From Escherichia phage vB_EcoM-pEB20, in the sequence record OP114733: a stretch of 64,000 bases of DNA. The stretch is one strand, 5' to 3'. The translations under genes were made by a program, and so were the position numbers. This document shows positions 1-64,000 of this stretch, piece by piece. A model generated the notes under the pieces. The model saw nothing but the letters and a program-made list of their open reading frames with translations. It did not search any database and was not told the origin of the DNA. Numbering within the stretch: position 1 is the first letter of the stretch; every line of letters starts with the position of its first letter.

Positions 1-291
1 ACCGGACATAATACGGCACACTCCGATGGTCCTGAGTTTGTTACTTTGCACATTTTAAACAACAATAAGACAGAAGTAGTTTTGACGGCGAATTTCTATA
101 AACCATGGATTTCTGATTTGAGTGAAATTGAATTTAGTTACACTGAAGATTCTGACCCTGCCGTTACGTGCGTAGCAACTATTCACTACGCGTATATGAC
201 GATAGAAAAGGATGGCGAAGTCATTGTATCTCAACAACCGCGTCAAGCGGTCGAATCTAAATCCATTTCTAGACACCCTTCCTTGCGTTAA
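1..291 (+). CDS. partial CDS, 3' end of a gene truncated by window start (by T4 synteny possibly gene 3 tail completion protein)
   Basis: Frame 1 open from nt 1 to stop at 289-291; sits directly upstream of gene 1 as gene 3 does in T4. Confidence 0.4.
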   Translation, partial: TGHNTAHSDGPEFVTLHILNNNKTEVVLTANFYKPWISDLSEIEFSYTEDSDPAVTCVATIHYAYMTIEKDGEVIVSQQPRQAVESKSISRHPSLR

Positions 292-344
292 TCGCTTCTA
301 GCTCCGTATGTTATAATCGCTCATAAATTATATGAGGAAAACCT

Positions 345-1079
345 ATGGAGCTAATCTTTTTAAGTGGCATCAAACGTAGTGGTAAAGACACTACTGCTGA
401 TTACATCAATTCAAACTTTAAATCTGTAAAATATCAATTAGCATATCCAATTAAAGACGCTTTAGCAATTGCCTGGGGTCGTAGGCATGCTGAAAATCCT
501 GATGTATTCACAGAGTTGAAATACGAATACTTTGAAGGCATTGGATACGACCGTGAAACACCATTAAATCTCAATAAGTTGGATGTTATTGAATTATTGG
601 AAGAAGCGCTAATTTATTTGCAAAGTCAATATTTGCCGATTAATAATGTTAAAGTATTATCATCGTTAGAAGGTGGATATTCGTATCTAGATATTAAACC
701 ATATGAAGCCCTGCGTGAAGCTATAAATAATATCAACGACACATGGTCAATCCGCCGTCTTATGCAAGCCCTCGGTACGGATGTTGTCGTTAATTTATTT
801 GACCGTATGTATTGGGTTAAACTTTTTGCATTAAACTATATGGATTATATTGGAAGTGATTTCGATTACTATGTTGTAACCGATACACGCCAAGTCCATG
901 AAATGGAAACCGCTAGAGCGATGGGTGCTACAGTTATTCATGTGGTTCGCTCTGGTACGGAATCCACCGATAAACATATTACAGAAGCTGGGTTGCCTAT
1001 TGAAGAAGGCGATTTAGTTATTACAAACGACGGCTCTTTAGAAGAGCTTTATTCTAAAATTGAAACAATCTTAAGGTAA
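345..1079 (+). CDS. 1: deoxynucleoside monophosphate kinase (gp1)
   Basis: 244 aa; N-terminal P-loop LSGIKRSGKDTTAD; near-identical in motif content to T4 gp1 as recalled. Confidence 0.9.
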   Translation: MELIFLSGIKRSGKDTTADYINSNFKSVKYQLAYPIKDALAIAWGRRHAENPDVFTELKYEYFEGIGYDRETPLNLNKLDVIELLEEALIYLQSQYLPINNVKVLSSLEGGYSYLDIKPYEALREAINNINDTWSIRRLMQALGTDVVVNLFDRMYWVKLFALNYMDYIGSDFDYYVVTDTRQVHEMETARAMGATVIHVVRSGTESTDKHITEAGLPIEEGDLVITNDGSLEELYSKIETILR

Positions 1080-1083
1080 TAAA

Positions 1084-1769
<686 letters not shown>

Positions 1770-1783
1770 TTTTCACAAAAACA

Positions 1784-1819
1784 GTTTACATAAGGATGAT
1801 GGTGTGTTACTATCATCCT
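1784..1819 (+). promoter_or_regulatory. early sigma70-type promoter (GTTTACA ... TACTAT) with inverted repeat AGGATGAT/ATCATCCT around -10
   Basis: -35 GTTTACA at 1784, ~18 nt spacer, -10 TACTAT at 1808; IR arms flank -10. Confidence 0.55.
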
Positions 1820-1849
1820 ATCAAATAAACAAACCAAACGGAAAAACAA

Positions 1850-2161
1850 ATGAAAACTTATCAAGAGTTTATCGCTGAAGCTACTAAAGCCGATAAAAAT
1901 TTTATTATTAACACCACCGGTCCGTTAGATGATGAATACGCTAATGCTATTATTAAGTCAATTTCTAATCAAGGCGTTGAAGTAACAAATTTCGAATATA
2001 AGAAAAATGATACTTATATGGTAATTAGTATCAAAAAAGGTTCAAAGGCTAAAATTAAATCTGCATTTGGTGTTATGCGAGTTGACCAAATTGATAACCA
2101 TGATTTTTCACAAACAGGGGTCAAACGCCAGAATACTATTTCATCTAAAGGCATAAAATAA
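1850..2161 (+). CDS. internal-protein-like (capsid-targeted) protein, ipI-locus position
   Basis: 103 aa beginning MKTYQEFIAEA, the T4 internal-protein capsid targeting sequence; located after 57B like T4 ipI. Confidence 0.7.
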   Translation: MKTYQEFIAEATKADKNFIINTTGPLDDEYANAIIKSISNQGVEVTNFEYKKNDTYMVISIKKGSKAKIKSAFGVMRVDQIDNHDFSQTGVKRQNTISSKGIK

Positions 2162-2162
2162 T

Positions 2163-2197
2163 TTACAACACGATAGGACTATGTTATAGTAGTCCTA
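2163..2197 (+). promoter_or_regulatory. early promoter embedded in perfect inverted repeat ATAGGACTA..TAGTCCTAT (PeSL-like)
   Basis: TTTACA at 2163, -10 TATAGT at 2185, IR arms 2173-2181 and 2189-2197. Confidence 0.55.
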
Positions 2198-2222
2198 TCA
2201 AAACAACAAAATGGAACCTAAA

Positions 2223-2486
2223 ATGAAAACTTTCAACGAATTCATCTCAGAATCGTCTGGTATGAAAATTAACAAAGCGGTCAATCAGGTTATTGCTGAT
2301 ATTCTTAATTTGTATAACATTGACTTAACTCCGCATATCACGCTTGGTAACAAACGAAACTTTTTCGTATTTGACACATCCGAACTTGATGAAAATCAGT
2401 TCAATAACATTCAACGTTTTGCGAATGATAAAGGTCTTCGACACGAGCCTGGTGGCTATAAAAAATACGCAATATATTTGAAATAA
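2223..2486 (+). CDS. small protein with capsid-targeting-like N-terminus
   Basis: 87 aa from internal ATG; starts MKTFNEFISES (CTS variant); track ORF begins 12 nt earlier. Confidence 0.55.
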   Translation: MKTFNEFISESSGMKINKAVNQVIADILNLYNIDLTPHITLGNKRNFFVFDTSELDENQFNNIQRFANDKGLRHEPGGYKKYAIYLK

Positions 2487-2489
2487 AGG

Positions 2490-2525
2490 TATACAAGCCT
2501 ATAGGGATATGTTATAGTAGTCCTA
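2490..2525 (+). promoter_or_regulatory. early promoter with inverted repeat ATAGGGATA..TAGTCCTAT (PeSL-like)
   Basis: TATACA at 2490, -10 TATAGT at 2513; third copy of the TAGTCCTATCAAAACAA motif. Confidence 0.5.
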
Positions 2526-2534
2526 TCAAAACAA

Positions 2535-2741
2535 ATGAGTAAATGGAGAAATAAAATGAAACGCGCTGAACTGATTCGTAATGTTGCTGTAGTAATTGCT
2601 TCAATGGCTTTTAGCTTTTCAATGTTTGTAGGATTCATTTGTGGACTACTGACAACAACTGAAAACTCTATCTCATTGGTAGTAGCATTTCTAATCGGCT
2701 TAATCGCTATCGTTATGGATAAAATTGCAAAAGGTGAGTAA
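2535..2741 (+). CDS. small membrane protein
   Basis: 68 aa with two hydrophobic segments (VAVVIASMAFSFSMFVGFICGLL, LVVAFLIGLIAIV). Confidence 0.45.
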   Translation: MSKWRNKMKRAELIRNVAVVIASMAFSFSMFVGFICGLLTTTENSISLVVAFLIGLIAIVMDKIAKGE

Positions 2742-2742
2742 A

Positions 2743-3105
2743 ATGAAATATCACGTATATGCTGATTTTGAAGCAAATCCTTCTAAAGACCCTGATTGCC
2801 GTTTGATACGCAGACCATTTGATTCAGCGGCTCAAGCATGGGCTTGGATTAAAACTTGTACTCCTTCTTACACTTTCTTTGAAGTGGTAGACGATAACGG
2901 TGTTCTGCATCCGGAACCTACAGAAACTATTAATTTCCTTCTGTTTGCTGGTTACGATTGTTATCCTCTTGGCGGTATTGATGATCTTGTTGCTACAGGA
3001 AAAACTGTTGAGGCTCTTCGCGAAATTTATAAAAACGCAGAAGAAAATTTTGACTGGTATCATATTGTTGATGCTCATACCTTTGAAGTGGTGGAACATT
3101 CATGA
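2743..3105 (+). CDS. hypothetical protein
   Basis: 120 aa from ATG 2743 preceded by GGTGAG SD; track ORF starts at upstream TTG 2725. Confidence 0.55.
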   Translation: MKYHVYADFEANPSKDPDCRLIRRPFDSAAQAWAWIKTCTPSYTFFEVVDDNGVLHPEPTETINFLLFAGYDCYPLGGIDDLVATGKTVEALREIYKNAEENFDWYHIVDAHTFEVVEHS

Positions 3106-3392
3106 TTCTTTATGCTAAAGTGTCATCTATTGAGAACGGATACGAAAGCGATCAACGTGCAGCTAAAGCACTAGTCGATGACTACGGTATTCTGACTAAC
3201 TTTGAGGTTGAAAAGGTTTACATCGACCGTTCGTCTTCACAGGTCAAATTACTATGGGAAGACCGTAAATTTAATACAGTGAACTTTGATTTCTTTATTG
3301 AAACTGAATCAGGTCCAATGGAATATAATATTTTCAAGAATCCTTTGAAATTACGTTGCATTGAATATAATTACATTAATATGGTACGGTGA
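3102..3392 (+). CDS. hypothetical protein
   Basis: 96 aa ORF, ATGA overlap with upstream gene. Confidence 0.5.
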   Translation: MILYAKVSSIENGYESDQRAAKALVDDYGILTNFEVEKVYIDRSSSQVKLLWEDRKFNTVNFDFFIETESGPMEYNIFKNPLKLRCIEYNYINMVR

Positions 3393-3396
3393 GTAA

Positions 3397-3912
3397 ATGA
3401 ATATTTGTTTAGGCAGTACAATTCCTAAGGGTTACGTAATTGATGTCACCACTTCGGAAAATGATGGTGACAACTATAAAACTAAAACGTTGTTTGGTGT
3501 AGAAGAGCATGAGCTCCAACAGTTTAAATATCTCTTGAAGAAATTTAAGAGTCGTCATTCTAGCACTAAAGCTGAACATTACTGTGGTAATACACCATTC
3601 AGTGATTGCTCGCTTTTAATCTATGAATACTTGGTTGAAGGACTGTTCTCAGACCAGCTTTATCCAGAATTCATTAAAAAGGTCTTTGATATTGAAGTCG
3701 ACCTCGGTAATAAATCTGAAGAAGATGAATCACGTGTATTTGACCTGTTCCGTGAGAATGGATATTTGGTATCAGAAGGTCTCATTGATATTCTCGGCCA
3801 TGCTTCTGAATATTATGATTATGATTTCTTGCGTGTAGTTGAATGTGTTGAATTTGCTTATATTGAAGAAGAAATCGTTTTGCCGACTGTTAAAATGATT
3901 GATTTGCTTTAA
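3397..3912 (+). CDS. hypothetical acidic protein
   Basis: 171 aa ORF, no recognised motif. Confidence 0.55.
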   Translation: MNICLGSTIPKGYVIDVTTSENDGDNYKTKTLFGVEEHELQQFKYLLKKFKSRHSSTKAEHYCGNTPFSDCSLLIYEYLVEGLFSDQLYPEFIKKVFDIEVDLGNKSEEDESRVFDLFRENGYLVSEGLIDILGHASEYYDYDFLRVVECVEFAYIEEEIVLPTVKMIDLL

Positions 3913-3991
3913 GAATTATGTGTTATTATTAATTCATACCCTCTATTACCAAAGGTGCTCTAAAGTGCCTTTCATAATAGAAAGTTATTTA

Positions 3992-4065
3992 GGCCCTGTA
4001 GCTCAACGGTTAGCAGCAGTCCCCTCATAAGGGAAAGGTTACCAGTTCGAATCTGGTCTGGGTCA
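3992..4065 (+). tRNA. tRNA with CAU anticodon (Met or Ile2/lysidine type)
   Basis: Acceptor stem GGCCCTG/CTGGGTC, T-arm ACCAG-TTCGAAT-CTGGT, anticodon loop CTCATAA; no encoded CCA; D and anticodon stems each have one mismatch. Confidence 0.7.
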
Positions 4066-4071
4066 TATATT

Positions 4072-4148
<77 letters not shown>

Positions 4149-4166
4149 ACTTTAAGTGAGGAAAAT

Positions 4167-4511
4167 ATGAAAGGCAATATTTATCTGGTAGTTCATGATT
4201 TAACGTTTTATTTTAACGAACATGATACAGTTATTTCAGGCCGATTGATTAATTTGTTATACCAACACGCAGATTACATCTATGTTCAAAATGAATTCGG
4301 CCATTGGAAGTTCATTAAAAACCGTTCCAGGTTAACTAGTTTTGAATACTTTGACCGTAAAGACCTTTTAAACGAAATTCCATTGCAACATCGGTTCCAG
4401 AAACGCGAATCATTATATTATTGCCGTCATATACCAAACGCCGAATGTGTTAATGAAGCGATTAATCTATGGCGTCGGCGTCGAGAGCAAATTGATGATA
4501 TGCCAAAATAA
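4167..4511 (+). CDS. hypothetical protein
   Basis: 114 aa from ATG 4167 with GAGGA SD; track ORF start 4119 lies inside tRNA-Arg and is rejected. Confidence 0.55.
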   Translation: MKGNIYLVVHDLTFYFNEHDTVISGRLINLLYQHADYIYVQNEFGHWKFIKNRSRLTSFEYFDRKDLLNEIPLQHRFQKRESLYYCRHIPNAECVNEAINLWRRRREQIDDMPK

Positions 4512-4822
4512 GAAGCCGGGTCGCTACCGGCAAGTCGTCGGACTGATGTTCCCTGGGTAAGGACTAGCCTTAATAAATCTTTATGTTTTGTTAATGCTCC
4601 CTTACATCACAGCAGAAACGGCGCACAGAATTATCGATTCGAGGAAATATCTTTGCCGTAAGCCGAGTAGCGTTTTTGACGGAACGTTCGGATATGGTCG
4701 AGATATGGCCTTTTAAAAATATTAAGTAGCGTCAACTACTTAATAACCAGGTTCAAATCCCGGCGTTTCGTACAAACACTTGCCTTAGCAGGTGGAACCC
4801 CGACAAGGTTGCCGCAAGGCTT

Positions 4823-4853
4823 AGCCCCTTCCGAAAGGTTGGGGCTTTTTTTT
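4823..4853 (+). terminator. rho-independent terminator
   Basis: Hairpin AGCCCC..GGGGCT followed by T8 run. Confidence 0.7.
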
Positions 4854-4897
4854 GCATAATAATAAATAGATAAGTTAATTAACTTAGGAAAAGTAAC

Positions 4898-5362
4898 ATG
4901 AAATCATATGCAGAATTTTTGACTGAACAATCTAGTTCAGATGTAAAAGCCGCTGCGATTGCAGCAATTCAAGCAGGTAAATATTCTTACAAAGACGCCT
5001 CTGATGAAGAACGTTTCCGTTTTATTAGAGATTTTAAAGCCGAAGGTTTTACTAATGCTAATACTGTTAGCCGAGTTTTTAAAAGCCTAGCTGCGTCAGG
5101 TGAATTGTTCCAGAAAGCTACAGGTAAAGCACCTGCGCCAAAAACAGACCCTAAAGCAGCTCAAGAAAAAAATATCGCCAAAGGAATTATTTCTAAGTAT
5201 GAAGCAATTCTTAAAGAGCTTTTAGTAATCAAAACAGAAGGCCAGAAACTGGCACGAGCACATAGCTTCAAAGATAATCCTCACGCTCATAGCCTTGAGT
5301 ATGTTGAAGATATCCAAAAACTTATTAAAGACCGTATCTGGTCTGCTAAACAAATTAAATAA
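4898..5362 (+). CDS. internal-protein-like protein with CTS-like N-terminus
   Basis: 154 aa starting MKSYAEFLTEQ (CTS variant); Lys/Ala-rich. Confidence 0.6.
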   Translation: MKSYAEFLTEQSSSDVKAAAIAAIQAGKYSYKDASDEERFRFIRDFKAEGFTNANTVSRVFKSLAASGELFQKATGKAPAPKTDPKAAQEKNIAKGIISKYEAILKELLVIKTEGQKLARAHSFKDNPHAHSLEYVEDIQKLIKDRIWSAKQIK

Positions 5363-5368
5363 TAGAAT

Positions 5369-5396
5369 GCCCCTTCCTTATGGTTGGGGCCTTTTG
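5369..5396 (+). terminator. rho-independent terminator
   Basis: Hairpin GCCCC-ttccttatggtt-GGGGC then CTTTTGG; same hairpin recurs at 20605. Confidence 0.65.
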
Positions 5397-5428
5397 GTAT
5401 CTAGGGCATAAAAATATTTCATAAAGTT

Positions 5429-5457
5429 GTTTACTTCTTCCCTAGATGTGTTACTAT
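5429..5457 (+). promoter_or_regulatory. early promoter
   Basis: GTTTAC at 5429, 17 nt spacer, extended -10 TGtTACTAT. Confidence 0.55.
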
Positions 5458-5485
5458 AGACCTATCAAAACATGAGGAGAATATT

Positions 5486-5791
5486 ATGAGTCTTTACACT
5501 GAACTGAATAAAAAATCTGAAGAATCTGCTGAAACTATTTTTAAAAACGTGCAAAAGCGTATTTTAGAAAAGATGTATAACACCGCAGCTAAAGGTGAAA
5601 AATCTTGCCGGTTCCCGATGAGGTGTTCTTCCGATTTATGCGCAAATACTATTGAATGGCTGGAAAGTGAAGGTCTTACGGTAGAGAAAAACCCGGCGAC
5701 TTCTATTGACAGCGAATCATATATTAGTATTTCTTGGGATAAACCTCGTATGAATGAAGGACACTACAAGTTGTTAAGTTGGAAAAATTAA
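5486..5791 (+). CDS. hypothetical protein
   Basis: 101 aa, SD GAGGAGAA upstream. Confidence 0.5.
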   Translation: MSLYTELNKKSEESAETIFKNVQKRILEKMYNTAAKGEKSCRFPMRCSSDLCANTIEWLESEGLTVEKNPATSIDSESYISISWDKPRMNEGHYKLLSWKN

Positions 5792-5859
5792 AAATAATGA
5801 TGTACAAGCACCAAGGATGGTGATACTATAGACTTATCAACTACAGAGGAGTAAACAAA

Positions 5860-6024
5860 ATGACTACTTTAATTATTTGGTTTGATGAAAATGAAGAAAC
5901 ATACTGTGTGAATATTGGTGAAAGTCCAATGCCTGAATTTGAATCCTCGGATAAAAACTCTGTTGTATCTTGGGCTGAAGGTTATAAAGCAGCTAAAGGT
6001 GACGTTGAAATAATTTACATCTAA
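5860..6024 (+). CDS. small hypothetical protein (54 aa)
   Basis: Below track size cut-off; ATG 5860 preceded by AGAGGAG; translated by hand to stop at 6022-6024. Confidence 0.4.
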   Translation: MTTLIIWFDENEETYCVNIGESPMPEFESSDKNSVVSWAEGYKAAKGDVEIIYI

Positions 6025-6070
6025 GTAAGTTTATGTTATAGTAATCACAACAAATCAAGAGGAAAACAAA

Positions 6071-6298
6071 ATGGCTAAAGTTAGTATTGATGTCGTTGAT
6101 TATGAATACACTGAAGAAGTTATTCGCAACCGTCACCCTGAAGTTCGTATCGATTCAGTCCAAGATTCCAAGTTCTGGACAACCGAGCTTAATCTGAGTG
6201 GTCCTTATGAAGCTGTTAAGAAGTTCATGGTTGAAGAATACTGCGAAGGCATGCACCCCGAAGACGCCAAGTTTTATGTCAATTTGATTAAAAAATAA
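6071..6298 (+). CDS. hypothetical protein
   Basis: 75 aa ORF with SD AAGAGGAAAA. Confidence 0.5.
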   Translation: MAKVSIDVVDYEYTEEVIRNRHPEVRIDSVQDSKFWTTELNLSGPYEAVKKFMVEEYCEGMHPEDAKFYVNLIKK

Positions 6299-6334
6299 TT
6301 TACAAACTCTTGAGAGCAGAGTATAATGCTCTCA
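6299..6334 (+). promoter_or_regulatory. early promoter TTTACA..TATAAT flanked by IR TGAGAGCA/TGCTCTCA; near-identical copy at 36028
   Basis: -35 TTTACA 6299, -10 TATAAT 6322; about 45-bp repeat shared with 36028-36075. Confidence 0.55.
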
Positions 6335-6368
6335 TTGGATAATAAACCACCAATTGAAAGGTAATAAT

Positions 6369-6962
6369 ATGAACACACTGAAGAAACTTGTTGAATTCAT
6401 CCGCACTAAACTGGGTACTGCTATGGCTAAAAATCTGACTGTCGAAGAACAGTATAACGCAGCTGCAGATAAGTTGATTACCCAAATCAAAGAACTAAAA
6501 ACAGCTTCTGTTAAATCTATTAATGAAGAAAAACGTATTCGCGAACTTGTTAATGAAAAGAACAAGCAAGCCGCTTCTAAGGAACGTGAAATTCGTAAGC
6601 TCTTGGCTGAAGGACAAGATGTTACCATGCATGCTAAGCTTGGTCTTCTGTATCGTCGAACTGCCGAACAACTTAATACAAAAGCTGACGGATATGCCGC
6701 TATGCGAATTGAAATTGCTCGTAAGGTGGTTGAACTTGACGATGCTCGTCAGAACCTGGCAATCAAACTCGAATACATTCGTGAAACTCGAGCAGCCAAT
6801 GCCCTTGGTATCTCTACGGCCGATGATGTAATTGAAATCGCTGCACTGACTAAGGTTGATATCGAAGACACTCTGACTCGTGTTGAAACGTTCAATGGCA
6901 CTCCAGTCGGCGTCGAAACCACTTCTGCTGATGTACAAGAATATATTAACTCTTTGAAATAA
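6369..6962 (+). CDS. coiled-coil hypothetical protein
   Basis: 197 aa from ATG 6369; Lys/Glu-rich heptad-like sequence. Confidence 0.6.
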
Positions 6963-6970
6963 AATAATAC

Positions 6971-6992
6971 GGAGGACTCCGGTCCTCCTTTT
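6971..6992 (+). terminator. rho-independent terminator
   Basis: Hairpin GGAGGAC-tccg-GTCCTCC followed by TTTTGG. Confidence 0.7.
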
Positions 6993-7011
6993 GGATAATA
7001 AAGGAGTTAAC

Positions 7012-7614
7012 ATGCGAAACCAAAATAATGATATTGACTCAATGTTCGAAGAGTTCCGAGATAAGGTAAATCCACCTACGTCTTTAGTTGATTCATTACG
7101 ATATGTTGCAACCGGACGTAAATGGTACTGGTCGTCTTCTTATGAGACCGCCGAGAAAACGGCTAGCCATAGCAGAAAATCTTTATTAGCCCCAGGTATT
7201 ATGATTCATGATATCGGAGCTATTGCTAAACTAGTTGCAGACCATGATATTAGATTCACTGATTTCGTTGCTCCTACGTGGTCTGTTTGTTGTTTAAACA
7301 CTGAATGGGAATATATCAGCGAACGCTCTGAAGATTATTATGGTTTTAGAGATAAGCTTCTGAGGTCTAATATGTTTTATATCGATACAGAAGTTCTAGT
7401 CGATAATAAAAAATATTACTTTACGTTAATCATCGATTCTGAAACTATGTATGAAGGCAAGCCTTTGCTTAAAAGAGTTGATGCTTTAAGTGCTATTGAT
7501 GCGCTTTATGAAACTATGGTTGTTAGTCCTAATTTCACTAACAATTTAATCCTTGAGCAATTTATTATGGAATGTAGAGAATATGTCAAAGCCAACCCTA
7601 TACATGCCAAGTAA
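7012..7614 (+). CDS. hypothetical protein, C-terminus carries the QFIMECR motif
   Basis: 200 aa from ATG 7012 with AAGGAG SD; C-terminal motif shared with four membrane proteins. Confidence 0.6.
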   Translation: MRNQNNDIDSMFEEFRDKVNPPTSLVDSLRYVATGRKWYWSSSYETAEKTASHSRKSLLAPGIMIHDIGAIAKLVADHDIRFTDFVAPTWSVCCLNTEWEYISERSEDYYGFRDKLLRSNMFYIDTEVLVDNKKYYFTLIIDSETMYEGKPLLKRVDALSAIDALYETMVVSPNFTNNLILEQFIMECREYVKANPIHAK

Positions 7615-7978
7615 GCCCTGGGCATACGAATACAAACGTAAATTAATCCCAAATGAAGTACTATTTGGCCCTATTTTAGCTTTAGCATTTTTAATCTTTA
7701 TGATTATAGGAGCTATTTTAGATTCTAGTGAAGTTATATCGTCTGATGCAGTGTTTTTACTTATTATAGTCGGGTCGTTTATTGTGCCATTTTTATTAAT
7801 GCCTATTAATTGGGTAGGATATTGGCACCAAGGCCGTCATCACAGAGCCCGATTAAGAGAATGGAAAGTTCAGTGCGCAAAAGCCCAAGCTCAGTATGAT
7901 GAAGCTGTTAAAAAGTATGAATATGAAGAAGCTATGGAATTCGTTAAGGAAATAAGATGCAAAAGCCTCAACTCTTAA
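7583..7978 (+). CDS. membrane protein of the [NR]FI-x-EC-R C-terminal family
   Basis: Two predicted TM helices; C-terminal EFVKEIRCK; start uncertain (7583 or 7604). Confidence 0.5.
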   Translation: MSKPTLYMPSKPWAYEYKRKLIPNEVLFGPILALAFLIFMIIGAILDSSEVISSDAVFLLIIVGSFIVPFLLMPINWVGYWHQGRHHRARLREWKVQCAKAQAQYDEAVKKYEYEEAMEFVKEIRCKSLNS

Positions 7979-8316
7979 CCGTATGGCCTTCTCTTGGTGA
8001 GAACATTCTAATTTTTATTATGAGTATTGGCATGGGATTTGCCTTTGGATTAGTTGGATTTCTTATTGACGGCGTTGTGTTAGGATTTATAGGGAACACT
8101 GGTGGATTCACAGACCAATGGCAGGACTTACGATATACTCAAGCCTTTGCATCCATTGCATCATTTTGTACTATAGTCTATTTTTACTACGATTTTATAA
8201 ACCATAACAAGAAAAATAAAAAGGTTTACGCTTCTCAAATGATTAGTTATAATGAACTCCTAGCTAGACGTGAAAATGAAACAATCGAAAACTTTATTAA
8301 GGAATGTAGAAAATGA
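7957..8316 (+). CDS. membrane protein of the NFIKECR C-terminal family
   Basis: 119 aa, TM segments, C-terminal ENFIKECRK. Confidence 0.55.
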   Translation: MQKPQLLTVWPSLGENILIFIMSIGMGFAFGLVGFLIDGVVLGFIGNTGGFTDQWQDLRYTQAFASIASFCTIVYFYYDFINHNKKNKKVYASQMISYNELLARRENETIENFIKECRK

Positions 8317-8618
8317 GTAAGATTATTGAAATTAAAGTACCAGAGTTTAATGATGCCAAATCCGCTTCAGATGCAATTTATAAACTTCTGAATCAAGCTG
8401 AACGTATCGAAGAAGAAGCAACAAAGATCGCAGACCAATATGCCGTATCATTTTCTGTAGGTGATTATGGTAGCGGTCGTACTTATTATCCTAAGGGTGA
8501 AATCGTATCCCAGTGGATGAAAGATGAAATTGAAAATAATGGTGGCGATGTTAAGCGTGAAGGTAATGGTTACGTTATTACTGAAGGTGCTTGGGTTTCG
8601 TCTTCTGCGTTGTGCTAA
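8313..8618 (+). CDS. small protein, paralog 1 of GWVSSSxxC family
   Basis: 101 aa ending GAWVSSSALC. Confidence 0.55.
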   Translation: MSKIIEIKVPEFNDAKSASDAIYKLLNQAERIEEEATKIADQYAVSFSVGDYGSGRTYYPKGEIVSQWMKDEIENNGGDVKREGNGYVITEGAWVSSSALC

Positions 8619-8627
8619 GGAATCATT

Positions 8628-8900
8628 ATGTCTAAAGAACAAACCGAACTGGCTGAAGCTGTAGCAAAAATCTATGCAGCTATTGAGGCTGCCAAAGAAA
8701 TTGCTGATAAACAAAACACAACATTCGACTTGTACCCAGCTTATGGTATGGGTGGAACCTATCATTCACCCGGACATCTTAAAGCCGATCTTGAACGTTG
8801 TACAAAAAACGGCTATGCTGAATGGGCTGACGTTTACCAATACGACTACAACCTGAGCCTTGAAGATGGCGGTTGGGTTGCATCTTCTCACACTTGCTAA
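8628..8900 (+). CDS. small protein, paralog 2 of GWVSSSxxC family
   Basis: 90 aa ending GGWVASSHTC; junction TGCTAAGGAA gives SD for itself. Confidence 0.55.
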   Translation: MSKEQTELAEAVAKIYAAIEAAKEIADKQNTTFDLYPAYGMGGTYHSPGHLKADLERCTKNGYAEWADVYQYDYNLSLEDGGWVASSHTC

Positions 8901-8909
8901 GGAAACAAT

Positions 8910-9107
8910 ATGTCTCGTGAATTAGATTGTGCTGTACGTACGGCAGTAGCTGCTCTGGAAAACCTGTTCCAAATTGCAACAGAAGAACGCGAAGAAGTTA
9001 CATTATGGATTGAAGATAACGCAGGTCTGAATCTCCAGGACGCGATCTCATTATCCCACAATAGTATCACTGTTCAAGGCTGGGTATCATCTAGTTATTC
9101 TTGCTAA
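8910..9107 (+). CDS. small protein, paralog 3 of GWVSSSxxC family
   Basis: 65 aa ending QGWVSSSYSC. Confidence 0.5.
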   Translation: MSRELDCAVRTAVAALENLFQIATEEREEVTLWIEDNAGLNLQDAISLSHNSITVQGWVSSSYSC

Positions 9108-9111
9108 AACA

Positions 9112-9148
9112 GTTTACAACAAGATAGGGCTATGTTATAGTAGTCCTA
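9112..9148 (+). promoter_or_regulatory. early promoter in IR ATAGGGCTA..TAGTCCTAT (PeSL-like)
   Basis: GTTTACA 9112, -10 TATAGT 9136. Confidence 0.55.
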
Positions 9149-9169
9149 TCAAAACAAATGGAGTCCACA

Positions 9170-9409
9170 ATGATTTATTACGAAAGTATCGGAACCAAAG
9201 TGGTTGGTAAAACCATTACTCGTGAAAAGTTTGCAAAGATATTCGATATGCGTTATAAAAAATCTGAACACAAAGGCATCCGATTCGAAGATGCGCACTG
9301 TACAATTTGCCCTTATAATGAAGACATAAACGGTACAATCGTTCCATTGGTAGAGGCTTCACATGATGACCTCTGGGATGAATATGATATCGCATGTCGT
9401 GAAATTTAA
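9170..9409 (+). CDS. hypothetical protein
   Basis: 79 aa from ATG 9170 (GGAG SD 6 nt upstream). Confidence 0.5.
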   Translation: MIYYESIGTKVVGKTITREKFAKIFDMRYKKSEHKGIRFEDAHCTICPYNEDINGTIVPLVEASHDDLWDEYDIACREI

Positions 9410-9437
9410 GTTAATGAATTAATCCGAGGAAAATATT

Positions 9438-10394
9438 ATGATGTTGGTTATTGGTTCTCGTGCACTTCACTATCACGGTCTTATTGATTCTAGCGCTATT
9501 AAAAATAGTGATTGGGACTTTATTGCGGACCAATGTTCTTGGAATGCATTCAAAAATCAAATGATGGGTGTATATGTTCACCAAGATAACCCTGATGTCC
9601 AAGTTTTCAAATGCTTCCATAATGGACGCGAAACTCATTTTGAAGCATATATTGTTCCGGCAATCACTAATGTCCGTGAATTAGTCGGTGAACTCACTCC
9701 TGAAGATTTCACGTCTTCTTATGACCTTTTAAAATACGCCAAGAAAAATTTGACTAAAGACCGTTTGAACGGGTTTTACTGGGCAACTCCTGAGATATGT
9801 CTTGCAATTAAGATGTCTCATCGTTTCAAGAAAAATAATCCATTCTTTTTAAAGACTATGAACCATATTCAGTATCTTCGTGGTAAAGGTGTTACACTGG
9901 ACGATGAACTTACTGAAATTATGCTGAAACGCCAGAAAGAAACCTTGAATTATGCTCACCCAGTTCTTGACACTTCTAAAAGTGCGTTCTTTAAAGATGA
10001 CATCTATACATATGACCATGATACTATTCATGAAGCCATTGCACTAACAGACCGTCCAGCGTATACATTTTACATGAAAGATGGTTCTGAAGTCATGACC
10101 TCACGCGAGAAGTTCGAATCATTACCAGAAATGGTCAAATTGGCTGGTGTATACGAAGAATCATGTGTACTAGCGTTAGAACGTTCTCAGATTCCTAATA
10201 ACTTTGAAATCCATCCACGTGATAGTTTTATGATGGCTCTTGAAAAGGTCTGTACTTCAATCACATCAGGTTGGTTCCGTGAATACGCCTGGGAAAACCA
10301 CAGCAAAGTAGTAAGTATGTACCAAAGCTTAGGACATGACGATTACGTCAAACGTTTCAAACAAAATTTCCATATGGTAAAACCTTTCAAATAA
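9438..10394 (+). CDS. hypothetical protein with weak nucleotidyltransferase-like N-terminal motif
   Basis: 318 aa; VIGSRALHYHG...SDWDF resembles the G[SG]...D-x-D NTase signature; unverified. Confidence 0.55.
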   Translation: MMLVIGSRALHYHGLIDSSAIKNSDWDFIADQCSWNAFKNQMMGVYVHQDNPDVQVFKCFHNGRETHFEAYIVPAITNVRELVGELTPEDFTSSYDLLKYAKKNLTKDRLNGFYWATPEICLAIKMSHRFKKNNPFFLKTMNHIQYLRGKGVTLDDELTEIMLKRQKETLNYAHPVLDTSKSAFFKDDIYTYDHDTIHEAIALTDRPAYTFYMKDGSEVMTSREKFESLPEMVKLAGVYEESCVLALERSQIPNNFEIHPRDSFMMALEKVCTSITSGWFREYAWENHSKVVSMYQSLGHDDYVKRFKQNFHMVKPFK

Positions 10395-10406
10395 TTTCGC
10401 AAAACT

Positions 10407-10444
10407 GTTTACATCTTGATAGGACTATGTTATAGTAGTCCTAT
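10407..10444 (+). promoter_or_regulatory. early promoter in IR ATAGGACTA..TAGTCCTAT (PeSL-like)
   Basis: GTTTACA 10407, -10 TATAGT 10431. Confidence 0.55.
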
Positions 10445-10464
10445 TAAAACATGAGGAGAATATT

Positions 10465-10770
10465 ATGAAATTAGGCGAAACCAACCGAATTGGTCTTTTA
10501 ACAATATTTGTATCACTTTTTTACGCAGCTCTTTCTGTTGCAGTATTACAAAAGGCTTACAGTATGGATGGTGTTCCTGGTTTTGTATTCTTATCGCCGT
10601 TTTTGCTATTCGTTGGAGCATTGTTATTATATGCCACGACTAGTTTCGACCATAATGTCTGGGTCAATTATAAATGTAAATTGTCTGAAGAAGAACACGC
10701 AGAAGCTCGTAAAAAAGCTATTGAATCTACCAATCTAGAAAATTTCATTAAAGAATGTCGAGGAAAATAA
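10465..10770 (+). CDS. membrane protein of the NFIKECR C-terminal family
   Basis: 101 aa, two TM helices, C-terminal ENFIKECRGK; SD GAGGAG. Confidence 0.55.
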   Translation: MKLGETNRIGLLTIFVSLFYAALSVAVLQKAYSMDGVPGFVFLSPFLLFVGALLLYATTSFDHNVWVNYKCKLSEEEHAEARKKAIESTNLENFIKECRGK

Positions 10771-10771
10771 T

Positions 10772-11458
10772 ATGAATAGTTCTAAAGTGTTTAATAGTCA
10801 AGCTCGTGCAGTAGGTGGTTTTGCTCATGCGATTAAAAATGACCAGATTAAAAACGAGCCTATGTTCTTTAACTGCGATTTGAATTTTGCTTTTGATAAT
10901 GGCGGCCCAATTACTCGTAGCTTTATCCAAAATCTTCCTGACGATTGGAAAGACTCGGATGTAGTATTTGATTCACGAGTCCACATGTTGATGCCTGGTT
11001 GGTATCCTGCTATCCCAGGTTATCACCATGACGATGTACCACGCCCGGATATTCCGGTTGGTCAACATTTTATTACTGCAGGACAACCTGACTATGACAA
11101 CCCTCGTTACCATTCTGAACATATTCTTGGTCTTGTTAACGCTGATGTGTGTCCTACTCATTTTGCAACAGGAACTGCAGAGTTCAGTCAGATTCCTGAT
11201 GGCGAACTTATCTATCGCCAGTGGCACAAAGAAGTCCTCGAAAAAATTGAAAAAGGTGAACTAGAGAAATGGGAAGCTCCAGACCGTACTCTTCTTCAGT
11301 TTGATTGGCAAACATGGCACACTGGCTCTCATGCAATTAGTAATGGATGGCGTTGGTTCGGACGTGTATCTCGTAATACAGACCGAGTTAAAAAGATTAC
11401 CAATGAAATTCGTGTCAATGCTCAAGTTTATCTGGAATTCCCTATGGAAGGCTGGTAA
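10772..11458 (+). CDS. hypothetical protein, possible Fe(II)/2-oxoglutarate dioxygenase fold
   Basis: 228 aa; His-x-Asp (YHHDD), distal His (WHTGSH) and Arg-x-Ser (GRVSR) in the order typical of 2OG oxygenases; unverified. Confidence 0.55.
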   Translation: MNSSKVFNSQARAVGGFAHAIKNDQIKNEPMFFNCDLNFAFDNGGPITRSFIQNLPDDWKDSDVVFDSRVHMLMPGWYPAIPGYHHDDVPRPDIPVGQHFITAGQPDYDNPRYHSEHILGLVNADVCPTHFATGTAEFSQIPDGELIYRQWHKEVLEKIEKGELEKWEAPDRTLLQFDWQTWHTGSHAISNGWRWFGRVSRNTDRVKKITNEIRVNAQVYLEFPMEGW

Positions 11459-11949
11459 TGATTAACAAAACATATTGGTCTAATATTGACGACGGCAATG
11501 AAGGTATTTCGTACTATTCAGTGGATTGGACAGGATGTCCATCCTACTTAGTGAAACATATTTGCCAAGAATTTAAAATCGACCAGCCAGCAGGTATTAT
11601 TGTGAACAGATACATTAATGGATATCAACCTATCGATGAAGTAATACGAACAACTCAAGCTGAGCTTGAAAAGTTTTTCAATAAGTGCCAATGGATAACA
11701 GGATGGATTATATTTGTACCGTCGGTATGGTTTTTTAGTACTAAGGTGAGTTCTTTCGGTTTTGTTGATATTACTGCTATCTTATTAGCATCTAGTATCA
11801 TAAGTGTTGTTGGTGGCATCATTGGCGGCGGTGCCGCCGCTATCATTATTAATCTTATTAAAAGTAGTTTACAAGAACGTAAAGACAAGATAAAAGCCAA
11901 GAATAATGAAGTTGAACGTTTTATTACCGAATGCAGGAATTTGAGATGA
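11458..11949 (+). CDS. membrane protein of the NFIKECR-like C-terminal family
   Basis: 163 aa, TM helix and Gly-rich segment, C-terminal ERFITECRNLR. Confidence 0.55.
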   Translation: MINKTYWSNIDDGNEGISYYSVDWTGCPSYLVKHICQEFKIDQPAGIIVNRYINGYQPIDEVIRTTQAELEKFFNKCQWITGWIIFVPSVWFFSTKVSSFGFVDITAILLASSIISVVGGIIGGGAAAIIINLIKSSLQERKDKIKAKNNEVERFITECRNLR

Positions 11950-12182
11950 GTATAGCAATTTACATTAAATCAGAATCATGTGATAGTTATCTGTACACAT
12001 ACGATAAAGATGTGTCAGAAGAAAAAATCAAAGACGACCTTAATATGGACCTTGATATGTTCTGTCCTATTGCAGATTACAAACTTGCGGTCTCTAATAG
12101 TGAAAGTCCATCTAAAGAAACGCGCATTGAAGAATTTATGTCCGAATTAATGGCCAAATCATGGGACCGAGATGATGAGTAA
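11946..12182 (+). CDS. small acidic hypothetical protein
   Basis: 78 aa; ATGA overlap with upstream gene. Confidence 0.45.
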   Translation: MSIAIYIKSESCDSYLYTYDKDVSEEKIKDDLNMDLDMFCPIADYKLAVSNSESPSKETRIEEFMSELMAKSWDRDDE

Positions 12183-12630
12183 GAAAAATAAAGTGAAAGA
12201 ACTATCAGCCGGTATTATTTTCCTTACCGAAGATAAAGAATTATTCATGGGGCGTGTAACTGGTTCTCGTCCTAAAGGTTCTTTAGCTCATCGGTGGGAT
12301 ATTCCTAAAGGACGTGTCGAGCCCGGTGAATCTCCTATTGAAGCCGCTATTCGCGAATGCGAAGAAGAAACTGGGTTTACACAATATGACCCTGCCTTCC
12401 TGAAAGACCTAGGTGAACATCATTACTCAGACAATAAGAATATTCATCTGTTCCTATATACCATCCCTGTAGAGCACGAGCAATTCAGAAACAGTGTTTG
12501 TAATTCCTATCATACATTCCCAGACGGACGACAGATTCCTGAATTTGATGCATTCGCTTTAATTAAACCTTCTCAATGGGAATATGTAATGGGCAAATCA
12601 TTATATAGGGTGCTCACTACCCTCCTATAA
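12172..12630 (+). CDS. nudE: Nudix hydrolase NudE
   Basis: 152 aa with Nudix box GRVEPGESPIEAAIRECEEETG; immediately upstream of e as T4 nudE (e.1). Confidence 0.85.
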   Translation: MMSKKNKVKELSAGIIFLTEDKELFMGRVTGSRPKGSLAHRWDIPKGRVEPGESPIEAAIRECEEETGFTQYDPAFLKDLGEHHYSDNKNIHLFLYTIPVEHEQFRNSVCNSYHTFPDGRQIPEFDAFALIKPSQWEYVMGKSLYRVLTTLL

Positions 12631-12638
12631 GTAATAAA

Positions 12639-12662
12639 TACCTCCTATAAACATGGGAGGTA
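12639..12662 (+). promoter_or_regulatory. SD-sequestering hairpin with embedded late-promoter-like TATAAACA upstream of lysozyme gene
   Basis: TACCTCC-tataaacatg-GGAGGTA; 3' arm is the e gene SD; same arrangement described for T4 e. Confidence 0.6.
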
Positions 12663-12664
12663 TT

Positions 12665-13153
12665 ATGAATATATTTGAAATGCTTCGTAATGACGAAGGT
12701 CTTAGACTGACTTTATACAAAGACACTGAAGGCTTTTGGACGATTGGCATCGGCCATTTAGTAACAAAGAACCCGTCTTTAGCCGTAGCTAAAGCTGAAC
12801 TTGACAGAATGATCGGTCGTAAATGCAACGGTACAATTACCCTTGATGAGGCTGAAAAGCTATTTAATGAAGACGTTGATAAAGCCGTCCGCGGAATCTT
12901 GGGTAATGCTAAACTTAAACCGGTATATGATTCTTTAGATGCGGTTCGTCGATGCGCATTGGTTAATATGGTCTTCCAAATGGGTGTATCAGGCGTCGCC
13001 GGTTTTACTAATTCTCTTCGTATGCTTCAACAGAAACGTTGGGATGAAGCGGCAGTAAATCTAGCCCAATCTAAATGGTATCGTCAGACACCTAATCGTG
13101 CGAAACGCGTAATCTCAACATTTAAAACAGGAACTTGGAAAGCGTATATATGA
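12665..13153 (+). CDS. e: lysozyme (endolysin) e
   Basis: 162 aa [15 protein letters not shown]...; near-identical to T4 lysozyme including catalytic E11/D20/T26 region. Confidence 0.95.
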
Positions 13154-13431
13154 AAACATATAGTGAATTTTTATCAGAATCTATTCTTAACGAAGCTACT
13201 GACACATTTGCAACTAAGCTAGGTGCAGCTTTGGTTGAAGCTGAAAGTCTATTAGCACGTATTTCTGAACTTGCTAGTAAGATAGATACTCGCAAATTTG
13301 AACGTACCAGCGATATCGCTAAGCTTGAAGCCTTGTTACGTATGTGCGATAAACCGGAAGAAATCGCTAAGAACGGCTCGCTAATGAAACAACGTCTTGA
13401 AAAATATATTTCAGGCGCTTCGGAAAAATAG
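13150..13431 (+). CDS. internal-protein-like protein with CTS
   Basis: 93 aa starting [11 protein letters not shown]; ATGA overlap with e stop. Confidence 0.6.
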
Positions 13432-13432
13432 T

Positions 13433-13486
13433 GTTTACTTCCTCCAAGGACTTTGATACTATACATTCATCAACTACTTGGAGGAA
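13433..13486 (+). promoter_or_regulatory. early promoter with long IR TTCCTCCAAG/CTTGGAGGAA spanning promoter and SD of denV
   Basis: GTTTAC 13433, -10 TACTAT 13457; 3' IR arm contains SD GGAGGAA. Confidence 0.55.
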
Positions 13487-13489
13487 ATT

Positions 13490-13903
13490 ATGACCCGTAT
13501 CAATTTAACACTTGTTTCTGAACTGTCCGACCAACATCTTATGGCTGAGTATCGTGAATTACCACGCGTATTTGGTGCAGTCCGTAAACATGTTCAAAAC
13601 GGTAAACGTGTAAAGGATTTTAAAATCTCTCCAACATTTATCTTAGGCACAGGTCACGTAACATTCTTTTACGACAAACTCGAATTTTTACGTTTACGAC
13701 AAATCGAGCTAATCGCTGAATGCTTGAAACGTGGTTTCAAAATCAAGGACACGACTGTCCAGGATATTTCCGACATCCCTGCCGAATTTCGTAATAATTA
13801 TGTCCCGTCCGAAGCGTCCATTGCGATAAGTCAAGCACGCTTAGATGAAAAAATTGCTCAACGTCCGACTTGGTACAAATACTATGGTAAATCAATTTAC
13901 TAA
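13490..13903 (+). CDS. denV: endonuclease V (pyrimidine dimer DNA glycosylase) DenV
   Basis: 137 aa [29 protein letters not shown]...; near-identical to T4 endo V. Confidence 0.95.
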
Positions 13904-13910
13904 GGAAAAA

Positions 13911-14171
13911 ATGAAAATGTATCAAGAATTTATCACTGAAGCAGATGCCAAAGGTCCTAAATTTAAAGTTAAAGCTTTCATTGGTGATGCGGAAGACTTT
14001 GGCTCATTAAAACGTAATGGGTATTCTTTCTTAGGTGGCAATGGTAAAGAAATCAACACCTATGCAAAACGTAGTGAAATTGCTTATGTTGTAGCAAGCC
14101 CTAAAGTAGATGTTGACGATATTGGATACGATTTTAACAACTTCGGAATTATTTCTGGCGGTAAAGATTAA
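13911..14171 (+). CDS. internal-protein-like protein with CTS
   Basis: 86 aa starting MKMYQEFITEA; SD AAGGAAA. Confidence 0.6.
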   Translation: MKMYQEFITEADAKGPKFKVKAFIGDAEDFGSLKRNGYSFLGGNGKEINTYAKRSEIAYVVASPKVDVDDIGYDFNNFGIISGGKD

Positions 14172-14174
14172 ATT

Positions 14175-14204
14175 GTTTACGCTTAAGTATTAATATGGTA
14201 TAAT
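14175..14204 (+). promoter_or_regulatory. early promoter
   Basis: GTTTAC 14175, 18 nt spacer, TATAAT 14199. Confidence 0.5.
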
Positions 14205-14235
14205 TACTCTATCAAAACAAACAAGGAAACAAAAA

Positions 14236-14550
14236 ATGAAAACGTATAAAGAATTTATTGCAGAATCCGCCAACCAACGCGTTGAAGGTGGTTATATTTG
14301 GATTGAACAAGTTGAGCCACCGAGCCGCACTTCTACAGGTAAATGGAAAATTACTGTTGACGGTCCTGGCGGTAAACGTAGGACTCTTAAAGAAATTAAC
14401 GGGTACTATGAAGAAGCTCTTTCGGATGCAGGAACTTACATGATGCAAATCATGATTAAAAACCCTGAAAACCGTTTTGCAGCTAAAGTCTTCCGCCGTA
14501 TTGGTAATAAACTTTATGATGCATACTCTAAAAACTTCCCTAAAGAATAA
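14236..14550 (+). CDS. internal-protein-like protein with CTS
   Basis: 104 aa starting MKTYKEFIAES. Confidence 0.65.
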   Translation: MKTYKEFIAESANQRVEGGYIWIEQVEPPSRTSTGKWKITVDGPGGKRRTLKEINGYYEEALSDAGTYMMQIMIKNPENRFAAKVFRRIGNKLYDAYSKNFPKE

Positions 14551-14575
14551 CATAAATTAAAACAATAGGAACAAA

Positions 14576-14905
14576 ATGAAAACATATCAGGAGTTTATCA
14601 CTGAAGTTACATTATCTGCGGAACAGAAAGCTGCTATCGAAGAAGGTAAAAATCCCAAAGTAACATATAAAGTAAATAGTAAAGGCGTTTTTGATGGCTT
14701 GGTTCAAGACCCTGAATTGAAAAAAGCTCTTTCTAAAACTAATGCGTACTTTGCTCCTAAATTTAACACAGCCGGTGTACTTATTGGATTGGATGTATTC
14801 AACTCTAAAGGTGTTCTATCTAATGCCTTTGGTTATGCCGCTAACAAAATTACCAAAGCCGCATGGGAATCCAATACCAAACAAGCTCAAAAGCCTAGAG
14901 TATAA
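14576..14905 (+). CDS. internal-protein-like protein with CTS
   Basis: 109 aa starting MKTYQEFITEV. Confidence 0.65.
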   Translation: MKTYQEFITEVTLSAEQKAAIEEGKNPKVTYKVNSKGVFDGLVQDPELKKALSKTNAYFAPKFNTAGVLIGLDVFNSKGVLSNAFGYAANKITKAAWESNTKQAQKPRV

Positions 14906-15077
14906 TTCTTGCCTAATAAATGGAAACGCAACCTCTCCTCATGAACGTCGAGTCCTCTGAGTGATGTACCTTTTCCAACCTGTAATAAGGTCGAGCGCAA
15001 TGCGGTAATGGGTTTACATAGCGAGTCGAAGGACCTAACATGTGCCACGGAATGGCCCAAACCTTAAGAGAAATAAT

Positions 15078-15617
15078 ATGAGAACATTTTTAACTGGACC
15101 TTATCTATCCCTGATGAATGCTTTTACACACCATTCTGATGCTAGAGTAGAAGAAATTTGTAAGAACGGTTATGTCCCGCCATTTGAAGACGTACTCAAG
15201 CAGTACTGCACACTTCGTTTAGACGGCGGCCGACAATCAGGTAAATCAATTGCTGTGACTAACTTTGCTGCTAATTGGCTGTATGATGGTGGAACAGTTA
15301 TTGTTCTTTCTAATACTTCAGCTTATGCTAAAATTTCTGCTGGCAACATTAAAAAAGAATTTTCTCGTTATTCTAGCGATGATATTCGATTCCGTTTATT
15401 TACTGATTCTGTTCGTAGTTTTATTGGCAATGAAGGTTCTAAATTCCGTGGATTAACGCTTTCTCGTATTCTGTATATAATTGACGAGCCTATTAAAGCT
15501 CCTGATATGGATAAGATTTACAATGTACATATTAAAACAGTCCAACACTGTTGCAAAAGCAAATATTGCATCGGCGGTAATGCTCGTCCTCAATTTTTTG
15601 TGATTGGAATGCAATGA
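15078..15617 (+). CDS. P-loop NTPase-like hypothetical protein
   Basis: 179 aa from ATG 15078; Walker A GGRQSGKS and Walker B-like ILYIIDEP. Confidence 0.55.
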   Translation: MRTFLTGPYLSLMNAFTHHSDARVEEICKNGYVPPFEDVLKQYCTLRLDGGRQSGKSIAVTNFAANWLYDGGTVIVLSNTSAYAKISAGNIKKEFSRYSSDDIRFRLFTDSVRSFIGNEGSKFRGLTLSRILYIIDEPIKAPDMDKIYNVHIKTVQHCCKSKYCIGGNARPQFFVIGMQ

Positions 15618-15922
15618 TGACAACTATTGAAGTTTTTGAGTATTGTTATAACAGCCCAGTATGCAATAAAAGGGCTCTTGTAGAAAATTACGAGATTTAC
15701 CATTTTAAACCTAAACGATACCGTTTGACTAAAGGTCCGTTCGCAGGGCAGCAGGTTCTTTGTACTGCTCCTAATGCACGGTTGATGACTAGTATTCCGC
15801 ATTTCAAAATGGAATTTATTGACGGGCCATTTAAGGGATTAATCACTCAAAGTTTAATGGCGTTTAATTCCGACCCATTTTTGATTAAAGAAAAAACTTG
15901 GATAAATTTATTTTCTAATTGA
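15614..15922 (+). CDS. hypothetical protein
   Basis: 102 aa ORF overlapping upstream stop. Confidence 0.5.
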   Translation: MMTTIEVFEYCYNSPVCNKRALVENYEIYHFKPKRYRLTKGPFAGQQVLCTAPNARLMTSIPHFKMEFIDGPFKGLITQSLMAFNSDPFLIKEKTWINLFSN

Positions 15923-15928
15923 GGTTAT

Positions 15929-16291
15929 ATGAAAGCATATCAAATTCTTGAAGGTACACATAAAGGCACTATTTATTTTGAAGATGGTACTCAAGCCCGG
16001 ATTATTGTCTCTAAAACTTTTAAAGAAGACGCTATTGTAGACCCAGAAATTTTCTACGGTTTGCATGCCCGTGAAATTGAAATTGAACATCAACCTAAAG
16101 TTAAAATTGAAGGTGGTCAACATCTGAATGTTAACGTTCTGCGTCGTGAAACTCTAGAAGATGCAGTTAAGCATCCGGAAAAATATCCGCAGCTGACCAT
16201 CCGTGTATCCGGTTATGCAGTTCGCTTTAACTCTCTGACTCCGGAACAGCAGCGCGACGTTATCGCTCGCACCTTTACTGAGAGTCTATAA
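15929..16291 (+). CDS. grcA: autonomous glycyl radical cofactor (GrcA/YfiD-like)
   Basis: 120 aa; glycyl radical motif RVSGYAV; C-terminal ~70 aa matches E. coli GrcA as recalled; a T4 homolog (Y06I) is described. Confidence 0.85.
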
Positions 16292-16515
16292 TGGCTAAAT
16301 TGATTATAGAAGGGTCTGAAGATGTTTTAAAATGTTTTGCCGCCTGGTTTAGTTGCTCAGGCGAGCAATCATTCACTGAAGCATTTAGAACGGGTGATAT
16401 TACTGGAAAATATCCGACAACCGATATCACTGTACGTGGATATGGTATTAATGAGCCTATCCAATTGGTCGAATATGACCTTGCCACCGATGAGGAAATT
16501 CCTTATGTCGATTGA
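16291..16515 (+). CDS. hypothetical protein
   Basis: 74 aa ORF. Confidence 0.45.
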   Translation: MAKLIIEGSEDVLKCFAAWFSCSGEQSFTEAFRTGDITGKYPTTDITVRGYGINEPIQLVEYDLATDEEIPYVD

Positions 16516-16771
16516 AGACATCAAAGGCTACAAGCCGCATACCGATGATAAAATCGGTAAAGTGAACGCTATTAAAGATGCAGAAGTCCGTCTTGGATTG
16601 TTGTTTGATGCTCTGATTGAAGAAGCATATATCTTGAAAGAAAATGAAACAGAGCAACAAACCAAAGAAGATATGGATGCAGTGCAGGCTCTTAAGTATG
16701 CTAAGCAACATCTAAAAGAAGCCAGCATGTGGGCGTGTCGTGCAGTATTTCGACCTGAGGAAAAATACTAA
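16505..16771 (+). CDS. small helical hypothetical protein
   Basis: 88 aa from ATG 16505 with GAGGAAA SD; track ORF start 16337 is out of frame with neighbour and rejected. Confidence 0.45.
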   Translation: MSIEDIKGYKPHTDDKIGKVNAIKDAEVRLGLLFDALIEEAYILKENETEQQTKEDMDAVQALKYAKQHLKEASMWACRAVFRPEEKY

Positions 16772-16986
16772 TGGCTTCTACTATTACTGGGTTATTGGAC
16801 TTTCAAGAAAAGGTCAACAAAATTTGTAGTGAATACTTAAAGTATCTTGAAGAAGACCTTGAAGATTGTAAGGAAGAAGGCGAAGAAGACTATGCTGACC
16901 AGCGTCGACGCCAAATCGAAGAGATGAGGCATTTCGCCAATATAGTATCTAAAGAATCTTGGGCTTTAACTCCATTTTATCAATAA
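16771..16986 (+). CDS. small acidic hypothetical protein
   Basis: 71 aa ORF. Confidence 0.45.
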   Translation: MASTITGLLDFQEKVNKICSEYLKYLEEDLEDCKEEGEEDYADQRRRQIEEMRHFANIVSKESWALTPFYQ

Positions 16987-16990
16987 AGTA

Positions 16991-17040
16991 GTTTACTTCT
17001 CCTCTAGTTGTGTTACTATAGACCTGTCAACTAGAGGAGA
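16991..17040 (+). promoter_or_regulatory. early promoter with 13-bp IR TCTCCTCTAGTTG/CAACTAGAGGAGA spanning -10 and SD
   Basis: GTTTAC 16991, -10 TACTAT 17015; 3' arm includes GAGGAGA SD of regB. Confidence 0.55.
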
Positions 17041-17047
17041 AATCAAA

Positions 17048-17506
17048 ATGACTATCAATTCAGACGTTTTTATCCGCCGTAATAAACTCCGTCGAATCTT
17101 TGAAACGGAGTTCCGCAAAATAAATGCCGGTATAAAAGATGCTGCAAAGTCTCTTGGACTACCAGGCTTTCATATCAAGTATTCTCAACATCTCTTAGAT
17201 CGTGCCATCCAGAGAGAAATAGATGAGAATTACGTTTTTGAATTATTTCATAAAGTAAAAAATCACGTTAAAGAAGTTGCAGAATTTTTGTCAATGCCGG
17301 CACGTCCAGATGTTGATGAAGATTTTGTCGAAGGTGTCGAGTATCGTCCAGGCCGTTTAGAAATAACTGACGGAAATCTTTGGTTAGGACTTACAGTTTG
17401 TCGCGAAAATCCGGCATTCAAAATGAAGACTCTTCAATGCAGAATGGCTATTATTAACAGTAAACGACTACCAGGAAAAGCTTCTAAAGCAGTGATTAAA
17501 ATCTAG
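17048..17506 (+). CDS. regB: endoribonuclease RegB
   Basis: 152 aa MTINSDVFIRRNKLRR...; near-identical to T4 RegB as recalled. Confidence 0.9.
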   Translation: MTINSDVFIRRNKLRRIFETEFRKINAGIKDAAKSLGLPGFHIKYSQHLLDRAIQREIDENYVFELFHKVKNHVKEVAEFLSMPARPDVDEDFVEGVEYRPGRLEITDGNLWLGLTVCRENPAFKMKTLQCRMAIINSKRLPGKASKAVIKI

Positions 17507-17514
17507 AGGTAAAC

Positions 17515-18057
17515 ATGAGAAAAGCACTACTCGCTGGTCTATTTGCTCTTTCATTATCAGCACATAGCTCCGAGCATACTTTTAGTAATGTCCAACTCGA
17601 TAACTTGAATTATGCTTATCAGTTTGGGGAACAGTTTTCTAAGGACGGAAAATTTAAAACGCATGAAAATATGCATAAGAAAGGACTTGGATACATAATG
17701 GCCGCAATACTATGGCAGGAATCATCCGCCGGTATTAATCTTAAAGATAAGAAAGGTCACCATGCGTATGGAATGTTCCAAAATTATCTACCAACAATGA
17801 GGGCAAGAATTAACCAGCTTGGTTATAATATGACTGATGCCCAAATTAAGAAAATGCTATCTAAGCGGTCTAATTCAGCCAGATGGGCTTATATCGAATT
17901 TTCTTATTGGTTAAATATACATAACGGGGATATAAGAAAAGCTATATCCTCATATAATGCGGGATGGAAGACAAGTGCTGGAAGTAAATATGCTTCTGAA
18001 GTCCTAGAAAAGGCTAATTACCTTAAATCAAATAAACTACTGGAAATAAAAGAATGA
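17515..18057 (+). CDS. secreted lytic transglycosylase-like (SLT domain) protein
   Basis: Signal peptide; E-S catalytic motif (LWQESSAG), GMFQ and YNAG motifs of SLT family. Confidence 0.65.
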   Translation: MRKALLAGLFALSLSAHSSEHTFSNVQLDNLNYAYQFGEQFSKDGKFKTHENMHKKGLGYIMAAILWQESSAGINLKDKKGHHAYGMFQNYLPTMRARINQLGYNMTDAQIKKMLSKRSNSARWAYIEFSYWLNIHNGDIRKAISSYNAGWKTSAGSKYASEVLEKANYLKSNKLLEIKE

Positions 18058-18401
18058 CCAAAATGTTGGCTTTAATAGTTGGCTTGGTTTCATTTAACGC
18101 TCTTGCTAATACTACATATACTGATGTAACGGAGTATACAAACAGAACGGCGTCTGATTATTGCGGTAAAAGTCAAGAGTGTAAAGTAGATTTTTCACAA
18201 AAATTGTTATATGCGTATAAAGACGGAGAAAAAGATGGGGCGTCTAGTAGGTTCAAGGCGTCTACCTTAATTAAAAGATACTATAAAAAATGGCAAATAT
18301 TAGAATGCTCGGTGGCGGAACCTAAAGATAAGGCAGCATGCAATTCTATGGTGGACCGTCTAGTTGACTCTTATAATAGAGGACTTGCAGCAAGTGATTA
18401 A
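18054..18401 (+). CDS. secreted Cys-containing hypothetical protein
   Basis: 115 aa with signal peptide MTKMLALIVGLVSFNALA and 4 Cys. Confidence 0.55.
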   Translation: MTKMLALIVGLVSFNALANTTYTDVTEYTNRTASDYCGKSQECKVDFSQKLLYAYKDGEKDGASSRFKASTLIKRYYKKWQILECSVAEPKDKAACNSMVDRLVDSYNRGLAASD

Positions 18402-18861
18402 AAACTATATCAAGGGCGATATTGTCGCCCTGTTTTCTAAAGGTAATAATATTGCTCACGGGTGTAATTGTTTTCATACAATGGGCGCCGGTGTAGCAGG
18501 CCAATTAGCAAAGGCTTATCCAAAAATTTTAGAAGCCGATAAACTTCAAACCGAATTCGGAGACGAGTCTAAACTCGGGACTTATTCGGTTTATGAAAAA
18601 TATTTTAAGACCCATAAAGCTTATTGCTTTAATCTTTATACACAGTTTGAGCCGGGACCTAATTTTGAGTACTCTGCTTTAATGAATTGTATAATAGAAT
18701 TAAATGAATTCGGAAAGAATAAGATAACAAAGCCTGTAATTTATATGCCAAGAATTGGTGCAGGTATTGGTGGTGGAAACTGGGATGTCATCGAAGAGAT
18801 TTTAGATACGTATTCCACTAAACTAGAAATTGTGATTGTTGATTGGGAACCGTTATTATGA
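18394..18861 (+). CDS. macro-domain-like protein (putative ADP-ribose binding/hydrolase)
   Basis: About 155 aa; GDIVAL...HGCNC...MGAGVAGQ and PRIGAGIGGG resemble macro domain motifs; start uncertain (GTG 18394 or TTG 18364). Confidence 0.55.
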   Translation: MIKNYIKGDIVALFSKGNNIAHGCNCFHTMGAGVAGQLAKAYPKILEADKLQTEFGDESKLGTYSVYEKYFKTHKAYCFNLYTQFEPGPNFEYSALMNCIIELNEFGKNKITKPVIYMPRIGAGIGGGNWDVIEEILDTYSTKLEIVIVDWEPLL

Positions 18862-19070
18862 ATATACATTATCCACATCCATATGATCCAAAGAATAAGG
18901 CAGTAATTATTCGTCAATGGGAACGCATTTGTCGTACTAAATGTCCAATTAATAGTCCACATGATGTAGATAAAGACTACATCGGAACATTCGTTGAATA
19001 TACCTTTATTGATAAGAAAGGCCGTAAACAACATGTAGAAGAATATTGCTTAAAGGTGACATGGCTATGA
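18858..19070 (+). CDS. hypothetical protein
   Basis: 70 aa; ATGA overlap. Confidence 0.45.
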   Translation: MNIHYPHPYDPKNKAVIIRQWERICRTKCPINSPHDVDKDYIGTFVEYTFIDKKGRKQHVEEYCLKVTWL

Positions 19071-19273
19071 GTCAAACAAAAATTCTTACAGGTGCTAAAT
19101 GCGAAAAATGCGAATGGCCTGTAGTTTTTGCTTTATGCAATGACGAAATGGCTTGTGATTTTGATTATTGGTGTTACTGTTCGAACAAAGGTTGTAGCAA
19201 TCATAAAGGTGAAGGGTTTTACTCAGGATTTTACCCTTACCCAGATTTCGTTAAAGAAGGTGAACCTAAATGA
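19067..19273 (+). CDS. Cys-rich small protein (possible zinc binding)
   Basis: 68 aa with 8 Cys (CEKCEW...CNDEMAC...CYCSNKGC). Confidence 0.45.
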   Translation: MSQTKILTGAKCEKCEWPVVFALCNDEMACDFDYWCYCSNKGCSNHKGEGFYSGFYPYPDFVKEGEPK

Positions 19274-19452
19274 AATTGACTAAAGAAGAGAAAGCTAAAC
19301 TGTTCGAACTTATCCATGACCTATTGGATGAGCAAGCAGCCACCAATGCGTACGATGAATATGCTCCTTTAACAGATGAAGAATATAATGCATTGATGGA
19401 ATCATTTGACAGGAAAGAACAAGAACTCATTGACTACGTGAATTCACTATAA
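19270..19452 (+). CDS. small acidic hypothetical protein
   Basis: 60 aa; ATGA overlap. Confidence 0.45.
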   Translation: MKLTKEEKAKLFELIHDLLDEQAATNAYDEYAPLTDEEYNALMESFDRKEQELIDYVNSL

Positions 19453-19461
19453 AGGACTCTT

Positions 19462-20043
19462 ATGGCTAGTTTAATTTTTACCTATGCCGCTATGAACGCT
19501 GGTAAGTCTGCTTCATTACTTACTGCCGCACATAACTATAAAGAACGTGGCATGGGTGTATTAGTTCTTAAACCGGCTATTGATACTCGCGATTCAAAAG
19601 GTGAAATAGTCTCTCGTATTGGTATTCGTCAGGATGCCAATATAATTACAAAAGACATGGATATCTTTGAATTCTATAAATGGGCTGCAGCACAAAAGGA
19701 TATTCACTGTGTATTTGTTGACGAAGCTCAGTTCTTAACTACTGAAAAGGTGTATCAACTTAGTCGTATTGTTGACGTATACAATGTGCCGGTAATGGCA
19801 TATGGACTACGAACAGATTTTAAAGGTAATCTATTTGAAGGTTCTCAAGCATTAATGGCTATTGCCGATAAGCTTGTTGAACTTAAAGGTGTCTGTCATT
19901 GTGGTAAAAAGGCCACAATGGTAGCTAGAGTCACGGAAGACGGACTTCCAATTACAGATGGCAGTCAAATTGAAATTGGTGATACAGATAGATACGTGTC
20001 ATTATGCCGGAAGCATTGGAACGATTTGACAGGGTTGTTATAA
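19462..20043 (+). CDS. tk: thymidine kinase
   Basis: 193 aa; P-loop AMNAGKS, VDEAQF, C-terminal zinc ribbon CHCGKK...CRKH. Confidence 0.95.
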   Translation: MASLIFTYAAMNAGKSASLLTAAHNYKERGMGVLVLKPAIDTRDSKGEIVSRIGIRQDANIITKDMDIFEFYKWAAAQKDIHCVFVDEAQFLTTEKVYQLSRIVDVYNVPVMAYGLRTDFKGNLFEGSQALMAIADKLVELKGVCHCGKKATMVARVTEDGLPITDGSQIEIGDTDRYVSLCRKHWNDLTGLL

Positions 20044-20070
20044 ATACTAATATCTAACCAAGAGGTATAT

Positions 20071-20283
20071 ATGCAGCAATTAAACGAAAGACAACTTCGT
20101 AATCTTACTGTAACCCAATTGGATGAAATCCGAAGAGAATTAGGACATTCTATTTCTCATTTAAACGAGGATATCCGTCAAACTGGTTCTAAAGCTGATT
20201 ATACACGCAAGCGCAAGCTGGAAAAATACCTCACAGATGTTAAGGCCGTCCAAAGGCGAAAAATAAATACTGGCCAAAATTAA
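20071..20283 (+). CDS. hypothetical basic protein
   Basis: 70 aa ORF; TATAAATA late-promoter-like element at 20039-20046. Confidence 0.5.
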
Positions 20284-20295
20284 CAGGAGGCCTAT

Positions 20296-20598
20296 ATGGC
20301 CTTAAGAGCGATAGCTGTCATGGCGATGCTGGGGTTTTTTGCAGCAACAACTCCTATCGTTGGTACTGCATATATCGACCCATATTTTGATAACTTTATG
20401 GAATCAGGGATTAAAAACGTATATACTTTGTTTGAAATTCAAAATGTCGAGAATTCTGAAAAATTCTATAAGTATATGGCAAAGCATTACAAAAATAGCC
20501 CCTGTGATGATGCATTTGAATGTCATGAACAAGGCATAAAAACTGCCAGACAATTTGCTGAGTTCATGAAAATAAAATTAGAGCCTACATCTATCTAA
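20296..20598 (+). CDS. rI: lysis inhibition regulator rI
   Basis: 100 aa with N-terminal signal-anchor; matches T4 RI in size, topology and position as recalled. Confidence 0.8.
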   Translation: MALRAIAVMAMLGFFAATTPIVGTAYIDPYFDNFMESGIKNVYTLFEIQNVENSEKFYKYMAKHYKNSPCDDAFECHEQGIKTARQFAEFMKIKLEPTSI

Positions 20599-20604
20599 TT
20601 TACT

Positions 20605-20632
20605 AGCCCCTTCCTTATGGTTGGGGCTTTTT
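20605..20632 (+). terminator. rho-independent terminator
   Basis: AGCCCC-ttccttatggtt-GGGGCT + TTTTT; same hairpin as 5369. Confidence 0.7.
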
Positions 20633-20643
20633 GGCATCTATCA

Positions 20644-20695
20644 GTTTACTTCTCCTCAGGTTGTGTTATAGTAGTCCTTACTTACTAGAGGAGAA
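20644..20695 (+). promoter_or_regulatory. early promoter with IR TTCTCCTC/GAGGAGAA
   Basis: GTTTAC 20644, -10 TATAGT 20667, 3' arm is SD. Confidence 0.55.
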
Positions 20696-20699
20696 CGTT

Positions 20700-20879
20700 A
20701 TGACACGTAAAGAAAAGATTTCTAAGTTAATGTTTTTGATTGAAGAGTACGCTAATGCGGTATCTGATTGGGAAAATGCCCATGGTTGCGAAGATGGAGA
20801 CATCGACATTAACAGAGCTATGAAAAAGATGGCCGAAGCCCACACCGAATTGCAAATGTATGTTAACGAGATTATGTGA
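20700..20879 (+). CDS. small hypothetical protein
   Basis: 59 aa from ATG 20700 with GAGGAGAA SD; track ORF start 20631 spans terminator and is rejected. Confidence 0.45.
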   Translation: MTRKEKISKLMFLIEEYANAVSDWENAHGCEDGDIDINRAMKKMAEAHTELQMYVNEIM

Positions 20880-20886
20880 GGATATT

Positions 20887-21093
20887 ATGCTTTACGATTA
20901 TACTGGAAAATCTGAAGACGGTGTACTTGAACTTTTACCTGAAAGCGCTGAAGATGATGATATGGTGGTGATGTTTTGTAAAAATGGTCCTGGGGATAAG
21001 GGATGGATTTATCTTCGCCAAGAAAATGACCTAATTGTTTTGGACCCTAAACAAGTTGAAGAACTTTATCAACATTTAAAACATAATCGGTAG
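20887..21093 (+). CDS. small acidic hypothetical protein
   Basis: 68 aa from ATG 20887 (GAGGA SD). Confidence 0.45.
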   Translation: MLYDYTGKSEDGVLELLPESAEDDDMVVMFCKNGPGDKGWIYLRQENDLIVLDPKQVEELYQHLKHNR

Positions 21094-21130
21094 TTTACAT
21101 GCTAATAGGACTATGATATAGTAGTCCTAT
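21093..21130 (+). promoter_or_regulatory. early promoter in IR ATAGGACTA..TAGTCCTAT (PeSL-like)
   Basis: GTTTACA 21093, -10 TATAGT. Confidence 0.55.
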
Positions 21131-21150
21131 CAAATCAATTGGAGAACAAA

Positions 21151-21261
21151 ATGAAACTTTTGCTTATCGCTTATGTTGTAGTACAATACAATTATCCGAT
21201 GTTTACTTATAACATGGTAAACGGCATAGTGAATCTTATTGAAACGAGTATGGTAAAATGA
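21151..21261 (+). CDS. very small hydrophobic peptide ORF (36 aa)
   Basis: ATG 21151 after GGAGAA; MKLLLIAYVVVQYNY...; below track cut-off; speculative. Confidence 0.3.
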   Translation: MKLLLIAYVVVQYNYPMFTYNMVNGIVNLIETSMVK

Positions 21262-21373
21262 CCCGTGAACAAGCTAATAAATTGATGGACCTTATTTAAT
21301 TTTTATAGAAATCAGGTTGATGCTCGTCAGAATGATTTGGTGAATTTTGTTGAAACTTTAATTGGTGAATAAT

Positions 21374-21904
21374 ATGAAAACTGTAATTGAAACGACTGAG
21401 TTGTTTGGTGATTTATGTATCGAAAAACGTGGTTATGCGTACGTTCTGACGCAAGAAGATGATGTTGTTACTATTCTTCCTATGGAACTAGACAAGATTT
21501 TGAAACTCAATCCACCCGGCCATGCATCTGTAATTAACATTGATGAAGACCTTCAAGTTCGTTTTTATCACAGTCTTTATAGTGGGGTTAATATCGAAAC
21601 AGAAGATGAATGCCTTTCTATCAATAATTGGAAAACATTCGTCACTAAGGTGAAAGAATTCATAGAATCTGAAACAGCCAAAAAGGCCAAACTTCAATGG
21701 GCTAAATGCCGTAATGCTTTTATTACAAATCAGGACCGCCCTGACTATACAACAGTCCTAGGCGTTAATCCTTCTTATGAAGACGGTGATGTCGTAGTTA
21801 TTCGCCAAATTGATGACCTTCGTCAGCATATCATTACATTAGACAAAGATGAAGCAGTTGCTCTTAAAGCTTATCTCGATTCTATTATCCCGACTTTGAA
21901 ATAA
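21374..21904 (+). CDS. hypothetical protein
   Basis: 176 aa from ATG 21374. Confidence 0.55.
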   Translation: MKTVIETTELFGDLCIEKRGYAYVLTQEDDVVTILPMELDKILKLNPPGHASVINIDEDLQVRFYHSLYSGVNIETEDECLSINNWKTFVTKVKEFIESETAKKAKLQWAKCRNAFITNQDRPDYTTVLGVNPSYEDGDVVVIRQIDDLRQHIITLDKDEAVALKAYLDSIIPTLK

Positions 21905-21913
21905 GGAATTATT

Positions 21914-22387
21914 ATGATTATCAATGAAAACTCTTGGCATTTTAAAATTTATGCCGCGTTCAATAGTACATGGAATCGCCCGAAAACGTTGTGTGCTTAT
22001 TTTTGGAAAACGTTAATCCCAGTATTGGCTGTTTCAATTATTGGATTTGCGATTTTAGCAGCAGTCACAATCATTGGCCATGAAATTTTAACTAAATTCT
22101 TTGTTTTTAGCAGTCTATGGACATTAGTTCCAGCCTCAATTGGTGTAGGCATTTTATTGGTAGCAGTCATGGCTTTTATTTCTACCGGGTTGGTAATTGG
22201 TCCGTCTTGGTTGTTAGACAAATATAACGACAGAAAATATTATAAAGAAATTGAGCTCATTGCACAAAACCAAGAACGAATTAAAAATGGACTTGAGCCT
22301 ATTGAACGTAAGAAATCATTAATAGGCGAATACCTTAAAGCTCGTAAAGAAAAAGTCTGTCCTACTCTTGAATATAAGGCTAAATGA
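21914..22387 (+). CDS. membrane protein
   Basis: 157 aa with about 3 TM helices. Confidence 0.55.
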   Translation: MIINENSWHFKIYAAFNSTWNRPKTLCAYFWKTLIPVLAVSIIGFAILAAVTIIGHEILTKFFVFSSLWTLVPASIGVGILLVAVMAFISTGLVIGPSWLLDKYNDRKYYKEIELIAQNQERIKNGLEPIERKKSLIGEYLKARKEKVCPTLEYKAK

Positions 22388-23373
22388 TGAAAACAATTAT
22401 GAAAGGCTACTTTGGTAGCCACCTTTATGGAACGTCTACCCCAGAATCTGACGTTGATTTTAAAGAAATTTATGTCCCTCATGCTCGTGATATCTTGACC
22501 GGTAACGTTAAAGAACATATGAGCAAGAACACGAATAACACATCTTCTAAGAACACAAAAGACGACGTGGACCATGAGTTATATAGTCTCAAATATTTCT
22601 TTAAACTAGCTGCGGATGGTGAAACTGTCGCATTAGATATGCTTCACACTCCACCAAGTCTAGTAGTTAAATCTGATTTGCCTGATGTATGGAAGTATAT
22701 TCAAGATAACAGGTCTCGTTTCTATACCACTAACATGAAATCTTATTTAGGGTATGTCCGTAAGCAAGCTTCTAAATATGGTGTCAAGGGTTCTCGACTG
22801 GCTGTTCTTCGTCAAGCCCTTAAACGTTCTAATGAATGGGGACAATACTTTGATAACGGTGCAGTAATTCGTTTATCACATATGAAGAATGTTCTGCCTG
22901 TAGGTGAATTTGCTTCATGGGTTGAAATCGAAAACGAGAAAACAGGTAAGCAAACATTCTATAATCTGTTAGACCGTAAATTCCAAGACACGTTAACCAA
23001 TAAAGAGTTCAATGCCATCCTGGTTAAACTGGAAGAGAACTATGGTGAACGTGCTCGTAAGGCAGAAGCTAACGAAGGTATTGACTGGAAAGCATTGAGT
23101 CATGCATGTCGTGGTGGACTTCAATTATTGGAAATTTACAAAACCGGCGACCTGGTTTACCCACTTCAGGATGCTCCATTTATTCTCGATGTTAAGCTTG
23201 GTAAACATACGTTTAAAACTGTACAAGAATTCCTAGAAGATATCGTTGACCAAGTTGAACATGCGTCAGAACAAGCTGCCAAGAATGGTATGCAACAAAA
23301 AGTAGATATGAGTTTCTGGGATGATTTCCTTGAGCAGGTCTATCTCGAAAATCATAATTCTTACTATAAATAA
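22384..23373 (+). CDS. hypothetical protein with nucleotidyltransferase-like N-terminal motif
   Basis: 329 aa; GSHLYGTSTPESDVDF matches G-S...D-x-D NTase signature; unverified. Confidence 0.55.
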   Translation: MMKTIMKGYFGSHLYGTSTPESDVDFKEIYVPHARDILTGNVKEHMSKNTNNTSSKNTKDDVDHELYSLKYFFKLAADGETVALDMLHTPPSLVVKSDLPDVWKYIQDNRSRFYTTNMKSYLGYVRKQASKYGVKGSRLAVLRQALKRSNEWGQYFDNGAVIRLSHMKNVLPVGEFASWVEIENEKTGKQTFYNLLDRKFQDTLTNKEFNAILVKLEENYGERARKAEANEGIDWKALSHACRGGLQLLEIYKTGDLVYPLQDAPFILDVKLGKHTFKTVQEFLEDIVDQVEHASEQAAKNGMQQKVDMSFWDDFLEQVYLENHNSYYK

Positions 23374-23404
23374 ATAGATAAATAACCATTAACTTGAGGT
23401 AAAT

Positions 23405-23686
23405 ATGAAAAAATTAGTAATTGGTTTATTCGCAGTAATGATGGCATTCTCTGTTGGTGCTACCACGGGTTCAGCCAGCGGTAGTGCAGGAACTGGTGGT
23501 AACCAGTCTTCTGGGCCTTCCAACGGTTCGGTAAATGCATCACATTCTCAGGGTATTGAGAATATCAAATCAAGCTATATTAATAGCACGGCCGGACAAG
23601 CAACTGAAGCATGGTCAAAGGGTCGAGTAGTTACACGCTCCGTATTCTGTGATATGCCTAATTATGTTGCTAAGTGCGATAAGTAA
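23405..23686 (+). CDS. secreted Gly/Ser-rich small protein
   Basis: 93 aa with signal peptide MKKLVIGLFAVMMAFSVGA. Confidence 0.55.
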   Translation: MKKLVIGLFAVMMAFSVGATTGSASGSAGTGGNQSSGPSNGSVNASHSQGIENIKSSYINSTAGQATEAWSKGRVVTRSVFCDMPNYVAKCDK

Positions 23687-23691
23687 ATGTG

Positions 23692-23710
23692 GGGACCTTC
23701 GGGTCCCTTT
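23692..23710 (+). terminator. hairpin terminator with UUCG tetraloop
   Basis: GGGACC-TTCG-GGTCCC followed by TTT. Confidence 0.55.
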
Positions 23711-23804
23711 AGGGGGTTAAAATATTTTTAAAAAGTGGTGTACATGCTTTTAGGATATGTTATTATAGACCTATCGAAACGAAATGAGTAAATTGGAGAA
23801 TAAA

Positions 23805-24785
23805 ATGTTCAACGTTCAAATCAAAAAAGGTATCTATCGTAATAACGAAATCTCTGGTTCTTATGTTGCCACAAAGACCTGGTTCCCGGCAAAGCTTAAT
23901 CCTGAATGTTCCCACTTAGGTGATGGTAAAATTTTCGTTATGATTGATGGTTCTGAACGTGGAGTATGGGTCTTCAAATCAGACATCGTAATGGAAGGAG
24001 TTGAGACGTCACCGGTTGCAGTTGTTGAAAGCACTGAAGATATGAAAACTCGTATCAACAAACGCTTTAAAGTAATGAACATGATGACGAATGGTATTAT
24101 CGATGGCAAAATTCGTTCACTCATTATTTCAGGTGCAGCCGGTATCGGTAAGACGTATTCTCTGGATAAAGCACTTAATAGTGCTAATGATAACGGTTTC
24201 ATCAAATACAAAAGCATTAATGGTAAAATCTCTGGTATTGGCCTTTACGAACAACTTTGGCTCAACCGTGATGCAGACAGCGTTCTCTTAATCGACGACG
24301 TTGATGTATTCTCAGATATGGATATCTTGAACCTTCTTAAAGCAGCATTAGATACCGGTGATAAACGCAAAGTTTGTTGGAGCACTGCGTCATCTTATCT
24401 TGATGATAAGGGTATTGATAAAGAATTTGAGTTTGAAGGTACTATCGTTTTCATTACAAACGTTGATATTGATAAAGAGTTAGAACGCGGTTCGAAACTT
24501 GCTCCGCACCTTCAAGCTTTAGTATCTCGTTCAGTGTATCTCGACCTTGGAGTACACTCTAATGAAGAGATTATGGTTCGAGTTGAAGATGTAATATTAT
24601 CTACTGACATGATGCAGAAACGTGGCTTGACTGATGCTGAAACGTACAAAGCATTGTCCTGGATGAAGGCTAACGTATCTCGTCTTCGCAATGTATCATT
24701 ACGTACGGCTCTTTATGTAGCAGATTTTATTTCAACTGATAAAGATGGTTGGGAGGAAATCTCTGAAGTAACTTTACTGAAATAA
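23805..24785 (+). CDS. AAA+ family ATPase
   Basis: 326 aa from ATG 23805 (GGAGAA SD); Walker A GAAGIGKT, Walker B VLLIDDVD. Confidence 0.7.
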   Translation: MFNVQIKKGIYRNNEISGSYVATKTWFPAKLNPECSHLGDGKIFVMIDGSERGVWVFKSDIVMEGVETSPVAVVESTEDMKTRINKRFKVMNMMTNGIIDGKIRSLIISGAAGIGKTYSLDKALNSANDNGFIKYKSINGKISGIGLYEQLWLNRDADSVLLIDDVDVFSDMDILNLLKAALDTGDKRKVCWSTASSYLDDKGIDKEFEFEGTIVFITNVDIDKELERGSKLAPHLQALVSRSVYLDLGVHSNEEIMVRVEDVILSTDMMQKRGLTDAETYKALSWMKANVSRLRNVSLRTALYVADFISTDKDGWEEISEVTLLK

Positions 24786-24923
24786 GCTTATAGGAAGTTC
24801 TGAGGTAACAAAAGCCATAAAGATGAATAATCATATGGCTTACCTCAAAGAAGGACACCAGGAACCTACTGAGGGCATAGAAATATTTAAAAATAATGAT
24901 GTACAAATCAAAGAGGATATGTT

Positions 24924-25211
24924 ATGGATTTTATGCAAAAAATTAAAGCCGCAGTCGAACTGTATGCTCATCGTATGGTTAGTTCTACAATGCAATATAG
25001 CGAGGAGGTTCGCCAGGACTCTTCCTTGAAAGGAAAAACTAAAGCCTTAATTACCTTAGATCGTTTGCAAAAGAATGCCATAGAGATGCTCCAGTACGAC
25101 AAGGGTGTATATAAGAAAGAACAGGAAGAGAAACTTAAATCTGAAAAATTACAAAAAATCCCGAAGTCTGTTTGGTTCAGTGGAAAAAATACCGAAAAAA
25201 GTTTCTTTTAG
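24924..25211 (+). CDS. hypothetical protein
   Basis: 95 aa with AGAGGA SD. Confidence 0.45.
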   Translation: MDFMQKIKAAVELYAHRMVSSTMQYSEEVRQDSSLKGKTKALITLDRLQKNAIEMLQYDKGVYKKEQEEKLKSEKLQKIPKSVWFSGKNTEKSFF

Positions 25212-25213
25212 TT

Positions 25214-25250
25214 GTTTACAAGGTCTATGGTTATGTTATTATAGACCTAT
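25214..25250 (+). promoter_or_regulatory. early promoter with IR AGGTCTAT/ATAGACCT
   Basis: GTTTACA 25214, -10 TATTAT 25237. Confidence 0.5.
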
Positions 25251-25269
25251 CAACTACTGGAGGTAAAAC

Positions 25270-25797
25270 ATGAACGCTAAAGATATTTTCAACCTGGTAA
25301 ATTATAACGACGGTAAATTTAAATCTGAAGCACAAAGCAAGTTCTTTAATGACGTTGCTTATGGTAACGAGATTACCGTGGACGGAGGTCAGATTTTCAA
25401 ATCTCGCTGGAATTGGATTGTTATCATCGATTCAGTTGGAATTGTGGAAGTCTACAAAAACACTAACAAAAAACGTACATTATTCTGGTCTCGTGAAACT
25501 AACGAGCAGTACAAAAAGGATAAAGCATCTCGTTTATCCAAAGTAACCCAGGAAGATATCGAGTTTATCAAGAAAGATATCGAGATGTACGAAAATTTAA
25601 TCGCTGAAGACCAGGCAGTACTCGATAAGTTTGATGAAATTAAAGCTTCTCGTGAAATCCCTGACTTCATGAAAGAATCAGTAAACGAACGATACGCTCT
25701 CACTTCAGAACGTATTGCAAACTATACAAAACAGAAAGCAGAACGTATTAGTACTCTTCGGAAATTTGAAGAACGTTTAAAGACGGTTCACGCATAA
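25270..25797 (+). CDS. hypothetical protein
   Basis: 175 aa ORF. Confidence 0.55.
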   Translation: MNAKDIFNLVNYNDGKFKSEAQSKFFNDVAYGNEITVDGGQIFKSRWNWIVIIDSVGIVEVYKNTNKKRTLFWSRETNEQYKKDKASRLSKVTQEDIEFIKKDIEMYENLIAEDQAVLDKFDEIKASREIPDFMKESVNERYALTSERIANYTKQKAERISTLRKFEERLKTVHA

Positions 25798-25799
25798 AC

Positions 25800-25824
25800 G
25801 CTTTACCCAAGGACGGGTTATAAT
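25800..25824 (+). promoter_or_regulatory. middle (MotA-type) promoter candidate
   Basis: MotA-box-like GCTTTAC at 25800, 12 nt, TATAAT at 25819. Confidence 0.45.
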
Positions 25825-25859
25825 GGTTCTGAGTTCCAATTCAATCTGAGGAAATAGTT

Positions 25860-26855
25860 ATGAGCATTACATCTGATGCGGTAAAACATGAAATTAACGG
25901 TTTATGTGCTTCACAGATTAAAGTGTGGTTTAAAGACCATAATGATCGCAGAGCACTTAATTATGAACAAATTGCTATCCAAGTTCATCAATTACTGGTT
26001 AGTAAATTTGATTTTCATATGCCGTCTGAAATCTATACTAATCTGCCGCGAGCACTTATTAAAGCGTGTAAAGGTTATGGAAAATCAATGGCTGATGGAA
26101 TCTTCAGCGCGCTGAATAAACTTAACGTTCTGTCGATGATTAACTCTAACAACATCCTTCGTAATCTAGGACGTACTGATTTGTTCGGTCGTGAACAGGG
26201 TAAAATGCCTTTGAAATGGATTGTTGCTCATCTTAACGAGAACCAAACACGTTTTATGGCCGTAACAGCACGCTTACAAATGGGCCTAGATCGTCAGATG
26301 AACTTTAAAACTCATCCACGTTATTCAGGTTCAACTGACTTTTATAAATGTGAGCTTCAAAAGGTTGCAGGTAAAACTGTCTTAGTAGTTCGTGTAACGT
26401 TTGAAGGACGACGTCAAGGATATTTTGACATAATCGGCTCCGGGCTTAAACATTGTGGATTTATCGACGAAGTTGATATCAAGCGAGACGGCATTGGATA
26501 CCGTATTGGATATGTTTGTACTCTTAAAGAAGAGATTTCAGGACCAGCACCAGGACTAAAAGACGTTAGATATAAAGACGAGCTCATTGAAGAAATAAAA
26601 GAAGTTGAATATGATATCAACCAAGAAGATGCTCTTAAAGACCTTATTGACGAACTAAACCAAGACTTTATTCCGGTTCAGAAATTTGAATCAAAACATG
26701 CTGAGCAAATCAAATACTTTGAAGCTTTGATTAACGAACTTAATGTAACTATTCAACAGACCGACGATGAAATCTCACGATTAGCAGGCTTAAATGGTAA
26801 AAATAAAACAGAACGAGCTAATCTTATTCAAGTAGTAAAACTTCTTAAGGAATGA
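25860..26855 (+). CDS. hypothetical protein with C-terminal coiled coil
   Basis: 331 aa ORF. Confidence 0.6.
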   Translation: MSITSDAVKHEINGLCASQIKVWFKDHNDRRALNYEQIAIQVHQLLVSKFDFHMPSEIYTNLPRALIKACKGYGKSMADGIFSALNKLNVLSMINSNNILRNLGRTDLFGREQGKMPLKWIVAHLNENQTRFMAVTARLQMGLDRQMNFKTHPRYSGSTDFYKCELQKVAGKTVLVVRVTFEGRRQGYFDIIGSGLKHCGFIDEVDIKRDGIGYRIGYVCTLKEEISGPAPGLKDVRYKDELIEEIKEVEYDINQEDALKDLIDELNQDFIPVQKFESKHAEQIKYFEALINELNVTIQQTDDEISRLAGLNGKNKTERANLIQVVKLLKE

Positions 26856-26884
26856 TGTACAACCAAGGAAGGTTGGAGTATAAT
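26856..26884 (+). promoter_or_regulatory. early promoter, near-identical to copy at 27851
   Basis: TGTACA..CAACCAAGGAAGGTTGGAG..TATAAT. Confidence 0.5.
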
Positions 26885-26910
26885 AAATTTTTCAACATGA
26901 GGAATATAAA

Positions 26911-27846
26911 ATGGCTTCTATTACACGTAGAGAACTTATCAAAGAATTTACCTCGAACGCATATACCCCAGGACCTAATCCTATCCGTATGCCTGTAAAG
27001 ACTCCTGAAGAGATTGAGGAAATCTGTTCATATTATGGGATTAATTCTCGTAAGTTTACTCAATTTGAATGCGTTACTAACACACCCGTTAAAGAGTTCA
27101 TTAAAAATGGTGAGTTCAGCCGTTTATTAGCCAAACAGAAACTTCGTAATTTTTGTATCGGCGGTTACGGACAATATTTCGCTAAGCAGTTCCGGAATAA
27201 CCTTAACAATCTGATGGCCATTGCTTCTCGTATTCGTCCTCAAGCAATTAACATGAAACATTTGAAATATACTTACGATAAGTTGGAAATCATGGTTATC
27301 AGTGAGAATGAGTTCACTCTCACGTATAAACCTAAGAATGATAACGTTGCTCGTGTATTCCACCAAGCGTTGGAAGTGTTAGGTGATAATATTCACCAGA
27401 TTAAAGCAATTTATTCTCGTGAGCTTAATATTATCAACCCTATCAAGAATAAGGGCCATATCGCTATCCAGGCTCGTGTATCTATTGGTAAAAAGGTTCC
27501 TGCGCCATGGTGGCACAAAGACTCTGAATACTATCAAAATCTTAAAAAGGAAAATGCAACGTTCGAAGCGTCAATTACTGCAACACCAATTGGCCATGCT
27601 GAAGTTCTAGGTGCATATTCTACTGCTCCATCTATACACATTTCACCGTCGACTAAACTGGAAATCTCTAACGGTCTTCTTCCTGCCGAAGATTACCATT
27701 ATAATCAAATCAAGGCCACTGTAGACCAACTATCCGTTGAACTTGACAAAGCACAAGCTAAGCTTCGTGATGCTCAACAAGTAGTTACCAAGCTCCAGTT
27801 GCAGTACTCTAAACTTTTTAACGCAATGAATGCGTTAAAATCATAA
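26911..27846 (+). CDS. hypothetical protein with C-terminal coiled coil
   Basis: 311 aa ORF. Confidence 0.6.
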   Translation: MASITRRELIKEFTSNAYTPGPNPIRMPVKTPEEIEEICSYYGINSRKFTQFECVTNTPVKEFIKNGEFSRLLAKQKLRNFCIGGYGQYFAKQFRNNLNNLMAIASRIRPQAINMKHLKYTYDKLEIMVISENEFTLTYKPKNDNVARVFHQALEVLGDNIHQIKAIYSRELNIINPIKNKGHIAIQARVSIGKKVPAPWWHKDSEYYQNLKKENATFEASITATPIGHAEVLGAYSTAPSIHISPSTKLEISNGLLPAEDYHYNQIKATVDQLSVELDKAQAKLRDAQQVVTKLQLQYSKLFNAMNALKS

Positions 27847-27850
27847 ATCA

Positions 27851-27880
27851 GTTTACAACCAAGGATGGTTGGAGTATAAT
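27851..27880 (+). promoter_or_regulatory. early promoter, near-identical to copy at 26856
   Basis: GTTTACA 27851, CAACCAAGGATGGTTGGAG, TATAAT 27875. Confidence 0.55.
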
Positions 27881-27908
27881 GAATTTATCTTAACGAGAGG
27901 AAAATATT

Positions 27909-28859
27909 ATGACACGTTCACATTACATTGAATACTTTGCAGGTCTTATCGCTAACGTTCATGCCCAACGTGCTTCTGGTGCACTAGGATTTGATGTTCC
28001 ACACCGAGATGTAGTAAGTGGTATTCTTCGCGATTTTGGTACATACACAGGCCAAGAAAATCATATCTGTAAAGATACTCAGAATGCGTATTCTCATTCA
28101 TTAGGGACGCTGCTTCAATGGTTCAAACGTTCTCGTTTATTATCTTCTACTGTAGCTCGCGATAACATTAAAAACTTTATGAAACCGAGCTTTATTAAAT
28201 CTGTGACATCTAAAACTGATTTGGTTGAATTCACTATTGTTAATGATGTTAAAAAGACTCATTTGGCTGATTGGTTATCTACCATTCCTGAAACTAAATT
28301 TGCTGATAAATTTGCTTGTGAATTCAATAAACAAGTGAATATGCTTTTTAAACATTCTCGTAAATTATTCACTGGCGGTGATGGCCGTACAAATAAAGTT
28401 CATGTTAAAGATTGGGTTACTGCAGTATTCAAACCAACTGGTAATGGTAACGCATCATTATCAATTGATATCCAGGTTCCTTATTACTACTCACGTAATC
28501 TCGGTACCATGAAAGCCGAAGAAATTAATAAGCACAACAAAACTATTCGTTCGTTGTCTTATAAACTTATTACATTGTTAGAGACTATGGATGTTGTTGA
28601 AACGTTCGACGAATCCGAAGATAACGGTTCAATGTTATATAGTTCTCGTACCCGAATTAAGTTGAAGAACCCTAACGAGTATAAACTTAAGACTATTAAA
28701 GAACCTAAAGTAGAAAAGGTTGATATCATGGCTGAAGAACGTGAATATCTCAAATCTCGTCTGAAAGAAGTCGAAGCCCAGATTGCAGAACAAACTAAAT
28801 CGTTAAAAGCTCTGAATGCGAAAGCGGATGGTTTACGAAATGCCATTGAGGTGTTATAA
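27909..28859 (+). CDS. hypothetical protein with C-terminal coiled coil
   Basis: 316 aa ORF. Confidence 0.6.
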   Translation: MTRSHYIEYFAGLIANVHAQRASGALGFDVPHRDVVSGILRDFGTYTGQENHICKDTQNAYSHSLGTLLQWFKRSRLLSSTVARDNIKNFMKPSFIKSVTSKTDLVEFTIVNDVKKTHLADWLSTIPETKFADKFACEFNKQVNMLFKHSRKLFTGGDGRTNKVHVKDWVTAVFKPTGNGNASLSIDIQVPYYYSRNLGTMKAEEINKHNKTIRSLSYKLITLLETMDVVETFDESEDNGSMLYSSRTRIKLKNPNEYKLKTIKEPKVEKVDIMAEEREYLKSRLKEVEAQIAEQTKSLKALNAKADGLRNAIEVL

Positions 28860-29164
28860 TGAGCCTACGTCTTTTAGAGGATATTGATATGAGCACTAAT
28901 CATGACTTGGTTAAGTTTATTGACGATAGTTCAAAGATTGAATTTGTTCAGCGAGATAAAATCCACGGTGAAGAAGAGTTCGTTCCTCCGGCATGGAACG
29001 AAATAATGAAAATGGTTGAACGACGTGAAAATGCTGCCAAATCGGCAGCAAAACATCCATGCCCGGAATGTGGAACTATCCAAGTCCAACTGGTTAACTG
29101 GACCACTGATAACTTGAAATTGAAATGCCGTAAATGCTTCCACAAATTTGAGAGAACATTATAA
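28859..29164 (+). CDS. zinc-ribbon hypothetical protein
   Basis: 101 aa; CPECG...CRKC. Confidence 0.5.
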   Translation: MSLRLLEDIDMSTNHDLVKFIDDSSKIEFVQRDKIHGEEEFVPPAWNEIMKMVERRENAAKSAAKHPCPECGTIQVQLVNWTTDNLKLKCRKCFHKFERTL

Positions 29165-29577
29165 TGAGATATAGCCTTCGTTGTTTTATCGCAGCTTTAG
29201 TTTTTGCTATTATTCCATTCATTTGGAACAGCCAGAATACTTACATGGAAACTAAAGTAATTCCTGTGGAGGTAGTGGAATTAATCTCAGGCCAATCTAC
29301 AGGAAAATATTCTAAATTAGAATTTATTGCAGTCTATAAAGATGAGCAAGGACGAGTTTTTGACAGGCGTGTATCACCGTCGTTTTATACGCTTCTGAAT
29401 AAAGGTGATACGATAGCTATAGAAATTCGTGAGATGGATATCAAACAAACTACTAAAGATAACTTGATTTGGTTCTTTGGTACGGTGTTGTTGGTTTCTA
29501 TCTGTATCACAGGTTTTATTACATGTATTGTATTTGGCATTGCATATTTAATCGATGAAAGGAAAAATAATGTTTAA
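29164..29577 (+). CDS. membrane protein
   Basis: 137 aa; N- and C-terminal TM helices. Confidence 0.5.
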   Translation: MRYSLRCFIAALVFAIIPFIWNSQNTYMETKVIPVEVVELISGQSTGKYSKLEFIAVYKDEQGRVFDRRVSPSFYTLLNKGDTIAIEIREMDIKQTTKDNLIWFFGTVLLVSICITGFITCIVFGIAYLIDERKNNV

Positions 29578-29833
29578 AGTGTACGGGTATGACTCTACTA
29601 TTCATAAATGCATTTATTGTGATAATGCGAAACGATTGCTGACTGTTAAGAAACAGCCGTTCGAATTCATTAACGTGATGCCAGAAAAAGGTGTTTTTGA
29701 TGATGAGAAAATTGCTGAGCTTCTGGTTAAGCTTGGACGTGAATCACAAGTCGGATTGACTATGCCTCAAGTGTTTGCTCCTGACGGAAGTCACATTGGT
29801 GGATTTGATCAACTGCGAGAATATTTTAAATGA
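29570..29833 (+). CDS. nrdC: glutaredoxin/thioredoxin NrdC
   Basis: 87 aa MFKVYGYDSTIHKCIYCDNAKRLL; CxxC redox motif; near-identical to T4 NrdC as recalled. Confidence 0.9.
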   Translation: MFKVYGYDSTIHKCIYCDNAKRLLTVKKQPFEFINVMPEKGVFDDEKIAELLVKLGRESQVGLTMPQVFAPDGSHIGGFDQLREYFK

Positions 29834-30045
29834 TGCTTGAAGGAACTGATTATATCCATGACTACCGCGGAAGCGCGGTATATGTAGGTGATGAAGTTGC
29901 AGTTTATTATGGGTATGGAACTTTGATGACAGCCAAGGTTATTCAAATTAAAAATAATCGTGCTAAACTCGAAGTTTATTATTCTAATGGCGAAAAGTCT
30001 ATTTCTAAATGGAAATACGGCGATTGCATGGTCAAACTGGGGTAA
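29830..30045 (+). CDS. hypothetical protein
   Basis: 71 aa ORF. Confidence 0.5.
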   Translation: MMLEGTDYIHDYRGSAVYVGDEVAVYYGYGTLMTAKVIQIKNNRAKLEVYYSNGEKSISKWKYGDCMVKLG

Positions 30046-30047
30046 AT

Positions 30048-30218
30048 ATGATTTACGATATTAGTGCAGCAAGAGCTCCATCAATGGTTACTATTCCTGT
30101 TGAAGAATTAGATCGTCTTCAGAAAATTGAAGAGCTTCTTTGGGAAATTGAATCTGATTTGCCATCTGGGCTAGAATCCTGGATTGATTATGAAGAACTT
30201 AATAAGCTCCGCGGTTAA
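30048..30218 (+). CDS. small hypothetical protein
   Basis: 56 aa from ATG 30048. Confidence 0.4.
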   Translation: MIYDISAARAPSMVTIPVEELDRLQKIEELLWEIESDLPSGLESWIDYEELNKLRG

Positions 30219-30267
30219 ACCATGGTATTCGGCTCGATGGGAGACGGTCGAGCCAGACGTCGAAACA

Positions 30268-30297
30268 GTTTACAACGACGAAGAAACGTGTTATGAT
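30268..30297 (+). promoter_or_regulatory. early promoter
   Basis: GTTTACA 30268, 17 nt, TATGAT 30292; preceded by 7-bp hairpin 30231-30254. Confidence 0.5.
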
Positions 30298-30346
30298 GAA
30301 CCTTCAATAAATGAATTAATTGATATGGAAATGGGAAGAGATTATT

Positions 30347-30517
30347 ATGCAAGTTAAATTATTGTACCGTTTATTAAAAAATGGCAAGCATGATTGGTAT
30401 TTGCTTATTAAAACCGATCCGAATTTTTTCTCTGGACAACCATTTACAGTTCGTCCTACTAAACGTCAGCTTCGCAAAGCTAAACGTTCTCATCGTAACT
30501 TTTATAGAGAATATTGA
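30347..30517 (+). CDS. small basic hypothetical protein
   Basis: 56 aa from ATG 30347 with GGAAGAG SD. Confidence 0.4.
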   Translation: MQVKLLYRLLKNGKHDWYLLIKTDPNFFSGQPFTVRPTKRQLRKAKRSHRNFYREY

Positions 30518-30518
30518 T

Positions 30519-30944
30519 ATGAATATTTCTGAAACTCGCGGTAAATGGTTCAAGATTGTTAAAGAAGATGAAGAACTACAAGTCAAGTTTCCTGAATTAA
30601 AGAAAGGAACAATCATCAAGGTAATTGGTACTACGACCGAAGATGGTTATGGCGACCATGGCATTATTGAAGTGATGTTGAACACTGGTGAGAAACTTTG
30701 CATCTATGACCGTGATACTTCTCTTTGGTGCTTCTGGGAATCACATTCAATAGATGAACTCGAAGAAATTGATTCGGCTGATATTGCGGATGTGCTAGGT
30801 AGTAAACTTGGCGAATTCGAAGGTGAACGTATTTCTTATGCATTAGCTAAATTAGCCGGACAAGAAAATAACGACGGCTATGAAGGTAACCTGATGCAAG
30901 CAGCCGCAGAATACATTGAATATTTAGAAAGACGTTTAAGTTAA
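30519..30944 (+). CDS. hypothetical acidic protein (position of T4 pin, identity unverified)
   Basis: 141 aa from ATG 30519. Confidence 0.5.
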   Translation: MNISETRGKWFKIVKEDEELQVKFPELKKGTIIKVIGTTTEDGYGDHGIIEVMLNTGEKLCIYDRDTSLWCFWESHSIDELEEIDSADIADVLGSKLGEFEGERISYALAKLAGQENNDGYEGNLMQAAAEYIEYLERRLS

Positions 30945-30979
30945 TAAATACCCTTATCTATTTAAGGTAAGGGTTTATC

Positions 30980-31453
30980 ATGTTATTATCAGGCGCAAAA
31001 TATAAAGAAGAAAAACAAAAATTTTATGATGCACAGAACGGTAAGTGTCCTATTTGCCACCGTGAATTAGACCCTGATGTTCAAGGTAACCATCTTGACC
31101 ACGACCACGAATTAAACGGGCCAAAAGCAGGTAGAGTTCGTGGGTTACTCTGTTCTCTGTGCAACGCAGCAGAAGGTCAAATGAAGCATAAGTTCAACCG
31201 TTCCGGTCTTAAAGGTCGTGATGTCAACTACCTAGAATGGCTTGAAGCTCTTCTTGCTTATTTGAAACAAGATTATTCTGATAATAATATCCATCCTAAT
31301 TTTGTTCCAGACAAAACTAAAGAGTTCTCAAGACTAGGTAAAGAGGAAATGATGGCCGAGATGCTTCAAAGAGGATTTGAATATAATGAATCTGATACTA
31401 AAACACAATTAATAGCTTCATTCAAAAAGCAGCTTAGAAAGAGTTTAAAATGA
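30980..31453 (+). CDS. 49: recombination endonuclease VII (Holliday junction resolvase)
   Basis: 157 aa MLLSGAKYKEEKQKFYDAQNGKCPIC...HLDHDHE; near-identical to T4 gp49. Confidence 0.95.
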   Translation: MLLSGAKYKEEKQKFYDAQNGKCPICHRELDPDVQGNHLDHDHELNGPKAGRVRGLLCSLCNAAEGQMKHKFNRSGLKGRDVNYLEWLEALLAYLKQDYSDNNIHPNFVPDKTKEFSRLGKEEMMAEMLQRGFEYNESDTKTQLIASFKKQLRKSLK

Positions 31454-33267
31454 AAATTGAAAAAGAAATTGAAGGATTAATTCATAAAACTAATAAAGAT
31501 CTTTTGAACGAGAACGCTAATAAAGATTCTCGTGTTTTTCCAACTCAACGGGACCTTATGGCTGGTATTGTGTCTAAGCACATTGCCAAAAATATGGTCC
31601 CGTCTTTTATTATGAATGCGCATGAAAGCGGAATCATTCACATGCATGATATTGATTATTCTCCTGCTCTTCCGTTTACCAATTGCTGTTTAGTCGATTT
31701 AAAGGGGATGCTTGAGAATGGATTTAAATTAGGCAATGCTCAAATTGAAACGCCTAAATCTATTGGTGTTGCTACTGCAATTATGGCACAAATTACTGCA
31801 CAAGTTGCTTCACACCAGTATGGCGGAACTACATTTGCGAATGTCGATAAAGTTCTTTCTCCTTATGTTAAACGCACATACGCTAAACATGTTGAAGATG
31901 CAGAAAAATGGCAAATCGCTGATGCGTTGAATTATGCTCAATCCAAAACAGAAAAAGATGTCTATGACGCGTTCCAAGCTTATGAATATGAAGTAAATAC
32001 TCTCTTTAGTTCAAACGGACAAACGCCTTTTGTAACAATTACATTTGGTATGGGAACTGACTGGACTGAACGAATGATTCAGAAGGCAATTCTTAAAAAC
32101 CGCATTAAAGGTCTTGGTCGTGATGGAATAACTCCTATTTTTCCTAAACTTGTTATGTTTGTTGAAGAAGGTGTTAATCTTTATAAAGATGATCCAAACT
32201 ATGATATTAAACAACTTGCGTTAGAATGTGCAAGCAAAAGAATGTATCCTGACATTATTTCGGTTAAGAATAATAAAGCTATTACCGGTTCTTCAGTTCC
32301 AGTTTCTCCAATGGGTTGCCGTAGTTTCTTGAGCGTATGGAAAGATTCGACTGGTAATGAAATTCTTGATGGACGTAATAATCTTGGTGTTGTAACACTG
32401 AATCTTCCTCGTATCGCATTAGATTCTTATATTGGAACACAGTTCAATGAACAGAAATTTATCGAATTGTTTAATGAACGAATGGATCTGTGTTTTGAAG
32501 CTTTGATGTGTAGAATTAGTTCCTTAAAAGGAGTTAAAGCGACTGTTGCTCCTATTCTTTACCAAGAAGGTGCATTCGGGGTTCGTCTTAAACCTGATGA
32601 CGATATAATTGAGTTATTTAAAAACGGTAGAAGTTCAGTGTCTTTGGGATACATTGGTATTCACGAATTGAATATTCTTGTCGGTCGTGATATTGGACAA
32701 GAAATTTTAACTAAAATGAATGCTCATCTTAAACAGTGGACTGAAAGAACTGGTTTTGCTTTTAGTTTATATTCTACTCCTGCTGAAAACCTTTGTTATC
32801 GCTTCTGTAAACTCGATACAGAAAAATATGGAAGTGTAAAGGATGTTACCGATAAAGGCTGGTACACTAATAGTTTCCATGTTTCAGTAGAAGAAAATAT
32901 TACTCCGTTTGAAAAGATTTCTCGTGAAGCGCCATATCATTTCATTGCGACAGGTGGTCACATTTCTTATGTTGAACTTCCAGATATGAAAAACAATTTA
33001 AAGGGACTTGAGGCTGTCTGGGATTATGCTGCACAACATTTAGATTATTTTGGTGTTAATATGCCAGTGGATAAATGTTTTACATGCGGAAGTACTCATG
33101 AAATGACTCCCACTGAAAACGGATTTGTTTGTTCAGTTTGTGGAGAAACTGATCCTAAAAAGATGAACACAATAAGAAGAACATGTGGTTATTTGGGAAA
33201 TCCGAACGAACGCGGATTTAATCTCGGTAAAAATAAAGAAATCATGCATAGGGTTAAACACCAATGA
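31450..33267 (+). CDS. nrdD: anaerobic ribonucleoside-triphosphate reductase NrdD
   Basis: 605 aa; C-terminal glycyl radical motif RRTCGYLG and Zn ribbon CFTCGS...CSVCG; uninterrupted (no intron). Confidence 0.95.
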   Translation: MKIEKEIEGLIHKTNKDLLNENANKDSRVFPTQRDLMAGIVSKHIAKNMVPSFIMNAHESGIIHMHDIDYSPALPFTNCCLVDLKGMLENGFKLGNAQIETPKSIGVATAIMAQITAQVASHQYGGTTFANVDKVLSPYVKRTYAKHVEDAEKWQIADALNYAQSKTEKDVYDAFQAYEYEVNTLFSSNGQTPFVTITFGMGTDWTERMIQKAILKNRIKGLGRDGITPIFPKLVMFVEEGVNLYKDDPNYDIKQLALECASKRMYPDIISVKNNKAITGSSVPVSPMGCRSFLSVWKDSTGNEILDGRNNLGVVTLNLPRIALDSYIGTQFNEQKFIELFNERMDLCFEALMCRISSLKGVKATVAPILYQEGAFGVRLKPDDDIIELFKNGRSSVSLGYIGIHELNILVGRDIGQEILTKMNAHLKQWTERTGFAFSLYSTPAENLCYRFCKLDTEKYGSVKDVTDKGWYTNSFHVSVEENITPFEKISREAPYHFIATGGHISYVELPDMKNNLKGLEAVWDYAAQHLDYFGVNMPVDKCFTCGSTHEMTPTENGFVCSVCGETDPKKMNTIRRTCGYLGNPNERGFNLGKNKEIMHRVKHQ

Positions 33268-33734
33268 ATTATGATAGATTTTATCCTTGCGATTTTGTGA
33301 ATGGCCCTGGCTGCAGGGTCGTTCTTTTCGTTACAGGTTGTTTGCATAAATGCGAAGGGTGTTATAATAAATCAACATGGAATGCTAGAAATGGTATTCC
33401 ATTCACTGGAGAGACACTAGAACAATTGATTGAATGTTTGAATAATGATTATATAGAAGGATTAACTATAACCGGAGGAGACCCTCTCTATCCTGATAAT
33501 CGAGATGTTATTCATTGCATTGTTCAAACAGTAAAACATCTTTATCCCAATAAAAGCATTTGGTTGTGGACAGGATATAAGTTTGAAGATATTAAACAAC
33601 TAGAAATGCTTAAATATGTTGATGTTATTATTGATGGGAAGTATGAGAAAAATCTTCCGACTAAAAAGCTGTGGCGAGGATCAGATAATCAGCGACTTTG
33701 GTCAAATACCGATGGGGTGTGGAAACATGATTAA
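33264..33734 (+). CDS. nrdG: anaerobic RNR activating enzyme NrdG (radical SAM)
   Basis: 156 aa; CLHKCEGC radical SAM cluster motif. Confidence 0.9.
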   Translation: MNYDRFYPCDFVNGPGCRVVLFVTGCLHKCEGCYNKSTWNARNGIPFTGETLEQLIECLNNDYIEGLTITGGDPLYPDNRDVIHCIVQTVKHLYPNKSIWLWTGYKFEDIKQLEMLKYVDVIIDGKYEKNLPTKKLWRGSDNQRLWSNTDGVWKHD

Positions 33735-33844
33735 ATTGAATTACATTATGGATACTATAAATGATATGATTTTTCGTTTTGGTCCAGAATTTTATTCGCA
33801 ATATAGTTTAGTGCTTATCAATGCTTAGTTAATTAAGGGCAAAT

Positions 33845-34060
33845 ATGTATAAATTTCGTAAAGGTTTAGCTGATTTTCTTACAACTGTAACGTTCTTTTT
33901 GTTTATGGCAGTTGGAGCTATTTTTCTTATTCCTTTTACTGTTGTATTTTTCGTGATTAGTTTAATTTCTCCGGAAAAGGGTTTATCCTCCAGCGAATTC
34001 AATGAACGTTTGGACAAAATTACTAATAAACTGAATTCTGTTCTTGATAAAAAGGCTTAA
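33845..34060 (+). CDS. small membrane protein
   Basis: 71 aa, one long hydrophobic stretch. Confidence 0.5.
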   Translation: MYKFRKGLADFLTTVTFFLFMAVGAIFLIPFTVVFFVISLISPEKGLSSSEFNERLDKITNKLNSVLDKKA

Positions 34061-34062
34061 TT

Positions 34063-34380
34063 ATGATTAGTTTTGAGCGGTATGTAGTAGAGAGTTGGAA
34101 TGGTTTTGATATGTTCGGTAATGACTATTATTTCTATGAATGTAGTCTGAACCCAAGCTTCTGGGCTGGACGTGAACAAGACCTCGAAGAAATCAACGCT
34201 CGTGCCGATTTGTTAGGTGAACTGCCTACGGTTTATTTTACCTTTGATGAATCCGGCTTCGTTATCCAGGTTTATTTTCCTGAAGAAAACTCTGGTGAGG
34301 ATTCTGTTAATCCTCCTTATTGGGCTTACCAAGGAATTATTTCTCGTGGAACAAAACTCGAACTTAAAGAACAAGATTGA
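34063..34380 (+). CDS. hypothetical protein
   Basis: 105 aa ORF. Confidence 0.5.
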   Translation: MISFERYVVESWNGFDMFGNDYYFYECSLNPSFWAGREQDLEEINARADLLGELPTVYFTFDESGFVIQVYFPEENSGEDSVNPPYWAYQGIISRGTKLELKEQD

Positions 34381-34669
34381 AATTTATGGCATCCCTGAAG
34401 AAGTTGGACGTTGTCCAGGATGTTATACTGTTACAAAACTTTTAAAGGAGCTCAATGCTCCTTATACATTTTATAAAGTCCTCACTAATAATGGTAAGAT
34501 TGAATATGACCGTCCTTTAATCGTATCTCTTGCTAAACGTGCAGGATTCACTTCACTTAATATTCGTTATCCTGTCATATTTTTAAATGATAAGAAACAA
34601 AAGAATATTGCAGAGTTTAAAAAGTCCTTGATTTCATTAGGATATGACTCTGATATCATAGAAGATTGA
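34346..34669 (+). CDS. nrdH: NrdH/glutaredoxin-like redoxin
   Basis: About 107 aa; CPGC motif in KIEIYGIPEEVGRCPGCYTV; start uncertain (GTG 34346); track ORF 34217 includes out-of-context N-terminus. Confidence 0.5.
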   Translation: MEQNSNLKNKIEIYGIPEEVGRCPGCYTVTKLLKELNAPYTFYKVLTNNGKIEYDRPLIVSLAKRAGFTSLNIRYPVIFLNDKKQKNIAEFKKSLISLGYDSDIIED

Positions 34670-34693
34670 CCAGGTGCCGCCTGGTCTTCTTTA
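34669..34693 (+). terminator. hairpin terminator-like element
   Basis: ACCAGG-tgccg-CCTGGT followed by CTTCTTT. Confidence 0.45.
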
Positions 34694-34777
34694 TCTCATT
34701 TCTAATATAATCCATTGGAATCTTCACTTCACTATCTCCTTGTGCCCCTCTCAAATCAAAAATATTTCATAAAACCA

Positions 34778-34807
34778 GTTTACATCCTCGATAGATATGT
34801 TAAGATT
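34778..34807 (+). promoter_or_regulatory. early promoter
   Basis: GTTTACA 34778, 17 nt, TAAGAT. Confidence 0.45.
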
Positions 34808-34835
34808 AACACCATCTACTATAGAGGAAAATAAA

Positions 34836-35084
34836 ATGATTAGTTTAGATTCAAAGAAAGTTGTTCTAACCCTTAAAGTTAATGACGAGCGTCTGGTATT
34901 CGTTACCATTTCCGATTTGCATGTTGAAATTGCTAATGGCGTTCGTACTTATCAAGCAAATAAAACTCATTGGGATTATATCCCAATGTTGACGCTTACT
35001 CAGCGTTTAGAATCAATCGGTCTTAAAGACCTTTCAGTAAGTGAAGTGAATTTTATCAAACGCGTTGTATCAATCAACCTCTGA
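34836..35084 (+). CDS. hypothetical protein
   Basis: 82 aa from ATG 34836 with AGAGGAAA SD. Confidence 0.5.
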   Translation: MISLDSKKVVLTLKVNDERLVFVTISDLHVEIANGVRTYQANKTHWDYIPMLTLTQRLESIGLKDLSVSEVNFIKRVVSINL

Positions 35085-35091
35085 GGTACTT

Positions 35092-35385
35092 ATGGGTAAA
35101 ACATATCGTCGTAAAGATTTGAAAGTTCGCGATTACGACTATTTTGGTAAGCGTAAAGCTCCTGACGGTGTTAGCCACAAAGACATGGTTGAAAACATTT
35201 TCCGCTCAGATAAATGGAAACGTATGAAAGGCGTTGATTCTGAAGTCAAGAACGAAATGAATCGACAACTCCGCAAAGAAGTTCGTAAGTTGAAAAAAGA
35301 TGTTTACAGTAAAGAAGATTATGATTATAATACTTCTCATACTGAAGCCAAACGTAAAGCTAACGAATGTTATCGTTACAGTTGA
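35092..35385 (+). CDS. hypothetical basic protein
   Basis: 97 aa from ATG 35092 (TGAGGT SD). Confidence 0.5.
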   Translation: MGKTYRRKDLKVRDYDYFGKRKAPDGVSHKDMVENIFRSDKWKRMKGVDSEVKNEMNRQLRKEVRKLKKDVYSKEDYDYNTSHTEAKRKANECYRYS

Positions 35386-35392
35386 GGAAATT

Positions 35393-35527
35393 ATGAATAT
35401 CAAACGAATGCTTTTTAAGCAGGGATTATATACTTTAAATGTTAATCCAAAGGGTGATACAACTAAATGGTCTGTAAATGACTGGATTAAGTTCATCGAT
35501 GAAAATGGGGCCTGGAACACAAAATGA
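35393..35527 (+). CDS. small hypothetical protein
   Basis: 44 aa from ATG 35393 with GAGGAAA SD. Confidence 0.35.
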   Translation: MNIKRMLFKQGLYTLNVNPKGDTTKWSVNDWIKFIDENGAWNTK

Positions 35528-35724
35528 ATCCTGAATCTATGTTATCGCAAAAGCTTCGTGAAGAACGTGCCGAATTCTTTGCCAATATGAAACTCAACGG
35601 CGTTGAGGATGAAGACTTCTTACGCTGGTTCTGGATTTACAAATACAAAGAATGCCAACATGCCGTGCTATTGACTTGCGCAGTTATGTACGAAGGCTGG
35701 AAAGGCGCTAAAAAGTTCGGTTAA
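35524..35724 (+). CDS. small hypothetical protein
   Basis: 66 aa; ATGA overlap. Confidence 0.45.
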   Translation: MNPESMLSQKLREERAEFFANMKLNGVEDEDFLRWFWIYKYKECQHAVLLTCAVMYEGWKGAKKFG

Positions 35725-35727
35725 TAA

Positions 35728-35767
35728 TGTACAACGATAGGAAGATAATAACATGACTTCCTATCGT
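35728..35767 (+). promoter_or_regulatory. promoter region within perfect 11-bp IR ACGATAGGAAG/CTTCCTATCGT
   Basis: TGTACA then IR arms 35733-35743 and 35757-35767. Confidence 0.45.
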
Positions 35768-35787
35768 CTTAAAATGAGGAAAATATC

Positions 35788-36027
35788 ATGGCCCAAGAAT
35801 TAGATTTTATCAAATTCAAAAAACACCTCGACGTTAAAATTGGGGATTCAATTGTTAGGATTGAGTATGACATTTTAACAGATGCTATTACTGTTAGTTG
35901 TGATGGAAATAGTTTCAGCTTCGATACAACCGAAAACAAATACCCAATCTATAAAGGCATCTTTGATATGGGTGTTGATATTACTCCACGTGATACAAAT
36001 TACTTACTTTTCATGCTTAAAAAATAA
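35788..36027 (+). CDS. hypothetical protein
   Basis: 79 aa ORF. Confidence 0.5.
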   Translation: MAQELDFIKFKKHLDVKIGDSIVRIEYDILTDAITVSCDGNSFSFDTTENKYPIYKGIFDMGVDITPRDTNYLLFMLKK

Positions 36028-36062
36028 TATACAAACTCTTGAGAGATGAGTATAATGCTCTC
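36028..36062 (+). promoter_or_regulatory. early promoter, near-identical repeat of 6299-6334
   Basis: ATACAAACTCTTGAGAGatGAGTATAATGCTCTCgTTGGATAATAAA. Confidence 0.55.
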
Positions 36063-36093
36063 GTTGGATAATAAAATAACCGAGGAAAATAAT

Positions 36094-36426
36094 ATGTCTA
36101 CTAAAATCAAAAACGTAGTTAATTCTTTCGCTTTCGATAAAGTTGTTGCTCTTCTGGAATCCGGCAATATTGTTACTCCTCAAGTTCTTGACGCGTGGGA
36201 ATTCCGTCTTTATGAAATCATGCAAAAACACGACCAGAAAATTGGACGTAATTCTATTCGTGAAATTCTAGTACAATATATTCTTTCTGAATTTGGCGTT
36301 GCTGCATTTGGTGTTGAATCTAAAGCTTATCAGAAACATGAAATCTCTGAAAAGACTATCCGTCGTATGAAAAATCAACGTAAGAAAAAATTCGTTGACC
36401 TGAAAATTGTTAAGGCGGCAAAATGA
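36094..36426 (+). CDS. hypothetical protein
   Basis: 110 aa from ATG 36094 with GAGGAAAA SD. Confidence 0.5.
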   Translation: MSTKIKNVVNSFAFDKVVALLESGNIVTPQVLDAWEFRLYEIMQKHDQKIGRNSIREILVQYILSEFGVAAFGVESKAYQKHEISEKTIRRMKNQRKKKFVDLKIVKAAK

Positions 36427-36650
36427 GCGTATTAACAGAAACTTTGATTAATGACCTGCGTCTAGCTGGTTACGAAGTTGGTACAAATAGCCTAGGTCTT
36501 CCTCAGATTGAAGGTCCTGGATTTATTCTAGAATATGAATTCAAACAATGGTGGTTATATGCTACGGTTGATGATGCGATGAATATTGATTTCGTCGACC
36601 AATTTGATTCGCTGGATGCTGCTCTTGAAGCAGCAAAGGAACTAGAATGA
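36423..36650 (+). CDS. small acidic hypothetical protein
   Basis: 75 aa; ATGA overlap. Confidence 0.45.
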   Translation: MSVLTETLINDLRLAGYEVGTNSLGLPQIEGPGFILEYEFKQWWLYATVDDAMNIDFVDQFDSLDAALEAAKELE

Positions 36651-36916
36651 AATTAACTCGAATCAGTATAACTGAAGAAAAGCTGGGCGAATTTTATGTT
36701 GACGAATACATGAAAGTTACGTATTTTCCATTCGTTAAAGGTGTTGGTTTTTGGGAAACTCATGTATCTCAATTAAACGAAGGCGACTATAACGAAACAC
36801 ATGAGAACTTTTTAGATTTTCTTTATAATGCCGGTCTTACTGAGCTTTATATCGATATCCATGAGTTCAAACGTTTAATGGAAAAAGTGTTTCAGGCTTA
36901 TTGTTTGCTCCGATAG
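36647..36916 (+). CDS. hypothetical protein
   Basis: 89 aa; ATGA overlap. Confidence 0.5.
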   Translation: MKLTRISITEEKLGEFYVDEYMKVTYFPFVKGVGFWETHVSQLNEGDYNETHENFLDFLYNAGLTELYIDIHEFKRLMEKVFQAYCLLR

Positions 36917-36988
36917 TATCTCGTGCTTTAAGATAGGTCTCTAAATATTATGATATAATAGACCTATGAATTGAGCCAAGAGGTACTT

Positions 36989-37546
36989 ATGACTGAACAA
37001 AAACCTAAAAATAACTATGTGAATAATAAAGAGCTTCTCGCCGCTATAATCGAGTGGAAAAAGGAGCTCTTAAATAATAAAGACCCAAACAAAATTATTC
37101 GTCAGAATGATACCATCGGTTTAGCAATTATGCTTATCGCCGAAGGCCTGTCCAAACGTTTCAACTTTTCAGGATATACCCAGTCTTGGAAGCAGGAGAT
37201 GATTGCAGATGGGATTGAAGCCTCTATTAAGGGACTTCATAATTTCGACGAAACTAAGTACAATAACCCACATGCATACATAACTCGAGCTTGTTTTAAT
37301 GCTTTTGTCCAACGTATCAAAAAAGAACGTAAGGAAGTTGCAAAGAAATACAGTTACTTCGTTCATAATGTCTACGACAGTCATGACGATGATATGGTAG
37401 CGTTGGTAGATGAAACGTTTATTCAAGACATCTACGATAAAATGACGCATTATGAAGAATCCGCTTATAAAGCTCCTGGGGCTGAAAAGAAGGAAGTTGT
37501 TAGCGATTCGCCTAGTTTGGATTTTTTATATGAGGATGACAATTGA
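36989..37546 (+). CDS. 55: late-transcription sigma factor gp55
   Basis: 185 aa [27 protein letters not shown]...; near-identical to T4 gp55 as recalled. Confidence 0.95.
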
Positions 37547-37745
37547 CATCTCTAACTACTTAGAAGAACCTTTTGACGAAGCAATCCCTTATTTGGTAAA
37601 ACTGTTGGGTCGGGAATTTAAAATTAATTTTGACATCGACCCTTTGAACCCACATGACGTGTCATTTTCGATAAATGGGACTCCGGTTGAGTATGAGTTC
37701 TGTATTGAAGAGGATGGACGTTTTTATTTTAATTTAATGAGATAA
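37536..37745 (+). CDS. small hypothetical protein
   Basis: About 69 aa; start ambiguous (37530 or 37536), weak RBS. Confidence 0.35.
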
Positions 37746-37746
37746 T

Positions 37747-38070
37747 ATGACTACCGAGATTATTGAAAATAAAGAAGCAGAAGATGCAGTAGCTAAAATG
37801 CTACAAGAAATCCAAAAGAAAAATGAAGCTGAAGCACGTAAAAAATCCGAAAAGATTCTTAAAAAGAATCGTTTTGAACTAAACCGTCTTTATGCTCATG
37901 CTCAAGAAGCAGCAATTCAAAACAACTTCGAAGCTTACGAATATGCTATTAAGAAATCTCGGGATATTCTACGACAACCATATAATGACAAGTTAATTAA
38001 AATCCAGTGGGTTACTACTCGTCAGGCTATTGAGGACATCATTAATGGCGCTAGTTCAAACAAAGTTTAA
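37747..38070 (+). CDS. hypothetical helical protein
   Basis: 107 aa ORF. Confidence 0.5.
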   Translation: MTTEIIENKEAEDAVAKMLQEIQKKNEAEARKKSEKILKKNRFELNRLYAHAQEAAIQNNFEAYEYAIKKSRDILRQPYNDKLIKIQWVTTRQAIEDIINGASSNKV

Positions 38071-38251
38071 ACGTCTGAAGCTGAACGCAGGGTTCACCCT
38101 TAAATTGGGAGGTCCTCTTTGTGTTAAAATTTCTGAAAAGGAATATCACGATGGTTCTATTACAGAAATTTGTCCGCCTATTGTAAAGGCAGACCCAAAA
38201 CAACTTGTGTGGGTTGATTCATTTCAAGTTAAGAAATGGTGGAAACGATGA
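38045..38251 (+). CDS. small hypothetical protein
   Basis: 68 aa from ATG 38045 (GAGGA SD). Confidence 0.4.
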   Translation: MALVQTKFKRLKLNAGFTLKLGGPLCVKISEKEYHDGSITEICPPIVKADPKQLVWVDSFQVKKWWKR

Positions 38252-38290
38252 GAGAAATTGATTTAGGCATTTTCTGAGAGGTGCTTATGC

Positions 38291-38464
38291 ATGACGAACA
38301 TCCCGACTTCTGAAAATTTCGATAAAATCCGTAAAGGCAAAGCAGAAAGAATGAGACGTTTTAAAGAGTCTTATGATAAAGCTAAAGCCGAAGGAACTAT
38401 TACGTACAAGCCCATTCGATTTAAAAGTTCAAATGAGCCTCTGTACGGTGTACTATGTGGATAG
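38291..38464 (+). CDS. small basic hypothetical protein (57 aa)
   Basis: ATG 38291 after GAGAGGTG; below track cut-off; followed by terminator. Confidence 0.35.
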   Translation: MTNIPTSENFDKIRKGKAERMRRFKESYDKAKAEGTITYKPIRFKSSNEPLYGVLCG

Positions 38465-38487
38465 GAACTCTTCGGAGTTCCTTTTTT
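38464..38487 (+). terminator. rho-independent terminator with UUCG tetraloop
   Basis: GGAACTC-TTCG-GAGTTCC + T6. Confidence 0.75.
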
Positions 38488-38510
38488 GCTTTATAAACGG
38501 ATGATAGAAT
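38487..38510 (+). promoter_or_regulatory. middle (MotA-type) promoter candidate for gene 47
   Basis: MotA box TGCTTTA at 38487, 11 nt, -10 TAGAAT at 38505. Confidence 0.5.
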
Positions 38511-38533
38511 GAATTAACTAATGAGGAAATAAT

Positions 38534-39553
38534 ATGAAAATTTTGCACTTAGGCGACTTCCATATCGGAGTCAAACAAGACGACCCATGGGTTCAAGATA
38601 TTCAACGTGATGGTATTCGTCAAGCAATTGAATACTCTAAGAAACACGGGATTAAAACTTGGATTCAGTACGGTGATTGGTTTGACGTCCGTAAAGCAAT
38701 AACACATCGTACAATGGAATTCAATCGTGAAATCGTTGATATGATTTCTAAAGCAGACATTCACGTTCATGTCACGATAGGAAACCATGACATGGCGTTT
38801 AAGAATACAATAACACCTAACACTGTTTCTGAATTGTTAACTCAATTTGAAAACTTTACTATTTACGAGCATCCGACTACTGTAGATTTTGATGGATGTC
38901 TGATTGATATCGTTCCATGGATGTGTGAAGAAAATACAGGTGAAATCTTAGAGCACATCAAGACTTCTTCTGCCGCATATTGTGTTGGTCACTGGGAATT
39001 AAATGGCTTCTATTTCTATAAAGGAATGAAGTCTCATGGGCTTGAACCTGATTTCTTAAAGACCTATAAACAAGTCTGGTCCGGCCACTTCCACACAATC
39101 TCTGAAGCTGCTAACGTCAAATATATTGGGACACCATGGACCCTTACTGCAGGCGATGAGAACGACCCACGCGGATTCTGGGTATTTGACACTGATGTTG
39201 AACATATGGAATTTATTCCTAATGAAACAACATGGCATCGACGAATCACTTATCCGTTTAAAGGCAAAATTAATTATTCTGATTATACTAATCTAGCCGT
39301 ACGTGTTATAGTATCAGAAATTGATTCAGAGTTGACTAAGTTTGAATCTGAACTTGAAAAAGTAGTTCACTCTCTTCGTATGGTTTCTAAAGTTGATAAC
39401 AGTGTTGAATCTGATGATGACCAGGAAATCGAGATTAAATCACTTCAAGATATCATTAAAGAATATATTGACGCGATTCCAGATATCTCAGACGAAGACA
39501 GAGAAGCGCTGGTCAAATATTCCAACGAACTTTATATTGAGGCAACACAATGA
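38534..39553 (+). CDS. 47: recombination nuclease subunit gp47 (Mre11-like)
   Basis: 339 aa; phosphoesterase motifs LGDFH, GDWFD, GNHD. Confidence 0.95.
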   Translation: MKILHLGDFHIGVKQDDPWVQDIQRDGIRQAIEYSKKHGIKTWIQYGDWFDVRKAITHRTMEFNREIVDMISKADIHVHVTIGNHDMAFKNTITPNTVSELLTQFENFTIYEHPTTVDFDGCLIDIVPWMCEENTGEILEHIKTSSAAYCVGHWELNGFYFYKGMKSHGLEPDFLKTYKQVWSGHFHTISEAANVKYIGTPWTLTAGDENDPRGFWVFDTDVEHMEFIPNETTWHRRITYPFKGKINYSDYTNLAVRVIVSEIDSELTKFESELEKVVHSLRMVSKVDNSVESDDDQEIEIKSLQDIIKEYIDAIPDISDEDREALVKYSNELYIEATQ

Positions 39554-39807
39554 CTTTAGATGAATTTAACAATGCTGGGCTCGGGCTTGAAGTTGAAATG
39601 GACGTTAAAGATGATGATGGATTCGAGAACACTATCAAGTATTGGATTGAACCATTACGTGTTGAAGGCAATGAAGTTAAAGCAGTTCATGTTTGTACCG
39701 ACTGGGCTATTGAATTTAGCTTTAATATAATGGACAATGATACTCCTGGCTCTATTCTTAAAATGGCTGAAGCGTGTATCGAGGATGCGTATAATGACGA
39801 AGACTGA
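39550..39807 (+). CDS. small acidic hypothetical protein
   Basis: 85 aa; ATGA overlap. Confidence 0.5.
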   Translation: MTLDEFNNAGLGLEVEMDVKDDDGFENTIKYWIEPLRVEGNEVKAVHVCTDWAIEFSFNIMDNDTPGSILKMAEACIEDAYNDED

Positions 39808-40033
39808 TTATGAAATCCATCGTCATGAATTTAGTATTGGTGACGGTTATATTGGTATTGTTGAATGGACTGAGAATTACGAGGAATCAACTCCTCGTTT
39901 CTTTGGAACAATGTATGTTACCTGTGAGTATGCACCAGGTGTTGTTATGTATGCAGAACTAGATGAGTATTTTGCTGATAGAGATGACATGTTAAAATAT
40001 GTAGAGGACTTCATTCGAAGAGAATACATATGA
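39794..40033 (+). CDS. hypothetical protein
   Basis: 79 aa from ATG 39794 (GAGGA SD). Confidence 0.5.
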   Translation: MTKTDYEIHRHEFSIGDGYIGIVEWTENYEESTPRFFGTMYVTCEYAPGVVMYAELDEYFADRDDMLKYVEDFIRREYI

Positions 40034-41718
40034 AATCATTTAAATTAAATCGTGTTCGTTATCAAAACATCATGTCGGTAGGTGGGAATCCTATTGATAT
40101 CCAATTAGATAAAGTCCAAAAGACATTAATCACTGGTAAAAATGGCGGTGGTAAATCTACGATGTTAGAAGCCATTACTTTCGGACTTTTCGGTAAACCA
40201 TTTCGTGATGTTAAGAAAGGACAAATCATTAATAGCACGAACAAGAAAGAGCTCTTAGTTGAGCTTTGGATGGAATTCGATGATAAAAAATACTTCATTA
40301 AACGTGGCCAAAAGCCCAATATTTTCGAAATCTCCGTTGACGGTGTTCGTCTTGATGAATCTGCCAGCAGTCGTGACTTCCAAGAAGAATTTGAACGTAG
40401 CATCGGAATGTCATACGCGTCTTTTAAACAAATCGTTGTGCTTGGGACGGCAGGGTATACCCCTTTCATGGCTCTTAGCACCCCTGCTCGTAGAAAACTT
40501 GTCGAAGACCTTTTAGAAGTAGGCACACTCGCTGAAATGGATAAAATCAATAAGTCTCAAGTTCGAGAACTTAATTCCCAGGGACAAGTTCTCGATGCCA
40601 AGAAAGATGGTGTTATCCAACAAATTAAGATTTATAATGAGAATATCGAACGTCAAAAGAAATTATCTGGTGATAATGTAGCGCGTCTACAGAATATGTA
40701 TGACGACCTAGCCAAAGAAGCTCGTTCATTAAAAGCAGAAATCGAAGAAGCTAATGAGCGACTACTTAATATCGTTCTTGATGAAGACCCTACTGAGGCA
40801 TTCAACAAGATAGGACAAGAAGCATTCTTGATTAAATCTAAAATCGACTCATATAACAAAGTTATTAAGATGTATCATGATGGCGGTACATGTCCTACTT
40901 GTGCATCACAGTTGCACCAGGGTGATCCTATTGTCTCTAAGATTACCGATAAGCTTCATGAATGTAATCACTCATTCGAGCAACTTACCTGTCACAGAGA
41001 TAATCTGAGTGTCCTAGTGGACGAATATAGAGCTAATGTTAAGACTAAACAGGACCTTGCATCTGATATTCGTACCAAGAAACAAGCAATGATTGCCACT
41101 ATTGATAAAGCTAAGAAAGTTAAAGCTGCAATAGAACAAGCCTCAGCAGAATTTATCGACCATGCCGATGAGATAGCTTTGCTTCAAAAAGAACTTGATA
41201 AAATCATTAAAACAAAATCGGATATCGTTCTTGAAAAATACCATCGTGGTATTATCACAGATATGTTAAAAGATTCTGGTATTAAAGGTGCTATCATTAA
41301 AAAATATGTGCCTCTGTTTAATAAGCAGATTAACCATTATCTTAAAATCATGGAAGCTGATTACGTGTTTTCTATTGATGAAGAATTCAATGAATCTATA
41401 AAATCACGTGGTCGTGAAGAGTTCAGTTATGCTTCATTTAGTCAAGGTGAAAAAGCACGTATCGATATTGCACTGTTGTTTACATGGCGAGATATTGCTG
41501 AAAAGGTCTCTGGTGTTAGAATCAATACATTAATTATGGACGAAGTCATGGATTCCGCGACTGATTCTGAAGGTATTAAAGCTATTTCAACAATTCTTAA
41601 CTCTCTAACCGATGCAAACGTGTTTATAATTAGTCACAGAGACCATGACCCACAAGCTTATGGACAACATCTTCAAATGAGCAAAGTTGGACGATTTACT
41701 GTAATGACTGTTTCATAA
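40030..41718 (+). CDS. 46: recombination ATPase gp46 (Rad50/SbcC-like)
   Basis: 562 aa; Walker A GKNGGGKST, zinc hook CPTC, Walker B LIMDEV. Confidence 0.95.
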   Translation: MKSFKLNRVRYQNIMSVGGNPIDIQLDKVQKTLITGKNGGGKSTMLEAITFGLFGKPFRDVKKGQIINSTNKKELLVELWMEFDDKKYFIKRGQKPNIFEISVDGVRLDESASSRDFQEEFERSIGMSYASFKQIVVLGTAGYTPFMALSTPARRKLVEDLLEVGTLAEMDKINKSQVRELNSQGQVLDAKKDGVIQQIKIYNENIERQKKLSGDNVARLQNMYDDLAKEARSLKAEIEEANERLLNIVLDEDPTEAFNKIGQEAFLIKSKIDSYNKVIKMYHDGGTCPTCASQLHQGDPIVSKITDKLHECNHSFEQLTCHRDNLSVLVDEYRANVKTKQDLASDIRTKKQAMIATIDKAKKVKAAIEQASAEFIDHADEIALLQKELDKIIKTKSDIVLEKYHRGIITDMLKDSGIKGAIIKKYVPLFNKQINHYLKIMEADYVFSIDEEFNESIKSRGREEFSYASFSQGEKARIDIALLFTWRDIAEKVSGVRINTLIMDEVMDSATDSEGIKAISTILNSLTDANVFIISHRDHDPQAYGQHLQMSKVGRFTVMTVS

Positions 41719-41720
41719 AC

Positions 41721-41744
41721 GCTTTAACACGATGTGGTTATAAT
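41721..41744 (+). promoter_or_regulatory. middle promoter candidate within IR GATGTGGT/ACCACATC
   Basis: GCTTTAA at 41721, 11 nt, TATAAT at 41739. Confidence 0.45.
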
Positions 41745-41772
41745 GACCACATCAAATTAAATGGAGAACAAC

Positions 41773-41961
41773 ATGGAGTATTCAACCGGACAACATCTTC
41801 TTGTTGTCCCTGAAATTAAAAAATATGTTTTGACCAATACGTTTTCAGGTGAAGAACATATTGTTACTGAACAAATGCTCAAATCTGCTTTTAAAGATGA
41901 GTATAATAAAATAATGTCTAATCGCAATTCCGCATGGACAGTTACCGACTTCTACGAATAA
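41773..41961 (+). CDS. small hypothetical protein
   Basis: 62 aa from ATG 41773. Confidence 0.45.
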   Translation: MEYSTGQHLLVVPEIKKYVLTNTFSGEEHIVTEQMLKSAFKDEYNKIMSNRNSAWTVTDFYE

Positions 41962-41973
41962 GAGAGAAATAAT

Positions 41974-42390
41974 ATGTTTACTACTGCTAAAGGTTTCACT
42001 GCTGCTGATCTGAAAGTTACTTCTATCCGTACTGACGCTAACCCACATAACCATAATCGTGTTCGTAAAGCATGGGTCCTGCATTGTGATGACGCAAGTG
42101 CTAAAAAGCTTCAATCTCTTCCACAAGAAACTCGTTTCATGATTTATGGCTTTATTGATAACGATGTGTCTGATATGTGGATTCATTTGATGCGTAAGCA
42201 CTATAAAGATTCTATCGAAGCAGGTGCTAAAATCGTTCTTGATAAAGACGGTTCTGAACGCCTTGAAGATTTTTACTGTGTTGATGCCGACGAACAACTA
42301 ATTGCAGCTGGCGAAATTGTTGCTTCTAAAATTCCAGAATATATTGAATCACTGCCTGAAGCTATTAAAAAGCAGATGGTTGCTGCATAA
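41974..42390 (+). CDS. rpbA: RNA polymerase binding protein RpbA-like (by position)
   Basis: 138 aa between 46 and 45 as T4 rpbA; sequence identity not verified. Confidence 0.55.
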   Translation: MFTTAKGFTAADLKVTSIRTDANPHNHNRVRKAWVLHCDDASAKKLQSLPQETRFMIYGFIDNDVSDMWIHLMRKHYKDSIEAGAKIVLDKDGSERLEDFYCVDADEQLIAAGEIVASKIPEYIESLPEAIKKQMVAA

Positions 42391-42432
42391 TAAATTTGTT
42401 ATAAACTTTGAATTGTCTTGAAAGGAAATAAA

Positions 42433-43119
42433 ATGAAACTGTCTAAAGATACTATCGCTATTCTGAAAAACTTCGCTTCTATTAACTCTGGCATCCTGCT
42501 GAGTCAAGGTAAATTTATTATGACTCGTGCAGTTAATGGCACCACTTACGCAGAAGCAAATATCTCTGATGAAATTGATTTTGACGTAGCACTTTATGAT
42601 TTGAATAGCTTCTTAAGCATTTTGAGTCTAGTGTCTGATGATGCTGAAATTTCAATGCACACCGATGGCAATATTAAAATTGCAGATACACGTTCTACTG
42701 TTTATTGGCCTGCCGCAGACAAGAGCACTATCGTGTTCCCGAATAAGCCAATTCAGTTCCCAGTAGCTTCCGTTATTACTGAAATTAAAGCTGAAGACCT
42801 CCAACAATTGCTCCGAGTTTCACGTGGACTGCAGATTGATACAATTGCTATTACAAATAAAGATGGTAAAATTGTTATCAATGGCTATAATAAAGTTGAA
42901 GATTCTGGACTAACTCGTCCTAAGTATTCTTTGACTCTTACCGATTATGATGGTTCTAACAACTTTAACTTCGTAATCAATATGGCTAATATGAAAATCC
43001 AGCCAGGTAACTATAAAGTAATGTTGTGGGGAGCTGGTGATAAAGTTGCAGCCAAGTTTGAAAGCTCTCAAGTAAGTTATGTTATTGCGATGGAAGCCGA
43101 TTCTACTCACGACTTCTAA
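42433..43119 (+). CDS. 45: sliding clamp gp45
   Basis: 228 aa MKLSKDTIAILKNFASINSGILL...; near-identical to T4 gp45 as recalled. Confidence 0.95.
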   Translation: MKLSKDTIAILKNFASINSGILLSQGKFIMTRAVNGTTYAEANISDEIDFDVALYDLNSFLSILSLVSDDAEISMHTDGNIKIADTRSTVYWPAADKSTIVFPNKPIQFPVASVITEIKAEDLQQLLRVSRGLQIDTIAITNKDGKIVINGYNKVEDSGLTRPKYSLTLTDYDGSNNFNFVINMANMKIQPGNYKVMLWGAGDKVAAKFESSQVSYVIAMEADSTHDF

Positions 43120-43194
43120 GTCAAAGCTTTACGTTTATTGTGATACGATTATGGAGGAGAAATCCTCCAGTTTAATGATAATGAGGAAAATTAC

Positions 43195-44157
43195 ATGATT
43201 ACTATCAATTCCAAAGAACACATTCTAGAACAGAAATATCGTCCTTCTTCCATTGACGAATGTATTCTGCCTGCGTATGACCATGAAACATTCAAGTCTT
43301 TAGTATCTAAAGGAAAACTTCCTCATATTATTTTACACTCTCCATCTCCTGGTACCGGTAAAACAACCGTGGCAAAAGCATTATGTAACGATATCAACGC
43401 TGAAATGATGTTCGTCAACGGTTCTGATTGTAAAATTGATTTTGTACGTGGTCCGTTAACTGCATTCGCTCGTTCAGTCTCAATGGAAGGCAAGCCGAAA
43501 GTTATCGTTATCGATGAATTTGACCGTAGTGGCCTTGCTGAATCACAACGGCACCTTCGTACGTTTATGGAAGAATTCTCTAGTAACTGTTCTATTATTA
43601 TTACTGCCAACAACATCGATGGAATTATCGAACCGTTACGTAGTCGTTGTCGAGTTATCGAATTCGGACGTCCAACCGAAGAAGATAAAATCTCAATGAT
43701 GAAGAAAATGATTCATCGCATGGTTGAAATCTGTAAGAACGAAAATATCGAAATCGCTGATATGAAAGTTGTTGCAGCTCTGGTTAAAAAGAACTTCCCA
43801 GACTTTCGTCGTACAATTGGCCAATTAGACCAGTACTCGTCTAAAGGTGTTCTTGATGCGGGTATTTTGTCGATTGTAACCAATGATCGTGGCACGGTAG
43901 ATGATGTCATAGAAGCAATGAAAAATAAAGATATCAAACAGCTTCGTGCATTAGCTCCAAAATATGCCGCTGATTATTCATGGTTCATCGATAAATTAGT
44001 TTCTGAGTGTTATGACAAAGTTGCACCGGGTAAAAGTATTATTTCGCTTTACGAAATTGCAGGCGAAAATAATAAGTTTCATGGGCTAGCTAGTAATATT
44101 GAATTACATGTTATGTATATGCTTCTTCAATTGACTTGTGAATTGACTTGGAAATAA
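43195..44157 (+). CDS. 44: clamp loader large subunit gp44
   Basis: 320 aa AAA+; Walker [10 protein letters not shown], Walker B VIVIDEFD. Confidence 0.95.
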
Positions 44158-44158
44158 T

Positions 44159-44722
44159 ATGAACTTATTTGATGATGACGTCCAACTTAACGAGCACCAA
44201 ATCGCATGGAAGTCTAATGACGCTGATGCGATTCAAAAATGTGCTGATATGTTTAAAGAAAAACCTGAGAATGAATTCTTTAAAATCATTAATGCTATTA
44301 ATGAAAAGAAATCTATGTCAATTGCTCAGGTTGACTACTCAAAATTTATGGTTGAGAACTCATTATCCCAGTTCCCGGAATGTATGCCTGCAGTTTACAT
44401 GATGAACTTGGTCGGCTCTGAATTAAGCGATGAAGCACACTTCAACTACATGATGGCCGCCATTCCGCGTGGTCGTCGATTCTCTAAATGGGCTAAACTA
44501 GTTGAAGACACTTCAGAGTTACTAGTTATCAAACTGTTGATGAAACATTACATAATCAACATGAATGATGCCACCGAGTATAAGCGGCTCCTTGAAAAAA
44601 ATAACAAGTTGCCAATAGTCCTTAAAGAACTGAAGGCCATGGTCACTGATGAGTTTCTCAAAGAAGTTACAAAAAATGTGAAAGAACAAAAACAATTTAA
44701 AAAATTAGCATTGGAATGGTAA
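44159..44722 (+). CDS. 62: clamp loader small subunit gp62
   Basis: 187 aa; position between 44 and regA. Confidence 0.9.
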
Positions 44723-44724
44723 AA

Positions 44725-45093
44725 ATGATTGAAATTAAATTGAAGAACCCTGAAGATTTTCTGAAAGTCAAAGAGACTTTGACCCGTATGGGCATCGCTA
44801 ATAACAAGGATAAAGTCCTTTATCAGTCCTGTCATATCCTCCAAAAGCAAGGTAAATATTACATCGTCCACTTTAAAGAAATGCTGCGAATGGACGGACG
44901 TCAGGTTGATATTGATGGTGAAGACTATCAGCGACGTGATTCGATTGCTCAGTTGCTTGAAGACTGGGGATTGATTGTTATTGAAGACTCTGCTCGTGAA
45001 GATCTGTTTGGCCTGACTAATAACTTCCGTGTTATCTCTTTTAAACAGAAAGATGACTGGACTTTGAAAGCAAAATATACAATTGGTAATTAA
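44725..45093 (+). CDS. regA: translational repressor RegA
   Basis: 122 aa MIEIKLKNPEDFLKVKETLTRMGIANNKDKVLYQSCHILQK; near-identical to T4 RegA. Confidence 0.9.
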   Translation: MIEIKLKNPEDFLKVKETLTRMGIANNKDKVLYQSCHILQKQGKYYIVHFKEMLRMDGRQVDIDGEDYQRRDSIAQLLEDWGLIVIEDSAREDLFGLTNNFRVISFKQKDDWTLKAKYTIGN

Positions 45094-45097
45094 AGCA

Positions 45098-45118
45098 ATG
45101 GGACTTCGGTCCCATTTG
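45098..45118 (+). terminator. hairpin with UUCG tetraloop (terminator/RNA stability element)
   Basis: ATGGGAC-TTCG-GTCCCAT then TTGG. Confidence 0.5.
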
Positions 45119-45174
45119 GAGTATAATAAGTTCATCAACAAACAAAAGACAATAACTCGTCTAAAGGAAATTAA

Positions 45175-47886
45175 ATGAAAGAATTTTACTTAACGGTTGA
45201 ACAGATTGGTGATTCAATTTTTGAACGTTACATCGATTCTAATGGCCGTGAACGTACTCGTGAAGTAGAATATAAACCATCACTGTTTGCTCATTGTCCA
45301 GAAAGTCAGGCTACAAAATATTTCGATATCTACGGTAAGCCGTGTACTCGTAAGTTGTTCGCTAATATGCGTGATGCCTCCCAATGGATTAAACGCATGG
45401 AAGATATCGGACTTGAAGCACTTGGCATGGACGATTTCAAATTGGCGTATTTGTCTGACACTTATAACTATGAAATCAAATACGACCATACAAAAATTCG
45501 TGTGGCTAACTTCGACATCGAAGTAACATCTCCGGACGGGTTCCCTGAGCCGTCACAAGCAAAACATCCGATTGATGCTATCACCCATTATGACTCAATT
45601 GACGACAGGTTCTACGTATTTGATCTATTGAATTCTCCATATGGTAATGTAGAAGAATGGTCTATTGAAATCGCTGCTAAGCTTCAAGAACAAGGTGGTG
45701 ATGAAGTTCCATCTGAAATTATCGATAAAATCATTTATATGCCGTTCGATAGCGAAAAAGAATTGTTGATGGAATATCTCAACTTCTGGCAACAGAAAAC
45801 TCCTGTCATTTTGACTGGATGGAACGTTGAGTCATTTGATATTCCATATGTGTATAACCGAATCAAGAATATTTTTGGCGAATCTACTGCGAAACGTTTA
45901 TCACCACATCGTAAAACTCGTGTTAAAGTTATCGAAAACATGTATGGTTCTCGTGAAATCATTACATTGTTCGGTATCTCTGTTCTTGATTACATTGACC
46001 TTTACAAAAAATTCTCTTTTACCAATCAACCGTCGTATTCTCTGGATTACATTTCAGAATTTGAATTGAACGTTGGTAAACTGAAATATGACGGCCCTAT
46101 TTCTAAGCTTCGTGAAAGCAATCACCAACGATATATTTCTTATAACATTATCGACGTGTATCGTGTATTGCAAATTGATGCTAAGCGTCAGTTCATCAAC
46201 TTGAGCTTGGACATGGGTTATTATGCTAAGATACAGATTCAATCTGTGTTCAGCCCAATTAAAACATGGGATGCCATTATTTTTAATAGCCTTAAAGAGC
46301 AGAACAAGGTGATTCCACAAGGTCGTTCTCACCCGGTTCAACCTTATCCTGGCGCTTTTGTTAAGGAACCTATTCCAAATCGATACAAATATGTAATGAG
46401 TTTCGACCTTACATCTCTGTATCCAAGTATTATTCGCCAAGTGAATATTAGCCCGGAAACAATAGCAGGAACGTTTAAAGTAGCTCCACTGCATGATTAT
46501 ATTAACGCTGTTGCTGAACGTCCTTCAGATGTGTACAGTTGTTCTCCTAACGGCATGATGTATTATAAAGACCGTGATGGTGTAGTTCCAACTGAAATCA
46601 CTAAGGTCTTTAATCAACGTAAAGAACATAAAGGTTACATGCTTGCAGCTCAACGTAATGGTGAAATAATTAAAGAGGCATTGCATAATCCTAATCTTTC
46701 TGTTGACGAACCATTAGATGTTGATTATCGTTTCGACTTCAGCGATGAGATTAAAGAAAAGATTAAAAAGTTGTCTGCTAAATCTCTTAATGAAATGTTG
46801 TTTAGAGCTCAACGTACTGAAGTTGCAGGTATGACTGCACAAATTAACCGTAAATTGCTCATCAACTCACTTTATGGTGCACTTGGAAACGTTTGGTTCC
46901 GTTATTATGATTTGCGTAATGCTACTGCAATCACAACATTCGGGCAAATGGCTTTACAGTGGATTGAACGTAAAGTTAATGAATATCTGAATGAGGTTTG
47001 TGGTACAGAAGGCGAAGCTTTCGTTCTATATGGTGATACAGACTCCATTTACGTATCTGCAGATAAAATTATTGATAAGGTTGGTGAATCTAAATTCCGT
47101 GATACCAACCATTGGGTAGACTTCTTAGATAAGTTCGCTCGTGAACGTATGGAACCAGCTATTGATAGAGGTTTCCGTGAAATGTGTGAATACATGAACA
47201 ATAAACAACACTTAATGTTCATGGACCGAGAAGCTATCGCTGGGCCTCCGCTCGGTTCTAAAGGTATTGGTGGATTCTGGACTGGTAAGAAACGTTATGC
47301 ATTAAACGTGTGGGATATGGAAGGTACTCGTTACGCTGAGCCTAAACTCAAAATCATGGGTCTCGAAACACAGAAATCTTCGACTCCTAAAGCAGTACAG
47401 AAAGCTCTTAAGGAATGTATTCGTCGTATGCTTCAAGAAGGTGAAGAATCATTACAAGAATATTTTAAAGAGTTTGAAAAAGAATTCCGTCAATTGAATT
47501 ATATTAGCATCGCGTCGGTATCTTCTGCGAATAACATTGCTAAATATGACGTCGGTGGATTCCCTGGCCCCAAATGTCCGTTCCATATTCGTGGAATTCT
47601 GACATATAACCGGGCTATCAAAGGTAATATTGATGCTCCACAAGTTGTAGAAGGTGAAAAAGTATATGTTCTGCCTTTACGTGAAGGAAACCCATTCGGT
47701 GATAAATGTATCGCATGGCCTTCTGGTACTGAAATCACAGATTTAATTAAAGACGACGTACTTCATTGGATGGACTACACTGTTCTCCTTGAGAAGACAT
47801 TTATTAAACCACTTGAAGGATTCACATCAGCAGCGAAACTCGATTACGAGAAGAAAGCATCTCTGTTCGATATGTTCGATTTTTGA
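45175..47886 (+). CDS. 43: DNA polymerase gp43 (B family)
   Basis: 903 aa; exo motifs FDIEV, YNIIDV; pol motifs DLTSLYPSII, KILINSLYGALG, YGDTDS; matches RB69 polymerase as recalled; no intein/intron. Confidence 0.97.
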   Translation: MKEFYLTVEQIGDSIFERYIDSNGRERTREVEYKPSLFAHCPESQATKYFDIYGKPCTRKLFANMRDASQWIKRMEDIGLEALGMDDFKLAYLSDTYNYEIKYDHTKIRVANFDIEVTSPDGFPEPSQAKHPIDAITHYDSIDDRFYVFDLLNSPYGNVEEWSIEIAAKLQEQGGDEVPSEIIDKIIYMPFDSEKELLMEYLNFWQQKTPVILTGWNVESFDIPYVYNRIKNIFGESTAKRLSPHRKTRVKVIENMYGSREIITLFGISVLDYIDLYKKFSFTNQPSYSLDYISEFELNVGKLKYDGPISKLRESNHQRYISYNIIDVYRVLQIDAKRQFINLSLDMGYYAKIQIQSVFSPIKTWDAIIFNSLKEQNKVIPQGRSHPVQPYPGAFVKEPIPNRYKYVMSFDLTSLYPSIIRQVNISPETIAGTFKVAPLHDYINAVAERPSDVYSCSPNGMMYYKDRDGVVPTEITKVFNQRKEHKGYMLAAQRNGEIIKEALHNPNLSVDEPLDVDYRFDFSDEIKEKIKKLSAKSLNEMLFRAQRTEVAGMTAQINRKLLINSLYGALGNVWFRYYDLRNATAITTFGQMALQWIERKVNEYLNEVCGTEGEAFVLYGDTDSIYVSADKIIDKVGESKFRDTNHWVDFLDKFARERMEPAIDRGFREMCEYMNNKQHLMFMDREAIAGPPLGSKGIGGFWTGKKRYALNVWDMEGTRYAEPKLKIMGLETQKSSTPKAVQKALKECIRRMLQEGEESLQEYFKEFEKEFRQLNYISIASVSSANNIAKYDVGGFPGPKCPFHIRGILTYNRAIKGNIDAPQVVEGEKVYVLPLREGNPFGDKCIAWPSGTEITDLIKDDVLHWMDYTVLLEKTFIKPLEGFTSAAKLDYEKKASLFDMFDF

Positions 47887-47926
47887 TATAATGTCATGGA
47901 CGGTAAACTAATTAAATGAGAGAAAT

Positions 47927-48562
47927 ATGAAAACTACTCCTATTACTATCGCTATTGACGCAATTATAAAACAAGCTTCTTCTTTGGCCGCTATGGCCAA
48001 AGTAATTAGTCAAAACCCTGCTCGTTATAATGCTATTCTAGAAACTCTTCGACGCCCTGGACTTAGTAATTATGAAAGCCGGGTAATTATTACAGGTGTT
48101 GGTAAGAATGCTAATATCGCAACTAAAGCTTCCGAGACTTTTGCTTCACTCGGTATCCCGAGTATGTACTTGAACACTGGGCATTATTCTCACGGTGATG
48201 CAGGATTCATTGCGCCTAATGATGTGTTGATTCATATTAGTCGTTCTGGTAAAACTGAAGAAATGATAGGCGTGGCTAAGCATCTTAAAATGATTCGTCC
48301 GAATGTCAAACAGATTCTGTTGCATTGTAACCCAGACATTCCACAAGAAAATGAAGCCCTTTTTGATTACTCTTTCTGTACAGGCATCGCGGTAGAGGTT
48401 GATGAGAATTCTCTGGCTCCGACTATGTCCACTACATTGTTGTTAGCGCTTATCGATACGTTTGCTATCAACCTTTCGTCTGAGCGTGGATTTACCTCTA
48501 ATGACTTCCTTAAGTTCCATCCAGGCGGTGCACTAGGTGCCATGTTACGAGGCGAACAATGA
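47927..48562 (+). CDS. SIS-domain sugar-phosphate isomerase (arabinose-5-phosphate isomerase-like, KdsD/GutQ family)
   Basis: 211 aa; GVGKNANIATKASETFASLG, HGD, LAPTMSTT and HPGGALG motifs align with the KdsD SIS domain; no CBS domains. Confidence 0.8.
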   Translation: MKTTPITIAIDAIIKQASSLAAMAKVISQNPARYNAILETLRRPGLSNYESRVIITGVGKNANIATKASETFASLGIPSMYLNTGHYSHGDAGFIAPNDVLIHISRSGKTEEMIGVAKHLKMIRPNVKQILLHCNPDIPQENEALFDYSFCTGIAVEVDENSLAPTMSTTLLLALIDTFAINLSSERGFTSNDFLKFHPGGALGAMLRGEQ

Positions 48563-48743
48563 AAGCAATAACAATAGGACTTTTACTATTGATGCTTGTC
48601 ATGACTATCTACTGGAGCTTAACGGCTCCAGTAATGATTCCAACACTTGTAATTGGATGGATTATGATTGGACTACAAGCAAAGTATGAATGCTTTAACT
48701 AGAATAGTGTACAATACTCCTACTTACCAATGAGGACTTCAAC

Positions 48744-50429
48744 ATGAAAAAAGCTGTTATTCTTGGTGCTGGACTGGCAACTCGTTTGTATCCAATAACG
48801 CACCATATTCCTAAGGTGCTTGTTAACTATAAACAAGACACTATTCTAAGCAATTTGTATACAATTTATTCTGACCTTGGCGCAGATGAAATTATTGTAG
48901 TAGTTCATTCAAAATTTGCTGAAACTGTTCGAGCTTATTGTGAGCAAGAAGGGTTCAATGTGACTATTCGTACAGTTGATGAAGCGTATGGTTCTGCTTA
49001 TGCTCTTGCTAAATTACACAAAGATTTAGACGGCCATAATGTAATTGTTAACTGGTGTGATATTATTCCTGATTTTGGTTCATGGTCTTGGAATGTTAAC
49101 GCAATCTATGTTAAGGGTGACGAATGTCGATATAATTTCGACGGTGAAAATATCACTAACGTAGGTTCAACAGGTGGTAATGTTGTAGGAATTTATCAGT
49201 TCAAAGACTGGGAATTCTATATGGGTTCTACTGATGAGGAAATTCATGAATACTGCAAAGGACGTGATTTCGTAGAATTCCTTTACGGCAGCGCATTCAA
49301 TAAATCAGAGCTTATGAATCTAATTGATTTAGGTGATATGCCTAAACTTGAAAAAGCTCATGAAGTTCGTGAACTTAATCGTAGTTTTAATGCAGTTGAA
49401 ATTGGTGAAGAAACTGTAACTAAATTCGCATTAACCGAACAGGGTCGAGCTCTTCAGAAAGATGAGATTTCATGGTATCTTAAAGTGAAATCAGATTCAG
49501 TTCCTCAGTTAGTTTCGGTAAATGAAAATAATTTTGAAATGGAACGTATTAAAGGTAAGCCGGCATTTGAATATATTAAATCCAAATCAAGTCTTGCTCG
49601 TCCACAAATTGTTGATGCAATTTTAGATGCACTGAAATTCAGCACAGACACTTATTTTGTAAGTCCTGAAACTGTTCGTCGTGATTTCACTAAAGAGTTC
49701 TATACGAAAGTTATTGATCGTTGTGAAAGCATTCAACCATTGATTGATTCATTTGGTAAAATCACACATGTGAACTACACTAAGATTGGACGTCTGAAGC
49801 CAATGCTGAAACAAGCTTTAGAACACCTTATTCGTTATCATAACCGTTCTCAGGGACAGTACTCTGTTATTCATGGTGACCCGAACTTCAGTAATACTAT
49901 GATTACTGATAACGGCGAAGTCAAGTTTATAGACCCTCGTGGATATTTTGGCGAAACCAAGATTTATGGGCCAAAATTGTATGATGAAGCTAAAGTGCTT
50001 TATGCTGTTTCAGGATATGATGAATTCAATGCTAATCCGACCTGGGGACAGTTTACTATTGATGAAACAACTTGTAATGTGACTATTAACATCAATCCAT
50101 TAGTTTACAAATATGGAAAGATGAGTTCGTTTAACGAGTATCATCATTTGGCTGTAGCAATTATCTGGATTGCATTAGGTGGTTATTTCAAGAATAATCC
50201 ACTTAAAGCGGTAGCCGCATATTATAAAGGTATGGAACTTCTGACTAAGCAATTACGTAACATGGGCCGTGTACTTCAGGACGGCTCTATTAGTTATGAC
50301 GTAGCAGAACCTGTAACGGCTACTCTGATTACAAAAAATCCTGGTAAATGGGTACTAACTGATAAAGAAACCGGTGTTTCCTATCGTCCAATCGGTGGCG
50401 ATATCACTCATCAATGGGAACGAATTTAA
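48744..50429 (+). CDS. bifunctional sugar-1-phosphate nucleotidyltransferase / kinase-like protein
   Basis: 561 aa; N-terminal GAGLATRLYP (RmlA/GlmU-type NTase); C-terminal HGDPNFSN...D.E resembles APH/choline-kinase fold. Confidence 0.7.
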   Translation: MKKAVILGAGLATRLYPITHHIPKVLVNYKQDTILSNLYTIYSDLGADEIIVVVHSKFAETVRAYCEQEGFNVTIRTVDEAYGSAYALAKLHKDLDGHNVIVNWCDIIPDFGSWSWNVNAIYVKGDECRYNFDGENITNVGSTGGNVVGIYQFKDWEFYMGSTDEEIHEYCKGRDFVEFLYGSAFNKSELMNLIDLGDMPKLEKAHEVRELNRSFNAVEIGEETVTKFALTEQGRALQKDEISWYLKVKSDSVPQLVSVNENNFEMERIKGKPAFEYIKSKSSLARPQIVDAILDALKFSTDTYFVSPETVRRDFTKEFYTKVIDRCESIQPLIDSFGKITHVNYTKIGRLKPMLKQALEHLIRYHNRSQGQYSVIHGDPNFSNTMITDNGEVKFIDPRGYFGETKIYGPKLYDEAKVLYAVSGYDEFNANPTWGQFTIDETTCNVTININPLVYKYGKMSSFNEYHHLAVAIIWIALGGYFKNNPLKAVAAYYKGMELLTKQLRNMGRVLQDGSISYDVAEPVTATLITKNPGKWVLTDKETGVSYRPIGGDITHQWERI

Positions 50430-50794
50430 TGCAACTATGCTTCGATGTCGATGATTGTATAACCGAATGGAATAACAATCGTGATTACGCTAATTTTAAA
50501 CCGGACCTAGAAATGGTGGCAGCCATTAATGCCTTGTATGACGCAGGGCATACCATCACGCTTTACACTGCTCGTGGTATGAAGTCTGTAGGTCCTGGAC
50601 GTATTGCTGTAGATATCCTACCAGGTCTGTTACAGAACTTAGCTAACATTGGTTTGAAGTATCATAATTTGCTAACACATAAACCAGTATATGATTGGAT
50701 TATCGACGACAAAGCTATGCGTCCTGACGAATTCAAAGCTCTTATGAATAAAGGCGAATTCGAAACATTTAAATCATATAAACCAAATCTATAA
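50429..50794 (+). CDS. HAD-superfamily phosphatase-like protein
   Basis: About 121 aa; motif I FDVDDCIT; start 50429 (TAATG overlap) or 50414. Confidence 0.6.
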   Translation: MQLCFDVDDCITEWNNNRDYANFKPDLEMVAAINALYDAGHTITLYTARGMKSVGPGRIAVDILPGLLQNLANIGLKYHNLLTHKPVYDWIIDDKAMRPDEFKALMNKGEFETFKSYKPNL

Positions 50795-50840
50795 TAATTT
50801 AAGTAAGACCTGCAAAAACCGTCGCATCAATTAACGCGAG

Positions 50841-52010
50841 ATGCAAAAAATGAATACTTTTAAAATTGGAACGAATTTCGATTTAGCTCTTCTTGATAAA
50901 ATCGTAGAGCTCAATAAAACTTATCCTAATAGCTTGATAAATGAAGTATACGGCTCTACAAGAGAAATGGCTTTTGTAGCAGCCAGACCTGATTTTAGGC
51001 TTCCTGACGTTGACAAAAAGATGTTAGAAGACTACGTTAAACGTTGTAACGAATTAGGTATTTGCTTTAACTATACACTCAACACGATAAATCCTGGTTC
51101 AAAAAGAGAACTAGTTGAGTGGAAGAAGAAAGCTATTCAGGATTATGTTCAGTATCTTTGGTCAATAGGCGTATGGCGTATTACTATCGCTAACCCTGTT
51201 GTTATGGAAATTGTTCGTGAAGTCAATAAAGACATTGAGATTGAAGTTTCAACAATTCTACATGTCGATGCTGTAACTCAAATCAAATACTTGCATGACC
51301 AGTATAATATCAAAAAGGTCTGCTGTGGAATTCATAAGAACCGTTCAGTTTCTTTCCTGAAGCGTGCAGCAGAGTTTTGCAATAAGAACAATATAATATT
51401 TGAAGTTCTTGTAAATGAGTTCTGTTCTAATGCTGGTAAAGGGTATACAACACATTGTAGCTATCGTGACTCTTGCTATATTTTCCATAGTACTGATGTT
51501 ACAGCTGATGATGCTAAATCCTTAAACGGATATCCTATGCAGCACTGTATTAAAGCTCGTGATACAGACCCATTTAACTGGTTGAGAACTCGTTTTGTTC
51601 GTCCTCAAGATTTGAAACTTTATAATGATATTGGTATCACTCAATTTAAAGTTTCAGGACGTACAGGTAGCACAGACTACATTTTGAAAGTTCTTGAAGC
51701 ATACGCTTCTGAAAAGTTTGAAGGTAATTTGTTAGAACTGTGGAAGCCTTTAGAGACTATTTTCACTCTTGAAAACGAAACTGAGTTTTCACATACGGTA
51801 AATATTGAAACCTCTTTGTTAGACGGCTTTTTAGAAAAAAGGTGGTTCAGACATCCAGATTTCGATTGTGCTAATGAAATCTGCGGGACGACGTGTACAT
51901 ATTGTGAAAGATATTATAAACGTCAGTTATCTAAAAATGGGTTATCAGAAAACTCTATATCTATTATTGATATAACTAACTCTGATGACGCTTTGAGGTA
52001 CCCGGAATGA
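50841..52010 (+). CDS. peptidase U32-family-like protein (putative Fe-S dependent enzyme)
   Basis: 389 aa; EVLVNEFCSNAGKG and QFKVSGRTGSTDYI resemble U32 signature regions; C-terminal Cys cluster C-x4-C-x3-C-x2-C; assignment tentative. Confidence 0.5.
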   Translation: MQKMNTFKIGTNFDLALLDKIVELNKTYPNSLINEVYGSTREMAFVAARPDFRLPDVDKKMLEDYVKRCNELGICFNYTLNTINPGSKRELVEWKKKAIQDYVQYLWSIGVWRITIANPVVMEIVREVNKDIEIEVSTILHVDAVTQIKYLHDQYNIKKVCCGIHKNRSVSFLKRAAEFCNKNNIIFEVLVNEFCSNAGKGYTTHCSYRDSCYIFHSTDVTADDAKSLNGYPMQHCIKARDTDPFNWLRTRFVRPQDLKLYNDIGITQFKVSGRTGSTDYILKVLEAYASEKFEGNLLELWKPLETIFTLENETEFSHTVNIETSLLDGFLEKRWFRHPDFDCANEICGTTCTYCERYYKRQLSKNGLSENSISIIDITNSDDALRYPE

Positions 52011-52246
52011 TTTCTAGAAAAACTTTTAACCACCAACTTAATGAAGAGATTTTGACTATAAAACTGAACACTAACGAACAAATTCTTAAAAAGGCCCTGA
52101 TGGGCCTGTTTGAAACTAAAGCGGCTAAAGTGATTAAAGAACCTGTTCAATTGGAATACTACGCTGATGCATTTCTTCATAGTGTTCTTGGAAGTATCGA
52201 TGCTGAAGCTTTACGTTATATCAACATTGTCAAGAAATTCAAATAA
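52007..52246 (+). CDS. hypothetical protein
   Basis: 79 aa ORF; ATGA overlap. Confidence 0.45.
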   Translation: MISRKTFNHQLNEEILTIKLNTNEQILKKALMGLFETKAAKVIKEPVQLEYYADAFLHSVLGSIDAEALRYINIVKKFK

Positions 52247-52288
52247 GCTTTACGAATTGAGTATATAATAAATTGTATTGAGGTAAAC

Positions 52289-53005
52289 ATGGGAAAACAT
52301 AACACAATGAAATATATCAAAGCCGCAGATTTTCAAACCGCATTTAAAGCAGTCAATCGTGAAATTTTAGAAAACCCGGAATTCGTAACTGATTCTCGTA
52401 TTGGACGTTGTAATGAAATTGGGTCTATGACAGTAGTTGTTGACACTCCATCATCATTCAAAATGACCGACCCACGTATTAACCGCATCTCTTATGAATA
52501 TGCCGAAGACTTCTGGAAGTTTATGATTTCTGGTGGTACCAACGCAGAAGAAGCGTTTAAGGCATATCCTAATGTCGCTAAATTTATTTCTAAACCAAAA
52601 TCAGATGTTTTGCCGGCGAACTTCAACACTTTCTATGGTCCTCGCATTGCGGCCCAATTACCAGCTCTTCTAAAAGAACTTAAAGAGAAGCCTAACTCTC
52701 GAAGAGTTGTGTTCCAAATTCTAGAAAGTTCTGATCAGGCTTTGCTTGATTCAGACGAAACGCTTGAATATCCATGTACTGACTCAGTGACTTATTATAT
52801 TCGTGATGGTAAGCTTTATACCCACTGTCATATGCGTTCTCAGAACTGTGCTGTTGTTATGCAGTTGGATTTTTATCTCCAAGGAAAATTACTTCATTAT
52901 ATCGCTAACGAATGCGGTGTAGAAGTTGGTGATTATACTCATACCATGGTAAGTGCCCATGTGTTTGAACGTGATTTTGATTATGTTAAAGGATTCCTTG
53001 ACTAA
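52289..53005 (+). CDS. 42: thymidylate-synthase-fold pyrimidine hydroxymethylase (gene 42-like dCMP hydroxymethylase)
   Basis: 238 aa; PNSRRVVFQI and catalytic-Cys region YPCTDSVTYYIRDGKLYTHCHMRSQN align to TS/dCMP-HMase motifs; more divergent from T4 gp42 than neighbours. Confidence 0.7.
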   Translation: MGKHNTMKYIKAADFQTAFKAVNREILENPEFVTDSRIGRCNEIGSMTVVVDTPSSFKMTDPRINRISYEYAEDFWKFMISGGTNAEEAFKAYPNVAKFISKPKSDVLPANFNTFYGPRIAAQLPALLKELKEKPNSRRVVFQILESSDQALLDSDETLEYPCTDSVTYYIRDGKLYTHCHMRSQNCAVVMQLDFYLQGKLLHYIANECGVEVGDYTHTMVSAHVFERDFDYVKGFLD

Positions 53006-53904
53006 TGGCTATTTTCCGCGTACCTATCTTGAGTATGCGGTCTTATGAAACTGGACAGTATGCTATCCTTAAGGATGGCAACTTCCAACTTCATTTGCAC
53101 CGTGCTAATCCGGGTGATGTGATTACATATCCACGTAATGCATCTGATATTAAAGAATGCGAACGTCTTTTCCCAGAATTTAAGTTTGTTCCGTTATGGT
53201 ATAAAGATAACGCATATAATACTCGTAAATATTTCTGGTCTGAAAATGAATTTGTAGTTGATTCGTTGATTGCTTATTATGATTGTGATTTTCTCATCAC
53301 GGATATCACTGGATATGATGGTGCTTTTGACGTAGAATTCAATTTCAATATCACTGCAGACCCTAATAAACCACGTTTTTATATTGACGAATTCTTAAAA
53401 ACTGATATGTTGTCGGTTAATCGTTCACTTCAAACTACTGTGTTGAATGAACGTCAAAAAGAAGTGCTGGTTAACGCAGGTGCAGATGGTAATAAGATTA
53501 TCGTAACGCAGAAAGTTATACGTCCTTCCATCATGCAGCGTCTTGTAGGTGATTTGGCTCCTATTCATCTAGATGGTATTTTTCATCCATTTCGAATTAG
53601 TGACCCGTGCTATCGTTTTGAACAAGTGGTTGAATGTGCAATTCAATTAGGCCAACCGCTTTATATAACCGATCCAAATAATAGCTTCGACAGAAATAAG
53701 TATCCTGAAGAAGCACTGATTCGAATTTTTAAACCAACTAAAACTGAGTACTATCAAATTCTTAAAGGACGTCCGAAGATTCAATATTTCGAAAATCCTG
53801 AAGAAGTATTCCATCCAGGTCTTGGTGAGTTCATCTACTTTAACGCTTTAATTTCTTCGCCGTATAATATACCTAAATATGAAGATGTCGTAATCGAGGA
53901 ATAA
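53005..53904 (+). CDS. hypothetical protein at the position of T4 beta-glucosyltransferase
   Basis: 299 aa; no recognised motif; synteny only. Confidence 0.55.
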   Translation: MAIFRVPILSMRSYETGQYAILKDGNFQLHLHRANPGDVITYPRNASDIKECERLFPEFKFVPLWYKDNAYNTRKYFWSENEFVVDSLIAYYDCDFLITDITGYDGAFDVEFNFNITADPNKPRFYIDEFLKTDMLSVNRSLQTTVLNERQKEVLVNAGADGNKIIVTQKVIRPSIMQRLVGDLAPIHLDGIFHPFRISDPCYRFEQVVECAIQLGQPLYITDPNNSFDRNKYPEEALIRIFKPTKTEYYQILKGRPKIQYFENPEEVFHPGLGEFIYFNALISSPYNIPKYEDVVIEE

Positions 53905-53905
53905 A

Positions 53906-54454
53906 ATGGCTAAAATTATTTTAGTAGATGGCCCGGATAATGCTGGTAAAACAACTTTCATTAATGACATAATGGAAATTAGTGAAAGATATGTAAAGAT
54001 TGATTTCCCTAAACGAACAGTTGATGGGCGTTTCGATGTTAAGTCTCGAAATGAAGTTGGCTGTTTCGAAACGATGTTGAATTATTTAGACCCTACTAAG
54101 ATTTATCTGTTAGACCGTGGATATATTAGTAACTGGGTTTATGGACGTATTCGACAAGATGCGGACTCGATTCTTGACGTTTATGAACAGGACTATGTTC
54201 GTCTTTGCCAAAACCATGATGTGTTCACAATTATTTTAACACGTAACGAAATGACTGAAAGTTTTGAAGACGACCTTATTACTTTGTCTTCACTCAGTTT
54301 CAATACAGTCATTTCACATTTTGAAGAGTTTGCAATTCATAACAAAATCCAAACGTATCAATTACTTAATCATGATGGTGCTAACAAAGTTATAGGATTT
54401 AATGCAAGCGAACGTAATTATTTGATTACAGAAATTATCAAATGGGCTCGTTAA
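53906..54454 (+). CDS. P-loop kinase-like protein
   Basis: 182 aa; Walker A VDGPDNAGKTT at N-terminus as in NMP/small-molecule kinases. Confidence 0.6.
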   Translation: MAKIILVDGPDNAGKTTFINDIMEISERYVKIDFPKRTVDGRFDVKSRNEVGCFETMLNYLDPTKIYLLDRGYISNWVYGRIRQDADSILDVYEQDYVRLCQNHDVFTIILTRNEMTESFEDDLITLSSLSFNTVISHFEEFAIHNKIQTYQLLNHDGANKVIGFNASERNYLITEIIKWAR

Positions 54455-54552
54455 GAGCCATTTAAAGTTTTAAATGCTGTATAACCCTTAGTATATAATC
54501 ATCTTATCTTTTAAACATGAGTAAAATATAATGATGCCTATGGAAAAATACA

Positions 54553-55725
54553 ATGTCTGATTTAAAATCTCGTCTGATTAAAGCTTCTACTTCTAAAATG
54601 ACTGCGGACTTGACTAAGTCTAAGCTGTTTAATAATCGCGATGAAGTCCCTACTCGTATTCCGATGTTGAATATTGCATTAGGCGGTGCACTGAATGCCG
54701 GGTTGCAATCAGGCTTAACTATTTTTGCTGCTCCTTCTAAACACTTTAAAACGTTGTTTGGACTGACCATGGTTGCAGCGTATATGAAGAAATATAAAGA
54801 TGCAATCTGTTTGTTTTATGACTCAGAATTCGGTGCTTCAGAATCTTATTTTCGTTCAATGGGTGTTGATTTAGACCGTGTAGTTCATACTCCTATTCAA
54901 TCTGTCGAACAACTTAAAGTTGATATGACTAATCAGCTAGATGCAATCGAACGTGGCGAGAAAGTTATTATCTTTATTGACTCAATCGGTAACACTGCAT
55001 CTAAGAAAGAAACCGAAGATGCTTTGAACGAGAAAGTTGTAGGCGATATGTCTCGTGCTAAGGCACTTAAATCTTTATTTCGTATCGTAACGCCTTATCT
55101 GACTATTAAAGATATTCCGTGCGTTGCAATTAACCACACTGCTATGGAAATTGGTGGATTATATCCTAAAGAGATTATGGGTGGTGGTACAGGTATTCTT
55201 TATTCAGCCAACACCGTATTCTTTATCTCTAAACGTCAGGTTAAAGAAGGTACAGAATTGACCGGTTATGACTTCACGTTGAAAGCAGAAAAATCTCGTA
55301 CAGTTAAAGAGAAATCTACTTTCCCAATCACGGTTAATTTTGATGGCGGTATTGACCCATTCAGTGGCTTGTTAGAAATGGCAACTGAAATTGGTTTTGT
55401 AGTTAAGCCTAAAGCCGGTTGGTATGCTCGTGAATTCCTTGACGAAGAAACAGGTGAAATGATTCGTGAAGAGAAATCGTGGCGTGCTAAAGCTACTGAT
55501 TGTGTAGAATTCTGGGGACCTTTGTTTAAACATAAGCCTTTCCGTGACGCAATTGAAATGAAATATAAGCTAGGCGCTATCTCGTCTATTAAAGAAGTTG
55601 ATGACGCTGTTAACGACCTTATTAATTGCAAAGCAACAACTAAAGTTCCGGTTAAAGCTTCTGATGCTCCATCTGCAGCAGATATTGAAAACGACCTGGA
55701 CGAAATGGAAAATTTTGATGAATAA
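54553..55725 (+). CDS. uvsX: RecA-like recombinase UvsX
   Basis: 390 aa MSDLKSRLIKASTSKMTADL...; Walker A GLTIFAAPSKHFKT; near-identical to T4 UvsX as recalled. Confidence 0.95.
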   Translation: MSDLKSRLIKASTSKMTADLTKSKLFNNRDEVPTRIPMLNIALGGALNAGLQSGLTIFAAPSKHFKTLFGLTMVAAYMKKYKDAICLFYDSEFGASESYFRSMGVDLDRVVHTPIQSVEQLKVDMTNQLDAIERGEKVIIFIDSIGNTASKKETEDALNEKVVGDMSRAKALKSLFRIVTPYLTIKDIPCVAINHTAMEIGGLYPKEIMGGGTGILYSANTVFFISKRQVKEGTELTGYDFTLKAEKSRTVKEKSTFPITVNFDGGIDPFSGLLEMATEIGFVVKPKAGWYAREFLDEETGEMIREEKSWRAKATDCVEFWGPLFKHKPFRDAIEMKYKLGAISSIKEVDDAVNDLINCKATTKVPVKASDAPSAADIENDLDEMENFDE

Positions 55726-56059
55726 TCTCGATGATTTAAATCTAGAAATCGTTGATGAATCCCCTTCTTCGGAAGGGGAAGACATTCGCAAAGAACGAGT
55801 GTTTAATGAATCTCTTAAAATTGTCCGTTCAGCAATGGAAAATGTCATTCAAGAGATTCTGATTACACTTGAAGACGGTTCCCATCATATAGTCTATATT
55901 ACAAAACTAGACTGGGTTGATGGTAAAATCGTAATGGACTTTGCAGTTCTTGACCAGGACAGAAAAGCAGAACTTGCACCACACGTTGAAAAATGTGTTA
56001 CAATGCAAGTACAACAAGCTTTTAATGAACGGACCAAGAAAAAATTTAAATTCTTTTAA
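55718..56059 (+). CDS. 40: gp40-like protein (by position between uvsX and 41)
   Basis: 113 aa; ATG overlaps uvsX stop; synteny-based. Confidence 0.5.
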   Translation: MNNLDDLNLEIVDESPSSEGEDIRKERVFNESLKIVRSAMENVIQEILITLEDGSHHIVYITKLDWVDGKIVMDFAVLDQDRKAELAPHVEKCVTMQVQQAFNERTKKKFKFF

Positions 56060-56068
56060 GGAGTTATC

Positions 56069-57511
56069 GTGGTAGAAATTATTTTGTCTCATCTAGTATA
56101 TGACCAGGCTTATTTTTCTAAGGTCTGGCCTTATATGGATTCTGAGTATTTTGAGCGTGGACCGGCAAAAAATGTCTTTAAAATTATAAAGAGCCACGTT
56201 AACGAATATAATGCAATGCCATCTATCAATGCGTTAAAGGTGGCTTTAGATAACAGTTCTTTAACTGAAGCCGAATATAAAGGAACTTCAGACCTAATTG
56301 AAAAATTGGCTGATACTCCTGAAGACCACGAATGGTTGGTTAAAGAAACCGAGAAATATGTCCAGCAAAAAGCGATGTATAATGCTACGTCCAAAATCAT
56401 TGAGATTCAGTCTAATGCTGAACTACCTCCAGAACAACGTAACAAGAAAATGCCTGACGTAGGAGCTATTCCTGATATTATGCGTCAAGCACTTTCAATT
56501 TCGTTCGATAGTTATGTTGGACATGACTGGATGGAAGACTACGAAGCACGCTGGCTTTCTTATCTAAATAAAGCACGTAAGGTCCCGTTCAAATTAAACA
56601 TTTTGAATAAAATCACTAAAGGTGGTGCTGAAACCGGTACACTGAATGTTTTAATGGCCGGTGTTAACGTTGGTAAATCTTTAGGCCTTTGTTCACTTGC
56701 TGCAGATTATCTTCAAACAGGTCATAACGTTCTTTATATTTCTATGGAAATGGCTGAAGAAGTTTGTGCTAAGCGTATCGATGCAAACATGCTTGACGTA
56801 TCACTTGATGATATTGATGATGGTAACGTATCTTATGCTGAATATAAAGCCAAGATGGAAAAATGGCGTTCAAAATCCACATTAGGACGTTTAGTAGTTA
56901 AACAGTATCCTACTGGTGGAGCTAATGCTAATACATTTCGTGCATTGCTTAATGAGTTAAAACTTAAGAAGAACTTTGTACCATCTGTAATCATGGTTGA
57001 TTACTTAGGTATTTGTGGGTCTTGTCGTATCAGAGTTTACACTGAAAATAGCTACACATTAGTTAAAGCTATCGCAGAAGAACTTCGTGCATTAGCAGTA
57101 GAATCTGAAACAGTTCTATGGACTGCAGCTCAAGTAGGACGTGCAGCATGGGATGCTTCAGACATGAACATGAGTGATATCGCAGAATCAGCAGGTTTAC
57201 CAGCAACGGCAGATTTCATGTTGGCCGTAATTGAAACCGAAGAACTTGCACAAGCTGAACAACAACTTATCAAACAAATCAAATCACGATATGGCGATAA
57301 GAATAAGTGGAATAAATTCCTGATGGGTGTACGTAAAGGCAACCAGAAATGGGTTGAGATTGAGCAAGAAGGCATGAACACACCTAACACAGTAAATGAA
57401 AACGCAGGTGCTCAGATGCGTCAGGCAGAGGTGAATCGTACGGAACGCGTAGGTAAAGCCAAAGCAACACGTGCTGACCTAGATAGCTTAGCCAATGAGT
57501 TAAAATTTTAA
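56069..57511 (+). CDS. 41: replicative DNA helicase gp41
   Basis: 480 aa, GTG start; Walker A GVNVGKS; near-identical to T4 gp41 as recalled. Confidence 0.95.
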   Translation: MVEIILSHLVYDQAYFSKVWPYMDSEYFERGPAKNVFKIIKSHVNEYNAMPSINALKVALDNSSLTEAEYKGTSDLIEKLADTPEDHEWLVKETEKYVQQKAMYNATSKIIEIQSNAELPPEQRNKKMPDVGAIPDIMRQALSISFDSYVGHDWMEDYEARWLSYLNKARKVPFKLNILNKITKGGAETGTLNVLMAGVNVGKSLGLCSLAADYLQTGHNVLYISMEMAEEVCAKRIDANMLDVSLDDIDDGNVSYAEYKAKMEKWRSKSTLGRLVVKQYPTGGANANTFRALLNELKLKKNFVPSVIMVDYLGICGSCRIRVYTENSYTLVKAIAEELRALAVESETVLWTAAQVGRAAWDASDMNMSDIAESAGLPATADFMLAVIETEELAQAEQQLIKQIKSRYGDKNKWNKFLMGVRKGNQKWVEIEQEGMNTPNTVNENAGAQMRQAEVNRTERVGKAKATRADLDSLANELKF

Positions 57512-57517
57512 TAAAAA

Positions 57518-57537
57518 GGAGACTTCGGTCTCCTTTC
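57518..57537 (+). terminator. hairpin terminator with UUCG tetraloop
   Basis: GGAGAC-TTCG-GTCTCC then TTTCGGGGTTT. Confidence 0.6.
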
Positions 57538-57540
57538 GGG

Positions 57541-57570
57541 GTTTACATCTTCCTCTAGGCATGATATGAT
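57541..57570 (+). promoter_or_regulatory. early promoter
   Basis: GTTTACA 57541, 17 nt, TATGAT 57565. Confidence 0.5.
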
Positions 57571-57599
57571 GAACTTACACCAACCAAGAGGAAAACATT

Positions 57600-57974
57600 A
57601 TGAATATGTCTCAAGCAATTTTTACTGCAATCACCGAAAACACAACTGTTGAAGTAGTTTCTCCGCTGGCAACCTACGTTATTCTTGCTCCTAAAACTAT
57701 TGTATCTCGTATGGAAAACATGGGCAAACGTATCGTACAAATTGTTGGAGCCGGAAATCAAAAACTTGATTATCTGCGAACCATCAAAGCTTATGAACAT
57801 TTCCAACTCGAAAAAGGTTCTCCTATCCAGGTAGAACTCGTAAATGGTGATATCGTTCGAGCAATGTTCCATCATTTCTATGCATTGAATGACCCATCTA
57901 AAGCAGTTCGTTTAATTGCATACGACGCAAACCAAAACGAAATCAACGCGGATATATCTAAATTACGTTTTTAA
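57600..57974 (+). CDS. hypothetical protein
   Basis: 124 aa ORF. Confidence 0.5.
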   Translation: MNMSQAIFTAITENTTVEVVSPLATYVILAPKTIVSRMENMGKRIVQIVGAGNQKLDYLRTIKAYEHFQLEKGSPIQVELVNGDIVRAMFHHFYALNDPSKAVRLIAYDANQNEINADISKLRF

Positions 57975-58025
57975 GTTTACTTCTCCAGTAGTTGTGTTAT
58001 TATAGACCTATCAACTACTGGAGAA
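57975..58025 (+). promoter_or_regulatory. early promoter with perfect 14-bp IR TTCTCCAGTAGTTG/CAACTACTGGAGAA spanning -10 and SD
   Basis: GTTTAC 57975, -10 TATTAT 57998; 3' arm contains SD. Confidence 0.55.
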
Positions 58026-58029
58026 CAAA

Positions 58030-58347
58030 ATGAAAACCATCGATTGTAAAGCAGAATTTAAGATTTTTTATCACGGTTCAAGTAGTTCAGCTAACATCGA
58101 AAACATGCTTTGTCCTCCTGAAGAAACAGGAGTTCTGTCTGAAACTGGACGTAAGAAAAACTTGGATCGTGTATTCTTTACTGAAGATATCGGTTTAGCA
58201 AAGATTTATGCAGGACGAGCAGCCCGCTCTTATGGAGGTGAACCACGTCTCTATCGAGTAATTTCTCCGGTAGATGTAGTTCAAATGAATGATACTAAAG
58301 GCGCTACAGTTTATCACGCTGAATGGGCCTTCTGTGAGGAAATATGA
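58030..58347 (+). CDS. hypothetical protein
   Basis: 105 aa ORF. Confidence 0.5.
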   Translation: MKTIDCKAEFKIFYHGSSSSANIENMLCPPEETGVLSETGRKKNLDRVFFTEDIGLAKIYAGRAARSYGGEPRLYRVISPVDVVQMNDTKGATVYHAEWAFCEEI

Positions 58348-58532
58348 GCAAATTAACTAAAGTTACTTTTATCGGTTGGTTTAAAAGCGGTGAGATGTTC
58401 ACTAAAGATATCATGTTATCAGGTGATCGCGAAGAAATCGAGTGGGTTGCGGTACAACTTGCTGAAGTGAACAAAGCATTAGTTAAAGCATTTGTTAATG
58501 ACGAGAAAGTTTTCGAAGCAGATTTTCGATAA
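58344..58532 (+). CDS. dmd: Dmd antitoxin (inhibitor of RnlA/LsoA mRNA endoribonuclease toxins)
   Basis: 62 aa MSKLTKVTFIGWFKSGEMFTKDIML...EVNKALVKAF; closely matches T4 Dmd as recalled. Confidence 0.8.
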   Translation: MSKLTKVTFIGWFKSGEMFTKDIMLSGDREEIEWVAVQLAEVNKALVKAFVNDEKVFEADFR

Positions 58533-58545
58533 TTTTAAAATAACT

Positions 58546-58575
58546 GTTTACAAGCCCCACATACTGTGTTACTAT
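58546..58575 (+). promoter_or_regulatory. early promoter
   Basis: GTTTACA 58546, -10 TACTAT 58570. Confidence 0.5.
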
Positions 58576-58603
58576 CTTTCTATCAACTACAGAGGAAATT
58601 GAA

Positions 58604-58972
58604 ATGAAAAAATTAATCGCTTTAGCAATGGTATTTGGATTAACCGGATGTGGTGCCCATGGCTTTATCCCTAATAACGTTGGCCAACTGATTTACAATC
58701 CGAATGTTAAACAGTACGACCACCCTAAAGTTGAAGTGGAAGACCCGGTTACTGTAGGTAATCGAATGATTCAAGCTGATGCCCATGCTCAACGTTATCG
58801 TGACTCTGATACTGTAGCATTGTCAAAAGAACAACGCGTTAAAGAACATTGCTTACAGGCTACTGAAATCGCATTCATTCGCTATGTTGAAACAACTGGT
58901 AAAGAGCCTACCCAGAAACAAATCGCGAATAACTACGTACAGTGTATTGAACGTTTAAACAAATTTAATTAA
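58604..58972 (+). CDS. putative lipoprotein
   Basis: 122 aa; signal peptide with lipobox LTGC. Confidence 0.6.
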   Translation: MKKLIALAMVFGLTGCGAHGFIPNNVGQLIYNPNVKQYDHPKVEVEDPVTVGNRMIQADAHAQRYRDSDTVALSKEQRVKEHCLQATEIAFIRYVETTGKEPTQKQIANNYVQCIERLNKFN

Positions 58973-59033
58973 TTGGTTTACACCAAAGTTAAAATAAGAT
59001 ACTATAAACATAACAAATCAAGAGGAAATTAAC

Positions 59034-59282
59034 ATGGAATTATTCGTAGCTAGTTCAGTAGCAGTTTTAATCGCAGGTATTGGTTCAATCATCATTTACA
59101 TGTTGCCTTGGGTAATCGCACTTATTCGTGGTACAAAAAGCACAACAGCAATCTTCTTTGTATCTTTACTCTTTAACTGGACGATGATTGGTTGGATTGG
59201 AACTTTAATTTGGTCTATCGTTGCCGAAAAGAAATCTGCTCAGCAGCCTCAACAAGTAATTATTATTCGCGAAAAAGAATAA
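59034..59282 (+). CDS. small membrane protein
   Basis: 82 aa, two TM helices, SD AGAGGAAA. Confidence 0.5.
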   Translation: MELFVASSVAVLIAGIGSIIIYMLPWVIALIRGTKSTTAIFFVSLLFNWTMIGWIGTLIWSIVAEKKSAQQPQQVIIIREKE

Positions 59283-59286
59283 ACTT

Positions 59287-59325
59287 GTTTACATTATAGA
59301 TGGACTATAGTATAGTAGTCCTATC
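59287..59325 (+). promoter_or_regulatory. early promoter with IR GGACTA/TAGTCC (PeSL-like)
   Basis: GTTTACA 59287, -10 TATAGT, TAGTCCTATCAAA motif. Confidence 0.55.
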
Positions 59326-59345
59326 AAATCAACTAAGGAGTTAAA

Positions 59346-59639
59346 ATGAAAAAGTTATCATTGGCAGCAATCTTACTTGCAGTATCATGTGCACCAGCTC
59401 CAGTTACGGCAGGTTATGATAAAGACCTCTGTGAGTGGTCAATGACTGCAAATCAAGAAGATGTTGAACAACAAATCTTCTCTGATATCATGAACATCAC
59501 TAAAAGAGACCGTCCTAATATGGTTAATAAAGTTGTTGAACAACTTAAGTCTGGCGGTATCATGCAGTACAACTATGTTTTGTATTGTGACCCTAATTTC
59601 GATAACAAAGATATCGTAACCGAAATCACAGGTGAATAA
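59346..59639 (+). CDS. sp: Spackle (periplasmic superinfection-exclusion protein, inhibitor of gp5 lysozyme)
   Basis: 97 aa with signal peptide; AGYDKDLCEWSMTA...GGIMQYNYVLYCD matches T4 Sp as recalled. Confidence 0.8.
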   Translation: MKKLSLAAILLAVSCAPAPVTAGYDKDLCEWSMTANQEDVEQQIFSDIMNITKRDRPNMVNKVVEQLKSGGIMQYNYVLYCDPNFDNKDIVTEITGE

Positions 59640-59640
59640 T

Positions 59641-60291
59641 ATGATTTATTATATGCACAAAAACGCGCCATTTAAATATGGTAAATTTCCTAATGCACAA
59701 TGTTATAATATAACGCCGAATGAAAATAATAATGGATACCATATTGGTGTAATTTTTGTAATTGTTAAAGATAATGAAATCGTTGCCTGGGCAGATTTTA
59801 AAGGTACAACATATGATGTTAATCCGGTGCCTTTCACATATTACAATATAATGGATTTGGCATATGATTATAATTGGTTTAATCATGACACGTTGGCTCA
59901 TATTGAAGGTGTAGGATTTGACATCTCTTATTCTAGCTATTCATTATGTCCTATGAGCCGAGCTCACGGTAAAGATGCATCATATCTTTCAATTCGGAAA
60001 CGTGTAAACTTCAAACGTAGTACAGAGTATGTTGGTGGACTCTTTGTTAAAGATAATAAAATAACCCGTATTAGTTATCCTTTAAGTGTAGGTCAAAAAG
60101 ATGTTGATGTTGATTTGGACTTAACTGAAAATAACATTAATCGCATTGCTTCTGTATATTTTGATATCGATGAAAAAATTGTAGTGTGTGGATACGAATT
60201 ACCACCTGAAGAAAAGGCTGAAGCAATTGAAGTCGAATTAGAAATTTCTGTTGATGACCAAATATTTAATGCATTTATGAATCGAGGTTAA
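59641..60291 (+). CDS. hypothetical protein at T4 61.2 position
   Basis: 216 aa from ATG 59641 (AGGTGA SD); synteny only. Confidence 0.55.
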   Translation: MIYYMHKNAPFKYGKFPNAQCYNITPNENNNGYHIGVIFVIVKDNEIVAWADFKGTTYDVNPVPFTYYNIMDLAYDYNWFNHDTLAHIEGVGFDISYSSYSLCPMSRAHGKDASYLSIRKRVNFKRSTEYVGGLFVKDNKITRISYPLSVGQKDVDVDLDLTENNINRIASVYFDIDEKIVVCGYELPPEEKAEAIEVELEISVDDQIFNAFMNRG

Positions 60292-60292
60292 A

Positions 60293-60490
60293 ATGACTAC
60301 TGCAATTTGCACTGGTTCTAAAATTAGTGTTTTTACAAGTTTTGAAGATTATGAAGTTGTTTCAAAACACCAATGCCATATTAGCGTAAAAGCTAATGAT
60401 GGTGTAATTTGGAATATTCCACAGTATGAAGGCACTACATATGAAGTCACAGATATAAATGGTGATAAAGCGATCTTTGTGATTGATTAA
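60293..60490 (+). CDS. small hypothetical protein
   Basis: 65 aa ORF. Confidence 0.45.
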   Translation: MTTAICTGSKISVFTSFEDYEVVSKHQCHISVKANDGVIWNIPQYEGTTYEVTDINGDKAIFVID

Positions 60491-60509
60491 ATATACTCAG
60501 GAGGTACCT

Positions 60510-60977
60510 ATGGGTATTATTAACACTGCAATAGATTCTGTTTATGCATATAAGTTTATTCGACTAATGCAAAAACCTTTTACTGAATGGAAAGCATACG
60601 AAGCCAAAATCATCGATGAACGTGGAAGTGTTCTTAAACGTCCTTCCACTCCTGAAGAGAAAGCGGCTTATACACCTTTTCATGCTTCAGTTCGTTCAAT
60701 GAAGCGAATGATGAGCACTGTTCCAGGTCTTAATGGAATGGCCTCAATGATGTCTGCTTGGAGTGCTGTAGCTTCACGCTATAACATTACGGAAGAACAA
60801 CAGAAAGAAATATTTAAAGAACTCCCTTTATTTGAGGATATGGTTGCTGGCGATTCAGGTGGCAGCCCTCAAGCTATTGCATCAGGAACAACTACAGGTG
60901 CAGTCGTAAATAAAGGTCCAGAACAAATTCCTTCCAAGAAAAGAAAGCGAATTAAAGTAAATATTAACAAGTTGTGA
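60510..60977 (+). CDS. hypothetical protein (T4 61.1 position)
   Basis: 155 aa from ATG 60510 with AGGAGGT SD. Confidence 0.55.
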   Translation: MGIINTAIDSVYAYKFIRLMQKPFTEWKAYEAKIIDERGSVLKRPSTPEEKAAYTPFHASVRSMKRMMSTVPGLNGMASMMSAWSAVASRYNITEEQQKEIFKELPLFEDMVAGDSGGSPQAIASGTTTGAVVNKGPEQIPSKKRKRIKVNINKL

Positions 60978-61016
60978 TATGATGGCCTTATTAATTTAAG
61001 GCCTCTGGAGAATACT

Positions 61017-62039
61017 ATGGCTGAATGGATAGATAATGAATTTGCTTATCGTGCGTTTTCTCACCTACCTCGTTTTAGACAAATCAATAATTCAAGCACA
61101 TTTAAATTAACGTTTCGTTGTCCAGTTTGTGGCGACTCTCAGACAGATGCAATGAAAGCCCGCGGATGGTATTATGGCGGTACTCCTGGTAATGTACATT
61201 GCTATAACTGCCAATACCACAATACAATTTCCGGATACTTAAAAGAGTATGATGAAGAGCTTTATCGCGAATATCTAATGGAAGTTCGTAAAGAAAAGGC
61301 TAGAATGGAACCAAAGATTGAAAAGGTTCCTGAACATAAACCAGAACCGGAGAAAAAGACTATAAATTCTTTGCCGTCTTGTTCTCGTCTAGACAAGTTG
61401 CCTGAAGAGCATCCTATTGTGAAATATGTTAAGTCTCGGTGTATTCCTAAAGAATCGTGGAACAGATTATGGTTCACATTGGAATGGCCTAAATTGGTCA
61501 ACAAGATTCAACCTGGCACATATAAGAAAGAGATTCCCGAACCACGTTTAGTTATTCCTATTTTTAATAAAGATGGGAAGGCCGAGTCATTCCAAGGACG
61601 TGCACTTCGTAAAGATGCTCCTCAGAAATATATCACTATTAAAGCGTTTGAGTCTGCAACAAAAATTTATGGTGTTGAACGTGTTAAGGAAGGAGACGTC
61701 TGGGTAATGGAAGGCCCTATTGATAGTTTATTCATACCAAACGCAATCGCTATTACAGGCGGCTCAATAGATTTAGATGTGGTACCATTTAAAGAACGTC
61801 GGGTATGGGTAATGGATAATGAACCTAGGCATCCAGATACTATAGCTCGCATGAAGCGATTAGTTGATGCAGGCGAACGTGTCATGTTCTGGGACCGAGC
61901 TCCGTGGAGTTCAAAGGATGTGAATGATATGGTAATGAAAGAAAATGCAACACCACAAGAAATTTTAGAATATATGAAACAGAATATTTCAAGTGGGTTG
62001 CATGCTAAAATGAGATTATCTCGTTATTCGAAGATTTAA
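61017..62039 (+). CDS. 61: DNA primase gp61
   Basis: 340 aa; N-terminal zinc ribbon CPVCGDS...CYNC; TOPRIM-like region; T4 synteny. Confidence 0.95.
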   Translation: MAEWIDNEFAYRAFSHLPRFRQINNSSTFKLTFRCPVCGDSQTDAMKARGWYYGGTPGNVHCYNCQYHNTISGYLKEYDEELYREYLMEVRKEKARMEPKIEKVPEHKPEPEKKTINSLPSCSRLDKLPEEHPIVKYVKSRCIPKESWNRLWFTLEWPKLVNKIQPGTYKKEIPEPRLVIPIFNKDGKAESFQGRALRKDAPQKYITIKAFESATKIYGVERVKEGDVWVMEGPIDSLFIPNAIAITGGSIDLDVVPFKERRVWVMDNEPRHPDTIARMKRLVDAGERVMFWDRAPWSSKDVNDMVMKENATPQEILEYMKQNISSGLHAKMRLSRYSKI

Positions 62040-62233
62040 ACCAGTCCTACAATAGCAAAGGCCAAATCAACTACAGTATCCAATGGAACAGAAGGAACTA
62101 TAATACCATGGGCAACTAACAATGGTGCAATCCCGAAGTTCCATGAAATAATGCCACCTACAACTATTGCAGCGATAGCAGTTTTCTTTTTATTGCCTTT
62201 AATAGCGTTGATTAACGATGGAAGTTTAAACAT
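62036..62233 (-). CDS. small membrane protein (only minus-strand gene candidate)
   Basis: 65 aa, two TM helices; ATG preceded by strong SD TAAGGAG with 6-nt spacing; convergent with gene 61. Confidence 0.5.
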   Translation of the reverse strand: MFKLPSLINAIKGNKKKTAIAAIVVGGIISWNFGIAPLLVAHGIIVPSVPLDTVVDLAFAIVGLV

Positions 62234-62264
62234 AATAATCTCCTTAGTTACCTATTATTTATTA

Positions 62265-62289
62265 CGCTTTATAAAATTAATGTTAGAAT
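62265..62289 (+). promoter_or_regulatory. middle (MotA-type) promoter candidate for gene 56
   Basis: GCTTTA at 62266, 12 nt, TAGAAT at 62284. Confidence 0.45.
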
Positions 62290-62323
62290 TAAACTCTCTT
62301 ATACTGAATTGAAAGGAAAAATA

Positions 62324-62845
62324 ATGGCGCACTTTAACGAATGTTCACAACTTATTTCTGGTGTTGATAAAGCAGAAGAAGCTTATTTTAATGCTCTGAT
62401 TCACGAAGATAAAGACCCACTGCAGGTAATGCTTGATATGCAGAAATCTTTACAGGTTCGTCTGGCAAATGACAAGCCTGAACATAACAAACATCCTGAT
62501 GAATTGGCTACTGCTGGTGATGTTGTTGATTGGCTGCGTAATCAGAAAGATTATATTGATGACGAATTCCGTGAACTACTGACTTCACTTGGTGGTATGT
62601 CCAATGGTGAAAAAGCCGCTAGCTCTGTGTGGAAGCCATGGAAAGCACAACATGCCGAATATCGTAATCGTCGTATCGATGAACTGTCTCCTGAAGACCA
62701 GCTTGAAATTAAATTTGAGATGATTGATATCCTCCACTTTGTTCTGAATATGTTCCAAGGTCTGGGTCTTTCTGCTGAAGAAATCTTTAAACTTTACTAC
62801 TTGAAAAACCAACACAACTTTGAACGCCAGAATAATGGTTACTGA
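62324..62845 (+). CDS. 56: dCTP pyrophosphatase gp56 (MazG-like)
   Basis: 173 aa MAHFNECSQLISGVDKAEE...; matches T4 gp56 as recalled. Confidence 0.9.
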   Translation: MAHFNECSQLISGVDKAEEAYFNALIHEDKDPLQVMLDMQKSLQVRLANDKPEHNKHPDELATAGDVVDWLRNQKDYIDDEFRELLTSLGGMSNGEKAASSVWKPWKAQHAEYRNRRIDELSPEDQLEIKFEMIDILHFVLNMFQGLGLSAEEIFKLYYLKNQHNFERQNNGY

Positions 62846-62851
62846 TTAAGT

Positions 62852-62859
62852 TATAAATA
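62852..62859 (+). promoter_or_regulatory. late promoter TATAAATA upstream of soc
   Basis: Exact T4 late promoter consensus about 30 nt upstream of soc ATG. Confidence 0.65.
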
Positions 62860-62890
62860 CACCTGTAATTAAACAACAAAGGAGTTAATT

Positions 62891-63127
62891 ATGGGTGGTT
62901 ATGTAAACATCAAAACCTTTACGCATCCTGCGGGTGAAGGTAAAGAAGTTAAAGGTATGGAAGTTTCTGTACCGTTTGAGATTTATTCAAACGAACATCG
63001 GATTGCAGATTCTCATTACCAAATCTTTCCATCAGAAAAGGCAGCTTATTCTACTGTAGTTTCTGATGCAGCTGACTGGAAAACTAAGAACGCTGCAATG
63101 TTTACCCCTACACCAGTAAGTGGTTAA
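62891..63127 (+). CDS. soc: small outer capsid protein Soc
   Basis: 78 aa GYVNIKTF...HYQIFPSEKAAYSTV matches T4 Soc. Confidence 0.85.
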   Translation: MGGYVNIKTFTHPAGEGKEVKGMEVSVPFEIYSNEHRIADSHYQIFPSEKAAYSTVVSDAADWKTKNAAMFTPTPVSG

Positions 63128-63136
63128 ATAATTTAA

Positions 63137-63164
63137 GGAATCCTTCGGGATTCCTTTTTTTTTT
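63137..63164 (+). terminator. rho-independent terminator with UUCG tetraloop
   Basis: GGAATCC-TTCG-GGATTCC + T10. Confidence 0.8.
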
Positions 63165-63173
63165 GTTTCTACA

Positions 63174-63203
63174 GTTTACAACCACTAAAAACTGTGTTAA
63201 GAT
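63174..63203 (+). promoter_or_regulatory. early promoter
   Basis: GTTTACA 63174, 17 nt, TAAGAT. Confidence 0.45.
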
Positions 63204-63231
63204 ATTCTTACTTACTCAAGAGGAGAACAAT

Positions 63232-63459
63232 ATGTTAAATCGTTGGATTAAACCTAATAACACATTAGGTGCTTTGATTGCTCAAGAAGTTTCGTTGAAA
63301 TACGGTCTTGGATATTACGATGATGTAGTCGTACACTCATTCATGATGGATGTTGAAGACGTCAAATTTAATGCCGAAATCCGCTGGGATGATGGTGGTG
63401 TTCGTTTTGTTCGAGGAACAATTAATGCTTACGATACTGAAGAAGTTGTTTGCTGTTAA
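63232..63459 (+). CDS. hypothetical protein
   Basis: 75 aa from ATG 63232 with AAGAGGAGAA SD. Confidence 0.5.
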   Translation: MLNRWIKPNNTLGALIAQEVSLKYGLGYYDDVVVHSFMMDVEDVKFNAEIRWDDGGVRFVRGTINAYDTEEVVCC

Positions 63460-63472
63460 ACCAGGCGAAGGT

Positions 63473-63673
63473 ATGATGCCTATTCCTGATACACACGAAA
63501 AAAGTTGGGAATATATCGGTGACGGAATGATGGAAGAAGTTGTTCGTCCAAAAACAAAACAGGTTAATGCTTCAAGCTCTTCAAGTTATAATCATTCATA
63601 CGTATCGTCTTGGCCTGGTGATTCCGGGTCAAGTTATTCTGATTGTGGTTCAAGCTCAGGGAGCTGCGAATGA
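63473..63673 (+). CDS. Ser-rich small protein
   Basis: 66 aa; C-terminal SSSSSYNHSYVSS...CGSSSGSCE. Confidence 0.4.
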   Translation: MMPIPDTHEKSWEYIGDGMMEEVVRPKTKQVNASSSSSYNHSYVSSWPGDSGSSYSDCGSSSGSCE

Positions 63674-63849
63674 ACAAGATAGTTAAATGGTTTAAAAGCT
63701 GGGACGATGGTGTCGGTCCAGAAGATTGGCTGGATGTTCTTGAAGAGAATATGGCTAAAGAATTCCAGAAACATGAAGAAAAGCTCGTCGAAGATGAAGG
63801 CGAACGTATTGTAAAACTTTATATGGGTGAACCATCGAGGAAATTATAA
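63670..63849 (+). CDS. small acidic hypothetical protein
   Basis: 59 aa; ATGA overlap. Confidence 0.45.
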   Translation: MNKIVKWFKSWDDGVGPEDWLDVLEENMAKEFQKHEEKLVEDEGERIVKLYMGEPSRKL

Positions 63850-64000
63850 TGGATGCTATGCTATTTAAAATGTATTTGCTTGAAGCCAAGTCATTTAAAC
63901 ATATACCAGTGGAAGATAAGACTCCACTAGAAATAGCTATTCTCATTAACAAAAGTCTAAATAATCCGCAATATATCGTAGAAGAATTCTGCAAATTGCA
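63849..64000 (+). CDS. partial CDS, 5' end (continues past window end)
   Basis: ATG 63849 overlapping upstream stop; open to nt 64000. Confidence 0.5.
   Translation, partial: MDAMLFKMYLLEAKSFKHIPVEDKTPLEIAILINKSLNNPQYIVEEFCKL

Follow-up and report, generated by a model that had tools for sequence, protein, structure and literature searches.

Seven genes with the T-even internal-protein N-terminus in Escherichia phage vB_EcoM-pEB20

Internal proteins of T-even phages and related systems

The internal proteins (IPs) of T-even phages are regarded in the field as diverse, injected anti-restriction factors (PMC3012670; PMC12373910). About 1000 IP molecules are embedded in the DNA of each T4 head (PMC3012670). 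The targets of the T4 proteins are established as three different GmrSD enzymes, with Ip1, Ip2 and Ip3 each inhibiting a distinct one (PMC12373910). IPIII lacking its N-terminal tag remains active when made in the host cytoplasm (PMC9391042; PMC12373910). In the T4 tag, residues 4 and 7 serve targeting and residues 8 and 10 processing by gp21, and Asp in position 10 stops cleavage, according to a 2022 review covering Black's work (PMC9026906). Further members, the Ip4–Ip13 series of T-even phages, trace back to Repoila et al. 1994, which both PMC3012670 and PMC12373910 cite. A screen of ip4–10 against 15 GmrSD groups gave no reproducible inhibition (PMC12373910). The background given in a preliminary description of the present DNA, namely IPI* acting against GmrSD, is therefore correct but too narrow, because Ip2 and Ip3 are GmrSD inhibitors as well and ip4–10 have already been screened.

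Mosigvirus DNA contains arabinosylated cytosine and not glucosyl-hmC, and arabinosylated DNA is cut by GmrSD-family enzymes (PMC6024577; PMC13390438). The Dar proteins of phage P1, as summarized in PMC12810830, are similarly loaded into the head at assembly and injected to shield the DNA from restriction. However, they are unrelated to IPs in sequence, packaging signal and target (type I restriction-modification) and lack a short cleavable universal tag.

We analyzed 64,000 nt of Escherichia phage vB_EcoM-pEB20 (OP114733), in the following called the window, which has ~96% identity to RB69, a phage of the genus Mosigvirus. Seven genes in the window are, with high probability, members of the T-even internal-protein system in an RB69-type Mosigvirus, working by the mechanism proposed below. 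As such they represent the ordinary, already published internal-protein system of RB69-like phages and are not new. Added here are the tags on the “hypothetical” ORFs 4898 and 14576, a third locus after rnaC, a body swap relative to RB69 that breaks at the end of the tag, and a tag-less Ip9-type body in siphoviruses.

The N-terminal tag and its genomic setting

The motif MK[TSM][YF]xEF[IL][AST]E opens seven plus-strand ORFs, which confirms the seven starts previously assigned to it. In the following list, each ORF is given with its tag, the residue following it and the predicted mature product.

1850..2161, + strand: Ip7-family internal-protein gene; tag MKTYQEFIAE followed by A; 103 aa, of which 93 aa (10.3 kDa, pI 9.5) remain in the mature product
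2223..2486, + strand: Ip9-family internal-protein gene; tag MKTFNEFISE followed by S; 87 aa, of which 77 aa (8.9 kDa, pI 9.0) remain in the mature product
4898..5362, + strand: tag-bearing gene at the third locus; tag MKSYAEFLTE followed by Q; 154 aa, of which 144 aa (16 kDa, pI 9.6) remain in the mature product
13150..13431, + strand: internal-protein gene, 93 aa; tag fits the motif and ends LSE, then S; mature product ~9 kDa, pI 6.3
13911..14171, + strand: internal-protein gene that begins 8 nt past denV; tag MKMYQEFITE followed by A; 86 aa, of which 76 aa (8.2 kDa, pI 6.5) remain in the mature product
14236..14550, + strand: Ip10-family internal-protein gene; tag MKTYKEFIAE followed by S; 104 aa, of which 94 aa (10.8 kDa, pI 9.6) remain in the mature product
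14576..14905, + strand: tag-bearing gene; tag MKTYQEFITE followed by V; 109 aa, of which 99 aa (10.7 kDa, pI 9.7) remain in the mature product

Based on the six-frame amino-acid composition of the window, 5e-6 strict matches were expected by chance versus the seven observed. Searching all six frames of the 64 kb with a looser pattern yielded no eighth copy. A mechanical ORF list places three of the starts further upstream, at 2211 (ATG), 13135 (TTG) and 13845 (ATG); homologs start at the motif Met, and a GGA-type ribosome-binding site lies 6–10 nt upstream of that Met. The tag is conserved at the level of protein, not of DNA, with synonymous codons at positions 3, 6, 7 and 8 (ACT/ACA/ACG, GAA/GAG, TTT/TTC, ATC/ATT, TTG/TTA).

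T4 IPII and IPIII both open with MKTYQEFIAE, identical to the tag of ORF 1850. The targeting determinants, Y or F at residue 4 and F at residue 7, are present in 7/7 ORFs, as are the residues of the gp21 site (position 8 I or L, position 10 E). Because these four residues fit in every ORF, the similarity extends to the gp21 cleavage site in all seven; its ending short of that site had been named beforehand as speaking against the assignment. The predicted sites, with cleavage at the slash, are in ORF order IAE/A, ISE/S, LTE/Q, LSE/S, ITE/A, IAE/S and ITE/V. Q and V in the P1′ position are less typical: a scan of IMG/VR gave at least 155 distinct tagged ORFs with at least 59 body families, and among 155 of these tagged ORFs A and S predominate there, alongside some L, Q, R and V. 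ORF 13150 has a second putative site, SILNE/A, at residues 12–15. Both AlphaFold2 models (ORFs 4898 and 14576) assign low confidence to the tag region, with block pLDDT values of 42 and 52, which is what a free propeptide would be expected to show.

Neither the gp21 nor the gp22 gene lies within the 64 kb window, hence the cognate machinery is deduced from RB69, the closest sequenced relative, whose gp21 and gp22 are 88% and 76% identical to those of T4. We found no virion proteomics or cleavage data on the seven proteins in the searchable literature.

The classical IP loci, from 57B to tRNA.4 and from e to vs.8 around denV, hold six of the seven ORFs. The exception is ORF 4898, which occupies a separate slot downstream of tRNA-Met/Arg, rnaD, rnaC and a terminator; the literature names “two Ip loci”, and this slot belongs to neither. 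This slot after rnaC also harbors a tagged gene in RB69 (ORF149c, with a body unrelated to that of ORF 4898) and in Tequatrovirus phiD1. The three genes ascribed to T4 in the preliminary description are right for the homologous T4 region. The count of seven also stands, but not as something unusual, since seven is the normal RB69-type complement. In five related genomes, the same slots hold between four and seven tagged genes, whose bodies differ and include T4-type IPI, IPII and IPIII. These T4 types are all absent from the pEB20 window, whereas sister Mosigvirus genomes carry them. Polymorphic loci, a conserved tag and unrelated bodies are features shared with the Ip4–Ip13 series.

Unrelated bodies and their proposed exchange between phages

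The bodies had been described as unrelated, and BLASTP, clustering and hhalign all bear this out. When the sequences from residue 11 onward were compared all-versus-all by BLASTP, the sole match was a marginal one between ORFs 1850 and 2223 (28% identity over 42 aa, E = 0.002 as computed in a 17-sequence database). Single-linkage clustering with 155 other tag-bearing ORFs assigned the seven to seven different families. Using hhalign on body-only family alignments, no pair reached ≥20% probability, either among the seven or against T4 IPI, IPII and IPIII. The seven thus resemble T4 IPI/II/III in the [IL]-x-E gp21 site, genomic neighborhoods, early-promoter layout, size and basic charge, but their bodies have no relation to them detectable by BLAST or hhalign. 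The mature products are predicted at 8–16 kDa; five of the seven are basic with pI 9.0–9.7, the range of the T4 IPs, and two, unlike T4 IPs, are near neutral (pI 6.3 and 6.5). No recognizable fold or domain was found in any of the seven bodies.

ORFs of the set match four PHROG “internal head protein” families, and for 6/7 identical sequences exist in public databases. Three are homologs of named internal proteins. ORF 1850 (phrog_2667 “internal head protein”, E = 2e-38) is ~66% identical to Ip7 of Shf125875, 67% to ip7 of CC31 and 98% to RB69ORF156c; phage p000v carries an identical protein annotated “internal head protein”, and the homolog in phage mogra is annotated “internal head protein 7”. 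ORF 2223 shares 70% identity with Ip9 of RB15 (Q38376) and matches phrog_7673 “internal head protein” (E = 2e-48). ORF 14236 shares a 90%-identity cluster with Ip10 of phage Pol (CAA84455) and with Tequatrovirus proteins labeled IpII or “internal head protein”; it is 72% identical to VR7 ip10, and RB69ORF124c is a copy altered at the C-terminus.

For ORFs 13150 and 13911, matches are limited to proteins labeled “internal head protein” in databases. The start codon of ORF 13150 overlaps the stop of the lysozyme gene e (ATGA). Its product matches phrog_3499 “internal head protein” (E = 2e-46) and bears this label in UniRef and some GenBank records. ORF 13911 matches phrog_2667 and phrog_35655 and is 95% identical to RB69ORF125c; ORF 13911, too, is labeled “internal head protein” in some GenBank records, and its exact sequence is absent from a collection of 15 billion proteins. 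RB69 has two homologs with damaged tags. In RB69ORF127c the body is 99% identical to that of ORF 13150, the first site is lost (MKTYMNFYQN) and LNE/A is kept, while RB69ORF123c has a body identical to that of ORF 14576 and an E10 → A exchange in the tag. Individual members can therefore decay.

Unlike the named series (Ip7/Ip9 of RB15, Ip10 of Pol), ORFs 4898 and 14576 are unnamed and show no named-Ip homology in the records inspected. ORF 4898 matches phrog_2280 (unknown function) and occurs in 511 phage records including Tequatrovirus, as “hypothetical” or “unknown function” in all matches listed. The tag is kept in all full-length homologs; g140 of Yersinia phage phiD1 (Tequatrovirus), for instance, opens with MKSYTQFLNE/A. 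The AlphaFold2 model (pLDDT 73) has two helical domains and gave no match in the PDB at E ≤ 0.001 (best E = 2.2). ORF 14576 was found in 90 phage records; its relatives are “hypothetical protein” among the matches listed, except for one Dhakavirus relative called “RNA polymerase ADP-ribosylase”. Among 1.84 billion representatives a single distant family was found, with 39% identity, and the relative in Dhakavirus ESCO10 is tagged too (MKTYKQFITE). The model of ORF 14576 is alpha+beta (pLDDT 79, pTM 0.69), and again nothing in the PDB matched at E ≤ 0.001 (lowest E, 0.2).

PeSL (promoter-early stem-loop) elements are shuffling cassettes of T4-type phages (PMC2839356, PMC4122927). Similar repeats of ~65 nt, in which GTTTAC is followed by N17 and a −10 box and which also contain an inverted repeat, precede ORFs 1850, 2223 and 14236 as well as non-IP genes (6011, 9111, 10407). 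The element ahead of ORF 2223 belongs to this repeated family. The promoters at the three tagged genes are as follows.

1785..1813, + strand: early-type sigma-70 promoter ahead of ORF 1850, PeSL-type, with TTTACA-17-TACTAT lying within an inverted repeat
2162..2190, + strand: early-type promoter ahead of ORF 2223, with TG; TTTACA-17-TATAGT lies within the inverted repeat GATAGGACTA..TAGTCCTATC
14176..14204, + strand: early-type promoter ahead of ORF 14236, TTTACG-17-TATAAT, likewise with TG

The layout at T4 ipI is the same as that ahead of ORF 1850. Four of the seven tagged genes lack a PeSL of their own, and the PeSL-preceded window genes 6071, 9158 and 10465 start without a tag. A canonical late promoter (TATAAATA) is absent from the 250 nt upstream of each of the seven, as it is at the T4 ip genes.

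One exchange could be delimited. In the slot of ORF 2223, RB69 has a T4-type ipI; homology stops at 2249 (tag codon 9) and restarts at 2489, 3 nt past the stop codon and within a PeSL-type element. Unlike in PeSL cassettes, the 5′ recombination arm at these IP genes runs into the coding sequence, through the tag.

Proposed function and alternative explanations

From tag, position and homology, we infer that the seven proteins are packaged, cleaved, ejected and active against host defenses. Through its 10-residue N-terminal capsid targeting sequence, the nascent protein would attach to the scaffolding core that gp22 forms in the prohead, and the prohead protease gp21 would cleave after Glu10, in ORF 13150 possibly after Glu15 as well. 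A small mature protein of 8–16 kDa would thereby be freed and left among the packaged DNA. It would then be ejected into the cell along with the DNA and so be present ahead of any phage gene expression. There, it would most probably inhibit, with narrow specificity, a first-response defense of the host. The likeliest targets may be modification-dependent type IV nucleases of the GmrSD family that attack the sugar-modified cytosines in the DNA of these phages; this target class is suggested purely by analogy with T4 Ip1, Ip2 and Ip3, because no body resembles IPI/II/III or any solved structure. The earlier proposal that each gene is a candidate counter-defense factor agrees with the stated view of the field (PMC3012670; PMC12373910). 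The repertoire would turn over by recombination, in which tag-coding DNA with the upstream promoter/stem-loop element may provide the 5′ arm and the next intergenic element the 3′ arm. With arms flanking the body, unrelated bodies would therefore be traded between phages, slot by slot.

We consider it improbable that the proteins are packaged chiefly for a structural or physical role, serving as fillers or basic counter-ions in condensing or ejecting the DNA and for the most part having no specific anti-defense target. Such a role would suit the small and basic predicted products (5/7, pI 9.0–9.7), the ~1000 IPs within the DNA of the T4 head (PMC3012670), the lack of reproducible GmrSD inhibition by ip4–10 (PMC12373910) and bodies with no recognizable fold or domain. 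However, all three T4 IPs proved GmrSD-specific once the right hosts were tried (PMC12373910), 2/7 products are not basic, and siphoviruses have the Ip9 body without the packaging tag. Slot-wise replacement and at least 59 body families also fit an arms-race diversification better than a charge role. The three genes directly behind PeSL-type early promoters, the lack of a canonical late promoter at any of the seven, the swap boundary at the tag and the activity of host-made, tag-less IPIII (PMC9391042) could alternatively mean that the shared N-terminus is a by-product of gene shuffling by recombination, as part of a conserved cassette at the gene start (promoter, 5′ UTR, first codons), and that the proteins are early, cytoplasmic and unpackaged. 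This appears highly unlikely, as amino acids are conserved despite synonymous codons and exactly at the four functional positions mapped in T4 (PMC9026906), the 4/7 genes without their own PeSL kept the tag, and the PeSL-preceded genes 6071, 9158 and 10465 are untagged. Moreover, T4 ip genes have the same early-promoter layout, yet their products are packaged (PMC9026906).

It is conceivable, if rather doubtful, that the proteins are injected anti-defense factors directed not at GmrSD-type type IV nucleases but at other immediate-early barriers of the host, such as other nucleases, BREX-associated factors or systems specific to arabinosylated-DNA phages. The arabinosylated cytosine of Mosigvirus DNA (PMC6024577; PMC13390438), the ineffectiveness of relatives of 3/7 against 15 GmrSD groups (PMC12373910), the missing IPI, IPII or IPIII homolog in the window and the position of the Ip9 body at the head of an early operon in Kagunavirus-like siphoviruses point in this direction. 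Against this, every IP with a known target so far acts on a GmrSD enzyme (PMC12373910), GmrSD-family enzymes cut arabinosylated DNA (PMC6024577; PMC13390438), and GmrSD enzymes are far more diverse than the 15 groups tested.

Within the preferred reading of an injected internal-protein system, we tentatively suggest that the IPs of arabinosyl-cytosine phages may act largely against defenses outside the tested GmrSD groups, and that ORF 4898, at a third hotspot after rnaC in ~500 T-even genomes, and ORF 14576 may represent unrecognized IP families. If true, the tag-less Ip9-type homologs of siphoviruses would point to a target independent of T-even DNA modification. Because the Ip9 body exists without the tag in these small siphoviruses, the tag is an add-on module; the homolog in siphovirus Bas70 begins at a Met that matches M14 of ORF 2223.

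Seven tagged genes and their match to the T4 signal

Scanning all six frames of the 64-kb window by regular expression for the ten-residue N-terminal capsid targeting sequence MK[TSM][YF]xEF[IL][AST]E (in the following called the tag), we obtained exactly seven matches, all on the + strand and at the starts claimed in the preliminary description. With a much looser pattern, the same six-frame search of the 64-kb window did not yield an eighth tagged ORF. The tagged genes, named by their start in the window, are:

ORF 1850, + strand: ~66% identical to the Ip7 type; phage mogra has a close homologue under the name 'internal head protein 7'
ORF 2223, + strand: 70% identical to Ip9 of RB15
ORF 4898, + strand: present in 511 phage records, throughout 'hypothetical' or 'unknown function' among those listed
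ORF 13150, + strand: 'internal head protein' in some records
ORF 13911, + strand: 'internal head protein' in some records
ORF 14236, + strand: clusters at ≥90% identity with Ip10 of phage Pol (CAA84455)
ORF 14576, + strand: present in 90 records, 'hypothetical' among those listed with the sole exception of a Dhakavirus relative labeled 'RNA polymerase ADP-ribosylase'

Six of the seven protein sequences are present identically in public collections. The chance expectation calculated from amino-acid composition is 5e-6 motif matches versus the seven observed; the seven-fold motif is far beyond chance, and the observation is confirmed in full. The seven genes use synonymous codon alternatives for Thr3, Glu6, Phe7, Ile8 and Leu8, and the ten-residue block is conserved at the protein level.

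The N-terminus of ORF 1850 is the same as that of T4 IPII and IPIII (MKTYQEFIAE), while T4 IPI has a variant tag (MKTFKEFTST...TITE|A) and a propeptide of 19 residues. The first 10 residues of IPIII are enough for head incorporation; residues 4 and 7 mainly govern targeting and residues 8 and 10 processing, and Asp at position 10 stops cleavage but leaves targeting intact (PMC9026906). Position 4 is Y or F in each of the seven ORFs, position 7 is F, position 8 is I or L and position 10 is E; the N-terminal similarity to the T4 signal therefore extends to the cleavage site of the prohead protease gp21, with residues 8 and 10 fitting in every case. The gp21 gene and that of the scaffold core protein gp22 both lie outside the 64-kb window; their RB69 versions are 88% (gp21) and 76% (gp22) identical to those of T4. 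The predicted mature products range from 8 to 16 kDa, with a pI of 9.0–9.7 in five cases, like T4 IPI, IPII and IPIII, and near neutral in the other two. Reading these genes as a putative internal protein (IP) system agrees with the accepted view, and motif, position and homology support it well; from it we infer packaging, cleavage and activity of the seven products. Literature searches for virion proteomics of RB69-type phages returned nothing usable.

Protein bodies and predicted function

The preliminary description held the bodies, i.e., the proteins after residue 10, to be unrelated, and BLASTP, clustering and profile-profile comparison all agree on complete divergence beyond that residue. 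Body-only BLASTP gave one marginal pair (ORF 1850 versus ORF 2223, 28% over 42 amino acids, E = 0.002), single-linkage clustering placed the seven ORFs in seven separate families, and body-only hhalign found no pair with a probability of ≥20%, either among the seven or against T4 IPI, IPII and IPIII. PHROG assigns ORFs 1850 and 13911 both to phrog_2667, and ORFs 14236 and 14576 both to phrog_3966. Since BLAST, clustering and hhalign show no relationship, we do not consider the hidden relatedness hinted at by this co-membership as supported, and ascribe it either to the shared tag or to phrogs that are heterogeneous.

Scans of all seven ORFs against Pfam and NCBIfam gave nothing above threshold. 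The structure model of ORF 4898 (pLDDT 73) has two helical domains and that of ORF 14576 (pLDDT 79) a compact alpha+beta fold; the tag region is of low confidence in both. Neither model had a significant match in the PDB. In BFVD, the ORF 14576 model matched itself, the Dhakavirus relative and uncharacterised proteins mostly of T4-like phages, with a TM of ~0.5. An exhaustive HMMER search matched ORF 14576 to multi-repeat proteins with the MBG_2 adhesin repeat (pairwise E ~2e-4 per repeat). Pfam does not call this domain in the ORF, and the model is alpha+beta without a significant PDB match; the unconfirmed resemblance is probably compositional. The Dhakavirus label concerns the following locus of phage ESCO10:

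OM386655, 2447–3114: two adjacent tagged genes (MKTYKQFITE.., MKTYQEFITE..) by denV, annotated 'RNA polymerase ADP-ribosylase/ADP-ribosyltransferase'

This label sits on tagged proteins of 100–120 amino acids adjoining denV without any similarity shown, and looks like an annotation error.

As no function can be read from the bodies, functional inference proceeds by analogy, which would make the seven products anti-defence factors. IPI* blocks GmrSD; Ip2 and Ip3 have GmrSD targets of their own, one enzyme each, which they block without cross-protection (PMC12373910). IPIII is required on strain ECOR17 and is active even tag-less when made by the host (PMC9391042). A 2025 study of ip4-10, among them the Ip7, Ip9 and Ip10 types, against 15 GmrSD groups found no reproducible inhibition (PMC12373910). 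Mosigvirus DNA carries arabinosylated cytosines, a modification that does not stop GmrSD-family enzymes from cutting (PMC6024577, PMC13390438).

Slots, repertoire and turnover

The first 15 kb of the window share 94–97% identity at >90% coverage with RB69 and ~70 other RB69-type coliphages (genus Mosigvirus), and the + strand corresponds to T4's counter-clockwise early strand. Across the IP region the gene order agrees with the RB69 annotation:

First part: gene 1, 57A, 57B, two small ORFs, tRNA.4-.2, tRNA-Met, tRNA-Arg
Second part: e.x genes, nudE, e (lysozyme), small ORF, denV, three small ORFs, vs.8

In the homologous regions of other genomes we counted seven tagged genes in RB69 (two with damaged tags), seven in mogra, six in Shf125875, four in p000v and three in T4, the last as stated in the preliminary description. 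Seven tagged genes are thus not unusual. Bodies occur in varying combinations: where the window phage has the Ip9, Ip10 or ORF 14576 type, T4-type IPI, IPII or IPIII is found in sister Mosigvirus genomes. An IMG/VR scan for the coding pattern of the tag yielded at least 155 distinct tagged ORFs in at least 59 body families.

The literature names two Ip loci (PMC12373910). ORF 4898 is outside both because it is situated after rnaC and a terminator, downstream of tRNA-Arg and rnaD. In RB69 the same slot is taken by an unrelated tagged gene (ORF149c, MKTYAEFLTE), in the Tequatrovirus phiD1 by a tagged homologue (MKSYTQFLNE|A); in T4 it is empty. Judged by gene content, the place after rnaC behaves as a putative third IP slot. 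Features preceding ORF 4898 are:

4508–4626: rnaD, homologue of the T4 small stable RNA (87% identity)
4634–4772: rnaC, homologue of the T4 small stable RNA (97% identity)
~4828–4855: GC-rich terminator-like hairpin and T-run, directly before ORF 4898

Both RNA genes lie downstream of tRNA-Met and tRNA-Arg, and Rfam matched no family to either. Separately, the metagenomic protein P0098 (94 amino acids) is a chimera, the N-terminal two-thirds of which resemble the tRNA.3-like protein (window 2725–3105), while over the final 30 residues it shares ~90% identity with the C-terminal end of ORF 4898. It provides apparent evidence of illegitimate or short-homology recombination in this region.

A swap boundary can be located at ORF 2223. 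Nucleotide homology to RB69 reaches position 2249, codon 9 of the tag, and resumes at 2489, three bases past the stop codon; between these positions lies ipI in RB69 and the Ip9-type body in the window phage. Early-type sigma-70 promoters lie inside inverted repeats upstream of ORFs 1850, 2223 and 14236, a layout shared with the T4 ip genes. They belong to a repeated intergenic element of ~65 nt:

1782–1849, 2159–2233, 14173–14235: copies before IP genes
6011–6073, 9111–9173, 10407–10470: near-copies before non-IP genes

The element consists of a GTTTAC, N17, TATAGT/TATAAT promoter, with the −10 box within the inverted repeat, followed by a CTATCAAAAC-type leader, and agrees with the published promoter/stem-loop shuffling cassettes (PeSL). 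The exact late promoter TATAAATA was absent from the 250 nt that precede each of the seven genes, and likewise from those preceding the T4 ip genes.

The damaged or altered homologues lie in the RB69 reference genome at:

15248–15529 and 16673–17002; also 16332–16604

Tags are damaged in RB69 ORF127c (MKTYMNFYQN) and ORF123c (E10 to A), and the Ip10 homologue ORF124c is shorter with an altered C-terminus, whereas in the window all three copies are intact, so that decay of single IPs is possible in natural or laboratory lineages. A second site, SILNE|A (residues 12–15), follows the first in ORF 13150. In the RB69 orthologue the first site is gone (MKTYMNFYQN) and LNE|A is retained, resembling the longer propeptide of T4 IPI. 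The start codon ATG of ORF 13150 and the stop codon TGA of the lysozyme gene e share bases in ATGA (window 13150–13153), which suggests translational coupling to e.

Tag-less homologues, significance and other genes

An Ip9-type body without the tag is found in about ten Kagunavirus-like siphoviruses of 43–45 kb, for instance in Escherichia phage Bas70:

PQ850619, 2507–2725: Bas70 gene 0057, 72 amino acids, 57% identity to the ORF 2223 body, without tag

This is the first gene of an early rightward operon of a 43 kb siphovirus, its start Met corresponding to M14 of ORF 2223, and its annotation as 'internal head protein' presumably stems from homology transfer. Because the Ip9-type body occurs tag-less in siphoviruses, the tag is an add-on module that was joined to small phage proteins already in existence, the Ip9 body being a free-standing one that the tag captured.

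The finding is already known in principle, since published work, cited from 1994 onward (PMC3012670), covers the phenomenon, names three of the gene families and gives the arms-race reading; the Petrov 2010 review of T4 genomes does not mention internal proteins. Modestly new are the probable IP status of the ORF 4898 and ORF 14576 families, newly flagged here from sequence, the putative third slot after rnaC, the recombination boundary at the tag edge and the tag-less siphovirus homologues of Ip9. The tag has also proven useful for getting foreign proteins into T4 heads. Apart from IPs, no phage counter-defence factor is known to be inside the cell already at the arrival of the DNA; this early presence would partly determine the strains open to a therapeutic T-even phage. 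A list of tagged genes per genome is a cheap source of candidates for anti-defence screens and could explain host-range differences between near-identical Mosigvirus isolates.

Two further sets of genes were noted in the window:

8313–8618, 8628–8900, 8910–9107: three tandem small paralogous ORFs (101, 90 and 65 amino acids), corresponding to RB69ORF139c-136c
7957–8316, 10465–10770, 11458–11949, more loosely 7553–7978: predicted membrane proteins of the e.2/e.3/e.4 group

The tandem ORFs have a common MSK/MSR start and a conserved C-terminal GWV(S/A)SSxxC. The membrane proteins share the C-terminal motif F-I-(K/T)-E-C-R, which suggests that they are paralogues with a cytoplasmic tail in common.

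Follow-up and report, generated by a model that had tools for sequence, protein, structure and literature searches.

Early promoters embedded in inverted repeats in an RB69-like coliphage: recurrent cassettes at sites of gene gain, loss and replacement

Several early promoters of Escherichia phage vB_EcoM-pEB20 are wrapped in inverted repeats and some of them recur as near-identical cassettes, which raises the question of what the repeat is for: does it act as DNA, does it act in RNA, or is it a mere by-product of exchange between copies? We have addressed this question in a window of 64,000 nucleotides from sequence record OP114733 (one strand, 5' to 3'; position 1 is its first letter). The best matches of 5-kb and 25-kb searches were RB69-like coliphages (Mosigvirus: RB69, SF, phiE142, mogra, ATK47) at 95–97% identity, and by these sequence matches the window is that of an RB69-like Mosigvirus of the T4 family. 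It aligns colinearly with T4 (66–94% identity), beginning at ~75.4 kb of that genome and descending to 15.2 kb, the early-transcribed strand of T4 corresponding to the + strand of the window. The genes run in the order gene 3, gene 1, 57A/57B, the internal-protein (IP) locus, tRNAs, e, denV, regB and tk, followed by nrdC, nrdD, 55, 47-43, uvsX, 41 and sp, and then by primase and gene 56. An Rfam search of the whole window at gathering thresholds returned two tRNAs only, the T4 GenBank record has no promoter features, and we found no genome-wide transcription-start map for T4 or RB69 in the literature. All promoters discussed here were called by regular expression and are to be read as candidates.

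Layout of the class A and class B promoters

The element GTTTACA-N5-ATAGGACTA-TGTTATAG-TAGTCCTAT-CAAAACAA (class A) is present in six copies, all on the + strand of the window, with -35 hexamers starting at 2162, 2490, 9113, 10408, 21094 and 59288. A preliminary description had noticed a recurrent ~35-bp TTTACA element at six sites, and these are the same six, with coordinates within 1 nt. A search for ATAGGACTA-N8-TAGTCCTAT with up to three mismatches returned 2173, 2501, 9124, 10419, 21105 and 59299 (n=6, all +), where 0.03 matches are expected by chance and none of 100 shuffles reached six, and an independent repeat finder recovered the same six-copy family (D2). Once aligned, the copies have an invariant core of ~43–46 nt, from TTTACA through TATAGTAGTCCTAT to CAA, in which GTTTACA, the 17-nt spacer, TATAGT and AGTCCTATCAAAACAA are conserved, and unrelated flanks. 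The 45 nt located 5' of every copy are A/T-rich, a TAA or TAG lies 0–15 nt from the -35, and in 6/6 copies an SD is found 16–26 nt past the -10, followed by an ATG.

Class A matches a sigma-70-type promoter (TTTACA-17-TATAGT with TG, 10/12 consensus positions) and is a candidate promoter on that ground. If the -10 hexamer is numbered -12 to -7, the repeat has its 5' arm at -24 to -16 and its 3' arm at -7 to +2 (+3 where the arms have 10 bp), and TGT and TATAG together form the loop. Transcription probably starts at the A of CCTATC, judging from the position of the -10 and from published RB69 promoter logos, which have C at -3 to -1 and agree with this start. The six copies are as follows.

2162..2207, + strand: class A copy 1; -35 TTTACA at 2162-2167, 5' arm GATAGGACTA at 2172-2181, TGn plus -10 TATAGT at 2182-2190, 3' arm TAGTCCTATC at 2190-2199, probable +1 at ~2197; before the Ip9-like ORF; predicted core dG -16.6, z -5.6
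2490..2535, + strand: class A copy 2; -35 TATACA, degenerate 5' arm ATAGGGATA at 2501-2509, 3' arm at 2518-2526; the downstream gene is the trna.4 homologue
9113..9158, + strand: class A copy 3; arms at 9123-9132 and 9141-9150; 79-aa ORF (9170-9409) downstream
10408..10453, + strand: class A copy 4; arms at 10419-10427 and 10436-10444; 101-aa membrane ORF (10465-10770) downstream
21094..21139, + strand: class A copy 5; arms at 21105-21113 and 21122-21130
59288..59333, + strand: class A copy 6; perfect pairing GGACTA/TAGTCC only; sp (spackle, 59346-59639) downstream

Perfect arms of 9–10 bp are found in three of them (2162, 10408 and 21094). The arms of copy 9113 include one G:T pair, copy 59288 has six perfect pairs only, and copy 2490 is degenerate (RNA fold z +0.3). 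The same layout is also found with other arms.

1785..1830, + strand: class A layout; AGGATGAT at 1793-1800 and ATCATCCT at 1812-1819; z -4.0; before the Ip7-like ORF
6299..6345, + strand: class A layout; TGAGAGCA at 6311-6318 and TGCTCTCA at 6327-6334
25215..25260, + strand: class A layout; AGGTCTAT at 25221-25228 and ATAGACCT at 25241-25248

A 92% identical copy of the promoter at 6299 (P6299; other promoters are named likewise) occupies 36014-36075 (promoter 36028, same arms TGAGAGCA/TGCTCTCA; repeat family D11), and the T4 counterpart of P6299, at 7214, has GGGACC/GGTCCC where the window has GAGAGC/GCTCTC. At P25215 the SD is also masked in the predicted fold of the read-through RNA. The promoters at 1785, 6299, 36028 and 25215 had been overlooked in the preliminary description.

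In class B, the 5' arm comes directly after the -35 and the 3' arm is the SD, with arms of 8–14 bp and loops of 17–30 nt. Four promoters of this kind had been noticed before, at 13433, 16991, 20644 and 57975; they are real and lie at 13434, 16992, 20645 and 57976.

13434..13492, + strand: class B promoter of denV; anti-SD TTCCTCCAAG at 13439-13448 and CTTGGAGGAA at 13477-13486; 10 bp
16992..17050, + strand: class B promoter of regB; 14-bp arms at 16997-17010 and 17028-17041, SD included
20645..20702, + strand: class B promoter; 8 bp, TTCTCCTC at 20650-20657 and GAGGAGAA at 20688-20695; repeat family D9
57976..58032, + strand: class B promoter; 14-bp arms at 57981-57994 and 58012-58025, SD included; 105-aa ORF downstream

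A GC-rich terminator-like hairpin (20606-20640) lies just 5' of the class B promoter at 20645. Class B is found in T4 as well (denV, regB, dexA and 53942), and stem-loops before T4 ipIII, ipII, denV and tk were reportedly described by Valerie et al. in 1986.

Predicted folds were compared between a read-through RNA, starting 30 nt 5' of the -35, and the promoter's own RNA, starting at +1. The class B SD has a predicted unpaired probability of 0.00–0.01 in read-through RNA vs 0.48–0.71 in own RNA (denV 0.00 vs 0.48, regB 0.00 vs 0.57, P57976 0.00 vs 0.71); on these predictions, class B buries the SD in read-through RNA only. The class A stems are predicted to have 9–11 bp around the -10, with core dG of -11 to -17 kcal/mol and z of -2.4 to -5.6, and z is ~0 for the degenerate copy 2490 and for promoters devoid of a dyad. 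No masking of the SD by the class A hairpin appears in the predicted folds (copy 1, unpaired 0.79 vs 0.83).

Selection for pairing

Exact complementarity over 7 bp or more, linking the spacer of a promoter to the leader of that same promoter, was found in 46% of the window promoters vs 11% of mismatched promoter pairs, and in 40% of T4 promoters vs 4.3% of mismatched pairs. Taking together the early promoters of T4, RB69-like, other T4-like and Acinetobacter T4-like phages, the spacer is paired with -7 to +3 in ~30–40% of them. When the search was left unrestricted, the best perfect inverted repeat had the spacer/start-site layout in 80 out of 298 distinct promoters vs 2.6 in column-permuted controls (~30-fold), and hairpins lying wholly inside the leader were not enriched in these 298 promoters (5 vs 5.2 in the column-permuted control). 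A further 117 promoters were gathered through neighbouring proteins only, blind to promoter sequence; 34 of these have at least six consecutive pairs with the axis between -12 and -11 (control 4.8, maximum 11 in 200 permutations), with 33 distinct arms in this register and 0–3 promoters in each of the others. A scan of IMG/VR with TTTACW, TAnnnT and CCTATCAA alone fixed gave 91 distinct promoters, in which the unconstrained pair (-19,-4) is Watson-Crick in 48 vs 25.5 expected from column frequencies, G:C, A:T and T:A all being used, and the pairs (-18,-5) and (-17,-6) are enriched too.

Comparison of orthologous promoters points the same way. Over 33 loci, the trna.4 promoter has at least eight arm variants reached through compensatory changes, or has changed to the SD-pairing dyad of class B (arm pairs GGTAGGACTA/TAGTCCTACC, AGGGCTAT/ATAGCCCT, AGGGTTAT/ATAACCCT and GTGTAGGGATA/TATCCCTACAC). 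In the regB orthologues the dyad still includes the SD and its outer sequence comes in four forms, class A being found instead in two loci, and further arm variants are present 5' of the RB69ORF134c homologue. Since the axis is fixed at -12/-11 and there are at least 33 different arms, it is the complementarity that appears to be selected and not the sequence of the arms.

The layout extends well beyond the window. Among the T4 promoters, that of ipI has arms TGATGAGGTA/TACCTCATCA, those of ipII and ipIII have arms of 14 and 8 bp, that of dmd has GACAAGACTA and its complement, and the one at 57989, orthologous to copy 21094 but with different arms, has AGTTGACAAGATTA and its complement (14 bp). 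A search with the 46-nt element gave 1211 places in 312 phage records: 5–8 copies per RB69-like genome, 1–2 in other T-even genera, and matches in Acinetobacter T4-like phages, the promoters of Acj61 and AB-Navy4 having GATAGGAC..GGTCCTATC, GACAGGGC..GGTCCTGTC and GCATGGAGC..GGCTCCATC. The class A 3' arm is in essence the stretch nnTCCTATCAA that T4-type early promoters conserve around the start, with the spacer as its complement, so that look-alike cassettes in distant genera do not require transfer.

This diversity of arms bears on the suggestion, raised in the preliminary description, that the repeat may be a DNA operator. A dimeric DNA-binding protein of the phage or of the host would then bind it and shut the six promoters off together. 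Six near-identical palindromes around the -10 would be in keeping with an operator, and the shut-off of T4 early promoters has been reported as incompletely understood (PMC3014915). However, the same layout occurs with unrelated arms at other promoters of the same genome, the arms of orthologous promoters change by compensatory substitutions, and G:T pairs disrupt a DNA palindrome and not an RNA stem. Furthermore, the half-site centres of the class A repeat are ~17.5 bp apart and consequently on different faces of the helix, which also counts against an operator. A repressor operator was rejected on the lack of a single shared palindrome (at least 33 arms in one register) and on this spacing, and we regard it as extremely improbable.

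The dyad could also be devoid of function, the six copies being recent duplicates or products of gene conversion and the quasipalindromes having been perfected by templated mutation. Copies within a genome are indeed more alike than orthologues across genera, the hybrid promoters described below imply frequent exchange, and Ripley and co-workers reportedly observed templated correction of quasipalindromes in T4, which we count in favour of such an origin. At least 33 independent arms in one register over four genera, the enrichment over column-permuted controls, the specificity of class B pairing for the SD and the depletion of dyads behind terminators (see below) make a functionless dyad very unlikely.

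DNA, RNA or terminator

A fixed axis at -12/-11 would equally suit a role at the DNA level. The dyad might form a cruciform or hairpin with the -10 in its loop, aiding or hindering opening, or be the target of a structure-specific recombination enzyme (e.g., endonuclease VII). In the single register (34/117 vs 0–3 in the others) the axis falls on the upstream border of the transcription bubble, and rearrangement junctions lie inside the cassettes, both of which speak for DNA. Against this, extrusion would be unfavourable with short arms (9–14 bp) and loops of 6–8 nt, class B has far larger loops (17–30 nt), and the sense strand tolerates G:T pairs, which amount to A:C on the other strand; also, the depletion of dyads behind terminators would be expected of a role in RNA and not in DNA. 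The register can equally be accounted for without such a role. The promoter consensus alone gives T-17:A-6, R-16:T-7 and T-15:A-8, and these pairs, acting as a seed, are sufficient reason for its exactness. We consider a DNA-level role rather unlikely.

As to RNA, the preliminary description had argued from the position of the 5' arm, upstream of the start, that the repeat is not simply an mRNA hairpin. This stands for RNA begun at the promoter itself, in which the hairpin would be impossible, but fails for RNA arriving from upstream, in which it would form according to the predicted folds. P1785 is located 377 bp 5' of P2162 and early genes lie behind many tandem promoters. A terminator scan found no terminator-like site in 1700-2700, where it called 2162, 2490 and 1785 as promoters with a TG-extended -10. 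Since there are tandem promoters upstream and no predicted terminator in between, read-through RNA would contain both arms.

Two indirect tests are hints of a role in sense-strand RNA, with significance that becomes marginal once relatedness is counted. Firstly, of the mismatches that interrupt helices otherwise perfectly paired, 10 are G:T or T:G and 3 are A:C or C:A (p 0.046), the randomly re-paired control giving 15:15; earlier counts were 9:0, and 7:2 after dropping conserved promoter positions and de-duplication, the 10:3 being reached with more loci. A version of this test using flanking pairs was rejected as dominated by conserved promoter bases. Secondly, dyads are rarer at promoters preceded, at a distance of up to 90 nt, by a terminator-like hairpin and its T-run (8/56 vs 155/369 otherwise, p 5e-5), and still so when related promoters are clustered (2/21 vs 60/184, p 0.04).

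This near mutual exclusion, as if dyad and terminator-like hairpin were interchangeable, would also fit a stem-loop that is itself a terminator or attenuator for polymerase coming from upstream, back-to-back with the promoter, as proposed for the promoter-early stem-loop elements (PeSLs). A GC-rich PeSL stem-loop cut lacZ expression as strongly as rrnB T1, although the T-even elements are described in the same work as weaker, AT-rich analogues (Arbiol 2010, PMC2839356). In the window, however, the pattern of an intrinsic terminator is not found in class A: there is no U-tract, CAAAACAA following the 3' arm instead of a U-run, and the stems are AU-rich. The class B loops are very large for a terminator, and the 1700-2700 region has no terminator-like site at all. 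A terminator is, on this evidence, unlikely.

Gene exchange at the cassettes and known relatives

The first cassettes flank the variable internal-protein locus, where two genes sit between 57B and trna.4.

1850..2161, + strand: Ip7-like internal head protein gene; leader MKTYQEFIAE; behind a dyad promoter
2223..2486, + strand: Ip9-like internal head protein gene; leader MKTFNEFISE; between class A copies 1 and 2
2556..2741, + strand: trna.4 homologue; 61-aa membrane protein; conserved gene, right-hand edge of the variable internal-protein locus

Whether copies mark the boundaries of presence/absence differences, as had been envisaged, can be followed in the relatives, which have deletions, insertions and replacements at them, together with hybrid promoters. 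In the metagenomic L127 and L128 (57B 98–99% identical), 57B is joined directly to trna.4 through one hybrid promoter with the upstream flank of P1785 and the leader of P2490. EP02SG is devoid of the ORF at 2223-2486, the alignment being interrupted between 2165 and 2545, and has a T4-type ipI leader behind a ATAGGACTA promoter; it also lacks the gene after P57542, and the gene that follows is joined to this promoter at the SD. RB69 has ipI in place of the ORF at 2223-2486, the replacement running from 2249 (end of the shared IP leader) to 2508 (inside copy 2). ATK47 has Ip1-Ip7 at the site of Ip7-Ip9 in the window, and its GenBank record already annotates, around Ip7 and Ip9, a '43 bp direct repeat'. 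In the same phage, the -35 of P10408 is the exact site at which a promoter-plus-ORF cassette of 272 bp has been inserted. Homology with T4 begins exactly at copy 21094 and resumes at copy 59288 (59332). In terms of sequence, hybrid promoters are thus found in relatives exactly where Ip7, Ip9, IpI and other small gene cassettes have been deleted, inserted or swapped.

Over the first 25 kb and four relatives, ~10 of 31 block ends fall in promoter-leader zones, which are 7.5% of the sequence, and five to seven of the 31 in class A zones, ~2% of the sequence. Breakpoints favour gene boundaries anyway and most intergenic space consists of promoters. Hybrids at the nucleotide level are the stronger evidence, because whole-gene indels necessarily end between genes, where promoters dominate.

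Elements of this kind are already known (the T-even IP repeats in 1994, the PeSLs in 2010 and 2014) and the window is one more RB69-like example. In a PeSL, an AT-rich stretch is combined with a sigma-70-type promoter and its stem-loop and then with the SD and ATG of the gene, the stem-loop most commonly lying between -35 and -10 or over the -10, and recombination between adjacent copies has been demonstrated (Arbiol 2010, PMC2839356). They were extended to PST/T4 by Comeau 2014 (PMC4122927), with the consensus TTTACW-N17-TAYWAT and the stem AGNA...TCNT. Our elements share the composite layout of the PeSLs of RB49/phi1, PST/T4 and nt-1/KVP40 (AT-rich stretch, -35/-10, stem-loop, SD, ATG), and the layout matches the commonest PeSL form, in agreement with the PeSL-like label given to them at the outset. 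They fit the PST/T4 promoter consensus and also its stem (AGGA...TCCT in the window), and are likewise repeated in the genome, before small accessory ORFs and at indel or replacement junctions. They have every sequence-level feature of PeSLs except RB49-type homology, which makes them candidate PeSL analogues. The RB49/phi1 PeSLs have TTGACA and GGGG/CCCC stems, whereas the window has TTTACA and AU-rich stems with no sequence homology to them, so that, as far as the sequences tell, the window elements are their analogues and not their homologues.

Other differences from PeSLs are positional. PST stems are placed 'just upstream' of the promoter (Comeau 2014 figure legend), whereas those of the window overlap it; true terminator-plus-promoter composites are found separately in the window (5369-5460 and 20606-20702). 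With regard to PeSL mini-circles, what is seen here are the expected deletion products, in relatives only (L127, L128 and EP02SG). Altogether, the interpretation given in the preliminary description is partly supported, its name being broadly correct, one inference faulty and the operator alternative unsupported.

Analogous, AT-richer elements were seen at T-even IP loci by Repoila 1994, as related by Arbiol 2010 (PMC2839356). In that account, an early promoter with an overlapping stem-loop lies on both sides of ORFs with an IP leader, as at 1785, 2162 and 2490, and the order, number and identity of IP genes differ among relatives, as they do in the kin of the window. Unlike the repeats described there, copies 9113, 10408, 21094 and 59288 are outside IP loci and precede ORFs without an IP leader. 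With 4/6 copies outside, the cassette family extends beyond IP loci, at variance with the proposal of Arbiol 2010 (PMC2839356) that elements of this sort may restrict shuffling to them.

The T4 genes e, soc, 49 and I-TevI are established cases in which the SD is sequestered in long transcripts and a promoter inside the structure gives a shorter, translatable RNA without the 5' arm (PMC3014915). Class B (denV, regB, 20645 and 57976) shares this geometry in predicted folds, whereas class A differs in that its SD would be left unburied. The internal promoters of e, soc, 49 and I-TevI are late and delay expression; because that of class B is early, class B would instead restrict translation to the promoter-proximal early RNA. 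In the accessible literature we found neither an SD-masking dyad kept at regB and denV in both T4 and RB69-like phages nor the cross-genus quantitative picture (one register, many compensatory arms, depletion behind terminators).

Building on the repeats with their covarying arms, the constant register of the dyad, the masking of the SD in predicted folds and the junctions inside cassettes in relatives, we think it probable that the cassette is a self-contained unit of early gene control: an insulated promoter-plus-gene whose read-through RNA is handled differently and whose shared core serves as a crossover patch. The start position and the occurrence of read-through are what we infer. The unit would comprise an A-rich upstream stretch, the -35 GTTTACA, a 17-bp spacer, an extended -10 (TGT TATAGT), a start that we place at the A of CCTATCAA, a short leader and the SD, the spacer from -25/-24 to -16 being the reverse complement of -7 to +2/+3. 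RNA from its own promoter would contain the last 2–3 nt of the 3' arm only and be unstructured, whereas RNA from the next upstream promoter would contain both arms and form a hairpin of 9–11 bp ending exactly where the own RNA starts. In class B, the anti-SD in the spacer would pair with the downstream SD, rendering the read-through RNA untranslatable and the promoter-proximal RNA the only one used; in class A, the hairpin might attenuate the read-through RNA, induce a pause, protect a 3' end or mark a boundary for processing. With either class, each small early gene would be an insulated promoter-plus-gene unit. As the 43–46 bp core is common to several cassettes, the homologous recombination of the phage may use it as a crossover patch, and an exchange between two cassettes would delete, insert or swap the genes in between and leave hybrid promoters behind.

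A broader proposition, which we hold only tentatively, is that the dyad with its axis at -12/-11 is positively selected in about one third of T4-like early promoters, including those of Acinetobacter phages, and separates promoter-proximal from read-through messages. The fixed register could even reflect an action on RNA polymerase itself, e.g., a nascent hairpin that frees sigma or ends a sigma-dependent pause at the perfect -10 being read through. If this were true, early gene control would have a general layer that is so far uncharacterised. The cross-genus data on register and arms, together with the conservation at regB and denV, make the function of promoter-embedded hairpins directly testable. 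For the T4 family, the cassettes would be the joints at which injected anti-defence proteins and small accessory genes are swapped, a role proposed in 1994 and again in 2010 and 2014, and as such they would help to explain the rapid adaptation of these phages to their hosts.

tRNA genes and GC-rich hairpins

The features considered in this section are as follows.
3992-4065 and 4072-4145: two tRNA genes, detected by Rfam
4824-4858, 5369-5403 and 20606-20640: GC-rich hairpin carrying a T-run, present three times, GCCCCTTCC..GGTTGGGGC TTTTT

No tRNA genes beyond this pair were detected by Rfam, whereas the T4 locus holds eight tRNAs plus segB; the counterparts of the pair are annotated as tRNA-Met and tRNA-Arg in RB69, mogra, and ATK47. 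Further along, the stretch at 4506-4850 is rnaC/rnaD-like, with 92% identity to T4, and gave no Rfam match. Directly 3' of every one of the three GC-rich hairpins lies a promoter or an internal protein (IP)-like gene, and these copies have the appearance of genuine composites of terminator and promoter. Of the promoters that follow them, at least that at 5430 has no embedded dyad.

Leader ORFs and variable gene edges

The IP capsid-targeting leader opens at least six ORFs in the window.
1850, 2223, 4898, 13150, 13911, 14236 and 14576: starts of ORFs with the leader (MKTYQEFIAE and variants)

These ORFs cluster at the locus that follows 57B, at a locus near the tRNAs, and at another around e and denV, and positions just past the leader are frequent breakpoints relative to related phages (1872, 2249, and 14258). 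The class A promoter at 59288 forms the right edge of the relocated imm.1/imm block (in the region 58547-59340; locus L193 in RB69), which lies between 61.4 and sp in RB69-like phages but between genes 42 and 43 in T4. At 21295-21301, all four close relatives (4/4) have 70 additional bases. Behind the copy at 21094, the ORF 21151-21261 encodes only 36 aa vs. 59 aa in RB69 mobD.2a, so the window phage may carry a truncated form of this gene.

Other promoters with dyads

Dyads were also found in the following promoters.
6285-6346 and 36014-36075: promoter cassette pair, 92% identity over 62 nt, 30 kb apart
Acj61 (L003) 20002, 30880 and 14916; AB-Navy4 (L004) 20002 and 33193: early promoters of Acinetobacter T4-like phages
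41716-41776: promoter with its own dyad, MotA-box-like ACGCTTTA, no TTTACA -35, arms GATGTGGT/ACCACATC

The two similar cassettes carry the dyad TGAGAGCA/TGCTCTCA and the leader ..TTGGATAATAAA; T4 has a cassette of this type at 7214, but with the compensating arms GGGACC/GGTCCC. The arms GATAGGAC/GTCCTATC are nearly matched in the early promoters of the Acinetobacter phages (Twarogvirinae), where compensatory variants occur as well. In the promoter with the MotA-box-like element the arms closely bracket TATAAT, and this dyad suggests that embedded hairpins may also be present in middle-type promoters.

Follow-up and report, generated by a model that had tools for sequence, protein, structure and literature searches.

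Layout of the locus and orthology with T4

The window (the whole stretch of DNA analysed, 64,000 nt) is T4-type phage DNA nearest the RB69 group (Mosigvirus); the top matches to positions 3900-4900 are RB69-like and ~96% identical. Two tRNAs, at 3992-4065 and 4072-4148, are the sole ARAGORN and Rfam calls, and the following features lie downstream of them.

4167-4511: ORF of 114 aa (345 nt) between tRNA-Arg and rnaD, present likewise in RB68, RB69 and PhAPEC2
4508..4627, + strand: orthologue of T4 rnaD (species 2 RNA), ~120 nt, aligned to the T4 misc_RNA rnaD
4628..4633, + strand: AU-rich spacer GAAUUA, 6 nt, between rnaD and rnaC; probable RNase E-type site
4634..4772, + strand: orthologue of T4 rnaC (species 1 RNA), 139 nt, tRNA-like, aligned to the T4 misc_RNA rnaC
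4777..4810, + strand: two small conserved trailer hairpins (4777-83/4788-94 and 4796-99/4807-10), predicted fold
4823..4853, + strand: intrinsic terminator, AGCCCC UUCC GAAA GGUU GGGGCU then U8, from sequence and fold

RNAs C and D have been known from the T4 tRNA gene cluster since the 1970s, and what is found here is a rediscovery of these known RNAs. An earlier note had recognised an unannotated structured RNA from the sequence alone and placed it after the tRNAs. It does lie downstream of them, with the ORF at 4167-4511 in between, and the stretch holds two RNAs and a trailer where the note had supposed one processed RNA. The note had also offered T4 RNA C and D as analogues, a proposal that is exceeded: judged by sequence, 4508-4627 and 4634-4772 are orthologues of T4 rnaD and rnaC, not mere analogues, with order, trailer and terminator the same.

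Identity to T4 rnaC (species 1 or 'band C' RNA, NC_000866 70908-71046) is 97.1% over a full-length 139-nt alignment (135/139 nt). One of the four substitutions gives CCAGG where T4 has CCGGG, producing an A.C mismatch in the T stem, and another turns a T-loop G into A; both phages place rnaC after rnaD, let a common trailer and terminator follow, and share its predicted fold. For rnaD (T4 species 2 RNA, 71053-71171 in the T4 reference NC_000866) identity is 86.7% over the full length, 120 nt aligned, and the two copies share the P1 hairpin, the invariant CGUCG/CGGCG helix and the UCCCUG segment. They differ at the 3′ end, which reads ...CACCA in T4 and ...CACAGA, with no encoded CCA, in the window. 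T4 rnaD begins 1 nt past tRNA-Arg with no intervening ORF, whereas the 114-aa ORF intervenes here; because the orthology is clear, adjacency to tRNA-Arg is a trait of the T4 arrangement and not of the RNA. The ends of both RNAs were transferred from the T4 annotation.

The gene order tRNA-tRNA-(ORF)-rnaD-rnaC-trailer-terminator agrees with T4, RB68 and RB69. A blastn search of GenBank phages with 4480-4870 (391 nt) matched 801 records, among them RB68, whose matching region carries annotated rnaD and rnaC at the homologous place; rnaD matched 734 phage records. A covariance model of rnaC (R1) finds one copy in the window, at 4634-4772, with 180 bits.

The trailer and following stem (4773-4852, 80 nt) are 93.6% identical to T4 and at least 96% identical to most relatives (range 88.9-98.8%), and 4773-4856 folds with a z-score of -2.50 against dinucleotide shuffles (2/200 as good). 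The strong terminator that the earlier note had expected, AGCCCCTTCCGAAAGGTTGGGGC then T8, lies just past 4822, at 4823-4853, and PhAPEC2 carries an annotated terminator at the matching site. A simple terminator scan missed it because of its internal mismatches.

Rfam scans of the window and six related loci, at gathering and at permissive thresholds, returned true tRNAs and chance-level matches alone. Such a scan had been suggested in the earlier note, with an empty outcome to count against an RNA. That reading is too strict: Rfam finds nothing on rnaC or rnaD because it holds no family for either. Host mimicry was considered and rejected, blastn against 5,426 E. coli genomes being without match, and no T4 late promoter (TATAAATA) was found near the locus.

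Structure of the two RNAs

Homologues of rnaC were collected from Tequatrovirus, Mosigvirus, Gaprivervirus, Kanagawavirus, Winklervirus, Tegunavirus, Karamvirus and Moonvirus, from viral contigs and from metagenomes, giving 28 distinct sequences in at least eight genera. Two alignments were used, one of 23 distinct sequences (A3) for RNAalifold and a second of 36 sequences made with R1. RNAalifold returned a four-way junction whose arms are, in order, an acceptor-like stem, a long arm, an A/U linker, a 10-bp hairpin, one nucleotide and a T arm.

4635..4641, + strand: acceptor-like stem, 7 bp, 5′ strand CGAUUCG, pairing with 4764-4770
4642..4711, + strand: long irregular arm, 70 nt, standing where a tRNA has its D arm
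4642-44/4709-11, 4648-52/4701-05, 4655-60/4693-98, 4663-66/4688-91 and 4670-75/4682-87, + strand: helices of the long arm
4676..4681, + strand: UUGACG, the loop that caps the long arm; proposed to kiss 4730-4735
4720..4745, + strand: 10-bp hairpin, UAUUAAGUAG / CUACUUAAUA, its loop CGUCAA (4730-4735), standing where a tRNA has its anticodon arm
4747..4763, + strand: T arm, CCAGG / CCCGG, loop UUCAAAU, with an A.C mismatch at 4749/4761
4764..4770, + strand: acceptor-like stem, 3′ strand CGUUUCG, then UA; no encoded CCA

The structure is paired in 95.8-95.9% of cells in the two alignments, and 18 pairs have compensatory changes. When the partners were slid by 1-3 columns as a control, pairing fell to only 36-44% of cells. 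Shuffles of A3 reached the observed covariation values in 0/500 cases on four of five measures and in 1/500 on further pair types; with the 36-sequence alignment, 0/500 reached any of the five. Folded alone, the rnaC sequence of the window gives the comparative structure, and 4634-4772 has a folding z-score of -3.57 against dinucleotide shuffles (0/200 as good).

Support is spread over the arms. The long arm is paired in at least 99.7% of cells, with compensatory changes at 6 pairs, and such changes occur at 8/10 pairs of the 10-bp hairpin. In the T arm, which runs directly into the 3′ strand of the acceptor-like stem, 2/5 pairs co-vary (G-C to U-A in 8 sequences and C-G to U-A in 2); the middle T-stem pair is mismatched in the window and in phage VR7, and Kanagawavirus and Winklervirus have departed from the T-loop consensus (UGCAUGC, UGCAUCC). 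At one pair of the acceptor-like stem A-U is replaced by G-C in 10/23 sequences. Two internal U.U mismatches occur in this stem in 26/28 distinct sequences (21/23 in A3), and in the lineage of Yersinia phage TG1 they become U-A and C-G. The RNA also holds an invariant CCGAGUAGCGUU...AACGUUCGGAU core.

The motifs listed in the earlier note are all present: the stem-loop GCCGG 4515-4519 / CCGGC 4527-4531, the palindrome GAACGTTC at 4682-4689, AAGTAG-CGTCAA-CTACTT at 4724-4741, and the T-arm-like GGTTCAAATCC at 4750-4760, which belongs to a real and co-varying tRNA-like 3′ module. Its acceptor pairing, CGGAACG 4680-4686 with CGTTTCG 4764-4770, can likewise be drawn on the sequence, and its 3′ strand pairs instead with CGATTCG 4635-4641. 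We rejected the CGGAACG pairing, which holds in the window, shows no compensatory change and breaks in 9/23 homologues; the break is at one position, where the helix with the 5′ end shows the A-U to G-C exchange instead. What makes the spurious pairing possible is the likeness of GCGUUU, the 5′ strand of the apical helix, to the acceptor 3′ strand. As far as we checked, the comparative fold of rnaC, with an acceptor stem formed from its own 5′ end, is new.

The two apical loops of rnaC are complementary, UUGACG being the exact reverse complement of CGUCAA, and all six pairs hold in 28/28 distinct sequences; this too is new as far as we checked. Perfect 6-nt complementarity of two given loops has a chance expectation of about 1 in 4,096. 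The TG1 lineage has altered both loops in concert (UUGAUG/CAUCAA); in phage BMB16 one loop A has become G, which leaves a G.U pair. Since the double change counts as a single evolutionary event, it lends suggestive and not strong support; on these sequence grounds a loop-loop (kissing) pairing is somewhat favoured. The contact could be made within one rnaC molecule or between molecules, the covariation being the same for either. With ~24 bp in the long arm and 10 bp in the short one, a reciprocal rnaC dimer would be geometrically easier.

The fold of rnaD comes from minimum-free-energy prediction and from comparison of its variants.

4515..4531, + strand: hairpin P1, GCCGG / CCGGC, 7-nt loop GUCGCUA, minimum-free-energy fold
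4536..4540, + strand: closing helix, 5′ strand CGUCG, predicted to pair with CGGCG 4619-4623 (minimum-free-energy fold)
4550..4555, + strand: UCCCUG segment, bulging from the long stem and left unpaired by the minimum-free-energy fold
4557..4605, + strand: apical hairpin P3, base GUAAG 4557-4561 / CUUAC 4601-4605
4619..4623, + strand: closing helix, 3′ strand CGGCG

The P1 stem is retained with other sequences, as ACCGG/CCGGU, GUCGG/CCGAU and, in other genera, a 7-bp AUCAGAA/UUCUGAU. The 5-bp base of P3 has eleven variants, seven of them fully paired, including CUGUG/CACAG, CUAUG/CAUAG, AUAAG/CUUAU and GUACG/CGUGC, and the P3 interior is swapped wholesale from lineage to lineage. The long stem is closed by invariant segments, AAGUCGUCGG...ACGGCG. 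Both strands of CGUCG/CGGCG are invariant in 29/29 homologues, hence show no covariation, and their pairing is a prediction; the UCCCUG segment is invariant in the rnaD alignment (A4, columns 46-50). The folding z-score of 4508-4627 is -2.14 against dinucleotide shuffles (7/200 as good).

Two assignments of rnaD were tried and rejected. As a second tRNA-like RNA it fails at the 3′ end, where the ...CACCA of T4 gives way to CACAGA in the window and to CCGAAA and UUGAAA in other phages. As a hammerhead (CUGAUG ... GAAAC) it has U, not A, after CUGAUG, against the CUGANGA core, and Rfam at E up to 10 places no hammerhead family on the stretch.

Resemblance to tRNA and distribution among phages

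In its modelled fold rnaC is a tRNA-shaped RNA with the cloverleaf topology of tRNA. R1 aligns a genuine tRNA-Gln to it arm for arm with E = 2.7e-6: acceptor with acceptor, D arm with long arm, anticodon arm with 10-bp hairpin, and T arm with T arm. An acceptor stem and T stem with a UUCRANY-type T loop are both found, 4635-41/4764-70 being joined to 4747-51/4759-63, and both co-vary. With tRNA (RF00005) rnaC has in common a 7-bp acceptor-type stem joined to a 5-bp T stem, a 7-nt UUCRAAU loop, the four-way junction, the location in a tRNA cluster and the A/U spacers. It differs in its length of 139 nt, in a 6-nt loop on a 10-bp stem that replaces the anticodon loop, in a 70-nt arm in place of the D arm, and in not encoding CCA. 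Having neither an encoded CCA nor an anticodon loop, it is therefore not a decoding tRNA.

Neither ARAGORN nor Rfam makes a tRNA call on the stretch, and there is no tRNA match in 4300-5000 at E up to 10. ARAGORN does call part of the homologue in phage id4496 a 95-nt 'tRNA-Met', a false call that uses the equivalent of the alternative acceptor pairing (4680-86/4764-70) together with a non-pairing anticodon stem. No tmRNA was found by ARAGORN or Rfam, and the stretch has no tag reading frame. The suggestion of a degenerate tRNA in the earlier note thus holds for the shape and the probable ancestry, and not for the rest: tRNA models miss rnaC, and its non-tRNA-like parts are the most conserved.

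An acceptor/T-arm module on an unrelated body is also found in the tRNA-like domain of tmRNA, in YrlA (RF02553) and in viral 3′ tRNA-like structures, RNAs that mature via tRNA-processing enzymes. YrlA differs from rnaC in that its tRNA-like part is internal and its RNA ends form a separate Ro-binding stem, and neither YrlA nor any other Rfam family matches rnaC or rnaD. GOLLD and ROOL, in which recent cryo-EM found loop-loop kissing contacts, are like rnaC and rnaD phage- or prophage-borne, tRNA-adjacent and highly structured. They are 4 to 6 times larger, lack a tRNA-like module and have no sequence or Rfam relationship to rnaC or rnaD, so that the likeness is of kind only.

Beyond the close relatives the two RNAs part company. 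In other genera rnaC is the sole part of the 391-nt query still found by blastn. It lies directly between tRNA genes, with spacers of tRNA type, in Kanagawavirus, Winklervirus, Tegunavirus and Karamvirus, and a 6-nt A/U spacer (AAUUAU, AACAAU, AAUAAA) stands 5′ of it whether the upstream neighbour is rnaD or a true tRNA. No rnaD was found beside rnaC in the five other genera examined. Dhakavirus has rnaD joined straight to the trailer, with rnaC precisely absent. In Karamvirus and Moonvirus tRNA-Asn is followed by an rnaD-like element, and rnaC stands at another place in that cluster; an rnaD-like element also follows tRNA-Asn in Jiaodavirus, in the short stretches examined, and a short one follows a tRNA in the Vequintavirinae phages W70 and A73. 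We conclude that rnaC and rnaD are independent modules, a modular distribution that is new as far as we checked.

A pattern scan of metagenomes for rnaC gave close relatives only. With a gapped rnaD pattern most matches in viral contigs were GC-rich chance matches, as the information content of the pattern predicts, and those of T4 type were kept.

Expression, function and alternative explanations

Our explanation is that the stretch very probably encodes the T4-type stable RNAs rnaD and rnaC, co-transcribed with the tRNAs and excised by host tRNA-maturation enzymes. Its observed part is the orthology, the synteny, the conserved, co-varying folds and the constant linkage to tRNA genes by A/U spacers of tRNA type. 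In T4 work of the 1970s and 1980s a dimer of rnaD and rnaC accumulated without RNase E, species 1 required RNase P, and RNase III was able to cut species 1 in vitro. Transcription of the T4 tRNA region gives one ~1.75-kb precursor that ends after species I RNA (PMC2330249). T4 RNAC has been seen by Northern blot as a discrete stable species of ~140 nt, and RNA-seq shows RNAC and RNAD accumulating late in infection (PMC9697503).

From the T4 literature and the anatomy of the locus, rnaD and rnaC would share a transcript with the two tRNAs and the ORF at 4167-4511, one that starts at a promoter 5′ of the tRNAs and stops at the terminator (4823-4853). Host tRNA-maturation enzymes would then excise both RNAs, with endonucleolytic cuts in the A/U-rich spacers. 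RNase P would cut at the base of the acceptor-like stem of rnaC, its handle being, as in tRNA, the acceptor stem stacked on the T arm, and the 3′ trailer would be trimmed away. Anatomically, the acceptor/T-arm helix and the A/U spacers are compatible with maturation by RNase P and RNase E from a polycistronic precursor.

As to what the RNAs do, deletions of the T4 tRNA region are viable in the genetics of the 1970s. A hint comes from a T4-like phage that was evolved on a semi-permissive host, every line of which acquired a single convergent SNP in rnaD (PMC12685909). Tentatively, rnaC may mimic tRNA and, while infection proceeds, tie up or divert some host or phage factor that binds tRNA; this guess rests on its shape and on the strong selection on its non-tRNA-like body. 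On this view rnaD would be a structured module apart, with a partner of its own. Still more speculative is a fuller picture in which rnaC might be a tRNA-derived scaffold, its two non-tRNA arms locked by the 6-bp kissing contact, that as a mimic engages a tRNA-binding host factor, with rnaD as a separate mobile module found in several Straboviridae genera and some Vequintavirinae. If this were true, candidate factors for rnaC would include enzymes that process or modify tRNA and defence nucleases that target it. The question of function is ~50 years old, and the covariation-backed fold of rnaC, with the fact that the two RNAs occur independently, supplies concrete mutants for it, with the 5′-end acceptor stem of rnaC and the complementary loops as targets.

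Recent papers call these molecules 'small regulatory RNAs' (PMC9697503, PMC12685909), and both do have invariant unpaired segments that might act in trans by base pairing with host or phage mRNAs, through UCCCUG in rnaD, whose C-rich sequence may be likened to anti-Shine-Dalgarno seed motifs, or through the A/U linker in rnaC. We hold such a regulatory role to be unlikely: the strongest complementarity we found is that of loop to loop inside rnaC, and a review of post-transcriptional control in T4 reports no trans-acting sRNA characterised in that phage (PMC3014915).

It is also improbable that the locus is the debris of a tRNA operon, its decaying pseudogenes processed only via the tRNA-like ends they retain and functionless otherwise. 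The cloverleaf-like topology and the place in a tRNA cluster would be expected of such relics, as would mismatches in the acceptor stem of rnaC and, in the window copy, in the T stem. The clean absence of rnaC from Dhakavirus fits too, as does the finding of no rnaD beside rnaC in five other genera examined, and reviews still give no function after 50 years (PMC3014915, PMC9697503). A functionless relic is made unlikely, however, by the parts that are most conserved, which are the non-tRNA-like ones, namely the invariant core of rnaC and its two complementary loops. Compensatory changes moreover maintain the helices across at least eight genera, and within the one locus identity to T4 is 97% for rnaC against 87% for the adjacent rnaD.

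The position of the stretch between an ORF and a terminator, with hairpins that could block 3′ exonucleases, would also suit a purely cis-acting 3′ untranslated or processing region for the tRNAs and the ORF at 4167-4511, with no stable RNA made. This we regard as very improbable. T4 has no ORF before rnaD, other genera place rnaC between tRNAs and far from any terminator, and the T4 RNAs accumulate as discrete stable species (Northern blot of RNAC, PMC9697503; T4 annotation). Stable RNAs excised from the tRNA transcript remain our explanation.

The earlier note saw no credible ORF in the stretch, and indeed no conserved ORF covers it. That a small protein is made from a 42-aa ORF at 4588-4716 or an antisense 34-aa ORF is scarcely credible, even with many GenBank records calling a 'hypothetical protein' here and with the 42-aa ORF, which lies across the rnaD/rnaC junction, matching phrog_24262 (E = 3.6e-33): the start is TTG or ATG without a Shine-Dalgarno sequence, the frames shift or break in close relatives (RB68, L016, L019, L026, L027 and the BMB16 type), the ORF runs across two RNAs that are excised separately, a tRNA stands upstream of rnaC in other genera, and coding leaves the compensatory pair changes unexplained. 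The simplest account of the PHROG family is that automatic gene calls on an RNA gene were clustered together.

Relatives in GenBank mostly leave the rnaD/rnaC locus blank or carry spurious ORFs there. The orthologies have value for annotation in RB69-type genomes, which are blank or have hypothetical proteins at this locus; the annotated relatives RB69 and PhAPEC2 have no RNA annotation there. At least one PHROG family (phrog_24262) and one ARAGORN 'tRNA-Met' appear to be artefacts of the rnaC and rnaD genes.

Apparently modular behaviour of rnaC and the distribution of rnaD-like elements

The two RNA genes of the operon, rnaD (the orthologue of T4 species 2 RNA, 4508-4627) and the tRNA-like rnaC (the orthologue of T4 species 1 RNA, 4634-4772), are compared here with the homologous loci fetched from other phages (L-numbers; their coordinates are locus-internal). 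In the Dhakavirus phages IME08, AnYang and IME540 (L030 597-800, L031, L032) rnaC is cleanly missing; the rnaD end (...GGCGCACCGAA) abuts the conserved trailer (CACTTGCC...), and the terminator follows. At this junction rnaC behaves as if it were a discrete module, inserted or deleted. In Kanagawavirus and Winklervirus (L005, L006) rnaC is present with a T loop of UGCAUGC or UGCAUCC, as against UUCGAAU (columns 127-133 of A3, the alignment of 23 distinct rnaC sequences). Because these loops diverge while the T stem is retained, rnaC may have no strict need for the canonical T-loop fold.

Elements of ~100 nt resembling rnaD lie downstream of a tRNA in rV5-like phages, Karamvirus, Jiaodavirus and Moonvirus. 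The short elements are:

L033 594-698, in Vequintavirinae phage W70, and also in A73
L034-L037
L008 103-207
L024 34-138
L025 49-153

A conserved apical loop, GAGUUCCCUCAACGAUAAC, is common to them and missing from T4-type rnaD.

The RNA genes have attracted other annotations. A 42-aa ORF at 4588-4716 (+) crosses the rnaD/rnaC junction and matches the protein family phrog_24262 (E = 3.6e-33), many GenBank records call a 'hypothetical protein' at this locus, and in Enterobacter phage id4496 both ARAGORN and the GenBank record place a 95-nt 'tRNA-Met' within rnaC (L008 1251-1345). All three calls are probable annotation artefacts of the rnaC and rnaD genes.

Upstream part of the operon

The following features precede rnaD in the window:

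3902-3929 (+), candidate middle promoter (consensus match only)
3992-4065 (+), 'tRNA-Met (CAU)'
4072-4148 (+), tRNA-Arg(UCU)
4167-4511 (+), 114-aa ORF, phrog_3355, homologue of RB69ORF150c

The sequence ATTTGCTTTA at 3902-3911 (+) fits the T4 MotA-box consensus, and TATTAT lies 12 nt downstream of it at 3924-3929 (+). Together the two have the appearance of a middle promoter serving the tRNA/rnaD/rnaC operon; a search for the late-promoter TATAAATA found none nearby. A middle promoter has been described for the T4 operon (PMC2330249).

The 'tRNA-Met (CAU)' is probably a lysidine-dependent tRNA-Ile, since it is identical at 72 of 74 positions to T4 tRNA-Ile, which ARAGORN likewise calls Met. 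The tRNA-Arg(UCU) has no sequence relationship to its T4 namesake. In T4 a gap of 1 nt separates tRNA-Arg from rnaD, whereas here the ORF intervenes, its stop codon overlapping the annotated rnaD 5′ end.

Terminators

The terminator scan also flagged a terminator-like site on the minus strand, 4531-4515 (-). This site is the reverse reading of P1, the 5′ hairpin of rnaD, and after it comes a T-rich run complementary to the AAUAAGAA leader. A genuine terminator here is unlikely, because every neighbouring gene is on the plus strand.

The operon terminator hairpin, GCCCCTTCC-GAAA-GGTTGGGGC, has further copies (85-90% identity) downstream of other window genes, at 5369-5395 (+) and 20604-20632 (+); judged by this recurrence, it is one terminator sequence family that the phage re-uses. 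Recurrence of the hairpin is seen in relatives too.
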